A stretch of DNA of 35,473 nucleotides from NCBI GenBank assembly GCA_947628125.1, contig CANQYR010000001.1:1-35473 (forward strand), read 5' to 3'. This DNA comes from an uncultured Bacilli bacterium (GTDB taxonomy: Bacteria; Bacillota_I; Bacilli_A; RF39; UBA660). Shown piece after piece: positions 1 to 35,473 of this stretch. Positions within the stretch are counted from its first letter, which is position 1, and each line of letters starts with the position of its first letter. The notes under the pieces were generated by a model. The model saw nothing but the letters and a program-made list of their open reading frames with translations. It made no database searches and was not told the DNA's origin. The translations under genes and the position numbers were made by a program.

Positions 1-969
1 TCCTTTCCATTATGATTACTTCGTTCTGCTTCATACATATATTTTGCTGTTATTAAACTTGAACTATATGCTACGGGAATTGTTCCCGTATTCCACTTTA
101 CACTCGATATCATATTCCTTGACGACTCTCTTATTCCTATATTTGCCCAATCAGGACATGTTTCTGTAGAATTACTAGAACTTTTATAACATAAGTTTGT
201 TCCGGTACGTCTATTTAAATATTCTTCATTTAACACTTTTTCTATATCGGCATCACTCCACTCATTTACTCCAGAACCTCCATTTACACTTGATAATGAA
301 CTATCCCACGAATAATTTTTTTCAAATTTGTCTCTTATTATCTTTATATGACTTCCTGTATTTCCATTTTCATCTTCTATATTATTCATTATTCCTATAA
401 TACGCCACGTCTCACAGGTACTCTTACTTGCCGCTTTTCCTGCTTCACAATTAAAATACACATAATTTTTTGGCGTTGCTCCAACAAATCTTAAATTTTT
501 ATCTTCTGTATCATCATATAATATCTCAGATGTTTCACCGGCTTTATAATACTTACAAGCTGCTCCATCTGGGTGCATTGCACAAGCACGAGCTTCTTCA
601 TCTCCAAAATATAATGTACAACTTGTTTTTGTTTTCTTTAAATTATACACTGATGGCACCCAATTTTCGCTATCCCATTTTACTGTCGCATCATTAGTGC
701 AACTTGAACCAATATACAAAACACCATCTTCTTTTAAAGGCAAATTATCAAGTTTTTGATCACCATTATAAAATGCAAATTCGATGTCGCCTTTTCCGCC
801 ACTCATTTTTAATTTGCCATTTATTATTCTAAATGTTGCTCTATCTTGGTATCTTGCATAACTTTGATATACAAATAAAATTAGTAGTATGATACATAAG
901 CCACTTAAAGCAAAGAAAGCAATTTTACTTTTTCTTAACTCTTTATTTTCATATTTTTTAAGTTTCATA
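1..969 (-). CDS. Cys-rich exported, membrane-anchored protein. The 3' end lies outside the window. The start region is interrupted: ATG AAA CTT TAA, with the main frame open from 965.
   Basis: Absent from the ORF track because it has no stop inside the window. I checked every minus-strand codon in the frame whose plus-strand triplets begin at 3, 6, 9 and so on: there is no TTA, CTA or TCA from 3 to 965, and the upstream stop TGA is at 968..966. The translation ..NFKKYENKELRKSKIAFFALSGLCIILLILFVYQSYARYQDRATF.. gives a basic N-terminus and one TM helix, followed by an ectodomain with 8 Cys. The only RBS-linked ATG (969..967, with AGGGTGA 5 nt upstream) is in another frame and meets TAA after 3 codons. 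Confidence 0.6.
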
Positions 970-987
970 TAGGTCACCCTATTATTC

Positions 988-1019
988 TTATAACATACTA
1001 CCCCCCCCCCCTGTGTCTA
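988..1019 (-). promoter_or_regulatory. Putative promoter: TAGACA, then a 20-nt spacer containing G10, then the extended -10 TGtTATAAG.
   Basis: The minus strand reads TAGACA (1019..1014), ca, G10 (1011..1002), tagta, TG (996..995), t, TATAAG (993..988). This lies about 20 nt upstream of the RBS and ATG at 969. Confidence 0.4.
1002..1011. repeat. C10/G10 homopolymer tract
   Basis: Read directly: a-cccccccccc-t at 1001..1012. It is the only such G/C run I saw in this AT-rich window. Confidence 0.95.
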
Positions 1020-1048
1020 TAAAAAATAAAAGAACCTTTACAGGCCCT

Positions 1049-1597
1049 TTACTTATTTTTCTTCTTCTTTGGCTTTGGTTCTGATCTTGCCGCAATGACA
1101 AAGACAAACAAAAGCGCAACTATACCTAAAACAATAAACAATGGAATTAATAAAGGCGTCTTTGACTCTTCCTCAAACAAGAGCTCCCCATTATTACCAA
1201 CAATATCAGCAATTGGACTTACAAAATCCTCATCCATAGATGTTTCCTTAATTGTTGTCTTTATTCTCTCACCACTACTGCTACCAAAACCTAAAAAAGT
1301 TTCATCACCAATAATAATGTATGGAACACCAGAAGTATCTTCCTCATCCATTTTTTTAGCAACTTCATCATACAAATCAGAATAAGCTGGATACTTAACT
1401 ACATCCAAATTCCTAACTTCAAATAAATCCTTATACTCACTATCACTTTTCAAATTTTCTAAAAATTTCTTAGCATCTTGACAATGAGGACAAGTCTCCC
1501 TTGAAAATAAATACACAGTTACCTTCTTCGCACTAGCAAAAACTGGCATCAAAAACATAACTGCCAAAACAAAAAACCATATAAATTTATTTTTCAT
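1049..1597 (-). CDS. Membrane-anchored extracytoplasmic thioredoxin/glutaredoxin-like thiol-disulfide oxidoreductase
   Basis: 182 aa. It has a signal peptide (MKNKFIWFFVLAVMFLMPVFASA) and a CPHC redox motif in a Trx-fold context (VYLFSRETCPHCQDAKKFLENL). The C-terminus has a TM helix plus a KPKKKKNK tail. Confidence 0.75.
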   Translation of the reverse strand: MKNKFIWFFVLAVMFLMPVFASAKKVTVYLFSRETCPHCQDAKKFLENLKSDSEYKDLFEVRNLDVVKYPAYSDLYDEVAKKMDEEDTSGVPYIIIGDETFLGFGSSSGERIKTTIKETSMDEDFVSPIADIVGNNGELLFEEESKTPLLIPLFIVLGIVALLFVFVIAARSEPKPKKKKNK

Positions 1598-1669
1598 TAC
1601 TACACCTTCTTACCTAATTAATTATAAAATATATATTTATAAAAGACAAGCAAAAAATTTTTCCCATTA

Positions 1670-1986
1670 AATTAAATTTAACAATAGACCAAGCAAATAC
1701 GCTGCTGCATTTGATATAAACGATATTTTAAAAGATTTTTGCCAATTTATTTCTAATAAATATTTATAAATATAACTTTCCACCATAATAATTCTAAAAA
1801 TGCCAAAACAATATCCTTATATTCAAAAAAATATATAATATTATAAATATATACCACTAACGGATTCGTAAGCATATTTACTAATAAAACAGGTATAAAT
1901 ACGTTTCTTTTTATACATAACAATTTAACAATTACATATTCTATAACTACCGTTAGTAAAAACGATACAACTAAACTACTTATCAT
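1670..1986 (-). CDS. Small polytopic membrane protein, apparently split between two frames (1753..1986 and 1670..1816)
   Basis: The track ORF ends ..DIVLAFLELLWWKVIFINIY*. An overlapping frame reads ..FRIIMVESYIYKYLLEINWQKSFKISFISNAAAYLLGLLLNLI* (stop at 1667..1669), which looks like the natural hydrophobic continuation. The frames could join at the T5 run (plus-strand a5 at 1796..1800). Confidence 0.45.
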
Positions 1987-2207
1987 TTCTTCTTTTTAAT
2001 TACTTTTCTTATAATAATTACTGAACAAATGACAATACTTAATACTAATAACCCAATAAGAATATAATGTAAAGGACTATTATTTACCTTCCCACCATAA
2101 AATTCACCCGAATCCGGATCAATCCATACAACATCTGCTAAACACGTTTTATAAAAAACTAAACAAAATAAAAAAACTAACATAAAAACATTTTTAATTT
2201 TTTTCAT
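1983..2207 (-). CDS. Small secreted or membrane protein (signal peptide, short ectodomain, TM helix, KKKK tail)
   Basis: 74 aa. It overlaps both neighbours (ATGA-type coupling at 1983..1986 and a 14-nt overlap at 2194..2207). No recognisable family. Confidence 0.55.
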   Translation of the reverse strand: MKKIKNVFMLVFLFCLVFYKTCLADVVWIDPDSGEFYGGKVNNSPLHYILIGLLVLSIVICSVIIIRKVIKKKK

Positions 2208-3225
2208 TACTAAATTCTCCTTTCAAATATAATTTATACGCGATGAAAAAGGCTAACATAGCAAACATAACACTTCCCACCAAAATAAAATTATTAATAG
2301 TTATATTTATAAAACCAATTAAAAAACCTATAAACAAAAACATCGTATTTAACCCAACCGCACACGCGATTTTTTTAGAAAGCGTATTTTCCAAAATAGT
2401 TAACGTAATTGCCATTGGCATATTAAATAATAAAATTCCAATATATGCAAACATATGAATATTATAGCCAAGAACTAAACATATCGCGGACAAGAAAAAA
2501 GATCCTAAAGCAACTTTTAATAAACCTAATCTATCAGCCAAAAAACCTCCCAATGCCTTGCCAAGCACCATCGATATTGCATATATAAGCCCTAAAACAA
2601 AAGTATTTTTCCAACTATATACAACCTTAATACCCAAAATAGATCTCACTATAATTGACAAACCAATAAAAATAACTATTAATAATACCCTAGAATTATC
2701 TAACTTGTTTTCTAAATCCTCTTTCATAATTACTTCTTGCTTTTGAACAAAAAACAACAAACATATCGCTAAAAAAATTAAAAAAGTTGCCAAAGTTGTA
2801 TGACCATAAAACATTGTTCCTAAAAATATTCCTAAAGCACCCGGCGCGACAAATAAACCATTTAAAAAAGCCTTTTTCTCTGATACACTATAAATATTAA
2901 CCCCGCCTTCTAAATGAAATAAAGCATTGCCTATTCCCACAACCATCGCTAATAAATAAGCATTAAAATTAATTAAATAACATAAACCTATTAAACATAA
3001 CCCAATTATAGAAATATACTTGTAAACCTTAAATTTATCTAATATATATCCAAGTGGTACTTGAAAAGCAAAAGCAAAAAAATTATATATAATCATTGCT
3101 ATTAAAAATTGATTATCTGTATAAACAAAATAAGGCAACCTACCTAATATAAAAGCTGTACAGCCAAAATCAACTATAAAATGACATAAACTATAAATTA
3201 ATATAAAGCTTGTTTTCTTTTTCAT
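2194..3225 (-). CDS. Polytopic membrane protein, MFS-like transporter
   Basis: 343 aa, hydrophobic throughout (about 10-12 helices). GKALGGFLADRLG resembles MFS motif A (G-x-x-x-D-R-x-G). Confidence 0.55.
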   Translation of the reverse strand: MKKKTSFILIYSLCHFIVDFGCTAFILGRLPYFVYTDNQFLIAMIIYNFFAFAFQVPLGYILDKFKVYKYISIIGLCLIGLCYLINFNAYLLAMVVGIGNALFHLEGGVNIYSVSEKKAFLNGLFVAPGALGIFLGTMFYGHTTLATFLIFLAICLLFFVQKQEVIMKEDLENKLDNSRVLLIVIFIGLSIIVRSILGIKVVYSWKNTFVLGLIYAISMVLGKALGGFLADRLGLLKVALGSFFLSAICLVLGYNIHMFAYIGILLFNMPMAITLTILENTLSKKIACAVGLNTMFLFIGFLIGFINITINNFILVGSVMFAMLAFFIAYKLYLKGEFSNEKN

Positions 3226-3328
3226 TACTACTCCTTTGATTAACTAATATACTTATATCATAAATATTAAGACCTTACAATAATTATAAAAAACAAACGT
3301 AAAGACATCAGGGGCATCCAAAATATAC

Positions 3329-3357
3329 TTGCAATTTTAAAAACTTTATTATATAAT
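3329..3357 (+). promoter_or_regulatory. Sigma-A type promoter for the tRNA pair: TTGCAA-17-TATAAT
   Basis: TTGCAA at 3329..3334, an indexed 17-nt spacer, and TATAAT at 3352..3357. tRNA-Arg starts 21 nt downstream. Confidence 0.7.
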
Positions 3358-3377
3358 CATATTGCCTTTTGAAAAAC

Positions 3378-3454
3378 GCACCCATAGCTCAATTGGATAG
3401 AGCGTTAGACTACGGATCTAAAGGTTAGGGGTTCGACTCCCTTTGGGTGCACCA
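3378..3454 (+). tRNA. tRNA-Arg (anticodon ACG), CCA encoded
   Basis: Folded by hand into a 77-nt cloverleaf: acceptor GCACCCA/TGGGTGC, D stem GCTC/GAGC, anticodon stem TTAGA/TCTAA with loop CTACGGA, T loop TTCGACT, 3' ACCA. Confidence 0.93.
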
Positions 3455-3501
3455 TTTTTTATTCACAATCGAAAAAAATTGTGATATACTATCTATGTAA
3501 C

Positions 3502-3578
3502 CGAGAAGTAGCACAATTTGGTAGTGCACTTGGTTTGGGACCAAGGGGTTGCAGGTTCAAATCCTGTCTTCTCGACCA
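3502..3578 (+). tRNA. tRNA-Pro (anticodon UGG), CCA encoded
   Basis: 77-nt cloverleaf: acceptor CGAGAAG/CTTCTCG, D stem GCAC/GTGC, anticodon stem CTTGG/CCAAG with loop TTTGGGA, T stem GCAGG/CCTGT with loop TTCAAAT, 3' ACCA. Confidence 0.92.
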
Positions 3579-3593
3579 GTTAAGATTATAAAA

Positions 3594-3619
3594 AGCCCTA
3601 CAAAATAGGACTTTTTTTA
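3594..3619. terminator. Candidate bidirectional intrinsic terminator between the tRNA operon and the convergent minus-strand operon
   Basis: AGCCCTA-caaaa-TAGGACT forms a 7-bp stem with 1 mismatch, followed by T7 on the plus strand. The complementary hairpin is followed by TTTT on the minus strand. Confidence 0.5.
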
Positions 3620-3626
3620 TATAAAA

Positions 3627-4637
3627 TTAATCATCAGAATTTTTAAATATCTTATATAACATTATAGGATGCAAAACAAAATCAATACTATCTGCCTTAT
3701 CAATTAATGTCAAAAGCCAAGCCTCCCTACTCCTTGGTATTTTTTTATTAACCGGAAACATATGCGTTTCCATTATACTCATAATCTTCGGCGTAATTCG
3801 CTTGCCATAATACTTCTTAGCATTTAAAACCGCCTCATGCGCATGCGTAAAAGCATGCATCTGTAAAAAAGGTTTTTTCTCCTTGTTATATTGCCAAGGC
3901 TCAAGATAAAAATCATGAAGTAACCCCGCAATAGTCAAACTTTTATAATCCAACTTCAAACGCTTAGCAATCTTAAAACAATCATAAGAAACCCGCAAAG
4001 TATGCTCATACACACTCTCATTAATATGATGCGGATAACTCTTTCGCTTAATAAATTCCTGATGAACAACAAAAGGCTCAATAATATTGTAAAATTCTAC
4101 ATAATCCCCAAAAACATCTTTACTGTTTTTTTTTAGCCTCACATAAAATAATACATAACTTAATAAAGTCAAAGCCTGAAATAATAAAGTAACAATTGCC
4201 AAAATATTTACCAAAACCATCACATTTGGCCACAAAATACTAGCAAACCCCACTAAAATAGTAACAAAAATTACCCACGTCTTTAATTTACCAATCAACA
4301 AACTATTTACTATCCTCATCCTTTGATAAACATACAAATTGAAAAAAGCAATCAATAACTCTAAAATAAATATGTACATATACACTTGCCTATTAAAAAC
4401 CAAAAACAAAAGAAGCCCAATAGCTGTAACCTTATCAGCTACAACATCCAAAAAAGCCCCAAAATCACTAGTCGCGTGCCACTTCCTTGCTAAAAAGCCA
4501 TCCAAAGCATCCGTTAAAAAAACAATTGCCCCTACAACTAAAAGGCCAAAAATCTTTTGCTTAAAAGCCAAAAATAACATTAAAGGTAACATTAACAAAC
4601 GACTAATAGTTAAAATATTCGGAATATATTTTTTCAT
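3627..4637 (-). CDS. Fusion protein: CDP-alcohol phosphatidyltransferase (PgsA-like) membrane domain plus C-terminal HD-domain phosphohydrolase
   Basis: The N-terminal half carries the complete motif DALDGFLARKWHATSDFGAFLDVVADK (DxxDGxxAR-x8-G-xxx-D-xxx-D) within TM helices. The C-terminal ~150 aa carries an HD signature (YEHTLRVS..AGLLHDF..THMFP). Confidence 0.85.
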   Translation of the reverse strand: MKKYIPNILTISRLLMLPLMLFLAFKQKIFGLLVVGAIVFLTDALDGFLARKWHATSDFGAFLDVVADKVTAIGLLLFLVFNRQVYMYIFILELLIAFFNLYVYQRMRIVNSLLIGKLKTWVIFVTILVGFASILWPNVMVLVNILAIVTLLFQALTLLSYVLFYVRLKKNSKDVFGDYVEFYNIIEPFVVHQEFIKRKSYPHHINESVYEHTLRVSYDCFKIAKRLKLDYKSLTIAGLLHDFYLEPWQYNKEKKPFLQMHAFTHAHEAVLNAKKYYGKRITPKIMSIMETHMFPVNKKIPRSREAWLLTLIDKADSIDFVLHPIMLYKIFKNSDD

Positions 4638-4641
4638 TATC

Positions 4642-6288
4642 CTACTCCTTTATTTTTTGCCTAAAATTCTTAATATCCTTCAAACTATTTATATACGGTA
4701 TTGCCTTTAACTTTAACATACACGCAAAATAAATAACCATTCCAACAAGCGCATAAACACCACAAATGAAAATACTATACATCCTACTACCACCACTAAT
4801 AGGTAATAAAATATTTAATAAACATAAACCTAAAACCATAACCCCACACGCTAAAACAGTTTTCAAAAGAACCTTAAAAGTCTTAAAATAATTAATACCA
4901 TAACACCTATTTAACTGCCAAAGCAAAAACAAAATCGTCGCACTTTGACTTATTAAACTTGCTACCGATGAACCATAATAAGCCTTTAACCCCAATGAAT
5001 TAAATAAATTTATCATCGGCACATTCAAACAAAGCTTAATAACAAAACCAATAAATAACGAACCAAAAGATAACTTAGTATTATTCATAATCTGAGCACT
5101 ATCAACCAAAACCGATTGAAAAGATAAAGTTATCCCTAAAAATATATAAATTCTAAACAAAGAAACCCCAATCTCATCATAACCATAAAAAGCATTCCAA
5201 ACCGGATAAGACAAAAAAGATAAACCAACCGTCATTGGAATCGTTAATATAACCAAAACCATCAAAGCACTATTGATCTTTTTCCCAACATCCTTAAAAT
5301 CCTTCTTCACAAAACTAGGCATAATATTAGGAATCAAACTAGCTGTAATACCAATACTAATTGAAATAACAATCATATTTAACTTCGAAGCCCAAGTTGA
5401 AATAACCCCAATTACATTCTCAGCATCTAAAACAGGATAACCTAAATTAGTCAAAGTCCTTACAATCGTAAACAAATCAACCACACTATATGAAGACTTA
5501 ACAATATCAATTAAAACAAAAGGCATCGCATAAAAAACAATCTTCTTAAACAAACTTTTATTACTTACCTTTTTCTCCTCTAAAGACTCTTCCTTTACAA
5601 TCTTAAACTTACTCTTATTCTTAGAAAGCTTATAACTAACATAAAAATACGCCACAAGTGCCCCAATACTAGCCCCTAAAACAGCCACCGAAACAGATGC
5701 AGTAAGTCCTAAATTAAAAACCTTCAAAGCTAAAAAACTACCCAAAACAACAATAATTACCCGCACTAACTGCTCAATAACCGCCGATAACTGACTAGGA
5801 AGCATATACTTATGACCCTGCAAATAACCCCTTTTAACACTTAAAATAGGAACCACAAGCAAAGCCGTTGAAATAAACCTTATGACCATCGCAATACTTT
5901 CCACACTATTGCCGTCTACCTCATCGCCCTTAATCATAAAAGCAATATCCTTAGCAAAAACAAACATCAAAATAAAGCCAATTAAACCTAATAAAACCAA
6001 ACACCTTGATCCCATCTTATAAGCTCGCTCTTTTAAATGCTGCATATCTAAAGCATTATACTCACTAATAAGCTTACTAATCGCCGTTGGAATACCAACC
6101 GTTGATAAACTTAAAAAAATAGAATATATTTCATAAGCATAACTATATAAAGCTCCGCCTTGATTGCCAATAATATCATAAAAAGGAATAACATATATTA
6201 AACCTAATATCTTACAAATTATAACACTTGCCGTTGCAATAAAAGCACCTTCTATAAAACTTGTCTTCTTCAATTTGCACCACCACAT
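4642..6288 (-). CDS. MOP-superfamily flippase (SpoVB/MurJ-like polysaccharide biosynthesis protein)
   Basis: 548 aa with about 14 TM helices. The N-terminus KKTSFIEGAFIATASVIICKILGLIYVIPF is typical of the SpoVB/MurJ family. The true start may be the TTG at 6273, preceded by GGTGGTG, rather than the ATG at 6288. Confidence 0.8.
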   Translation of the reverse strand: MWWCKLKKTSFIEGAFIATASVIICKILGLIYVIPFYDIIGNQGGALYSYAYEIYSIFLSLSTVGIPTAISKLISEYNALDMQHLKERAYKMGSRCLVLLGLIGFILMFVFAKDIAFMIKGDEVDGNSVESIAMVIRFISTALLVVPILSVKRGYLQGHKYMLPSQLSAVIEQLVRVIIVVLGSFLALKVFNLGLTASVSVAVLGASIGALVAYFYVSYKLSKNKSKFKIVKEESLEEKKVSNKSLFKKIVFYAMPFVLIDIVKSSYSVVDLFTIVRTLTNLGYPVLDAENVIGVISTWASKLNMIVISISIGITASLIPNIMPSFVKKDFKDVGKKINSALMVLVILTIPMTVGLSFLSYPVWNAFYGYDEIGVSLFRIYIFLGITLSFQSVLVDSAQIMNNTKLSFGSLFIGFVIKLCLNVPMINLFNSLGLKAYYGSSVASLISQSATILFLLWQLNRCYGINYFKTFKVLLKTVLACGVMVLGLCLLNILLPISGGSRMYSIFICGVYALVGMVIYFACMLKLKAIPYINSLKDIKNFRQKIKE

Positions 6289-6324
6289 CTATTATATAGA
6301 TTTTTAATAGCTTTGGCAAATATT

Positions 6325-6558
6325 TTATTTGCTACGTGTAAATTCTACTAAAACCACATCCTGTCCAATTTTTTTAATATCCTGATAAGTTATCTCTACC
6401 TCTTCCTTAAAATGAAAAAAATAAAACAACCTTTTAGGCTCCACAATAAAATGCAAAATCATACCATCATCACTTACCATTGCATCAACAATTCTCCCCA
6501 GCCTTTTACCATCAAAAACATTAACAATATCCTTTTTTTGTAACTCCGATAATGTCAT
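6325..6558 (-). CDS. YlmC/YmxH-family PRC-barrel sporulation protein
   Basis: 77 aa. LSELQKKDIVNVFDGKRLGRIVD...ITYQDIKKIGQDVVLVEF matches the YlmC/YmxH pattern. Confidence 0.8.
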   Translation of the reverse strand: MTLSELQKKDIVNVFDGKRLGRIVDAMVSDDGMILHFIVEPKRLFYFFHFKEEVEITYQDIKKIGQDVVLVEFTRSK

Positions 6559-6566
6559 ATTTCCCC

Positions 6567-7163
6567 CTAACTAACCTTATCCGTAATCAAAAAAACATCT
6601 TCAATATCATAACTGCTTTTCTTATGAATACCATAAATAAAAACCTCTTTATCCAAATTTTGAAAAAACACTTTCAACTTTTCCGAATAAACCGCCTCCA
6701 ATAAACAAATAAAATCATAACCATCATAAGAAGACTCACTATTTAAAACATAATTTAAAACCCCAAGCTTATAACTATGCTTTAAATTACCTAACCTTTT
6801 AATAACCTGATTATAAAAACTCATACAATAAATACGCTTACTACAATACTTTTCTAAAACCTTATTTAACTTATCACAATCAACATTCATTTCCTTTAAC
6901 TCTAATAAAAAAATCTTCTTACTATCTAAAGATAAAACCTCATCTAACCTTGGCAATAATAAATCACTATACTTACTTAAAGATATCACCTTACCCTTAT
7001 AAAAAGGTCCATGACAAATAACAAAAACCCCATCCAAACTTGTCCTAACATCACACTCAAAACCACCATACAAAGGATCTAAAATAGCCAAAGAAAAAGC
7101 CAAAAGCGAATTTTCTAAAGCCCCATTTTTCTTCAAACCCCTATGGGCTATTAAATTTTCCAT
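6567..7163 (-). CDS. Glycerophosphodiester phosphodiesterase family protein (short form)
   Basis: The N-terminus IAHRG..ENSLLAF..ECDVRTSLDGVFVICH shows GDPD motifs (HRG, E-x-D-v, DG-x-x-v-x-H). Confidence 0.8.
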   Translation of the reverse strand: MENLIAHRGLKKNGALENSLLAFSLAILDPLYGGFECDVRTSLDGVFVICHGPFYKGKVISLSKYSDLLLPRLDEVLSLDSKKIFLLELKEMNVDCDKLNKVLEKYCSKRIYCMSFYNQVIKRLGNLKHSYKLGVLNYVLNSESSYDGYDFICLLEAVYSEKLKVFFQNLDKEVFIYGIHKKSSYDIEDVFLITDKVS

Positions 7164-7171
7164 ACTACATA

Positions 7172-7618
7172 CTATGCTTTTTTCTTAAATCCTAAAACAA
7201 TAACCTTAAACAAAATAATAATTATAACTAAACATCCACTAATTACATAAATAGGTAAATTCTTAATCTCCTTTACATCAGAAACATCAGAAACATCAGA
7301 AACCTCATTAAAAACCACCGCATCATCTACCAAATTCTTATAAAAAGTATACTCCTCTTTCTTAACACTACCATCATAAACCTCATAAACAGCCTTTTCT
7401 AAATCCTCTTTTAAAACTACATCTAAACTACTATCAAACAAACTATAATTAGCCTTGATAGTATCTTCTCCCTCCACCAAATAAACCGTATAATAATTAA
7501 CCAAAGGATCAAAAGGAATAGATAACTTACCATTTAAAACCTCAAAATTTTTCATCGTATCTGCCTTAACACTTTCAAAAAACATAAAACAAAAGAAAAA
7601 AAAGAATAACTTTTTCAA
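7172..7618 (-). CDS. Secreted, C-terminally TM-anchored protein with a small beta-sandwich-like ectodomain and a VSD x3 repeat
   Basis: 148 aa with a signal peptide, FEVLNGKLSIPFDPLVNYYTVYL (resembles a cadherin-like beta-sandwich repeat), VSDVSDVSDV and a TM helix plus KKKA tail. Confidence 0.6.
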   Translation of the reverse strand: MKKLFFFFFCFMFFESVKADTMKNFEVLNGKLSIPFDPLVNYYTVYLVEGEDTIKANYSLFDSSLDVVLKEDLEKAVYEVYDGSVKKEEYTFYKNLVDDAVVFNEVSDVSDVSDVKEIKNLPIYVISGCLVIIIILFKVIVLGFKKKA

Positions 7619-7630
7619 ATCCCTAGCCTC

Positions 7631-8713
7631 CTATATCATCTTGAGTAAAATCTCATTCATAATATATAGTTTGTCACCAGGAATAAAAATATATTCTTTT
7701 TTTTGCTTCAATTCCTTACTTTTAAGAAGTGGCTTAAGCGGATAAACACTACCTAAATCCACATCATACTTTCTCTTAAACTCTTCTAAACTAATGCCCT
7801 TTGTCTTTCTAAGACCCAGCATAACTTCATTATCCATAATCTCTTGCTTTGGTAAAATTTTCTCTTCTAACCGAAAATTTTCCTTTAAATACGCTAAAAA
7901 ACTTCTCGTATTAGCATACCTTACCTTATCAACATACCCACAAGCACCAAGCCCAAAACCATAATATTCCTCATTATTCCAATAGCCTAAATTATGAATA
8001 CACTCCTTATTCTTCTTTGCAAAATTACTAACCTCATAATGATTAAAACCACTTCTAATTAAAGTATCAACAATCGTCTCATACATCAAATACTCATCAT
8101 CTTCATCAATTAAAGGAATATTATTAACCTTCAAAAGCGTATGATCTTCTAACTGCAGACTATAAGTACTAATATGATCAGGCTTTAACTTCAAAAACAA
8201 CTTCAAATCTTTTCTTAAATCATCTAAACTTTCATTATAAAAACCATAAATCAAATCCAAATTAATATTATTAAAACCTAAACTCCTTGCCAAAGCAATC
8301 TTTTCCTTTGCCTCAAGAAAAGTATGACTTCTTCCCATTAAATCTAATAAATGGGGCTGAAAACTTTGAATACCAATACTTAAACGTGTCACATTATAAA
8401 ACTTCAAAAGCTTCAAAAAATTCATATTTATATCCGCCAAATTACATTCAAAAGTAAACTCAATATTCTTCATCTTATTTAACTTCTTAGTCAAATTAAG
8501 CAAAAATTCTAACTCCTCTAAAGATAAAGATGAAGGACTTCCGCCACCTATATAAATTGATCTTATATCCTCACCCATATAATAATTATCAATCTCCAAA
8601 GCTAACTTTTTCAAATACATCTTTGCCCACTTAGAATCATAAAATAACTTACAAAAATCACAATATGAACAAATGCTTTTACAAAAGGGAACATGAATAT
8701 AAACACCTTTCAT
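7631..8713 (-). CDS. hemW: Radical SAM heme chaperone HemW (HemN-like, oxygen-independent coproporphyrinogen oxidase family)
   Basis: 360 aa. YIHVPFCKSICSYCDFC contains the CxxxCxxC cluster in the HemN/HemW context. Its position downstream of lepA matches Bacillus. Confidence 0.9.
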   Translation of the reverse strand: MKGVYIHVPFCKSICSYCDFCKLFYDSKWAKMYLKKLALEIDNYYMGEDIRSIYIGGGSPSSLSLEELEFLLNLTKKLNKMKNIEFTFECNLADINMNFLKLLKFYNVTRLSIGIQSFQPHLLDLMGRSHTFLEAKEKIALARSLGFNNINLDLIYGFYNESLDDLRKDLKLFLKLKPDHISTYSLQLEDHTLLKVNNIPLIDEDDEYLMYETIVDTLIRSGFNHYEVSNFAKKNKECIHNLGYWNNEEYYGFGLGACGYVDKVRYANTRSFLAYLKENFRLEEKILPKQEIMDNEVMLGLRKTKGISLEEFKRKYDVDLGSVYPLKPLLKSKELKQKKEYIFIPGDKLYIMNEILLKMI

Positions 8714-8735
8714 TTAAACGCCTCCCTAACAAAAC

Positions 8736-8744
8736 ATTATAGCA
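8736..8744 (-). promoter_or_regulatory. Extended -10 element TGcTATAAT upstream of hemW
   Basis: The minus strand reads TGC TATAAT (TATAAT at 8741..8736). The -35 region is weak. An RBS GGGAGG precedes the ATG at 8713. Confidence 0.45.
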
Positions 8745-8802
8745 AAAATTTTTAAACTTTAAAATACAGCTTGACAAATACTTGCCAAAACAAAAAAAAG
8801 GA

Positions 8803-10035
8803 TTAAATCCTCCTTCTTGTATAAATATAACCATTTTGACTATTAAATTTGCTAATCTTTTCATTTTCTTCCCCTAAATAATGATTACACAAACAAATTA
8901 AACTATCATTATTAAAAGGCATCTGATAATAAGGAATAGCATATTTCCTTCGAAAATTAGCCACCAAAAGTTTCTCTTTCTCATTCATACTTCCTATACT
9001 AATTTTCTTTTTAACAAGCGCCTGATAATCAATATCAAATATCTCCCGCAAAATATTACATGCCCTAGCCTTATTCTTAACCTTCGATCTTTTATAATCC
9101 GCATATAAAATCATTGCATAATTAAAATTACCACTTTCCCTAGACACACTTGTCATTAAATACTTAAGAGCATTTACATAAACAAACCCATGTTTTTTTG
9201 CCTCAAATAACATTCCATTTAAAACCGCATCTTCCGTATCTTTAATTAATAAAGAAAGCTCATAAATACTAATCTTAGTCGTAAAAAGAAAATGTAACCA
9301 AAAATTAGTCTTATCCTTCCATGCATAATTAACCTTTGTTGAATAAGAAATAGTAGTTTTATTATCTCTTTTATTCCATAAACTTAAAAACTCATCCTTT
9401 AAATACGCCAAATTATTATCAAGAACATGATACCTATCAGTACAAGTAGATATTCTTGAAATAGCTGCCGATGAAATATCATTTCGTAAAGCATAATCCT
9501 TAATAGTTAAATTTAAATGAAAACTATCTAAAAAATCCCTAACAAAATTCATATATTTTACCCGAAAATAATAATCCTGCAATAACTTTGACTCACAAAA
9601 TTCTTCAACATTAACATTAGGATATTTCTTCTTTAAAAAATCAACATGATCTAAAACAATATTAATATCAATTGGCCTATTAATAATTTTTTGGGCCAAT
9701 AAATACTTCCCTGGATCATAATATAAACAATACTTATTATTTAACTCCTTCAAAAGCTTTTTCAAATCATAAACCTTAACATTCTTCATAATTGCAATCT
9801 CTAATAAAGAATAACCCCTACTTAATAACATAACCACATCATCAAGTAAATCCTTATCAATAATTGTTCCCTTAGCTAAAGACTGCTCCATCAAAATACA
9901 ATTATACTTAACATTATCAGTAACCTTTAACTTTTCTAATACTTTCCTAACTGCAAAAATAGAAGTATTTAATAAATCTGAAATAACATTTACACTTTTA
10001 CCTTGCTCTGCTAAAGCAATTATTTCCTCATCCAT
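8803..10035 (-). CDS. Multi-HTH-repeat protein, paralog 3 (unknown family)
   Basis: 410 aa, collinear with the 422-aa neighbour. It has N-terminal sigma-r4/LuxR-like HTH modules and a shared C-terminal domain (..KKKISIGSMNEKEKLLVANFRRKYAIPYYQMPF..). The RBS GAAGAGG lies inside the 3' end of the upstream gene. Confidence 0.75.
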   Translation of the reverse strand: MDEEIIALAEQGKSVNVISDLLNTSIFAVRKVLEKLKVTDNVKYNCILMEQSLAKGTIIDKDLLDDVVMLLSRGYSLLEIAIMKNVKVYDLKKLLKELNNKYCLYYDPGKYLLAQKIINRPIDINIVLDHVDFLKKKYPNVNVEEFCESKLLQDYYFRVKYMNFVRDFLDSFHLNLTIKDYALRNDISSAAISRISTCTDRYHVLDNNLAYLKDEFLSLWNKRDNKTTISYSTKVNYAWKDKTNFWLHFLFTTKISIYELSLLIKDTEDAVLNGMLFEAKKHGFVYVNALKYLMTSVSRESGNFNYAMILYADYKRSKVKNKARACNILREIFDIDYQALVKKKISIGSMNEKEKLLVANFRRKYAIPYYQMPFNNDSLICLCNHYLGEENEKISKFNSQNGYIYTRRRI

Positions 10036-10039
10036 AACA

Positions 10040-11308
10040 TTACCTCTTCATTCTATAATATTTTCGTGACTCATTTATATTAAACTCAAACACATCTTCC
10101 AAACCATCGGCATAAAAAGCACAATAAGCCTGCAAATCTTTCCGATAAAATGGCATCCATCTACCCGGAATTGCATACTTAACCCAATGATGCGCAACAA
10201 TCTTTTTCTCATCATCACTCATCATCCTTATCGATTTTTTACTTTCCACTAACCTTTTATAATCAGTATCCATAACCTTATCATACATCTTCTTAGCAAG
10301 AGGTAAATTTGCCTTTCTAGCTAAAACATACTTCTTCCAAAATAACTGAGCCTTTTTCAAATTCTCCTCATCATACTCACTATAAGCAAGCGCATAATTT
10401 AAAGCATGCTCGTAAATTTTACTTTCCTTACCAACTTCCAAAAGCATCTTCCTTTTAAACGTCTCTTTATCCTCAATTTGTAAAAACATCATCAATTGCT
10501 CCAAAGATAAAGAAAACTCCCGCATAAAACTTACCCAAAACTTAACATTTTTCATAGCCTTTGTAATCTTTTCATCACATTTTTTACTATCAATGCCCTC
10601 AAAACTATGCCGATCGTTTATCCTTTTAAGCCTTGCCTCTTCAAATAAAGCCTTAATTTTTAAAGCCTCATCCCCATACATACACTTTAAAAACTGATGC
10701 TTATCCTTCATTAACAAAATATTAGTAATCGTCTCAAAACTAACATCACAATATAAAGCCAAATCCTTAGGCCCAATCAAAGGATTAGCTAAAAATAGTT
10801 CCACCATCTTACCATAACTAAGCCACTTCTTAAACATCCTTAATAAATTACAATTAAACTTTTCTTTATTAACAAAATTATATTCATCCTCTAATTTACT
10901 AAGCTTTTTCATTAAAACGCCATAATCTTGTTTATCATTTAAACTAATAGCCTTCTTTAACTTATCATATAAACACTTATCATCTTTTTCCAAATAACTT
11001 AAATGCTTATTAATATAACTTATCGAACTATCCGTTAAAACTGCCACTTCAAGCAAAGTATAACCATTTAAAACCTTATCAACTAACAATAACAAAAAAT
11101 CCTTATCATAAATAACCATATTATTAAGACCCATTGCAAAAATAATTTGATTGTACAAAAAAGGATTATAATGTTTACTTTTAGGCATATTCAAAAGCCT
11201 TAAATTATAATTAACCACACAAGCATCAACATCAAGTTCTAAAGCAATTTCATTTTTTTTCATCCCAAGTAAGCCTAGCCTTACAACCTCATCAAAATAA
11301 TAATCCAT
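10040..11308 (-). CDS. Multi-HTH-repeat protein, paralog 2 (unknown family)
   Basis: 422 aa. It has HTH-like modules (e.g. DKDFLLLLVDKVLNGYTLLEVAVLTDSSISYINKHLSYL) and the C-terminal segment ..ESKKSIRMMSDDEKKIVAHHWVKYAIPGRWMPF... The RBS GAGGGGG precedes the ATG. Confidence 0.75.
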   Translation of the reverse strand: MDYYFDEVVRLGLLGMKKNEIALELDVDACVVNYNLRLLNMPKSKHYNPFLYNQIIFAMGLNNMVIYDKDFLLLLVDKVLNGYTLLEVAVLTDSSISYINKHLSYLEKDDKCLYDKLKKAISLNDKQDYGVLMKKLSKLEDEYNFVNKEKFNCNLLRMFKKWLSYGKMVELFLANPLIGPKDLALYCDVSFETITNILLMKDKHQFLKCMYGDEALKIKALFEEARLKRINDRHSFEGIDSKKCDEKITKAMKNVKFWVSFMREFSLSLEQLMMFLQIEDKETFKRKMLLEVGKESKIYEHALNYALAYSEYDEENLKKAQLFWKKYVLARKANLPLAKKMYDKVMDTDYKRLVESKKSIRMMSDDEKKIVAHHWVKYAIPGRWMPFYRKDLQAYCAFYADGLEDVFEFNINESRKYYRMKR

Positions 11309-11336
11309 AAAAAAACCCCCTCGTTTTCTACGGCAT

Positions 11337-11365
11337 ATTATAAATTAATTAAAAATAAGTGTCAA
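11337..11365 (-). promoter_or_regulatory. Perfect consensus sigma-A promoter: TTGACA-17-TATAAT
   Basis: Indexed base by base: TTGACA at 11365..11360, the 17-nt spacer CTTATTTTTAATTAATT, and TATAAT at 11342..11337. It lies in the 64-nt gap upstream of the 422-aa paralog. Confidence 0.8.
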
Positions 11366-11372
11366 GAAAAAC

Positions 11373-12008
11373 TTATAACCGCTGCCGATGCGAGGCAAAA
11401 ACCTTATCTAGCTCATCTTGTAAATCTAAATCACCAATAGCCTTTACATTTTCATACAAAGTCGATACTGGAATATCATACTTCATACTTGTCTCAATCA
11501 AAGTCGCATTAAAATCAATAATATGATAAGCAAGGCGCCTTATATCTTCTAAAGACCTAATCCTTCCCCGAGTACCCATTTGTCCACCTAACTTAACAAA
11601 CATCTTGGCATATTTACTCCGAATTTTATCTAACTCATTACTAAGCTCTAAATCATAAAACAAATGCTTTTCATCCTTCAAAGCCCTTAAATACTTGTGA
11701 ACCAAACTCTCACTAACATCATTTCTTAAAGCTACATCTAAAACAGGATACCCCATCTTTAAATCACTAACAATACTATCTAACAAATCCTTATCAAAAA
11801 ACTCCCCAAACTTAGCCTCTCTAATAAACATAATTGCCTCAGCCTTATCTTTATCATAAAAAATACTAGTCTCATCACTTAACTTACTAATATACTCACT
11901 AACCGTTCTTTTAGAAACTAATTCCTTTTCCATAATCTGACCAACGCTTAAACCAGCTAATGCATCTTCTATAACCTTGTTAAACTTTTCCTTATCAAAT
12001 TTTCCCAT
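11373..12008 (-). CDS. Multi-HTH-repeat protein, paralog 1 (short form, three HTH-like modules)
   Basis: 211 aa. Its modules are LAGLSVGQIMEKELVSKRTVSEYISKL, LKMGYPVLDVALRNDVSESLVHKYLRAL and FNATLIETSMKYDIPVSTLYENVKAI. It starts 2 nt after the lepA stop. Confidence 0.75.
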   Translation of the reverse strand: MGKFDKEKFNKVIEDALAGLSVGQIMEKELVSKRTVSEYISKLSDETSIFYDKDKAEAIMFIREAKFGEFFDKDLLDSIVSDLKMGYPVLDVALRNDVSESLVHKYLRALKDEKHLFYDLELSNELDKIRSKYAKMFVKLGGQMGTRGRIRSLEDIRRLAYHIIDFNATLIETSMKYDIPVSTLYENVKAIGDLDLQDELDKVFASHRQRL

Positions 12009-12010
12009 AA

Positions 12011-13813
12011 TTACTTCTCCTCACTACTTAAAACCGCTAAAAAAGCTTCCTTAGGTACCATTACATTACCAATACTCTTCATCCGTTTTTTTCCTTCCTT
12101 TTGCTTTTCCAAAAGTTTTTTCTTCCGCGTAATATCCCCGCCATAACACTTAGCTAACACATTCTTCCGCATAGCCATAATATTTTCCCGTGCAATTACC
12201 TTACTACCAATCATCGCCTGAATTGGTACCACAAATAATTGCCTTGGAATTACTTCCTTTAACTTCTTTGTTATCAATAAAGCTCTTTGATACGCCAAAT
12301 CCTTGTGCACAATCAAAGACAAACAATCAATTACATCACCATTAAGTAAAATCTTCATCAACACCAAATTACTAGCCTTATAACCAATAAACTCATAATC
12401 AAAAGAAGCATAACCTTTTGTATAACTTTTTAACTTATCAAAAAAATCATAAACTATCTCCGATAAAGGAAGCTCATAATGAATATTAACCCTAGCCTCA
12501 TCAATATAATCCATCATCTTATAAATACCCCTTTTGTTTTGACAAAGCTCCATTATAGACCCAATATACTCCTTAGGCACAATAATATTTGTCAAAATAT
12601 AAGGCTCCTTAATTTCCTTAATCTTAACCGCATCGGGCATATCATTAGGATTATTAACCAAACACATTTTCCCATTAGTTAAATAAACTTCATAACTAAC
12701 ACTAGGATTAGTCGCAATAACAGAAATAAAAAACTCTCTTTCTAGCCTTTCAATAATAATATCCATATGTAAAAGCCCTAAAAAACCAACCCTAAAACCA
12801 AAACCTAAAGCCTCACTTGACTCAAGTTCAAAACTTAAAGCCGCATCATTTAACTTTAACTTCATAAGCGCTTCTTTTAAAGCCTCAAACTTATTAGGTT
12901 CCAAAGGAAAAATACCCGAATACACCATAGGCTTCATCTTCTTATAACCAACAATTGCTAAAGAAGCTTTATTATTAACTAACGTTATCGTATCCCCAAC
13001 TTCAAACCCAGAAATATCCTTAATAGATGCACAAATATAACCAACATCCCCACTTTTTAAAACATCAACTTTTTTCTCCTTCGGCGTATGAATAAACAAA
13101 TCCGTTACAATAGAAGCCTTACCACTAGCCATTAATAAAATCTCATCTTTAACCTTTACCTTACCTTCTACAACCTTAATTAACCCAACTACCCCCTTAT
13201 AAGGATCAAAATAACTGTCAAAAATAAGCGAACGAAGCGGTTCATCATCTTTTTTTAAAGGTGGCTTAATTTTTTTAATAATTGCCTCTAATAAAGAAGA
13301 TATTCCCTCACCCGTCTTACCACTAGTTAAAATAATATCTTCCCTCTTAAAACCAAGAACCCTAACTAACTCATCTTCCACCTTTGAAATATTAGCATTA
13401 GGTAAATCAATCTTATTAATAACCGGGATAATATTTAAATCCGCTTCCATTGCCAAATACAAATTAGCTAACGTCTGCGCCTCAATTCCTTGCGAAGCAT
13501 CAACAACTAAAATCGCTCCCTCACAAGCCGCTAAAGATCTACTAACCTCATAAGAAAAATCGACATGCCCTGGAGTATCAATTAAATTTAATAAATACTT
13601 TTCCTTCTCATACTCATAAGTTAAACTAACAGCATTAAGCTTAATAGTTATTCCTCTTTCTCTTTCCAAATCCATATTATCTAATAATTGATCCCGCATC
13701 TCAAAATTCGAAACAGATCCTGTATATTCCAAAATACGATCTGCTAAAGTACTTTTACCATGATCAATATGCGCGATAATCGAAAAATTCCGAATATTCT
13801 CCTGCTTAATCAT
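12011..13813 (-). CDS. lepA: Translation elongation factor 4 (LepA)
   Basis: 600 aa. [20 protein letters not shown] (G1 motif), DTPGHVDF and NKIDL are present, and the protein is collinear with LepA over its full length. Confidence 0.98.
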
Positions 13814-13830
13814 AAACTCACCTAAAAACC

Positions 13831-13859
13831 ATTATACATAAAAAAAAGTTTTAAGTCAA
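13831..13859 (-). promoter_or_regulatory. Sigma-A type promoter for lepA: TTGACT-17-TATAAT
   Basis: TTGACT at 13859..13854, an indexed 17-nt spacer, and TATAAT at 13836..13831. The RBS GGTGAG precedes the ATG at 13813. Confidence 0.7.
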
Positions 13860-13862
13860 AAA

Positions 13863-15377
13863 CTATAAAACCATCTTATCATTATCTAAAGACTCATTAA
13901 CAACTAAATAAGAAGTAGAAAATAAAACACTCGCCATCGCACAAGAAGCTTCTAAAGCCTTCTTTAAAACCACATAATCATCTAAAATAAACGTCTCATT
14001 AAAGCCTTCCCAAACCTTTTTGTCATAATTATAGACATAATTAAAATTCCTACTCTTTGCCTCTTTCGCATAATAATCACCATCTAAACCTAAATTCTCC
14101 ATAATTTGCTTAAAAGGCCTAGTCAAAGCATAACAAAGTATTTCATAACCATCATTTTTTCCAAAGATGTTATCACTAATAGAAAGCAAACTAACACCCT
14201 CACCAAGTAATATACCCTCATGTGCAAAACTAATAGCTTCCAAAGCATCAATTGCCCGCATTAACTTTTCCTTTCTAATCGTCTTAGTTAAACCCCCAAT
14301 CAAAACTCTAGCTGAAAGACAATTAATATTGCTTATTCTCTCATCTAATAACTCCTTTTCATAAGAACTCAAAGCTTTTTTTTCTAAAGTCCTTATATAT
14401 CTTTTAACCTGCCCTTTATCTTTTTTAAACCTTATAATTGTCTCATCCAAATTACCCTCAATTGCTAAAGCCTGACCTAAAGAACTAAAACTACCATCAC
14501 CTGTAAGACTAGCATCTAGTAAAAAAGCCAAATCATTTAAAATTTCCTTTCGCTTCTTAGCATAATCAGTATTTAAAACCAAACAAATCTTTCCCCCATT
14601 TAAATTTATTTCTCTTACTTGATTAATAACTTCCTCACTAAAAAAATTAGCCATAATAACTAAACTAGCTTTGGACTTTAATACGCTATTTATCGCATCC
14701 GCACAAAAATTTAAATCATCAACATCTCTATCTAAAAGCAAAACATAAGGGTTTAAAAACTCATAACTATTACTAGTTCCAAGTAAAAAACTAGAACAAA
14801 GACCACAAGGCACTACATAACCATTTATAAAACTTACACTACACTTTTCCTCACCTTCTAAAATCTTAATTCCCCCTTTATTTAAAACCTTAGTATAAGC
14901 CTTAAAAATACACCTACCTATTTCCTCATCATTAGCAGCATTAATAGCAATTTTTAACAAATCTTTTTTTAAAGGCTTAACAAGAAGAGTTTTTAATCTA
15001 TCCAAAACCAAAGATAAAGCCTCATTAAGTTCATTCTTTAAAACCACTCCATTTTTACCACTTTTAATTAAAGAAATACCCTTAACCATCAAAGCCTTAA
15101 ACAAAACAAGCGTTGTTGTCGTTCCATCACCTACCTCCAAATCAACCTTCAAACTTGCTTCCTTACATAAACTTAAAATCGAATTAATGACCTCATCACA
15201 ACTATTAATACACTTAGCAATACTAACACCATCATTAGTCACAAAAGGACTTGCAAAATCACTTATAATTACATCCTTTCCCATTGGTCCTAAAGTAGAA
15301 CTAACCGGATCACACAAAAGCAAAACCGCATCTAAAATATTATCTAGTAATGCATCACCACCAACAACTTTTTTCAT
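13863..15377 (-). CDS. Divergent Cpn60/GroEL-family chaperonin paralog (no GroES partner, no GGM tail)
   Basis: 504 aa, collinear with GroEL. Shared segments are TLGPMGKDV, TNDGVSIAK, EVGDGTTT, ..ERISNINCLSARVLIGGLTKTIRKEKLMRAIDALEAISFAHEGILLGEGVS.. and FILDD..AL. The GroEL GGG motif reads GEG here. Its ATG overlaps the upstream stop (ATGA at 15374..15377). Confidence 0.8.
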   Translation of the reverse strand: MKKVVGGDALLDNILDAVLLLCDPVSSTLGPMGKDVIISDFASPFVTNDGVSIAKCINSCDEVINSILSLCKEASLKVDLEVGDGTTTTLVLFKALMVKGISLIKSGKNGVVLKNELNEALSLVLDRLKTLLVKPLKKDLLKIAINAANDEEIGRCIFKAYTKVLNKGGIKILEGEEKCSVSFINGYVVPCGLCSSFLLGTSNSYEFLNPYVLLLDRDVDDLNFCADAINSVLKSKASLVIMANFFSEEVINQVREINLNGGKICLVLNTDYAKKRKEILNDLAFLLDASLTGDGSFSSLGQALAIEGNLDETIIRFKKDKGQVKRYIRTLEKKALSSYEKELLDERISNINCLSARVLIGGLTKTIRKEKLMRAIDALEAISFAHEGILLGEGVSLLSISDNIFGKNDGYEILCYALTRPFKQIMENLGLDGDYYAKEAKSRNFNYVYNYDKKVWEGFNETFILDDYVVLKKALEASCAMASVLFSTSYLVVNESLDNDKMVL

Positions 15378-16093
15378 TTACAATCACCCATTTCTATAAT
15401 ATTTTTCCAATACTTCTTTGGCATAAAACGCATCTGACATATTGCATTTTCTCTTTCCTTAATACTAATCGTCTTAAAAAATACCTTCCATAAATCACTA
15501 ACATCTTTTTCAACAGCAGAAAAAGTCTTATTAATATCATCTAAAGAACAATTAATAAAGTAAGAACGCCCTTCATAATATATCAAAGCTAAATGCCTTA
15601 ATTCATCATAAATTATCCAATTTTCCTTTTTAAAACGCCTTTCAAAATGACTAGCTAAATAATATATTACATTATTACTAGGAGCAAAAGTGGCAAACAA
15701 AAAACCACTTTCTAACTGTCTAAACCTTAAAAAACCCTTCATCTTATGTGCTTCATGTAAAACATTTTTCCTAAGCTTTAAAGCTAAATTTACACAATTT
15801 AAATATCGAAAATTTAAAACCTTAATTCCATACTTACGATAATTTAATAACAAATAATAAATTACCAACTCCTTGCCTTTATAATCCGCTAAAAAAATGC
15901 TAAAACAAAGATTCTTTATCCTCGAATCTAAACAAACATTTCCCATCCTAACCTTATAAGGCTTAGAAAATAAATCCCTAACATAATCTTTTTCTACAAC
16001 AATATCATATGGCTTAATGCTCTTTGTAATTAACACATCAACTGTCCTTAATAAATGTTTAAAAGAACCATCATACAAATACACATTATTCAT
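15374..16093 (-). CDS. DUF4130 / TIGR03915-type probable DNA metabolism protein (partner of the radical SAM protein)
   Basis: 239 aa. The N-terminus MNNVYLYDGSFKHLLRTVDVL matches the pattern I recall for this family. It overlaps the upstream radical SAM gene by 8 nt. There is no fused uracil-DNA glycosylase domain. Confidence 0.7.
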   Translation of the reverse strand: MNNVYLYDGSFKHLLRTVDVLITKSIKPYDIVVEKDYVRDLFSKPYKVRMGNVCLDSRIKNLCFSIFLADYKGKELVIYYLLLNYRKYGIKVLNFRYLNCVNLALKLRKNVLHEAHKMKGFLRFRQLESGFLFATFAPSNNVIYYLASHFERRFKKENWIIYDELRHLALIYYEGRSYFINCSLDDINKTFSAVEKDVSDLWKVFFKTISIKERENAICQMRFMPKKYWKNIIEMGDCK

Positions 16094-17300
16094 TGCAAAA
16101 CAAACTTAACTGCTGAAAACTATCAGCCTTATCCTTATCCTCTAAAATTAAATTAGCCATAATAAAGTTTTTATTAAAATAACTATGATCTAAAAAATAC
16201 TTACCATCACATAAAATAAAATACTTGGCTCTTTTAATAACCACCCCAATCTTCTTTAAATCCTCCATACCAAGCCGATAATAAAGCCTCATCTTAACAA
16301 TTCTTTTGGCGCTTTTAACACCCACACCAGGAATCCGTAATAAATCATCATAACTAGCCTTATTAATTTCCATTGGAAAAATATCCAAATGATTAATCGC
16401 CCAGTTAGCCTTAGGATCAAGTAAAACATTAAAATTAGGCGTCTTTACACTAAGCAAATCATCAACCTTATAATGATAATATCTAAGCAAAAAATCAGCT
16501 TGATAAAGCCTATGTTCTCTTTTTAAAGGAACAAATTTCAAACTAGGCAGTAAAGCATCTTTATTAACACCAACATAAGCCGAATAAAAAACTCTTTTCA
16601 AATTAAACTTCTTATATAAAGATTCACTTTGCTTCATAATCTGATAATCACTATCCATACTAGCCCCAATAATAACCTGCGTACTTTGCCCAGAAGGTGC
16701 AAAAAAAGGACTAACATTTTCTTTAATACTACCCATCACATTTAAAATATTTTCCTTAGACTTATCAGGCGCTAAAAGCTTAAGACTATTACTACTAGGC
16801 ATCTCCACATTACAACTTAACCGGTCAACTAATAAACCCAACTTCTTAATTAAATAAGAACTACTACCTAAAATAGCCTTACAATGAATATAACCGTTAA
16901 AATGATAATCATGCCGAAGCATCGATATAACCTCAATTAACTTTTCCATCGTATAATCAGGATCCTTAATAATTCCTGAACTTAAAAACAATCCCTCGAT
17001 GTAGTTGCGGCGATAAAAATTAAGTGTAATCTCACATATTTCTTTAGCACTAAACATCGATCTTTTAACATCATTGCTCCGCCTATTCGGGCAATACTTA
17101 CAATCATAAATACAACTATTAGTTAACAATATTTTTAAAAGCGAAATACACCTACCATCTGCTGAAAAAGAATGACATATCCCACTTCTATAAGCATTAC
17201 CAATACCATTAGTATTCTTTCTTTGACTACCCGAAGAAGAACAAGAAGCATCATACTTAGCCGCATCCGCTAAAATAGCAAGCTTTTCCTTTATATTCAT
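16086..17300 (-). CDS. Putative DNA modification/repair radical SAM protein (TIGR03916-type) with a C-terminal helix-hairpin-helix
   Basis: 404 aa. It has an N-terminal Cys-rich segment (YDASCSSSGS..GICHSFSADGRCISLLK), the radical SAM cluster CIYDCKYC (CxxxCxxC) and a C-terminal HhH (LLRIPGVGVKSAKRIV). Confidence 0.85.
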   Translation of the reverse strand: MNIKEKLAILADAAKYDASCSSSGSQRKNTNGIGNAYRSGICHSFSADGRCISLLKILLTNSCIYDCKYCPNRRSNDVKRSMFSAKEICEITLNFYRRNYIEGLFLSSGIIKDPDYTMEKLIEVISMLRHDYHFNGYIHCKAILGSSSYLIKKLGLLVDRLSCNVEMPSSNSLKLLAPDKSKENILNVMGSIKENVSPFFAPSGQSTQVIIGASMDSDYQIMKQSESLYKKFNLKRVFYSAYVGVNKDALLPSLKFVPLKREHRLYQADFLLRYYHYKVDDLLSVKTPNFNVLLDPKANWAINHLDIFPMEINKASYDDLLRIPGVGVKSAKRIVKMRLYYRLGMEDLKKIGVVIKRAKYFILCDGKYFLDHSYFNKNFIMANLILEDKDKADSFQQLSLFCNE

Positions 17301-17318
17301 TTTTTATCACCATTAAAA

Positions 17319-17657
17319 TTATACAACAAATGTAAATAACGTTTTTAAAACATCAATCACTTTTGTAATACCATCAGTCATAAACTTCTCCACCCCACCT
17401 GCTATTTTAATACCCGCCTTACTAGTATTACTTGCATAATCTTCTTTTACATCACTTATATAATCTTTAATATCAACATCCTTACCTAACTTTACATCTT
17501 CCTCAAATTGCCGCATCCCCTCTTCTGTAACAACTGCCTTTTCATTTAACTTACCCTCATAATAACCAGTACTAATTGCAATCGTTAAAGATATATAAAC
17601 AATAAATAATAAAAGCAAAATCCGCAAGAAAATATTTGGCTTTTTCTTCTTTTCCAT
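17319..17657 (-). CDS. Small membrane protein, YqxA-like (DUF3679-like) by position and size
   Basis: 112 aa with an N-terminal TM helix. It lies immediately downstream of spoIIP and overlaps it by 1 nt, which is the position yqxA occupies in B. subtilis. Confidence 0.55.
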   Translation of the reverse strand: MEKKKKPNIFLRILLLLFIVYISLTIAISTGYYEGKLNEKAVVTEEGMRQFEEDVKLGKDVDIKDYISDVKEDYASNTSKAGIKIAGGVEKFMTDGITKVIDVLKTLFTFVV

Positions 17658-18517
17658 TATCCTATCACCGCCTTAATACTCTTAGCCAAAACATCCATTG
17701 TCAAATTAACTTCATTAATAAAATTATATGATGAACCAACCTCAATTAAAATAACATTGCTATCTAAATCCTGATTATAAACCCCATTATTATAAGGACC
17801 ACCCTTTCTCATAATTCCCCTTGAAATACCCAAAACCTGCTTATTCATCTCATCACTAAGTTCTTTAGCTAACTTCTCATTTTCCTCATAACCATCATGA
17901 TCAACACCAATAACAAACAAAACTTTCGCATACGATAAATCTTTCAAACTAATAGTAGAACTACTATAAGAAATAGAATCTCTATGCAAATCAATAAAAT
18001 AATTCAAAGAAGGATACTTTTCAATTGCCTTTTCTAAAAGCAACCGACTAGCCTTATAACTATCAGCATAATTAAAATTATTTTCCAATAACAAATCAGC
18101 CATATCAGTTGTTTCCACCATCGAAGAAACACCCAGTCCATTTAACTTTTCCCTTAAAATATAACTAGCCGTCATAACCGATGGATTAATACCATAATCC
18201 ATCTTCAAATCAATATAATACTCCTCCTTTTGATGCGAATTATATATATACACCAAAGGCTCATCCTTGTTCTCTAAAGGATTAGGATCCGGAATATAAA
18301 CTGACTTACCATCATCTTCATTTTGATCATAACTACTAAAAGTTTCCTTAAATATTGAACTCAAAAGATTACCCGAATTAAACTGCCTTTTAACATAAAA
18401 ATTAAAAACCGATGGATCAACAAAATAAGAAAAAAATAAGATAAAACTAACTAAAAAAAGAAAACAAAATATAACCACCTTAAAACGCCTTGGTCTTTTA
18501 CTTTTAAACTTCCCCAT
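17657..18517 (-). CDS. spoIIP: Stage II sporulation protein P (SpoIIP)
   Basis: N-terminal TM helix; ..IYNSHQKEEY.., NYFIDLHRDS and ILIEVGS are typical SpoIIP motifs. I prefer the ATG at 18517 (MGKFKSK, RBS GGGTGA) to the GTG at 18526 used by the track. Confidence 0.88.
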   Translation of the reverse strand: MGKFKSKRPRRFKVVIFCFLFLVSFILFFSYFVDPSVFNFYVKRQFNSGNLLSSIFKETFSSYDQNEDDGKSVYIPDPNPLENKDEPLVYIYNSHQKEEYYIDLKMDYGINPSVMTASYILREKLNGLGVSSMVETTDMADLLLENNFNYADSYKASRLLLEKAIEKYPSLNYFIDLHRDSISYSSSTISLKDLSYAKVLFVIGVDHDGYEENEKLAKELSDEMNKQVLGISRGIMRKGGPYNNGVYNQDLDSNVILIEVGSSYNFINEVNLTMDVLAKSIKAVIG

Positions 18518-18552
18518 AATTATCACCCATAAATATTATACAAAACAAACAA

Positions 18553-18578
18553 TAAAAAAAATGTCGTTTTAAGACATT
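18553..18578 (-). terminator. Intrinsic terminator after gpr
   Basis: The minus strand reads AATGTC-ttaaaac-GACATT followed by a T8 run. The loop contains the gpr stop codon. Confidence 0.6.
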
Positions 18579-19303
18579 ATAATTTGATTAATTACCAAAG
18601 AAACCAAATGGCTCATTTTATCAATATCTTCCTCTAAATTAAGCTTAGAAAAATACCCATTCTTTCGCTTCCATAAAGTTGGATACCCAATCATCAAAAC
18701 TGGCACCCCAAAAGTCTTTTGATTAATACACTTATTATCCTTTAAAGCATCAGCATAAACAATACCACAATCATTAACCTCTAAAGTTCGATTAAGTAAA
18801 CTATCATTTTCCGTTGCCAACGAATCAATTATCAAAATAACATCTGGCTTTAAATCATGAACCACATTCGAAATAAGCCGAAAAGAAGAAATACCACTTT
18901 TATTAGTTACCTCAGGACTAAACAAAGCCACCTTAGGTATCATATAAATATCATTATAATGATTTGTCGCGATAATATTATTTAAACATTTAACGCCAAA
19001 AGAATCACCTAAAATAGATGAATTTCCTAAACCTAAAATTAAAATTGTTCCCCCTTTATGATACTTCTTCAAAAATAACCGCAAAATCTTTTTCAAAACA
19101 TTAGCAATAACCTTATCATCCCGATAAAAAGCAATATCATCAAACTTAATAGTAAAATAATCACCCTTGCCATGTTTGATCTTCGAAACAAGCTTATCTT
19201 GAACATAATAATGATTCACAATAACATTTTTTTCCTTTTTCGTATCAATTAAACACTCATTAGTAAGGACTAACCCAGCATCTAAAAACAAATTATGTTT
19301 CAT
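18569..19303 (-). CDS. gpr: Germination protease GPR (peptidase A25), unusually short form
   Basis: 244 aa. LILGLGNSSILGDSFGV corresponds to B. subtilis LIVGLGNWNVTPDALGP. PDVILIIDSLAT corresponds to PDFVIAIDALAA, and FGVPVLMIGYPT to LGVPVIAIGVPT. Both catalytic Asp positions are retained. Its position between tyrS and spoIIP is consistent with gpr-spoIIP synteny. Confidence 0.8.
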   Translation of the reverse strand: MKHNLFLDAGLVLTNECLIDTKKEKNVIVNHYYVQDKLVSKIKHGKGDYFTIKFDDIAFYRDDKVIANVLKKILRLFLKKYHKGGTILILGLGNSSILGDSFGVKCLNNIIATNHYNDIYMIPKVALFSPEVTNKSGISSFRLISNVVHDLKPDVILIIDSLATENDSLLNRTLEVNDCGIVYADALKDNKCINQKTFGVPVLMIGYPTLWKRKNGYFSKLNLEEDIDKMSHLVSLVINQIIMS

Positions 19304-19320
19304 CCTTAAATCACCAATAT

Positions 19321-19350
19321 TATTATGACAATTAACCTAAAAAATTATAC
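19321..19350 (-). promoter_or_regulatory. Forespore sigma-G/sigma-F type promoter upstream of gpr: GTATA-18-CATAATA
   Basis: Indexed: GTATA at 19350..19346, an 18-nt spacer, and CATAATA at 19327..19321. This matches the sigma-G consensus GHATR-N17-18-CATXHTA. gpr is forespore-expressed in Bacillus. Confidence 0.6.
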
Positions 19351-20570
19351 TACTTCAACTTCAAAACAAAATACTTTTTCTTACCCTTTCTAAGTAAATG
19401 AACCTTCCTTTTATCCCCAAGTGTTAAAGACTCATCACAGACAATATCCCCATCTAAACTAATTGCCTTACCACTTAAAAACTCCCTTGCTTCCCTTCTT
19501 GAAGAGGCAATATTATTACTAACTAAAATATCAATAAGACTCATGTCTTTTAAAACTTCATACGTACTAACCCCATTAAACGCGACTAAAATATCATCAT
19601 CAGTTAAACTCTTTACATCATTGTTAAATAAAGCCTCAGATATTTTCTTTGCCTTATCATACTCATCTTCCCCATGTAAAAAGCTAATAATTTCATAAGC
19701 AAGCCTTTTCTGAGCAATCCTAAGTTCTGGCTTTAAAAAATGTTCCTTTATAACCAAGTCAATCTCTTCCTTACTTAAAAAAGTAAACCTTTTTAAATAA
19801 TCCTCCATCATCACATCTTCAAAATTTAAAATATACTGATACAACTCATAACTTGAAGTTTTTTCCTTATCAAGCCATAAAGCATTACCATAGGACTTAC
19901 CAAGCTTCATCCCACTTGCATCAACCGTCAAAGGCATACTAAAGGCATAAACTTCCTTATTATTTAACTTCCTTATTAACTCAATACCAGTAGTTAAATT
20001 ACCCCATTGATCAGAACCACCAAACTGTAAAGTAACACCATATAACTCATTTAATTTTTTAAAATCATAACCTTGAATCAACATATAAGAAAATTCTGCA
20101 TACGAAATACCAATATCCAATTGCCTCTTAACCAAATCTTTATTTAACATATAATTAACATTGATATATTTACCAACATCCCTTAAAAAATCAATATAAT
20201 TTATATCCTTAAACCAATCATAATTATTAACAATAACCACATCATCGCCAAATAACTTTTGTATCTGCTTCTTAATCTTAACAAAATTAGCTTCAATAAC
20301 ATTTATATCTGCTTTTTCTCTTTCCCCAGTTCCTCTTGGGTCACCAACTCTTCCAGTTGCCCCCCCAACTAAAATATAAGGCTTATGACCATATCTTTTT
20401 AAACGTTCCACCATCAAAAACGTTGGTAACTGCCCAATATGTAAACTATCCGCAGTAGGATCAGCCCCAATATAAAAAGATAAACCACCTTCATTTAACA
20501 ATTCTTTAATATTAGGATTAGATACATCCTTTATCAAACCCCTATATTCTAAATCCTCCCATAAAGTCAT
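19350..20570 (-). CDS. tyrS: Tyrosine--tRNA ligase
   Basis: 406 aa. It has HIGH-type (SLHIGQL) and KMSKS-type (KLGKS) motifs and a C-terminal S4-like domain. Confidence 0.97.
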   Translation of the reverse strand: MTLWEDLEYRGLIKDVSNPNIKELLNEGGLSFYIGADPTADSLHIGQLPTFLMVERLKRYGHKPYILVGGATGRVGDPRGTGEREKADINVIEANFVKIKKQIQKLFGDDVVIVNNYDWFKDINYIDFLRDVGKYINVNYMLNKDLVKRQLDIGISYAEFSYMLIQGYDFKKLNELYGVTLQFGGSDQWGNLTTGIELIRKLNNKEVYAFSMPLTVDASGMKLGKSYGNALWLDKEKTSSYELYQYILNFEDVMMEDYLKRFTFLSKEEIDLVIKEHFLKPELRIAQKRLAYEIISFLHGEDEYDKAKKISEALFNNDVKSLTDDDILVAFNGVSTYEVLKDMSLIDILVSNNIASSRREAREFLSGKAISLDGDIVCDESLTLGDKRKVHLLRKGKKKYFVLKLK

Positions 20571-20896
20571 TTAAAATCACCAACCTTTTCTATCATCTTA
20601 TCATATAAAGTATATAAATACTGAATATGCTTTTCTAACCAAAAATAATATATGACATAACATAAAACAAATATAAGCAATATCCCAAAAATAATCAAAA
20701 AATAACCACTTAAAAGACCCATAGCCATAAAAATAATTGTCAATAAAGCATAAAACATTGTTACTAACAAATGAATAAGCCGCTCATGATTAAGCCTTTT
20801 AATTAACCTATCAAACTCATCCAAATCTCTTAAAGAACAAGAACTTAAAATCTTTTTCTCATACTCTAAAATAACTTTCTTTACATACTTTTTCAA
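20567..20896 (-). CDS. Small membrane protein of unknown function
   Basis: 109 aa with two central TM helices. It is coupled by ATGA-type 4-nt overlaps to both the upstream gene and tyrS. Confidence 0.55.
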   Translation of the reverse strand: MKKYVKKVILEYEKKILSSCSLRDLDEFDRLIKRLNHERLIHLLVTMFYALLTIIFMAMGLLSGYFLIIFGILLIFVLCYVIYYFWLEKHIQYLYTLYDKMIEKVGDFK

Positions 20897-21780
20897 CTCT
20901 TCACCTTTTTCTTATAAATAACACTACAAATAATACTTATAATAAAACCAGGAATAATAAATAACCAAATACTCTTAGACAAACTATTAATTAAATTATT
21001 AACCAAATCACCAAAAGAAGCTAACTTATCTAAATACTCGCTTTTTAAAACCGTTAAAATTACAATCTCCACTAAAACCATCAAAAACGAATAAACAAAC
21101 CCTAACGAAGCATAATACTTAAAACATCTTTTCCTAACTAATAAATAAATAATAAATAATAACAATAATATTCCACAAGCCAAAGATATTAAAAAAACAT
21201 TACTCTTAATTAGCCTAATAAAATCCGTAACATCCTTCAAACTAATATTTTCATAAAGCATCAAATTATCCTGATCAATTTTATTCATAATATCCTTTGG
21301 CGAAGGAAGCATATTTATAATCTCATCAGCATGACTATCAAGATACTCATAAGCCTTTTCTTCATAACTTTCTAAAAAAACCTGCTCCTCCTTAGATAAA
21401 TCTTGCTGTAAAATTAAAATATTATCCTTTACTAAAGCCTCAATATCCTCCTTAGTAACTTTAATATCCTGTCCATTAGGATCTATAACCGCATTAATTG
21501 CATTAAAAGTATAAATACCCAAAAAATTCTTAGTTGCCTTGGAATTTAACACCTGCTCAATTGAATCTTCTGGCATTGACAAAGTTTTAAAAACTTTCCT
21601 TGAAATATCTAACAACTCTTGATTATCTATCTTCGTAATAAAAACACTCAAATCATTATCATTAACAGCCTTTAAAATACTTTCCTTACTAAGCTTTGAT
21701 CTTAAAACAAAACAAAACGTAAATACAATTAAAAGACAAACTACAATAATACTTAAAATGGTAGCCAAAAAACGTTTCAT
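20893..21780 (-). CDS. Membrane protein of unknown function (N-terminal anchor, ~170-aa extracytoplasmic domain, C-terminal TM bundle)
   Basis: 295 aa. Topology is inferred from the hydrophobic segments. I recognised no family motif. Confidence 0.6.
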   Translation of the reverse strand: MKRFLATILSIIVVCLLIVFTFCFVLRSKLSKESILKAVNDNDLSVFITKIDNQELLDISRKVFKTLSMPEDSIEQVLNSKATKNFLGIYTFNAINAVIDPNGQDIKVTKEDIEALVKDNILILQQDLSKEEQVFLESYEEKAYEYLDSHADEIINMLPSPKDIMNKIDQDNLMLYENISLKDVTDFIRLIKSNVFLISLACGILLLLFIIYLLVRKRCFKYYASLGFVYSFLMVLVEIVILTVLKSEYLDKLASFGDLVNNLINSLSKSIWLFIIPGFIISIICSVIYKKKVKS

Positions 21781-21855
21781 TTAAAATCACCATCCATTAA
21801 AAGAATACCAAAAAAAAAGCATTTTGGGAAATTTAAATAAAAAAAAAAAGAGCCA

Positions 21856-22416
21856 TTAAGCTCGTCCTGAATATTTACCATCACTAGTTGAAATAATAAT
21901 TTTCTCACCTTCATTAATAAAAAGTGGAACCTTAACAGTATAACCAGTTTCAATAACAGCATCTTTCATTGCATTATTGGCCGTATTACCCTTAACAGCC
22001 GGTTCAGTCTCCACAACTGTAAACTCAATTTTCTCCGGCAAAGTAACACCTAAAAGCTCACCTTCATAATATTCAAGACTAATTTCTAACCCTTCCTTTA
22101 AATACTTAGCTTCATTTTCTAATTTTGAAGATGGAACCTCTACTTGATCATAAGTTTCCATATTCATAAACACATAATTATTACCATCATTATATAAATA
22201 CTGCATTGTACTACGATCAATATGAGCCTTCTCAATCTTAATATTGGTATTATATGAATTTTCAACAACCGCGCCCGTCTTTAAATTCTTAAGCTTAATT
22301 CTAACAAACGCACTACCCTTACCAGGCTTTACATGTTGAAACTCCAATATCTGACAAAGATTACCATCAATAATAATTGTCATTCCATTTTTAATATCAT
22401 TAATATTAATGTTCAT
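21856..22416 (-). CDS. efp: Translation elongation factor P
   Basis: 186 aa. ..EFQHVKPGKGSAFVRIKLKNLKTG.. includes the conserved KPGKG loop. Confidence 0.97.
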   Translation of the reverse strand: MNININDIKNGMTIIIDGNLCQILEFQHVKPGKGSAFVRIKLKNLKTGAVVENSYNTNIKIEKAHIDRSTMQYLYNDGNNYVFMNMETYDQVEVPSSKLENEAKYLKEGLEISLEYYEGELLGVTLPEKIEFTVVETEPAVKGNTANNAMKDAVIETGYTVKVPLFINEGEKIIISTSDGKYSGRA

Positions 22417-22427
22417 CTAAATTCCCC

Positions 22428-22601
22428 CTATTTTCCTAATTTAGTCTCTTTAAAAACAACTTCTTGCCTACAATTTGGACAATACTTTTTAATTTCTAAT
22501 TTATCCGGAGTATTCTTCTTATTTTTAATTGTCGGACGAATTTGTTTACCACATCTTGTACACTTTAATCCCAAGAATTGACGATTTTCATTTTTTGCCA
22601 T
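22428..22601 (-). CDS. rpmG: 50S ribosomal protein L33 (zinc-ribbon C4 form); below the ORF-track size cutoff
   Basis: Translated codon by codon: MAKNENRQFLGLKCTRCGKQIRPTIKNKKNTPDKLEIKKYCPNCRQEVVFKETKLGK* (57 aa). It shows the L33 pattern CxxC...NKKNTPDKLEIKKYCPxC...ETK. The RBS GGAGG lies 6 nt upstream of the ATG at 22601. Confidence 0.9.
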   Translation of the reverse strand: MAKNENRQFLGLKCTRCGKQIRPTIKNKKNTPDKLEIKKYCPNCRQEVVFKETKLGK

Positions 22602-22673
22602 AATAAACCTCCTTTTCTAATAAAGAAAACTAACAGTATTATAACAAAGATAAACTAAAATTGTAAAGCATTT

Positions 22674-23318
22674 TTAAAATAAGAACGACAATAATAACTG
22701 AAACTTATCCTGAAAAAGAAAAACCACAAACAAAGATGAAGCCAAAAAAGGCCCAAAAGCAACAAGCTTTTCCCTATCATTAAATAAACTATACACCGTA
22801 TAAGGAAGAGCCAAAAAAACCGCTAAACATAAACTACATAACCCCAAACCAAAACCTAAAAACAAACCAATTATAAAACATAACTTAATATCACCAAAAC
22901 CTAAAGTTGGCCTTTTAAAAATATAACTGGTCACCTTATAAAAAATATATATGAGCAAAAACAATAAAATACCACCTATAACACCACTTAATAATGCCTC
23001 AAACCCAAAATAAACAAACTTTAAAATAATAATTAAAACCCCACTTAAAACCAAAGGCGTATCAAGAATAATCATATACTTAATATCAGTTATAAAAATA
23101 CTAATCAAAAGTAAACTTACCAAAGAACTAGCCCAAAACATATAAGTAAACCCAAAATTATAATAATAAAATAAAAACATCAAAAAAAGTAAAACAATTA
23201 CTAAAACATATAAACTAGCCTTAGCTTTTTTCCCAAAAGGATAATTACTAAAAAAGCAAAGCAAAAAACCTAATATTACCCCTAATAAAAACAATATAAA
23301 AATATCCATAATAATCAC
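22674..23318 (-). CDS. Type IV prepilin peptidase (A24 family, ComC/PilD-like, peptidase domain only)
   Basis: 214 aa, polytopic. Both aspartyl motifs are present: FITDIKYMIILD and LGFGDIKL. Confidence 0.8.
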   Translation of the reverse strand: MIIMDIFILFLLGVILGFLLCFFSNYPFGKKAKASLYVLVIVLLFLMFLFYYYNFGFTYMFWASSLVSLLLISIFITDIKYMIILDTPLVLSGVLIIILKFVYFGFEALLSGVIGGILLFLLIYIFYKVTSYIFKRPTLGFGDIKLCFIIGLFLGFGLGLCSLCLAVFLALPYTVYSLFNDREKLVAFGPFLASSLFVVFLFQDKFQLLLSFLF

Positions 23319-23406
23319 CCTTTATTAATTTTATTTTAACAAACCCACCTTAAATATTCAATGTCATTGACAAAAAAGCATAAAATAATAACAAGGAAGT
23401 GATCAT

Positions 23407-23643
23407 ATGCCACCTAAAATGTCATGGCCATTAATATTCTCCCGCTTAAACAAAACCCTAAACTTTTGTAACCAAGTAATTCCCCTTTACATGAAAGCCA
23501 AACCCATGATCAAGAATGCTAAAGACGCCTTTAAAGTAGCCAAAGTTTTCATGGAAAAAACTAATGAACCCAAAATAACTCCTAAACCAATACCCATAAA
23601 AAAAGAACCCCAAAATATCAACAATCCGGTGTTCTTTCTATGA
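23407..23643 (+). CDS. Small protein, possibly YqfQ/VrrA-like
   Basis: 78 aa and the only plus-strand CDS. The RBS AAGGAAG lies 7 nt upstream. LNKTLNFCNQVIPLYMKAKPMIKNAKDAFKVAKVF loosely resembles the conserved YqfQ core. It overlaps the convergent mutS stop by 6 nt. Confidence 0.4.
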   Translation: MPPKMSWPLIFSRLNKTLNFCNQVIPLYMKAKPMIKNAKDAFKVAKVFMEKTNEPKITPKPIPIKKEPQNINNPVFFL

Positions 23644-26178
23644 CTTATCGACTAAATTCTTTAACTCATAAAGCACATTTAAAGCGTCTAAAGGTGTTAA
23701 ACGCAAAACATCAATAGCTTTTAACCGCTCATTTACCAAACTATCTTTTTCTTCCATAGGAAACTCCATCTCTAACTGCACAGAACTTGCCTTTTTACTT
23801 TTACTATTATTTTCATAATAAGACAAAGTCTTAGAAGCACTTACAATAATTTCCTCTGGTAACCCTGCTAACTTAGCCACATGAATACCATAACTTTTAT
23901 CAAGGGCTCCACTTTTAACCTTATGCAAAAAAATCAAATTTTTATTTTCCTCAATCGCACTTACATGCACATTCTTTATTGATGATATTTCTCTTTCAAT
24001 ACTAGTTAATTCATGATAATGCGTCGAAAAAAGCGTTTTACAACCAATCTTTTTCGTAACATACTCTAATATGGCCTTAGCTAAACTCATACCATCATAA
24101 GTTGCCGTACCACGACCAAGCTCATCAAACAAAATCAAAGAATTAACCGTCGCATTTAAAATAGCATTCTTACTTTCCTGCATCTCCACCATAAAAGTTG
24201 ACTGCCCACTAACTAAGTCATCACTTGCCCCAATCCTTGTAAAAATCTTATCAAAAATAGGTAAATTAGCTTCATCAGCCGGCACAAAAGAACCCATCTG
24301 AGCCATGATAATAATAATTGCTAACTGCCGCATATAAGTTGACTTACCACTCATATTAGGACCCGTAATCAAAAGCGTATTAATAGTATTATCCATTACA
24401 CAATCATTTTTAACATAATCACTATTACTAACCTTGCTAATAACAGGATGAAAACCATTTTTTATATCAATAATATGTTCATGATTAAGAACTGGTCTTA
24501 CTAAATGATACTCCTCAGCACAAGTTGCCAAAGAACAAAGAGCATCAACATTAGCTAAAATATGAGCCGTATCCTTTAAAGCTAATACTTCCTTTAATAT
24601 TTCCTTTTTAATATCCATAAACAACGAATACTCAAGCTCAATAATCTTTTCCTCAGCATTCAAAATCAAAGCTTCCTTTTCCTTTAACTCTGGTGATATA
24701 TAACGCTCACAATTAGTTAAAGTTTGCCTTCTTTCCCACCTTAAATCATCCGTAACCTTATCCTTTTGCCCATTACTAACCTCAATAAAATAGCCAAAAA
24801 CCTTATTATAACCAACCTTTAAATTACTAATATTGCTCTTCTTTTTTAAATCCTCTTCAAACCTAGCAATAAAATCCTTACCACCACTACGAATACTCTT
24901 TAACTCATCTAACTCACTATTATAACCATCCTTAATTAAATAGCCTTCTTTTAAAGTAACTGGTGGATTTTCATAAATCGCCGCATCTAATAAAGCAAAT
25001 AACTTCTCATGTGTATTTAACACTACCCCATAATTTACCTTCTTTAAAATATCACTAATCTCAGGCAAAACCTTTAAACTATTTTTTAACTGCAAAACAT
25101 CTCTAGCATTTAAAGACCCACAACTAGCCTTCCCACACAAACGCTCAATATCATAAACATTATATAATAAATCCCTTAACTTTTCTTTCAAAATAAACTC
25201 ATTATTAAAAACCTCAATCATGTCATAACGTTCATTAATTAACTTCTCATCCAAAAGCGGTTTCATTAACCACTCTTTAAGCATCCTTGCCCCCATCGCT
25301 GTCTTTGTCTTATCCAAAAGCCACAATAAAGAATACGTCCGATCCTTAAGCCTTAAAGTCGTAATTAACTCCAAATTTCTAACCGTATGAACATCAAGCG
25401 CTAAAAAATCATCTAAAATAACCACCTCAGCCTTTTCAAAATGACTTAAATTTTTTAACTCCTTAACAACCAAATAATAAAGAAGCATCTTAACCGATTC
25501 AATTTGATGCATATCACTTAAATGTTCATATAAATTAGTATATTCATTATCTAAACTCTTGTCACAAAAAGAAACCTCAATCCCATAAGTTCCCTTTAAC
25601 GTTTGCACTAAATTTAAATCACTATTATCTTTTAAAACGACCTCCAAAACCCCTAAATTTAAAATCGTTCCCATAAGCTTTTCCATTTGATGCAAAACAT
25701 TTACCACATATAGCTTACCAATTGAAATATCCGCATAACAAATAGCATACATATACTTATAATCAATAATACTTGCTATATAATGATTACTACTAGCATT
25801 TAAAAGCTCTAAATCAACAACCGTTCCCTTACTTATTACCTGAACCACACCTCTTTTAACCATCCCTTTTACACTTTTAGGATCCTCTAACTGCTCACAA
25901 ATAGCAATTTTATAACCCTTATTAACTAACTTCTCAATATAAGGCTTTACCGAATGAAAAGGCACACCACACATAGGAACTCGCTCACTTAAACCAGCAT
26001 TCTTTCCAGTTAAAGTTAACTCAAGCTCACGACTTGCTAAACAAGCATCCTCAAAAAAAAGCTCATAAAAATCACCAAGCCGATAAAAAAGTAACTCATC
26101 CTCATGCTCATCTTTTATTTCCATATACTGTTTCATCATTGGCGATAATAAATCAATATCTACTTCTTTTCTTTTCAT
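23638..26178 (-). CDS. mutS: DNA mismatch repair protein MutS
   Basis: 846 aa. It has the N-terminal mismatch-binding motif (..YRLGDFYELFFEDA..) and the Walker A motif GPNMSGKST, followed by STFMVEM and DELGRGT. Confidence 0.98.
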   Translation of the reverse strand: MKRKEVDIDLLSPMMKQYMEIKDEHEDELLFYRLGDFYELFFEDACLASRELELTLTGKNAGLSERVPMCGVPFHSVKPYIEKLVNKGYKIAICEQLEDPKSVKGMVKRGVVQVISKGTVVDLELLNASSNHYIASIIDYKYMYAICYADISIGKLYVVNVLHQMEKLMGTILNLGVLEVVLKDNSDLNLVQTLKGTYGIEVSFCDKSLDNEYTNLYEHLSDMHQIESVKMLLYYLVVKELKNLSHFEKAEVVILDDFLALDVHTVRNLELITTLRLKDRTYSLLWLLDKTKTAMGARMLKEWLMKPLLDEKLINERYDMIEVFNNEFILKEKLRDLLYNVYDIERLCGKASCGSLNARDVLQLKNSLKVLPEISDILKKVNYGVVLNTHEKLFALLDAAIYENPPVTLKEGYLIKDGYNSELDELKSIRSGGKDFIARFEEDLKKKSNISNLKVGYNKVFGYFIEVSNGQKDKVTDDLRWERRQTLTNCERYISPELKEKEALILNAEEKIIELEYSLFMDIKKEILKEVLALKDTAHILANVDALCSLATCAEEYHLVRPVLNHEHIIDIKNGFHPVISKVSNSDYVKNDCVMDNTINTLLITGPNMSGKSTYMRQLAIIIIMAQMGSFVPADEANLPIFDKIFTRIGASDDLVSGQSTFMVEMQESKNAILNATVNSLILFDELGRGTATYDGMSLAKAILEYVTKKIGCKTLFSTHYHELTSIEREISSIKNVHVSAIEENKNLIFLHKVKSGALDKSYGIHVAKLAGLPEEIIVSASKTLSYYENNSKSKKASSVQLEMEFPMEEKDSLVNERLKAIDVLRLTPLDALNVLYELKNLVDKS

Positions 26179-26209
26179 TACCTCACCGCTTTCCTAACGC
26201 ACTTAAAAT

Positions 26210-26218
26210 ATTATATCA
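26210..26218 (-). promoter_or_regulatory. Extended -10 element TGaTATAAT upstream of mutS
   Basis: The minus strand reads TGA TATAAT (TATAAT at 26215..26210). The -35 region is weak. Confidence 0.4.
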
Positions 26219-26230
26219 CAAAACAAACTT

Positions 26231-26270
26231 AAAAAATAAAAAACTGCTAGCAAAAAAATAACTAACAGTT
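26231..26270 (-). terminator. Intrinsic terminator after trmK
   Basis: The minus strand reads AACTGTTAG-(11-nt loop)-CTAGCAGTT, a 9-bp stem with 1 mismatch, followed by TTTTTTATTTTTT. Confidence 0.6.
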
Positions 26271-26898
26271 ACTTAGAAAGATAATCATCTAAAATTCTTA
26301 TCTTCTCTAAAACCTCTTCTTTATTAGGAACCAAAGGTAAAATCTTTCGCAAATCATTTAACTTATACTCATAATAAGCCTTGTTTTCTAAATTATACTT
26401 GCCAAATAATATCTCTTCTTTACTTAAAACTTCCTTGCCATAACTAAACTTCATAATAACATACCACTTTTTCTTCTCAAAAAGACATACTTCCTTAACA
26501 AGCTTAAAATTTTTCTGGTTAAGAAATAACCGCAGTTGATCATGAGCATTATTAGCCTGCAAAACTAAATTCTTAATATCTTTTAACTTATCCTCATTAC
26601 TTAAAATATGCTCGATCGTTTTCTCACCAACCCCAGCAATAACTAAAGTATCAAAGCCTTTTACATCCACATTATTTAAACCATCCGACAAATAAAGAGA
26701 AATATCATTTTCCATATGATGCATTAAAATATTCTTACGCGCTGAAGCTAAAGCCTTTAAATGAATATCACACCCCACAACCGAAATATTTCGCTGCCTA
26801 AGCAAAATTGGCACATAACCATGATCAGTTCCAACATCAATAACCTTCATATCAGAATCAATCAAGCTGACCAACGTTTTAATCCGCTTTGAATTCAT
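26269..26898 (-). CDS. trmK: tRNA (adenine22-N1)-methyltransferase TrmK
   Basis: 209 aa. SKRIKTLVSLID...VIDVGTDHGYVPILL matches the TrmK N-terminus. It lies directly downstream of sigA. Confidence 0.85.
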   Translation of the reverse strand: MNSKRIKTLVSLIDSDMKVIDVGTDHGYVPILLRQRNISVVGCDIHLKALASARKNILMHHMENDISLYLSDGLNNVDVKGFDTLVIAGVGEKTIEHILSNEDKLKDIKNLVLQANNAHDQLRLFLNQKNFKLVKEVCLFEKKKWYVIMKFSYGKEVLSKEEILFGKYNLENKAYYEYKLNDLRKILPLVPNKEEVLEKIRILDDYLSK

Positions 26899-28169
26899 TA
26901 ATCATTCAAAAAGTCCTTTAACTTCTTTGCCCTTGATGGATGCCTTAACTTCCTTAACGCCTTAGCCTCAATTTGCCTAATTCTTTCTCTTGTAACATTA
27001 AACTTCTTGCCAACCTCTTCCAAAGTATGACTAGTACCATCAATAAGCCCAAAACGAAGCTCCAAAACCTCTTGCTCCCTTTCCTGTAAAGTTCCAAGTA
27101 CCTCTTTAATCTCTTCCTTTAATATCTCATTAGTAGCGTACTCCTCAGGCGTCATACTATTTGGATCCTTAACAAAATCACCTAAATGTGAATCATCTTC
27201 CTCACCAATAGGCGTTTCCAAAGAAACTGGATCTTGACTAATCTTAATCACATCCCGAACCTTCTCAACCGAAATACCCATTTTCTTTGCAATCTCTTCC
27301 TCACTAGGCTCTCTATTAAGCTCCAAAGTAAGCTGCCTTTGAATACGTGCCATCTTATTAATTGTCTCAACCATATGCACTGGCACCCTGATAGTTCTTG
27401 CCTGATCAGCCAAAGCCCTTGTAATTGCTTGCCTTATCCACCAAGTTGCATAAGTAGAAAACTTATAACCCTTATCATAATCAAATTTATCAACTGCCTT
27501 CATAAGGCCAATATTACCCTCTTGAATTAAATCTAAAAACAATAAACCTCGCCCAACATACCTTTTAGCAATTGAAACAACAAGCCTTAAATTAGACTCT
27601 GCTAACCGATTTTTAGCCTCTTCATCACCACTGGCAACTCTTATAGATAAATCCATCTCCTCCTCAGAAGACAATAAAGAAATACGCCCAATTTCCTTTA
27701 AATACATCCTTACTGGATCATTAATATTAATATCCTTCGTTATTTCAGCATCATCTAAAATAATATCACTAACATCACTTTCCGTATCATCATCTTCACC
27801 AACAATTTCAATTTTATTTAAAACTAACTCATTATATAAAATATCTAATGAATCATTATCAACCTCAAGACCTTTTAAAGAACTAGCTAATTGCTCATAA
27901 GTAATCTTTCCATTAGCCTTGCCAATTTTTATAAGCTCATTTTTTCGTTCCTCAAAAGACTTAATCTCATTAACCATATTGACCTTCTTTAATGGAGCTT
28001 CTTCTAAAATATCAATTCCCTCATCCTCTAAGAAAGTTTTAAACTCTAAAGCTTCCTCCTTAGAAACCTTACACTCCTTCAAAACCTCGGAAACTTCTGA
28101 AACCAATAAATAACCCTCTAACTTACCTTTTTTAACTAACTCTTCCTTCTTCATTTCATACTTTGTCAT
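26898..28169 (-). CDS. sigA: RNA polymerase primary sigma factor SigA/RpoD
   Basis: 423 aa. Region 2 (..[40 protein letters not shown]..), region 3 and region 4 (..[30 protein letters not shown]..) are all present. Confidence 0.98.
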
Positions 28170-29890
28170 TAAAAATCACTTCTTTCCTTTTTTATTTCTT
28201 CTTTTTCCTTCTTAAGATCAATAACCTTACTAGCTAACTCATTTTTTTCATTCTCATCCATTGACTCCTTTTGCTTCTTCTTTAAATCAGTAATTTCCTC
28301 ATCAATCATAATTAGCCGAATATTTTTTAAATACTCATCCATTGTATTATCACTCACATCTTCTTTTTTTATACTTTTTAATAACTCTAAAATATCATCT
28401 TTGATAGGTGAAACCTCTACATAACTTAAAAAATCAGCTAAATTAATCATTCGGTGTTTTTCGTAATAGTATAAAACTTCACTCGCAATTTGTCGATACT
28501 TTTTTTCATTAAAATAACCTAACTTACTTTGAAACTTCTTGATGTATTTTTCATCATTCATCATATAATAAAGAATCATCGAAGCACATAAATCATACCT
28601 ACTTTTTCGCACCTTCTTTGAAACATCATTTATAGGTACGAAAACATTTTCTTTAGGCTTTACCATACTTTTAAGTAAATCATACGAAACATCATAATCA
28701 CTAGCCAGCCTTTTTAAAATAACCTCTGATTCCAAAGCATCACTACCATCAATTGTCTTTAATACCTCTTTTAAATATAAAATCAAATCCTTATAATCAG
28801 ATAAATTATAACTTTCCTTCAAATAATTTAACTTAAAATCTAAAAAAGAAACATCATGCTTTAAAGCCTCCTCCATCTTCAAAGGCCCAAATTTAACTAA
28901 ATATTCATCCGGATCCTTAGCCAAAGATAACCTAACAACCCGAACATTTACACCTTCCTTTTCCAGTAAAAGACCATTTTGATAAGTATTAACCTTACCA
29001 GCATCATCATTATCTAATAACAAAACAACCGGCACCCGAAGTTTCTTTAATAAATCAATATGATTACTAGTTAAAGCCGTTCCCATAAGCGCGATGGTAT
29101 TTAAAAAACCACAAGCACTCATCCTAATTGCATCCATATTCCCCTCAACAATAATAATCTTCTTATTTTTCTTTGCATAATCTTTTGCATTATGATAATT
29201 ATATAAAACATTACCCTTCCTAAAAATAGCCGTTTCCTTACTATTTAAATACTTAGGAATACCATCTTTTAATAAAGTTCTACCAATAAACGCGACTACA
29301 TCTCCTAAAGGATTAAAAATAGGAAAAATTATCCGATTTTGAAAAACATCACCACCATCTTCCTTAGTTAAACCTAAACTCTCTAACATAGAAGTATTAC
29401 TTTTCAACGCTTTCGTTAAATTATTACCCTTAAAAGCAAAACCTAAATGAAACATCTTAATAATATCCTTATCAATACTTCGGGAATTTAAATAGCTTCG
29501 AGCCTCCAAAGCTTCCTTAGAATTTAAATTATTCTGATAATAAGTCATACATAAATTCATTAACTTATGTTCCTTTTCAAAAGCATCTTTCCTTTTATCA
29601 GAATCATAACTAAAACTTAAACCAACTTTTGAAGCAACAATCTTAACTGCTTCTAAAAAAGATACATTCTCATACTCTTTAACAAAATTAAAAACATTAC
29701 CACCCGCCCCACAAGAAAAGCACCGATAAAGCTGTTTTTCCTTACTAACACTCATCGAAGGCGAATGATCATCATGAAAAGGACACACCCCAAAATAATT
29801 ACGTCCCTTTAAAGTAAGAGGTATATAGCCACTTATTACTTGCACTATATCAGCATTAGCTCTTATTTCATCGATCTTATTTTGATGCAT
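28169..29890 (-). CDS. dnaG: DNA primase DnaG
   Basis: 573 aa. It has the zinc finger [29 protein letters not shown] and a TOPRIM segment ([16 protein letters not shown]). Confidence 0.97.
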
Positions 29891-29954
29891 GAACTTTCAC
29901 CTCATAACTATATATATTACCAAAGACACCTTCATTTCCTTTTTTTTTCATAAA

Positions 29955-29985
29955 AAAAATGCAAAAAATTGCACTTTTTTAACAT
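29955..29985 (-). terminator. Weak intrinsic terminator after the sortase gene
   Basis: The minus strand reads GTGCAA-tttt-TTGCAT, a 6-bp stem including G-U, followed by a T8 run. Confidence 0.4.
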
Positions 29986-29999
29986 TTTTGACATAAATT

Positions 30000-30470
30000 T
30001 TACACTTTTTTACCAATAAAATAAACTTGTTTATTAGAAACCTTTTTACTACAAGTAAGCAAAATGACATCACTAGAAGAAACATTACTTAAACTTAATA
30101 TTCCATCTTTTTCCTTATAAAAAATATCTTTAATTACATACCTATTAGAAAACCCAGCACTTAAAATAAAAAACTCATCATTAATACTTAACTTTTCCAA
30201 ATGCTTAAAATAAGAATGAATACCATCACCTGAATGACTTGCCAAAACCAAAGGTGCATCATCTTTCCTATCTAAAACCATTATCCCATAATTTAAATCA
30301 TTATAAGGATCCATAGTGTCATAAAAAGGTTCCTTAAAACTTATCTTGGGAATCATAAGTACATTACTATTAAAACTATAAGCATGTAAAAGATCATTCT
30401 TAGCTAAATGATAAGCCTTAGAAAATAAACAGCAAACAATCAAACTAAACAAACAAAAATTTCTTAACAT
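30000..30470 (-). CDS. Sortase-family transpeptidase (small, class D-like)
   Basis: N-terminal anchor, a His motif (LVLASHSG) and a Cys motif (VILLTCS, of TLxTC type). The start is uncertain: ATG at 30470 or TTG at 30494. It overlaps the 3' end of its putative substrate gene. Confidence 0.7.
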   Translation of the reverse strand: MLRNFCLFSLIVCCLFSKAYHLAKNDLLHAYSFNSNVLMIPKISFKEPFYDTMDPYNDLNYGIMVLDRKDDAPLVLASHSGDGIHSYFKHLEKLSINDEFFILSAGFSNRYVIKDIFYKEKDGILSLSNVSSSDVILLTCSKKVSNKQVYFIGKKV

Positions 30471-32436
30471 AACAAATGAAAACTCCGGCAACAATAATGC
30501 ACATCAAACTAACATTTTCAGCTGTATTAGGCACATTTTCATAAACATAATTATCTAACATATCCGCACTTATTACCTCATCATCAAATTTACCATCATA
30601 AATTAAAACTACATCATTAAAAGGCACCTGATACATATCCGTTAAATCATAATAAATTGTCCCATCACTATCAATTGCATAAATACGCTCATAATCCGTA
30701 TAAAAAGGAATAGGAATAATTGATCCAGGTGTATAATAATCTGTAGGCGCTAAAAGATGACCATAACTATCCTTATAAGAAACCGAAAACTTTAAAACCT
30801 CATCTTTCGTACAAATATCAGAACTATAAATATAAATATCAGCCATTGGCATTAATAGTTCATTAGACGTTAAATCATAAACCTTACCATCCAAAGTCTT
30901 AGCCAATAAACCGCAATTACTATTGTTTTTTATCTTAACAACATCACCCCAAATTGCCGTTTTATCTACATCAATAGGCAAATCATCAAAAACATAAATA
31001 TTATAGCTTTTCTTCTTAACTAAAACATCCACAAAAACATCACTTTTAGGCATATTAAACTTCATATCCTTACAATCAATATTATTACCATCTTTATCTT
31101 TTACAACAATACTATCTAACTCGTAGCCTAAAACTTCTTTAAAATCTAAAGAAACCTCGCTATCCCAAACATAAGAGGAAGAAGTCAAAACCATATCCAC
31201 ATCTTGCTTTATAAAAACATTATAAGCTTTCTTTTCTAAAACAGCTTCTATTACAACATCATCATCTAACATAACAAAGCTATTACCACTAAAATCAATT
31301 GATACACCATTTAACAAAACATCCTTTAAAGCATAACCATCTAAAACATCAACTGTAAATGATATAACATCACCTTGCATTGCTTTATCTTGAACACTTA
31401 TCTTTGCCCCTAAAGTATCCAAAGCCTTAATATTATAATATTTTCTTTTAACATTAACTATTACTTGAACATTACTATCCGGCATAATAAAACTATCATC
31501 TTTAAGTTCAACCTCATCTTTATCTTCTTTTAAAACATGCACATCTTCTAACTCATAATCATCAAAAACTTGCAAATTAAACTTAACCACATCACCTTTC
31601 AAAGCATAATTAGCTACATCAATACTATAACCATCTTTATTTTCAGAAGAAATATCATAAATAGGTGGAATAACCTTAAAATCAAAAGTTGTATTCGCTA
31701 CTCTTGGTTTTGTAACTAACCAATAATTAGACTTTAAAATACTACTAGAAATATAATATACCCCATCTTCACTATCTTCTTTCACATCCAACTTAACTTG
31801 ATATTCCCCAACATTTAAACCCTTAACCTTAAAACCACTTTCCGTTTGCTCACCAATCATATTAGGATACAAACTAAAAACATCTTCAAAACGCATCTCA
31901 TCATAAGAAACTCTTAACTCTTTATCAATATTGGTCCACTTATCTTGCTTAACCGTATAATAAAGAGTTTTTTCTTTGGTCATTTTCTTGCCATCTTCTA
32001 ATAGCTTATTAGCCATCTCATGATACTTAGAAACATCAAAATTAAACTGCAAATTATCCTTATTACGACGAGCAAAATCCTCATAAATATATATTTGCAT
32101 CGCCGCCCTTAACTCAGCATTTGAATCACTTACCGCTTCTCCATTTGTCGTTAAATAAAGAGCATTATTAACTACCCCATCCCAATTAAACATTCTAACT
32201 TCCTTAGAATAGCCTTCACCATCTATAAAGTTTTGATTACCATGTTCTTGAAACAAAGGCAATTTACTATCATCATCATAAAAAAGATTAAATTGATAAA
32301 CCTTACCATTATTAGTATACGTATAATCTTTATACTGAACACTTTTAATATTAAACTCACTGGCCTTAACATCTAAAGCCAAGAAAAAGATGCCTAAAAA
32401 CACTAATAACCCCTTAGTTATTTTCTTTAAATTCAT
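30445..32436 (-). CDS. Cell-surface protein with about four tandem ~70-aa beta-rich repeats and a C-terminal sorting signal (VPNTA + TM helix + KK)
   Basis: It has a signal peptide (MNLKKITKGLLVFLGIFFLALDVKA) and repeats of the form Y-x-I...GD-V-x-F...GY/DY-x-L..V...F-x-MP..dV.v.v..K.YNI. The C-terminus is YENVPNTAENVSLMCIIVAGVFICYVKKFLFV. I prefer the ATG at 32436 (RBS GGAAGGAG) to the TTG at 32451. Confidence 0.8.
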   Translation of the reverse strand: MNLKKITKGLLVFLGIFFLALDVKASEFNIKSVQYKDYTYTNNGKVYQFNLFYDDDSKLPLFQEHGNQNFIDGEGYSKEVRMFNWDGVVNNALYLTTNGEAVSDSNAELRAAMQIYIYEDFARRNKDNLQFNFDVSKYHEMANKLLEDGKKMTKEKTLYYTVKQDKWTNIDKELRVSYDEMRFEDVFSLYPNMIGEQTESGFKVKGLNVGEYQVKLDVKEDSEDGVYYISSSILKSNYWLVTKPRVANTTFDFKVIPPIYDISSENKDGYSIDVANYALKGDVVKFNLQVFDDYELEDVHVLKEDKDEVELKDDSFIMPDSNVQVIVNVKRKYYNIKALDTLGAKISVQDKAMQGDVISFTVDVLDGYALKDVLLNGVSIDFSGNSFVMLDDDVVIEAVLEKKAYNVFIKQDVDMVLTSSSYVWDSEVSLDFKEVLGYELDSIVVKDKDGNNIDCKDMKFNMPKSDVFVDVLVKKKSYNIYVFDDLPIDVDKTAIWGDVVKIKNNSNCGLLAKTLDGKVYDLTSNELLMPMADIYIYSSDICTKDEVLKFSVSYKDSYGHLLAPTDYYTPGSIIPIPFYTDYERIYAIDSDGTIYYDLTDMYQVPFNDVVLIYDGKFDDEVISADMLDNYVYENVPNTAENVSLMCIIVAGVFICYVKKFLFV

Positions 32437-32479
32437 ATTAACTCCTTCCAAAGGGAGCCATGTCTTTTAAGCAATTAAT

Positions 32480-32507
32480 ATTATAATTTTTTTTCTTTAA
32501 TTTGCAA
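32480..32507 (-). promoter_or_regulatory. Sigma-A type promoter for the surface protein/sortase operon: TTGCAA-16-TATAAT
   Basis: Indexed: TTGCAA at 32507..32502, a 16-nt spacer, and TATAAT at 32485..32480. Confidence 0.6.
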
Positions 32508-32536
32508 TCAACTTCGTTTTTTTCGACAAAACTTTC

Positions 32537-32764
32537 CTACCGAATACTAATTCTTCCATGAAACTTATCATAATATTCATCCTTAAACTGTTTTAAATAA
32601 TACCTATTTAAAGCCTTTTTAGTCCTGTTTAAAATCACAATATGATCAATATCATAATCCGAAACAATCTTAAATATTTTATTTTTCAAAAACGATAAAT
32701 TTCCTTCATCTAATAAAGTATCAATATCAACATATAACGTTTCATTTTGATAATATAATTCCAT
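32537..32764 (-). CDS. Small hypothetical protein, loosely resembling the N-terminal half of a STAS/anti-sigma antagonist fold
   Basis: 75 aa. The RBS GGTGA lies 4 nt upstream of the ATG. ..TLYVDIDTLLDEGNLSFLKNKIFKIVSDYDIDHIVILN.. parallels the SpoIIAA-like beta-alpha pattern but lacks the phospho-Ser segment. Confidence 0.45.
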   Translation of the reverse strand: MELYYQNETLYVDIDTLLDEGNLSFLKNKIFKIVSDYDIDHIVILNRTKKALNRYYLKQFKDEYYDKFHGRISIR

Positions 32765-32850
32765 AATATCACCAGCAAAAGCATATCAAGAAAATCAAAA
32801 AACCTAAAGACAATCGACAAAATAAGCTAAAAAAAAATTAAGAATTACTC

Positions 32851-33042
32851 TTAATCTCTTCTATGCTTCCTAGCATTTTTAATCATTTCTTTTTTCGCGT
32901 TTCTTTTCTTCACGCCAGGTTTTTCATAATGTTTCCTTTTTTTAAGTTCAGAAGGGACACCACTTTTAGCAAATTTCACCTTAAATTTTCTTAATGCGTT
33001 GTCAATATTTCCGTCTTTAACATAGACCTTATTTGAATTCAT
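32851..33042 (-). CDS. rpsU: 30S ribosomal protein S21
   Basis: 63 aa. ..NIDNALRKFKVKFAKSGVPSELKKRKHYEKPGVKKR.. matches S21. Confidence 0.95.
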   Translation of the reverse strand: MNSNKVYVKDGNIDNALRKFKVKFAKSGVPSELKKRKHYEKPGVKKRNAKKEMIKNARKHRRD

Positions 33043-33077
33043 CTTTAATCCCTCCCTTCCTTTGGTTTCTAAAAAAG

Positions 33078-33106
33078 ATTATAGCACTAGTTTTTCATTA
33101 TAACAA
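33078..33106 (-). promoter_or_regulatory. Promoter for rpsU: TTGTTA-17-(TGc)TATAAT
   Basis: Indexed: TTGTTA at 33106..33101, a 17-nt spacer ending in TGC, and TATAAT at 33083..33078. Confidence 0.6.
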
Positions 33107-33132
33107 GCCTAAATTACCATTAAAATACGCAA

Positions 33133-33160
33133 AAATAGACAAATTTTACCTTGTCTATTT
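33133..33160 (-). terminator. Intrinsic terminator of the infC-rpmI-rplT operon
   Basis: A perfect 10-bp stem AAATAGACAA/TTGTCTATTT with an 8-nt loop. The 5' arm on the minus strand includes the rplT stop codon. The U-rich tail is TTTTT. Confidence 0.7.
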
Positions 33161-33682
33161 TAAAGCTTCTAACAATTCGGCCTTCTTCATAGAAGAAAAA
33201 CCTTTCACGCCTTTTTCTTTAGCAGCAGCTTTTAACTCAGCTAATGTCATCTTTTCATACTTATTATCAGTAGCTTTTTCCTTAGTAGTTTCAACTTTAA
33301 CTTCTTCCTTAACAACTTTCTTGCCATTTTTTAAAGCATCTTTACTAACATTAACTAATTCTTTAAATGCTTCTTTATTATCAATAGCAATAGAAGCAAG
33401 CATCTTTCTATTAACTGTTACACCAGCAATATTTAAACCATTAATGAATTTTGAATAACTGATGTCATTTTCCCGACAAGCTGCATTAATACGTGTAATC
33501 CAAAGTTTTCTAAAATCTCTTTTCTTTCTTCTTCTATCACGATAAGCATAAGCCCCACTATGGAAAACTTGTTCCTGAGCTGTTTTATATAAACGATGCT
33601 TAGAACCAAAATAACCCTTAGCTTGCTTTAAAACTTTTCTACGACATGTCTTTGAGACACTTCCACCTTTAACTCTTGCCAT
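33155..33682 (-). CDS. rplT: 50S ribosomal protein L20 with a ~58-aa C-terminal extension
   Basis: The L20 core is [26 protein letters not shown]...[23 protein letters not shown]... The extension is a K/E-rich linker plus [31 protein letters not shown]. Confidence 0.95.
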
Positions 33683-33696
33683 ATTATCACCACCTA

Positions 33697-33894
33697 TTAG
33701 ATAACAGATTTAATTCTGTTAGCTTCTCCTTTACTTAAAGTTCCTTTATTTCTTCTTTGCCGAACTTGTTTTGCACTATCTTTACTCGTCTTATGATTTC
33801 CACCACTCAATTTGTAACTTAAAGAACCATTTTTCTTTTTCTTGAAAACTTTGCTACTTGATTTATGCGTCTTCATTTTTGGACCCTTTGCCAT
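33697..33894 (-). CDS. rpmI: 50S ribosomal protein L35
   Basis: [23 protein letters not shown].. matches L35. I chose the internal ATG at 33894 (RBS GAAAGAAGG) over the longer track ORF, which would overlap infC. Confidence 0.9.
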
Positions 33895-33910
33895 ACACAA
33901 CCTTCTTTCT

Positions 33911-34435
33911 TTACTTTTTAGGTGCAAGAATAATTGTCATGATTTTTCCATCTTGCTTAACTTGAGTTTCAATAACTGAATAATCATTCAATTTTTCAGC
34001 AAACCGCATCAAAACTTCTCTACCCCGTTCTGGATGAGCTAGTTGCCGACCTTTAAAACGAATAAAGCCCTTAATCTTATGCCCCTTTAATAAATAATCC
34101 ATTGCATTTCTAACTCGCGTATCAAAATCATGAACATCAATATCAGGACTCAAACGATATTCTTTTAGATCCTTATTTGTTTCTCTTTGCTTCTTCATGG
34201 CCTCTTTTTGTTTTTTCTGCTTTTCATAACGATACTTATTATAATCCATAATTTTCGCTACTGCGGGCGTAGAATTGCCACTCATCAAAACCAAATCTAA
34301 ACCAGCAAAAGAAGCAACAGTCAAAGCATCCTCGCGACTTTTAATTCCCATTTGCTCACCATTGGGACCAATTACCATCAACTGCGCAACATTAATCGCG
34401 TCATTAATTAGTAACTCATCTTTTTTGCTTGCTAT
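33911..34435 (-). CDS. infC: Translation initiation factor IF-3, probable non-AUG start (ATA at 34435 or ATT at 34441)
   Basis: The reading frame stays open upstream of the track start. (I)ASKKDELLINDAINVAQLMVIGPNGEQMGIKS is the conserved IF3 N-terminus. GGAGG at 34449..34445 lies 9 nt from the ATA and 3 nt from the ATT. No in-frame ATG, GTG or TTG sits at a suitable distance. Confidence 0.9.
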   Translation of the reverse strand: MASKKDELLINDAINVAQLMVIGPNGEQMGIKSREDALTVASFAGLDLVLMSGNSTPAVAKIMDYNKYRYEKQKKQKEAMKKQRETNKDLKEYRLSPDIDVHDFDTRVRNAMDYLLKGHKIKGFIRFKGRQLAHPERGREVLMRFAEKLNDYSVIETQVKQDGKIMTIILAPKK

Positions 34436-34449
34436 ATTAATGCACCTCC

Positions 34450-34583
34450 ATACATGATAAAAGGCGGATAATATCCACCTACTTTTTAAAAGAATAAACT
34501 CAAAAAAATTCTTAAAAAAGCCTTTAACCCAGCAATCAAGTGCTCAGGTGAATGTGGATACATTTCTTTCCTTTTTCATAACA
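34450..34583 (-). promoter_or_regulatory. infC 5' leader with a terminator-like hairpin (candidate L20-responsive attenuator)
   Basis: The leader is about 130 nt, between the promoter and the RBS. The hairpin AGGUGGA-uauua-UCCGCCU (34480..34462) is followed by UUUAUC, just upstream of GGAGG. Confidence 0.45.
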
Positions 34584-34589
34584 ACATAG

Positions 34590-34618
34590 ATTTTATACTA
34601 TAAATATATGTTTGTCAA
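34590..34618 (-). promoter_or_regulatory. Sigma-A type promoter of the infC operon: TTGACA-17-TAAAAT
   Basis: Indexed: TTGACA at 34618..34613, a 17-nt spacer, and TAAAAT at 34595..34590. Confidence 0.7.
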
Positions 34619-34718
34619 GCCTAAAATTAAACCTTGTTAATCATCTCATTAAAGATTATAAAAACCTAGTCATAAAAATCATAGTTTCAAAGAAAAATAA
34701 ATTGCATTCAACCTTATT

Positions 34719-35473
34719 TTATTCTTTAGGCAAATCATCACTAATCAACTTAAACCCATAATGCTCTCTTATTTTATTTTCTAACTCAATCTTAAGAGCC
34801 TTATTTTGCTTTAATAAATTCTTAACATTTTCCTTACCTTGACCAATCTTTTCCCCCTTATAAGCATACCAAGCTCCCGATTTGTCAATAATATTTAACT
34901 CCGAAGCAATATCAACAATCTCTCCTTCTCTACTAACACCTTCACCATACATAATATCCACACAAGCACTCTTAAAAGGTGGAGCAACCTTATTTTTAAC
35001 AACCTTAATATTAGTCTTATTACCAATTACTTGATCAGAACCCTTTATCTGCTCACCTCTTCGAACATCAAGCCTAATCGTTGCATAAAACTTTAAAGCC
35101 CGGCCACCAGGTGTAGTTTCTGGATTACCAAACATAACTCCAACCTTTTCTCTTAATTGATTTATAAATATTGCTATTGTATTAGTCTTATTTATTGTTC
35201 CAGAAAGCTTACGCAAAGCTTGGCTCATTAGCCTTGCTTGTAAACCAACATGAGAATCTCCCATTTCACCTTCTATTTCTGCTTGTGGTACTAATGCTGC
35301 AACTGAATCAATAACTACTATATTTATAGCTTCACTTCTAACTAAGGCTTCACAAATTTCAAGAGCTTGCTCACCAGTATCTGGTTGAGATAATAAAAGT
35401 TCATTAATATTTACACCCAAATTTTTAGCATATGTAGGATCAAGTGCATGTTCAGCATCAATAAATGCTGCTC
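34719..35473 (-). CDS. recA: Recombinase RecA (N-terminus outside the window)
   Basis: ..[72 protein letters not shown].. The frame stays open to the window edge. Confidence 0.98.

Follow-up and report, generated by a model that had tools for sequence, protein, structure and literature searches.

The slot between lepA and hemW

On the minus strand of the window (the whole 35,473-nt stretch of DNA from an uncultured Bacilli bacterium analysed here), three consecutive ORFs separate lepA from hemW, two genes that lie about 20-460 nt apart in the Bacillaceae, Listeria and Paenibacillus loci. The locus raises the question of what these three proteins, here called A211, B422 and C410 (Table 1), are, and what they may do inside a housekeeping operon.

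The original prediction, made from the sequence, held that the three are paralogous, and their similarity goes far beyond chance. B422 and C410 match each other over their full length (BLASTP E=1e-24, 27% identity), and A211 matches both through its N-terminal ~110 aa (E=3e-8 with C410, E=2e-6 with B422); the peptide strings quoted in the prediction are all present in the translations. Against the family profile (alignment A2), B422 scores 4.5e-112, C410 1.4e-99 and A211 3.9e-24, and no other ORF of the window matches the family HMM. B422 and C410 are full members of the family, matching the profile over its full length and lying between lepA and hemW, and A211, which matches over modules 1-2 only, belongs to a short subfamily.

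A211 is translationally coupled to lepA, with only 2 nt between the lepA stop codon (TAA, 12013-12011) and its ATG, as had been read from the junction. The 64-nt spacer between A211 and B422 holds the consensus promoter that had been proposed for the other two copies, a pattern match at every position with a GAGGGGG ribosome-binding site 3' of it. Judging by its sequence, it probably drives both B422 and C410, whose start lies 4 nt past the B422 stop. Between C410 and hemW, an 89-nt spacer contains a promoter-like site that matches at 10/12 positions and has TG ahead of the -10 element. The hemW product matches Pfam Radical_SAM (E=9.4e-24) and HemN_C (E=9.1e-7), and the LepA of the window is 70% identical to its best relative among genome representatives. 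Neither a CRISPR array nor any other repeat array was found near the three ORFs.

Table 1. Features of the lepA-hemW region, in window coordinates
Feature	Position	Strand	Basis
Promoter-like site upstream of lepA, 11/12 positions	13859..13831		Pattern match
lepA (EF4), 600 aa, upstream anchor of the slot	12011..13813	-	ORF list
A211, short family member, 211 aa	11373..12008	-	ORF list
A211 HTH module 1	11805-12008	-
A211 HTH module 2	11634-11804	-
A211 third HTH, different	about 11376-11576	-
Predicted sigma-70-type promoter, TTGACA-17-TATAAT, 12/12 positions	11337..11365	-	Pattern match, A211-B422 spacer
B422, long family member, 422 aa	10040..11308	-	ORF list
B422 module 1	11117-11308	-
B422 module 2	10928-11116	-
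B422 degenerate module 3	10694-10927	-
B422 long linker helix	10580-10693	-
B422 C-terminal helical domain	10043-10579	-
C410, second long family member, 410 aa	8803..10035	-	ORF list
C410 module 1	9865-10035	-
C410 module 2	9864 down to about 9682	-
C410 C-terminal domain	8806-9342	-
Promoter-like site, extended -10, TGCTATAAT	8736..8763	-	Pattern match, C410-hemW spacer
hemW (radical SAM + HemN_C), 360 aa, downstream anchor of the slot	7631..8713	-	Pfam
148-aa signal-peptide/transmembrane protein, not a family member	7172..7618	-	ORF list

A clade-restricted, fast-evolving family

An exhaustive hmmsearch returned 64 relatives (clusters at 50% identity) at E<=0.001, of which 46 also pass E<=1e-10. 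Most are 405-468 aa long, the long form ranging from 405 to 470 aa. None of the 64 is named, and none falls into a Pfam, NCBIfam, PHROGs or PADLOC family. The novelty claimed at the outset therefore stands: no characterised family and no confident match to a known one emerged from these libraries, PDB sequences or Foldseek, and no source names a lepA-hemW insertion or gives it a function. The insertion and expansion had also been described as lineage-specific. It does split the lepA-hemW pair; however, the survey of related genomes showed that it is not private to this genome, but a syntenic family of 64 clusters spread over a clade of related Bacilli.

Every carrier contig examined has at least one copy directly 3' of lepA and/or adjoining hemW. 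On all examined carrier contigs with the upstream side present, lepA lies directly upstream of the family gene or block, and on six carrier contig groups hemW adjoins it downstream. Stop and start codons overlap on both sides in L083, L086 and L101; on L103, one copy lies after hemW. Single-copy loci are common, and several lineages have independently amplified the gene in tandem, sometimes alongside the 211-aa HTH-only form. A211 represents a conserved short subfamily and not a truncated long copy. Its orthologues from two other metagenomes, P0048 and P0056, are 40% identical and each lies directly 3' of lepA, and the short-form modules match long-form modules 1 and 2 with an hhalign probability of 98-99%. 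The closest named relative, from Candidatus Onthocola stercoravium, has the C-terminal half only (family HMM positions 252-422, E=1.8e-15); it occupies the same slot and overlaps tidily with lepA and hemW, so the HTH modules may be dispensable for the core function.

The carriers form a clade of uncultured, low-G+C, spore-forming gut Bacilli, nearest by LepA to Candidatus Onthocola and 'Mycoplasma sp. CAG:956'. The host of the window is a spore-former as well, since gpr and spoIIP lie upstream, as they do on carrier contigs L083, L096, L098 and L103. Between genomes, family copies are 22-30% identical, versus 73-86% for LepA. The family is real, restricted to this clade, fast-evolving and, in its predicted structure, all-helical.

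Domain anatomy

In the long form, modules 1 and 2 are clearly duplicated, tri-helical and of the LuxR/GerE/sigma-4 kind (hhalign probability of one against the other 97.8%, E=1e-12), and a third, degenerate HTH module is present (probability 45-88% against modules 1 and 2), ahead of a long helix that leads to the C-terminal domain. Each of the two duplicated modules is followed by a packing helix that bears the motif Y-[ND]-P-x-x-[LY]Y; the conserved motifs are visible in the 35-member alignment. N-terminal modules resembling LuxR and sigma-70 region 4 had been recognised from the sequence, and the profile searches agree. In the PDB, profile positions 3-40, within module 1, align to the LuxR-type DNA-binding domains of LiaR (E=2.6e-4), VpsT, VraR, DesR and GerE, with E values for module 1 of 3e-4 to 5e-3. 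In Pfam, at E<=0.01, Sigma70_r4_2 (best 5.4e-8) and GerE (best 1.3e-6) are each matched by 7/35 members, and HTH_23 and HTH_28 by 7-8/35 each. A211, B422 and C410 themselves show no GerE (PF00196) match even at E<=1; A211 residues 12-46 weakly match HTH_11, HTH_24 and HTH_23. In the module 1 recognition helix, the exposed positions 33, 34 and 37 are hypervariable, 77-80% polar, 23-46% Lys/Arg and rarely acidic, and the core positions are invariant hydrophobics.

The C-terminal domain, rightly described from the outset as common to the two long copies, shows the strongest conservation in the family, with the invariant K-Y of KYA[LI]P together with W258, D347 and P386. AlphaFold2 (AF2) predicts it to be a compact helical domain of 180 residues. 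Modelled alone, the domain of B422 reaches a pLDDT of 94.6 and a pTM of 0.87; the full-length B422 model is all helical (pLDDT 91, pTM 0.62). The domain model has no Foldseek neighbour in the PDB, where the best match has E=3.4.

Likeness to known systems

Module 1 carries the G-x-[ST]-x-x-E-I-A ... V-x-x-x-I-x-x-L pattern of the LuxR/GerE HTH (GerE, LiaR, NarL; PF00196, PF08281), and modules 2 and 3 share a similar pattern by their internal homology with it. Foldseek places about 60 residues onto QscR, LiaR, VpsT and NarL with probabilities of 0.7-0.9, but with E>3. The LuxR-type domain is normally single and C-terminal, behind a receiver or ligand domain. In this family, by contrast, the modules are N-terminal, tandem and three per protein; each has an extra helix with an aromatic motif; the positions at which LuxR-type helices contact bases through Lys, Thr and His hold variable residues; and the 180-residue domain is unrelated to anything in the LuxR/GerE family.

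Several imperfect HTH repeats in one chain are also found in Cbp1, the CRISPR DNA repeat-binding protein of Sulfolobales, which has three of them (PDB 2lvs; PMC3597662, PMC10883916). Indeed, the 105-aa 2lvs chain matches profile positions 11-107 (modules 1-2) with E=1.3e-3 and ranks 11th in Foldseek. Cbp1 differs from the family in being small, archaeal and without the C-terminal domain, and with the NF040595 model (HTH_Cbp1) C410 scores 19.4 bits and P0009 18.0 bits against an NCBIfam cutoff of 140. The likeness is one of architecture only, and membership does not follow from it.

In L101 and L102, the place of A211 is taken by a tandem SpoIIID-domain transcription factor (164 aa, two domains, Pfam score 63 bits, cutoff 27), coupled to lepA on one side and to the long member on the other. 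The link to SpoIIID (PF12116), the mother-cell sporulation transcription factor, is positional only: the A211 third HTH has no Pfam match, neither it nor its counterparts in P0048 and P0056 match PF12116 at E<=10, and the hhalign probability of this HTH with the SpoIIID-domain protein of L101 is 1.3%.

The family resembles the RNPP regulators (Rgg, PlcR, NprR, Rap) in general logic, both combining an N-terminal HTH with a large all-helical domain and both showing quick divergence and repeated paralogue expansion. However, its HTH is LuxR-like, whereas that of RNPP proteins is XRE-like, and its locus is fixed in a housekeeping operon, unlike those of RNPP regulators. Foldseek searches with the models returned neither TPR repeats nor RNPP structures, and we recognised no pheromone-peptide gene adjoining the three ORFs.

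Possible functions

We favour, with a probability of roughly 0.45, the reading that these proteins are lineage-specific DNA-binding regulators with a new partner- or signal-binding domain. The long forms would then act as regulators, or as nucleoid-associated proteins, whose several HTH heads line up along the DNA. Module 1 would be the most plausible reading head, with a lineage-specific specificity, and the C-terminal domain would supply assembly or the binding of a partner or signal. A211 might be co-produced with LepA as an HTH-only partner or modulator, and B422 and C410 would probably be made from their own strong vegetative-type promoter. Several observations count against DNA binding. 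For every HTH family in Pfam, A211, B422 and C410 all fall short of the gathering score. The base-reading residues of LuxR-type domains are unconserved, module 2 is acidic on average (net -2.4), its third helix beginning with a conserved Glu/Asp, no conserved candidate operator emerged, and in Candidatus Onthocola the slot holds the C-terminal half without HTH modules. Moreover, a regulator would not usually be coupled so tightly to lepA and hemW.

The acidic module 2 and the unconserved base-reading residues fit instead a non-DNA-binding helical adaptor, in which the HTH-like three-helix modules would be structural or protein-binding repeats and the C-terminal domain would work with a partner, possibly LepA, HemW or the ribosome. 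Such an adaptor would also accord with the concentration of conservation in that domain, its retention alone at the slot in Candidatus Onthocola, the codon overlaps with lepA and hemW on several contigs, and the top PDB sequence match overall, the designed HTH-like repeat protein 8vd6. Nevertheless we regard it as doubtful. Modules 1-3 match families known for DNA binding; the recognition helix of module 1 exposes a polar and basic face instead of a hydrophobic one; the proteins are basic (mean family pI 8.4), most ending in a Lys/Arg-rich tail; and the slot also houses HTH-only paralogues and a SpoIIID-domain protein. The coupling to lepA and hemW is not obligatory either, because the L103 copy lies after hemW and B422 and C410 apparently have their own promoter, by pattern match.

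A further reading, which we consider improbable, makes the C-terminal domain a new fold and the functional core of the family, sensing a state linked to lepA and hemW and relaying it to DNA via the hypervariable HTH heads. This state could be haem availability, as the frequent Cys-Pro motif might suggest, or translation stress (EF4), and the whole would be a hitherto unrecognised regulatory system inside a housekeeping operon of these gut spore-formers, one that diversifies by tandem duplication.

It is very unlikely that the genes are the domesticated remnant of a mobile-element or prophage regulator, for example an HTH protein of the transposase, terminase or repressor type, which inserted into the lepA-hemW slot and is still duplicating. 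This origin is suggested by weak matches to the N-terminal HTH models of transposases (IS630 2.2e-3, IS1 3.3e-5, IS21 1.6e-3) and to terminase small subunits and the HTH regions of DNA invertases, by the very fast divergence and recurrent tandem duplication, and by a lepA-hemW junction that accepts other insertions in other Bacillota. However, tblastn searches of 50,697 phage and 72,556 plasmid records found no match, PHROG and PADLOC gave nothing beyond weak generic HTH matches, no catalytic transposase or integrase domain is present, and the base composition and GC skew of the three ORFs are the same as in their flanks. Furthermore, all located copies lie within the lepA-hemW block, across a clade whose LepA is only 73-86% identical, which implies long vertical inheritance.

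A sigma-like or RNA-polymerase-binding factor built from region 4-like modules is highly improbable: beside the Sigma70_r4_2 matches noted above, Sigma70_ECF matches one member and FliA (1rp3) aligns to profile positions 165-298 in the PDB profile search (E=4.2e-3), but that match is lost with the middle-region profile alone, the sigma factors that Foldseek returns all have E>7 and probability <=0.04, and no region 2 or 3 match occurs in the window proteins or among the 25 most widely matched of the 32 Pfam families that match the 35 members. We give equally little credence to regulation by haem, in which a protein linked to the haem chaperone HemW would sense haem by a Cys-Pro (haem regulatory) motif that opens the last helix; hemW adjacency is conserved, often with overlapping codons, and the column of B422 C396 holds Cys in 22/35 members and Cys-Pro in 13/35, but the Cys is not invariant (Cys-Ala in B422, Cys-Asn in C410), no His or Met is conserved, the motif sits within a confidently folded helix of the AF2 model and not in a flexible segment, and the globin-like structures that Foldseek returns for the C-terminal domain amount to noise (E>3, probability <=0.04).

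If the DNA-binding reading is true, the genes would constitute an unnamed regulator family, absent from every curated library tested, with a confidently predicted domain that has no structural relatives. Uncharacterised HTH proteins are common, and the family resolves no long-standing question. Its strict position, the low identity of its copies beside that of LepA, and its repeated amplification point to a fast co-evolving interaction, whose other side would be DNA targets, partners or signals, in gut spore-formers that are uncultured and poorly known. The family is unusually favourable to study, since its orthologues and paralogues can be collected clade-wide from a single, fixed genomic address, and the lepA-hemW junction emerges as a place where lineage-specific HTH proteins have repeatedly landed in Bacillota.

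A companion ORF of the block

The 148-aa ORF that follows hemW, for which no family match was found, marks both the clade and the lepA-X-hemW block. Every carrier contig that reaches past hemW has its equivalent after the block. For the ORFs on L083, L086, L090 and L096, identities are 35-55%; those on L101 and L103 are known by position and length only.

The lepA-hemW block

The original prediction had described A211, B422 and C410, the three ORFs between lepA and hemW (named by their length in amino acids), as paralogues, the first beginning 2 nt after the lepA stop and the other two lying behind a consensus promoter. Pairwise alignment and the junction sequence bear out both statements, and all the peptide strings it quoted were found in the window ORFs. 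B422 and C410 can be aligned from end to end at 27% identity (E=1e-24), and A211 aligns with the first ~110 residues of C410 and B422 (E=3e-8 and 2e-6, respectively). The start of A211 lies two bases past the lepA stop, with a GGAG-rich ribosome-binding site within the 3' end of lepA. By pattern match, the 64-nt spacer between A211 and B422 contains a perfect TTGACA-17-TATAAT together with a strong ribosome-binding site, and ahead of hemW there is a promoter-like site whose -10 is extended; only 4 nt separate B422 from C410. The overall observation is thus confirmed, and its interpretation is supported with refinements.

Features of the window and of the compared loci (L numbers), with coordinates
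Sequence	Feature	Coordinates	Strand	Remark
Window	tRNA gene	3378-3451	+	
Window	tRNA gene	3502-3575	+	
Window	membrane protein ORF	7172-7618	-	148 aa; signal peptide, C-terminal transmembrane helix
Window	hemW	7631-8713	-	Radical_SAM + HemN_C
Window	C410	8803-10035	-	410 aa
Window	B422	10040-11308	-	422 aa
Window	A211	11373-12008	-	211 aa
Window	lepA	12011-13813	-	upstream neighbour of the three ORFs
Window	three genes between yqxA-position ORF and lepA	13863-17300	-	
L002 (CAG:956)	surface Ig-like polysaccharide deacetylase	5884-8164		lepA-hemW junction
L020	~500-aa protein, then small membrane protein	11804-13674		lepA-hemW junction
L035	~500-aa protein, then small membrane protein	11037-12977		lepA-hemW junction
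L083	hemW	7122-8204		
L083	group II intron reverse transcriptase	9266-10573		RVT_1 + GIIM; 3' of block
L090	95-aa ORF	2858-3145		between second long copy and hemW (L090-L091)
L098	hemW	11332-12414		
L101	164-aa protein	7510-8004		two tandem SpoIIID domains
L102	164-aa protein	3721-4215		two tandem SpoIIID domains
L103	triplet with other layout	4647-9317		third member past hemW

Extent and divergence of the family

Among 5.8 billion proteins, word-indexed searches with B422, B422 plus C410, or a 35-member family alignment as query returned only the window's own proteins and two others; family members have diverged too far to be seeded by 5-mers. The sole search that worked was an exhaustive hmmsearch with a B422 plus C410 profile against 1.84 billion cluster representatives, which yielded 64 proteins (E<=1e-3; 46 of them at <=1e-10), mostly of 405-468 aa and matched end to end. 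Searching 80 lepA loci of genome representatives by tblastn with A211, B422 and C410 gave no match; on genome-representative lepA loci, the family HMM detected only a C-terminal half, a 194-aa ORF in Candidatus Onthocola (E=1.8e-15) whose ends overlap the stop codon of lepA and the start codon of hemW.

No stretch of 7-10 columns is conserved in the family alignment. Shorter patterns recur across the 35 members: module 1 has G-x-S-x-x-E-I-A and module 2 has I-D-K-D-L-L ... G-[FY]-T-x-x-E-I-A, after which come F-W-x-x-x-x-L-T-F-R-L-S, N-D-x-x-Y and L-T-E-E-E-x-x-x-I-x-x-Y-R-L-K-Y-A-L-P, and a Lys/Arg-rich C-terminus. Pfam, NCBIfam, PHROGs and PADLOC provide no family, only sub-threshold generic HTH matches to the first module, and no anti-phage defence family in PADLOC was matched. 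No database source names a member, so that the earlier failure to assign these proteins to a characterised regulator still stands, and our literature search found no paper joining lepA, hemW and helix-turn-helix. The proteins are best filed as a new family of multi-HTH putative regulators.

The rate of change is high relative to neighbouring genes. Between loci L083 and L086, identity is 86% for LepA, 75% for HemW, 55% for the poorly conserved membrane protein downstream of hemW, and 30% for the family protein, with 22-30% over all family pairs. B422 and C410 (26-29%, varying with the alignment used) are as far from each other as from their orthologues elsewhere (28-29%), and therefore either the duplication is old or divergence was fast afterwards. 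Among near-identical strains (L083 versus L098-L100), the family gene has one synonymous and three nonsynonymous differences, too few for dN/dS. A separate observation concerns hemW, which between L083 and L098 carries about 12.5 synonymous differences (dS 0.067), against 0-2 in each of six other genes (gpr, spoIIP, the 110-aa ORF, lepA, the family gene and the membrane protein). The pattern points to recombination over a short tract within hemW alone.

A clade-wide slot with recurrent amplification

On every carrier contig whose upstream side is present, lepA lies immediately 5' of the family gene or block. Bacillaceae, Listeria and Paenibacillus loci have lepA and hemW spaced by about 20-460 nt, without a family member. 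Since carriers share the slot and these loci have no member, we infer that the gene entered the junction in an ancestor of a clade. A single copy is the common state, and amplification to two or three copies has occurred several times; the window, with one short and two long forms, is one such case. The proposed lineage-specific insertion and expansion within a conserved gene pair accordingly holds, on a clade-wide scale.

Gene order at the lepA-hemW slot (long, three HTH modules, linker helix and C-terminal domain; short, A211 type)
Locus	Order
L081	lepA - long - hemW
L082	lepA - long - second long copy
L083/L084, L098-L100	gpr - spoIIP - 110 aa - lepA - long - hemW - membrane protein; overlapping codons
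L085	lepA - long - hemW
L086-L089	lepA - long - hemW
L090	long - long - 95 aa - hemW - membrane protein - GDPD
L096	spoIIP - 110 aa - lepA - short - long - hemW - membrane protein - GDPD - mutS
L097	lepA - short - long
L101/L102	lepA - 164-aa tandem SpoIIID-domain protein - long - hemW - membrane protein - GDPD
L103	gpr - spoIIP - 109 aa - lepA - 328-aa member without module 1 - 433-aa member - hemW - 438-aa member - membrane protein - GDPD

The 438-aa copy of L103 indicates that family members can sit on either side of hemW. In L101 and L102, the place of the short form is taken by the SpoIIID-domain protein (Pfam score 63 bits against a cutoff of 27), which is set between lepA and the long member and translationally coupled to them. 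The 95-aa ORF of L090-L091 has no family match.

The short form itself is not a broken long copy. Two orthologues of A211 from two other metagenomes (P0048 and P0056, 40% identity) are exactly 211 aa long, and both directly follow lepA. Besides modules 1 and 2, A211 has a third HTH of a different kind, marked by the motif '...IP-x-ST-[LI]-Y-[DE]-N-[VI]...', and it has no C-terminal domain. Homology of this third HTH to SpoIIID was not supported on comparison.

Architecture and possible function

With the family alignment as input, AlphaFold2 predicts B422 to be all-helical (24 helices, pLDDT 91, pTM 0.62). Modules 1 and 2 (residues 1-64 and 65-127) are duplicates (profile-profile probability 97.8%, E=1e-12), and module 3 (residues 128-205) is a more distant copy, with probabilities of 45-53% against long-form and 87-88% against short-form modules. 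Their resemblance to LuxR-type and sigma-70 region 4 HTHs, seen from the outset, is reinforced by PDB profile matches to LuxR/GerE-type DNA-binding domains (LiaR 2.6e-4 and others) and by Pfam, where Sigma70_r4_2 and GerE each match 7 of the 35 members. The last 180 residues are predicted to fold alone as a compact 11-helix domain (pLDDT 94.6, pTM 0.87). This domain has no PDB neighbour by Foldseek (best E=3.4, probability 0.06) and nothing better than E=0.3 in sequence-profile searches; the whole model gave nothing significant against PDB and BFVD (best viral match E=2.9e-3, TM 0.11). As Foldseek is weak for all-helical folds, a new fold is a possibility, not a result.

The family protein probably works like LuxR/GerE-type HTH proteins, but falls outside that family in membership tests, as it does for sigma-70, SpoIIID and RNPP. 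The likeness to Cbp1, a tandem HTH protein (PMC3597662, PMC10883916), is architectural; despite a PDB match of 1.3e-3, membership of Cbp1 was likewise rejected. The family is unusual in its unrelated C-terminal domain, its constant location within a housekeeping operon, and its extreme divergence with recurrent amplification.

We suggest, with a probability of roughly 0.45, that these proteins are DNA-binding regulators or nucleoid-associated proteins with lineage-specific targets, in which the new C-terminal domain would serve for binding to a partner or signal, or for self-association. This reading draws on the three LuxR/sigma-4-like modules in a basic protein with a basic tail, on the coupling of HTH-only paralogues (in one lineage, a SpoIIID-domain transcription factor) at the slot, and on fast-changing polar surfaces over a fixed scaffold: conserved positions are helix-core hydrophobics, and the exposed side of the recognition helix in module 1 carries hypervariable, polar or basic residues. 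No tandem DNA repeats or CRISPR-like arrays were found as targets for a repeat-binding protein.

The main rival, which we consider rather unlikely, is an adaptor that does not bind DNA and has the C-terminal domain as its core; it would account for the C-terminal-only gene of Onthocola, for a module 2 that is acidic on average, for base-reading residues that are not conserved, and for the tight coupling to lepA and hemW. A domesticated mobile-element regulator is improbable given the fixed genomic address, and tblastn against phage and plasmid collections found no family relatives. Haem sensing through a Cys-Pro motif is slightly harder still to credit: 22 of the 35 members have the Cys and 13 have Cys-Pro, but the motif is absent from B422 and C410. 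A sigma-like factor is just as implausible, as sigma region 2 is absent and a FliA match was not reproduced with a sub-profile.

Host and surroundings

The window has 30% G+C and a very strong GC skew, extreme and uniform across 1-35473 (from about -0.35 to -0.66 in steps read over 1-kb windows). Almost all of its genes, including the large ORFs, are on one strand (minus); the two tRNA genes are oriented opposite to all their surroundings. LepA shares no more than 70% identity with the genome representatives returned; its closest counterparts come from two uncultured gut Bacilli, Candidatus Onthocola stercoravium and 'Mycoplasma sp. CAG:956'. The genes upstream of lepA include gpr (germination protease), spoIIP and, in the yqxA position, a small ORF of 112 aa, in agreement with the gene order of Bacillus subtilis; the host therefore carries sporulation genes.

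Because spoIIP, the ~110-aa ORF and lepA adjoin directly in relatives L083, L096, L098 and L103, the three intervening genes of the window look like a 3.4-kb insertion specific to its lineage. They encode a radical-SAM/HhH protein (TIGR03916, 592 bits) with its partner (TIGR03915/DUF4130), and a GroEL-like chaperonin of 504 aa that is very divergent (239 bits versus NCBIfam cutoffs of 352-582) and has no groES upstream. No CIRCE/HrcA operator was found in the window.

The downstream part of the window encodes a PRC-barrel protein and a Polysacc_synt/MurJ-type membrane protein of 548 aa. The 148-aa membrane protein, which has no family match, marks the clade: an equivalent follows the block on each carrier contig reaching past hemW (35-55% identity where compared), usually with a short GDPD-like gene next. 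The reverse transcriptase of L083 is missing in the otherwise collinear L098-L100.

The lepA-hemW junction appears to be an insertion hotspot: other Bacillota carry lineage-specific insertions there that are unrelated to the family, among them the polysaccharide deacetylase of CAG:956. The ~500-aa proteins of Erysipelotrichaceae-like MAGs at this junction (L020, L035) are unrelated, neither matching the family HMM; that of L020 has a weak, sub-cutoff Fic-domain match.

What the first reader, a model, noticed from the sequence alone, without database searches (positions are those of the whole stretch)
13863..17300. Translationally coupled radical-SAM / DUF4130 / Cpn60-like gene trio between the yqxA-like gene and lepA
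The radical SAM protein has an N-terminal Cys-rich segment, a CIYDCKYC cluster and a C-terminal HhH. Together with the 239-aa partner, it matches the widespread but functionally uncharacterised putative DNA modification/repair cassette. I recall the family names as TIGR03916 and TIGR03915/DUF4130.

The partner here lacks the uracil-DNA-glycosylase-like domain often fused to it. The cassette is coupled by an 8-nt overlap (16086..16093) and then a 4-nt ATGA overlap (15374..15377) to a divergent GroEL paralog.

I do not know of a chaperonin linked to this cassette. The block sits where spoIIP-yqxA-lepA are contiguous in B. subtilis, and only 18 nt separate it from the sporulation genes upstream. 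This raises the possibility of sporulation-phase expression.
Basis: partly seen in the sequence, partly recalled or inferred. Interest (0 to 1): 0.65.

Follow-up and report, generated by a model that had tools for sequence, protein, structure and literature searches.

The report
SOS-type repair operon with own chaperonin
A putative DNA-repair gene pair (radical-SAM enzyme plus DUF4130 partner) is fused, in a group of uncultured low-GC gut bacteria, into one operon with its own fast-evolving, GroES-less GroEL-like ATPase. In relatives the operon sits behind LexA-type DNA-damage operators, which points to a private chaperonin for a repair enzyme.

Summary
Three minus-strand ORFs overlap by 8 nt and 4 nt, and 18 nt separate them from the upstream gene. 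They score as TIGR03916 (592 bits, cutoff 343.5), TIGR03915/DUF4130 (186, cutoff 112) and PF00118. The third protein falls below every GroEL cutoff.

The chaperonin linkage is not chance. Of the non-identical Cpn60 loci fetched with the Cpn60-like query alone, 61 have rSAM-DUF4130 directly upstream. Eight more have DUF4130 before the contig ends. The 76 canonical GroEL loci have GroES instead, and none has both.

The paralog keeps every ATP-site residue checked (69/69) and a full predicted GroEL fold. It has no GGM tail, altered ring and apical contacts, and evolves faster than its partners.

New result: 50 of 55 relatives carry LexA/Cheo-type boxes over the operon promoter. The same box type precedes recA in close relatives of this organism. 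The flanks differ in every relative examined.

The sporulation idea is therefore not general. In this window alone the distal box and -35 are overwritten by the upstream ORF, so read-through from spoIIP is possible but untested.

Best reading: an SOS-type repair operon with a dedicated, GroES-independent chaperonin-like ATPase. This is a new variant of known kinds.

The parts
16086..17300 (-). Radical-SAM protein of the TIGR03916 family (404 aa). It has a CxxxCxxC cluster at C63/C67/C70 and four further invariant cysteines (C20, C42, C51, C364). It also has a C-terminal helix-hairpin-helix around residues 311-349.
   Evidence: 591.9 bits against cutoff 343.5; PF04055; HHH_3. (cysteines invariant in 53/53).
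15374..16093 (-). DUF4130 / TIGR03915 partner protein (239 aa), with no UDG domain.
   Evidence: 185.9 bits against cutoff 112.25; PF13566 at 149.5 bits. It lies directly downstream of the rSAM gene in 53/53 complete trios.
13863..15377 (-). Diverged Cpn60/GroEL-like ATPase (504 aa). The ATP site is intact. There is no GGM tail and no GroES gene nearby.
   Evidence: PF00118; below all GroEL cutoffs. (residue table). (AF2 pLDDT 90; TM up to 0.90 to GroEL chains). (linkage).
16086..16093 (-). 8-nt overlap between the rSAM stop codon and the DUF4130 start codon (ATGAATAA).
   Evidence: The same -8 overlap occurs in 28 of 53 trios, and the gap is <=1 nt in 53/53.
15374..15377 (-). 4-nt ATGA overlap between the DUF4130 stop codon and the Cpn60-like start codon.
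   Evidence: The -4 overlap occurs in 29 of 53 trios, and the genes overlap in 52/53.
17306..17323 (-). Retained promoter-proximal elements: a TATAAT -10 hexamer (17318..17323, overlapping the stop codon of the upstream ORF) and a GGTGAT ribosome-binding site (17306..17311).
   Evidence: The same TATAAT-N-GGTGAT-N-ATG layout is seen in nearly all relatives.
17324..17335 (-). Degenerate remnant of the -10-proximal LexA-type box (TTACATTTGTTG). The distal box and the -35 element seen in relatives are replaced here by the 3' end of the 112-aa ORF.
   Evidence: the window scores 5/10 against CGAAC-N4-GTTCG, which is background level; relatives score 7-9/10.
17319..17657 (-). Its start overlaps the spoIIP stop, and its 3' end covers the former operator region of the trio.
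   Evidence: No hit in Pfam, NCBIfam or PADLOC.
13831..13859 (-). Sigma-A-type promoter of lepA (TTGACT-17-TATAAT) in the 49-nt gap after the Cpn60-like stop codon. It marks the 3' boundary of the module.
   Evidence: 11/12 match, the best in 8.8 kb..

Best explanation
The three genes form one operon that is inherited and moved as a unit in a clade of uncultured, low-GC (19-34% in the fetched loci) gut bacteria that the source records label Bacilli.

**Regulation in relatives (inferred from sequence motifs).** The promoter is overlapped by one or two LexA/Cheo-type operators. DNA damage, through RecA-stimulated LexA cleavage, would therefore switch the operon on.

**Translation (inferred from gene overlaps).** The three ORFs overlap, which suggests they are translated from one mRNA by coupled termination and re-initiation.

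**The repair pair (inferred from family knowledge and a preprint's AF3 model).** The radical-SAM enzyme carries a SAM cluster at C63/C67/C70. Four other invariant cysteines may form an auxiliary cluster. It has an HhH DNA-binding motif. It pairs with the non-catalytic, nucleic-acid-binding DUF4130 protein to process a DNA lesion by radical chemistry.

**The third protein (role inferred).** It is a GroEL-derived ATPase that has lost the hallmarks of the general GroEL/GroES machine. I propose that it is a private, GroES-independent chaperonin. It would fold, assemble or stabilise the Fe-S radical-SAM/DUF4130 complex when the complex is made in a burst.

**This window.** The operon has been placed between the yqxA-like ORF and lepA. 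Its distal operator and -35 element are overwritten. This copy is therefore probably transcribed by read-through from spoIIP and/or from a weak residual -10 element.

**Shown versus inferred.** Shown: conserved linkage, gene overlap, intact ATP site, loss of GroEL-specific features, and operator motifs. Inferred: LexA binding, ATPase activity, ring formation and client specificity.
For: **Linkage.** Five of five Cpn60-like homologues looked up have rSAM-DUF4130 upstream, each in a different flank. Four of four close rSAM homologues have the Cpn60-like gene downstream. In the tally, 61 loci are rSAM+DUF4130-linked, 8 are DUF4130-linked on truncated contigs, 76 are GroES-linked, and none has both.

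**Coupling.** The rSAM-to-DUF4130 gap is <=1 nt in 53/53 trios. DUF4130 and the Cpn60-like gene overlap in 52/53.

**Co-inheritance.** Pairwise distances of the three proteins correlate, with Pearson r of 0.84-0.91.

**An active but specialised chaperonin.**
- T30, G32, P33, D52, D87-T91, D398, G414, G416 and D495 are invariant in 69/69 members.
- The predicted fold is a full GroEL fold: pLDDT 90, pTM 0.83, TM up to 0.90.
- A GGM-type tail is present in 0/53 family members against 58/76 canonical GroELs.
- Residues at the ring contacts (A109, V464, 452/461/463), the R197-E386 pair, and L234/V264 of the apical groove are changed.
- Mean pairwise identity is 42%, against 72% for the rSAM protein and 66% among canonical GroELs from several phyla.
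- The family is monophyletic in a neighbour-joining tree.

**SOS control.** 50 of 55 unique upstream regions match CGAAC-N4-GTTCG at >=7/10 positions, mostly (35 of 50) at -55 to -59, overlapping the -35 element. The background rate is 3.1% for >=7/10 and 0.12% for >=8/10. Twelve of 13 strict GAAC-type sites in the family loci scanned lie at the trio promoter. recA of close relatives (93-94% identity, syntenic) has AAAACATTTGTTCG next to its -35 element, and this is the only >=8/10 site in each locus.

**Literature.** The COG1573-COG4277 (UDG-based) operon is reported as SOS-regulated in other phyla (PMC8565304); that it is this same cassette is my reading of the COG numbers. It belongs to the DdaA damage regulon in Acinetobacter (PMC12392091). 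A DUF4130:rSAM heterodimer is predicted by AF3 (bioRxiv 10.64898/2026.08.19.745780).

**Precedent (own knowledge).** UmuC needs GroEL, and some bacteria have client-specific GroEL paralogues.
Against: - There is no biochemical or transcript evidence for any step. Metatranscriptome traces are negligible.
- Translational coupling suggests near-stoichiometric synthesis. That fits a structural subunit at least as well as a catalytic chaperone.
- I could not test whether the same genomes keep a canonical groES-groEL. A housekeeping role is therefore argued against only indirectly.
- The pair works without any Cpn60-like partner in Pusillibacter, Acetoanaerobium and Fusobacterium. The need for a private chaperonin in this clade is unexplained.
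- The window itself lacks the operator (5/10), as do 4 other loci.
- The AF2 model is a monomer, so ring formation is untested.
Confidence: 0.5

Rival explanations
1. The Cpn60-like protein is an integral, ATP-driven working subunit of the repair machine rather than a folding helper. For example, it could be a ring or clamp that remodels or holds damaged DNA or nucleoprotein, or that gates substrate access to the radical-SAM active site. In this reading the chaperonin fold has been exapted.
For: The genes overlap strictly and universally, which suggests fixed stoichiometry. Distance correlation is tightest between DUF4130 and the Cpn60-like protein (r = 0.905). Features for GroES binding, inter-ring contact and the GGM tail, which serve general folding, are lost, while the ATP site is invariant. 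All DUF4130 partners in the clade lack the UDG domain. From own knowledge, M. tuberculosis GroEL1 has been reported as a DNA-binding nucleoid-associated protein.
Against: Most apical-groove positions stay hydrophobic (199 L, 203 Y, 204 F/Y, 237 L/I, 259 I/V, 263 L/I/V), as expected for polypeptide binding. No DNA-binding motif was detected. The high evolutionary rate is unusual for a catalytic core subunit.
Confidence: 0.2
2. It is a general stress chaperonin that is simply co-induced with the SOS response. It would refold many damaged or newly made proteins and have no special tie to the rSAM/DUF4130 pair.
For: It sits in an operon under damage-type operators. The ATP site and most hydrophobic apical residues are kept.
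Against: The linkage to this one cassette is exclusive: 61+8 loci are cassette-linked, and of the 6 loci with neither neighbour all are low-identity Cpn60 relatives except L157, a 74-residue fragment. Translational coupling to DUF4130 is conserved. There is no co-chaperonin. The protein diverges quickly, unlike broad-client chaperonins.
Confidence: 0.12
3. It is the organism's only, highly diverged housekeeping GroEL in a reduced genome, and it happens to be encoded in this operon.
For: The loci have low GC, and some lineages related to low-GC Bacilli (some Mollicutes) have lost groESL (own knowledge). I could not check whole genomes.
Against: No GroES homologue lies in any family locus, whereas 75/76 canonical loci show one with the same probe. 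No family member has a GGM tail, and bacteria with several chaperonins are reported always to keep one GGM-tailed copy (PMC11978752, abstract seen). Mean identity within one clade is 42%, against 66% for canonical GroELs across phyla. Damage-type repression is an odd control for an essential gene.
Confidence: 0.06
4. One reading: the module is a sporulation-phase system, expressed with spoIIP in the forespore or mother cell to protect or repair spore DNA, like spore photoproduct lyase.
For: In this window the trio follows spoIIP and the 112-aa ORF by 18 nt. No terminator-like site is found between them, and the distal operator and -35 element are missing. gpr upstream has a sequence resembling a forespore-type promoter (the consensus is from memory). 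SplB is a precedent for a radical-SAM spore DNA repair enzyme.
Against: The sporulation neighbourhood occurs in no other locus examined. Relatives have their own promoters with LexA-type boxes. Even the closest relative (L158) has a box, a -35 element and a -10 element of its own.
Confidence: 0.1

Closest known systems
TIGR03916 / TIGR03915 (COG4277 with COG1573/DUF4130) 'putative DNA modification/repair' radical-SAM cassette
   Same: Both proteins score well above the curated cutoffs. The genes are adjacent and overlapping. The rSAM protein has the CxxxCxxC motif and the HhH motif. Damage-type control fits the SOS regulation reported for the COG1573-COG4277 operon in Verrucomicrobia, Alphaproteobacteria and Bacteroidetes (PMC8565304) and the DdaA regulon membership in Acinetobacter (PMC12392091).
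   Different: There is a third, obligatorily linked gene for a Cpn60-like ATPase. It is not seen in the pair-only loci of Pusillibacter, Acetoanaerobium and Fusobacterium, and it is not mentioned in the papers found. The DUF4130 partner has no UDG fusion. The biochemical function of the cassette itself is still unknown.
Canonical group I chaperonin GroEL/GroES
   Same: The predicted fold has all three domains (TM up to 0.90 to GroEL chains). Identity to GroEL is about 27-30%. All nucleotide-binding and hydrolysis residues checked are kept. The TNDGVTIA motif is of the type I recall from Firmicutes GroELs, which hints at an origin from a Firmicutes-type GroEL.
   Different: It scores below every GroEL HMM cutoff. 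There is no groES neighbour. There is no Gly-Met tail. Inter-ring contact residues are altered, there is a 7-8 residue deletion near E. coli positions 427-434, and the R197-E386 pair is lost. It evolves about as fast as the least conserved partner. It lies under damage-type operators rather than heat-shock-type control.
Specialised GroEL paralogues (own knowledge plus papers listed). Examples: mycobacterial GroEL1/Cpn60.1, Myxococcus GroEL2, rhizobial groESL copies co-regulated with nif/nod genes, chlamydial GroEL2/3, cyanobacterial groEL2 without groES.
   Same: It is a duplicated GroEL that has diverged, often without its own groES and without the GGM tail. It is thought to serve particular clients or conditions.
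   Different: Here the paralogue is translationally coupled inside the operon of its presumed client, a DNA-repair radical-SAM pair. It lies behind LexA-type boxes. It is much more diverged: 239 bits on a GroEL model, and only 47-50 bits on the chlamydial GroEL2/3 models.
Phage-encoded, GroES-independent chaperonins (own knowledge: phiEL gp146) and group III bacterial chaperonins in dnaK operons
   Same: These are chaperonin-fold ATPases that work without a GroES-type lid and occur in unusual gene contexts.
   Different: The window protein is group I-like by HMM (GroEL models 205-239 bits, apart from one at 140; thermosome/CCT models 19-52 bits). It is chromosomal, with no phage genes around it.

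Membership tests
[quoted passage not shown] | Full-length HMM score above the curated cutoff | tested here: met
   591.9 bits against a cutoff of 343.5, covering model positions 1-414 of 415.
[quoted passage not shown] | Radical-SAM CxxxCxxC cluster motif and C-terminal helix-hairpin-helix | tested here: met
   C63/C67/C70 are invariant in 53/53 orthologues. PF04055 scores 31.9 against 29.5. HHH_3 scores 27.4 against 27, which is borderline. PF00633 scores 22.8, below its cutoff of 24.
[quoted passage not shown] | Paired with a TIGR03915/DUF4130 gene | tested here: met
   The genes are adjacent and overlap by 8 nt here. The pairing holds in 53/53 complete trios.
[quoted passage not shown] | Enzymatic activity on DNA | not testable with these tools
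   The papers found report no biochemical characterisation.
TIGR03915 / DUF4130 (PF13566) | HMM score above the curated cutoffs | tested here: met
   TIGR03915 scores 185.9 against 112.25. PF13566 scores 149.5 against 27.
TIGR03915 / DUF4130 (PF13566) | C-terminal family-4 UDG fusion (frequent in the family, not defining) | tested here: not met
   The protein is 239 aa with only the DUF4130 domain. Orthologues in the clade are 239-264 aa.
Chaperonin GroEL proper (TIGR02348, NF009487, NF000592) | HMM score above the curated cutoff | tested here: not met
   Scores are 239.1 against 352, 236.1 against 397, and 224.6 against 582.1.
Chaperonin GroEL proper (TIGR02348, NF009487, NF000592) | Adjacent groES co-chaperonin gene | tested here: not met
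   No GroES homologue lies in any family locus. The same probe finds one in 75/76 canonical loci.
Chaperonin GroEL proper (TIGR02348, NF009487, NF000592) | Gly-Met-rich C-terminal tail | tested here: not met
   0/53 family members have one, against 58/76 canonical GroELs.
Chaperonin GroEL proper (TIGR02348, NF009487, NF000592) | Nucleotide-binding and hydrolysis residues (T30-P33, D52, D87-T91, D398, G414/G416, D495) | tested here: met
   These are invariant in 69/69 members. Position 415 varies (G/E/S/A) and is E in the window protein.
Chaperonin GroEL proper (TIGR02348, NF009487, NF000592) | Heptameric double-ring assembly and protein-folding activity | not testable with these tools
   Only a monomer model was made. 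Residues at inter-ring contacts are not conserved.
Cpn60/TCP-1 superfamily (PF00118) | Pfam score above the gathering threshold and a three-domain chaperonin fold | tested here: met
   106.3 bits against 34.3. AF2 pLDDT is 90 and pTM 0.83. Foldseek gives E = 1e-41 and TM 0.86-0.90 to GroEL chains.
LexA (SOS) regulon of Firmicutes | Cheo-type operator (CGAAC-N4-GTTCG-like) overlapping the promoter | tested here: not met
   This row refers to the window. Its best match is 5/10, which is background level. Only a degenerate proximal remnant, TTACATTTGTTG, is left. In relatives the feature is met: 50/55 match at >=7/10 and 38/55 at >=8/10, against background rates of 3.1% and 0.12%.
LexA (SOS) regulon of Firmicutes | The same operator type at core SOS genes of the same lineage | tested here: met
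   recA of close relatives (93-94% identity; L168 is syntenic with the window) carries AAAACATTTGTTCG beside its -35 element. It is the only >=8/10 site in each locus.
LexA (SOS) regulon of Firmicutes | LexA binding and induction by DNA damage | not testable with these tools
   There is no lexA gene in the fetched DNA. No usable RNA data exist.
Known anti-phage defence systems (PADLOC) | Match to a defence-system protein model | tested here: not met
   None of the three proteins has a hit.

The most novel reading that the evidence does not exclude
The GroEL fold has been recruited as a working part of a DNA-repair machine. In this reading the Cpn60-like ring is an ATP-driven subunit that forms a stable complex with the radical-SAM/DUF4130 pair. 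It acts on damaged DNA or nucleoprotein, or encloses the radical chemistry. That would be a chaperonin-derived repair factor under SOS control, not a protein-folding helper.
Probability: 0.2. Interest if true: 0.85.

Novelty: new variant of a known kind. Interest (0 to 1): 0.68.

Why it matters
The rSAM/DUF4130 cassette is widespread and damage-regulated, yet it has no known activity. A lineage in which it needs its own chaperonin-like ATPase gives two practical leads. First, co-expressing the three genes may yield soluble, active enzyme for the first time. Second, the obligate partner narrows ideas about how the complex is built.

For chaperonin biology, this is a monophyletic group I paralogue that is GroES-less and tail-less. 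It has about 55 clusters at 50% identity and none carries a name in the sources searched. It is tied to a single presumed client and sits behind LexA-type operators. That makes it an unusually clean case of chaperonin specialisation.

The window also shows how such a module can be rewired. Here the operator is overwritten and the operon is docked behind sporulation genes.

Tried and rejected
- **Transcript evidence.** No RNA runs hold the window. For a ruminant-gut relative, only two or three short metatranscriptome contigs lie on the genes. That is useless for operon mapping.
- **Canonical groES-groEL in the same genomes.** This could not be tested.
- **Taxonomy.** Records say only 'uncultured Bacilli bacterium'. 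No rRNA is in the window.
- **SOS genes in the fetched family loci.** None were found other than the truncated recA of the window. recA promoters were therefore taken from close relatives.
- **Defence-system reading.** There are no PADLOC hits.
- **Chance adjacency.** Rejected by the tally.
- **Rfam.** Only two tRNAs were found, and no riboswitch or leader lies near the trio.
- **Paralogous genes downstream of lepA.** I tested whether they travel with the trio. They are absent from all other loci.

Full report
**1. Observation**

The window is a 30% GC chromosomal stretch with almost all genes on the minus strand and a very strong GC skew. Three minus-strand ORFs lie at 16086..17300 (404 aa), 15374..16093 (239 aa) and 13863..15377 (504 aa).

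Reading the sequence confirms the 8-nt overlap ATGAATAA (16086..16093) and the 4-nt ATGA overlap (15374..15377). It also confirms the 18-nt gap to the upstream 112-aa ORF.

- TIGR03916: 591.9 bits (cutoff 343.5).
- TIGR03915: 185.9 bits (cutoff 112.25).
- PF13566 DUF4130: 149.5 bits.
- PF00118: 106.3 bits.

The third protein aligns end to end with GroEL but falls below every curated GroEL cutoff. Its best score is 239 against 352, and TIGR02348 gives 225 against 582.

gpr, spoIIP and lepA flank the block. The 112-aa 'yqxA-like' ORF has no family hit.

**2. Is the chaperonin linkage real?**

A search with the Cpn60-like protein found about 70 clusters at 32-43% identity (230-392 bits). These are clearly separated from canonical GroELs, which score <=175 bits. 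None of these clusters carries a descriptive protein name in any source.

I looked up five of them on their contigs. All five have rSAM (402-406 aa), then DUF4130 (246-254 aa), then the Cpn60-like gene (504-514 aa). The order is the same, the ends overlap, and the five flanking contexts all differ.

A scan of one genome per species returned four family loci, all preceded by rSAM-DUF4130. It also returned 76 canonical GroEL loci. Of those, 75 have groES upstream and none has the rSAM gene, which makes them a built-in negative control.

A metagenome scan with a family-specific sub-alignment added about 60 loci with the same result.

Overall tally of non-identical loci fetched with the Cpn60-like query alone:

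| Class | Loci |
|---|---|
| rSAM + DUF4130 upstream | 61 |
| DUF4130 upstream, contig ends before rSAM | 8 |
| GroES upstream | 76 |
| Both | 0 |

Going the other way, four of four close rSAM homologues also carry the Cpn60-like gene.

More distant pairs in Pusillibacter faecalis, Acetoanaerobium noterae and Fusobacterium vincentii have no Cpn60-like gene.

A profile search of 1.84 billion representatives finds about 55 clusters at 487-687 bits, then a gap in score. The family is monophyletic in a neighbour-joining tree.

The carriers are low-GC (19-34% in the fetched loci) uncultured gut bacteria, labelled Bacilli in the source records. The samples come from rabbit, ruminant and human gut. 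One locus, L014, is labelled Muribaculaceae but has 24% GC, so the label is probably a binning error.

**3. Anatomy of the module**

I compared 53 non-identical complete trios.
- The rSAM-to-DUF4130 gap is <=1 nt in all 53. It is -8 in 28 and -4 in 13.
- DUF4130 and the Cpn60-like gene overlap in 52 of 53. The overlap is -4 in 29.
- Mean pairwise identity is 72% for rSAM, 48.5% for DUF4130 and 41.8% for the Cpn60-like protein.
- The three distance matrices correlate (r = 0.84-0.91), as expected for a unit inherited together.
- By contrast, 76 canonical GroELs from several phyla average 66% identity.

The rSAM protein has seven invariant cysteines. Three are the SAM-cluster cysteines C63, C67 and C70. 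The other four are C20, C42, C51 and C364, enough for an auxiliary cluster; that reading is an inference.

**4. What kind of chaperonin is it?**

I aligned the family with E. coli GroEL and 41 canonical sequences.
- **Kept.** All 69 family members keep T30, G32, P33, D52, D87, G88, T89-T91, D398, G414, G416 and D495. N479 is kept in 68 of 69.
- **Changed.** L234 becomes S/A and V264 becomes S in the apical GroES/substrate groove. Residues at the inter-ring contacts differ: A109 becomes N/E/K, V464 becomes E/K, and positions 452/461/463 change. The R197-E386 pair is lost. A 7-8 residue segment near positions 427-434 is deleted.
- **Still hydrophobic.** Most other groove positions remain hydrophobic.
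- **Tail.** No member has a Gly-Met tail (0/53, against 58/76 canonical GroELs).

AlphaFold2 gives a confident full three-domain model (pLDDT 90, pTM 0.83). Its best matches are GroEL chains, with TM up to 0.90. Sequence search of the PDB agrees.

The protein is therefore very probably an active ATPase of the GroEL fold. It no longer looks like the general GroEL/GroES machine.

**5. Regulation (new finding)**

In relatives, the rSAM start codon is preceded by a conserved layout: a GGTGAT ribosome-binding site, a TATAAT -10 element, and one or two palindromes of the Firmicutes LexA (Cheo) type. One palindrome lies at about -55 and overlaps the -35 element. A second often overlaps the -10 element. 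Examples are CGAACAAATGTTT, TGAACAAATGTTCG, GCAAACAAATGTTTGC and CGAATATTTGTTTG.

Statistics:
- Of 55 unique upstream regions, 50 match CGAAC-N4-GTTCG at >=7 of 10 core positions, and 38 match at >=8.
- Random 65-nt windows from the same loci reach these levels in 3.1% and 0.12% of cases.
- Twelve of 13 strict GAAC-type sites in the family loci scanned lie at this promoter.

The window ends inside recA (34719..35420, 5' end missing). I therefore fetched recA from close relatives. These are 93-94% identical, and L168 shows the same recA-infC-rpmI-rplT order as the window. Each has AAAACATTTGTTCG immediately upstream of a TTGACA -35 element, and this is the only >=8/10 site in each locus.

The same motif at the core SOS gene supports reading the boxes as SOS operators. 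This agrees with published work. The UDG-based COG1573-COG4277 operon, which I take to be this cassette (COG4277 as its radical-SAM gene is my own reading), is reported as SOS-regulated in other phyla (PMC8565304). It is damage-regulon controlled in Acinetobacter (PMC12392091). The pair-only locus of Acetoanaerobium also has AAACATATGTTC upstream.

**6. The window is an exception**

Its upstream region scores only 5/10. The TATAAT element (17318..17323) and GGTGAT site (17306..17311) are kept. So is a degenerate proximal box, TTACATTTGTTG (17324..17335). The distal box and the -35 element are replaced by the 3' end of the 112-aa ORF.

No terminator-like site lies between gpr and lepA. The best promoter in 8.8 kb is the TTGACT-17-TATAAT just after the Cpn60-like stop codon, which serves lepA.

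Even the closest relative by rSAM identity (L158, 71%) has its own box, -35 element and -10 element, in a different neighbourhood.

So the trio was docked behind spoIIP and the 112-aa ORF in this lineage. It may now be read through from them.

**7. Mechanism**

My best-supported model has four steps:
- LexA-type derepression after DNA damage.
- Coupled translation of the three ORFs.
- A radical-SAM/DUF4130 heterodimer acting on a DNA lesion. The heterodimer and a DHH-like, non-catalytic fold for DUF4130 are predicted in bioRxiv 10.64898/2026.08.19.745780. A role in mutagenesis or thymine modification was proposed in PMC3765255.
- A private, GroES-independent chaperonin-like ATPase that folds, assembles or stabilises this Fe-S complex.

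The linkage, overlaps, residue conservation and operator motifs are shown. LexA binding, ATPase activity, ring formation and client specificity are inferred.

Rival readings are as follows:
- An integral ATP-driven subunit. Strict coupling fits this, and the DUF4130/Cpn60-like distance correlation is the tightest of the three.
- A general SOS-induced chaperonin. The exclusive linkage argues against this.
- The sole housekeeping GroEL. Arguments against it are the absent GroES, the absent GGM tail, the high evolutionary rate and the damage-type control. I could not check whole genomes, so the argument is indirect.
- A defence system. There are no PADLOC hits.

**8. Comparison and novelty**

The rSAM and DUF4130 proteins are ordinary members of their families. 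The third protein belongs to the Cpn60/TCP-1 superfamily but fails the GroEL membership tests: HMM cutoffs, groES neighbour and GGM tail.

Specialised GroEL paralogues are known (papers listed). I found no paper linking a chaperonin to this cassette.

I rate it a new variant of known kinds: an SOS-type rSAM/DUF4130 operon with an obligate, unnamed GroEL-derived third component.

Noticed in passing
window 34719..35473 (-): recA runs off the end of the window. The 233 aa present match RecA model positions 103-321, and the 5' end and promoter are missing. In close relatives, recA is followed by infC-rpmI-rplT as here, and it carries a Cheo-type box beside its -35 element.
   Followed up: yes
window 8803..12008 (-): Three tandem genes downstream of lepA (211, 422 and 410 aa) are paralogues of one another. 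The two long ones share 27% identity over their full length (E = 1e-24). They have weak HTH-like N-termini and no significant family match in Pfam, NCBIfam or PADLOC (only sub-threshold HTH-type hits). They are absent from all other trio loci.
   Followed up: partly
window 33155..33682 (-): Ribosomal protein L20 carries a C-terminal Rho_N-like extension (175 aa). It matches NCBIfam's 'L20/unknown domain fusion' model at 160 bits, below that model's cutoff of 187. The same fusion is seen in relative L168.
   Followed up: no
window 19321..19350 (-): The sequence upstream of gpr reads GTATA-18 nt-CATAATA. This resembles the forespore (sigma-G/F) promoter consensus as I recall it, which would fit gpr's known regulation in Bacillus. 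The consensus was not checked against a reference.
   Followed up: no
window 1..35473: GC skew is extreme and uniform (-0.18 to -0.57 per kb on the + strand). Nearly all genes are on the minus strand. Two tRNA genes (Arg-ACG and Pro-TGG, 3378..3578) are called on the opposite strand.
   Followed up: no
L014 (contig CAYNFP010000005.1): A trio-bearing contig is labelled 'uncultured Muribaculaceae bacterium' but has 23-27% GC. The label is probably a binning or naming error. Its Cpn60-like protein is the most diverged member seen (29% identity to the window's).
   Followed up: partly
P0173, P0175: Proteins of about 1080 aa consist of two Cpn60 domains in tandem (Pfam). They score just below the family in the profile search. 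Their context is unknown.
   Followed up: partly
P0176-P0266: Many other diverged Cpn60-like proteins of 500-530 aa exist; the nearest ones inspected lack Gly-Met tails. They form a separate, heterogeneous group between this family and canonical GroELs. Their gene neighbourhoods were not examined.
   Followed up: no
L159 10230..11215, L160 9380..10714, L116 about 3700 (-): In two relatives a LigD primase-polymerase gene lies within 1-2 kb downstream of the trio. In one relative a gene for an HTH regulator, which looks WYL/YafY-like by eye, diverges from the trio promoter. These may be further damage-response neighbours.
   Followed up: no
Cpn60-like C-termini, e.g. L001, L090, L094, L160: After the conserved ...LVINE motif, many family members end in a short polar tail. 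The tail finishes with E followed by L, M or I (NSEL, YNEL, NNEI). The window's protein ends in DKMVL instead. This may be a family-specific C-terminal motif that replaces the GGM tail.
   Followed up: no
window 18517..18526 (-): The listed GTG start of spoIIP (18526) is probably wrong. An ATG at 18517 follows a GGTGAT ribosome-binding site at the usual spacing.
   Followed up: no
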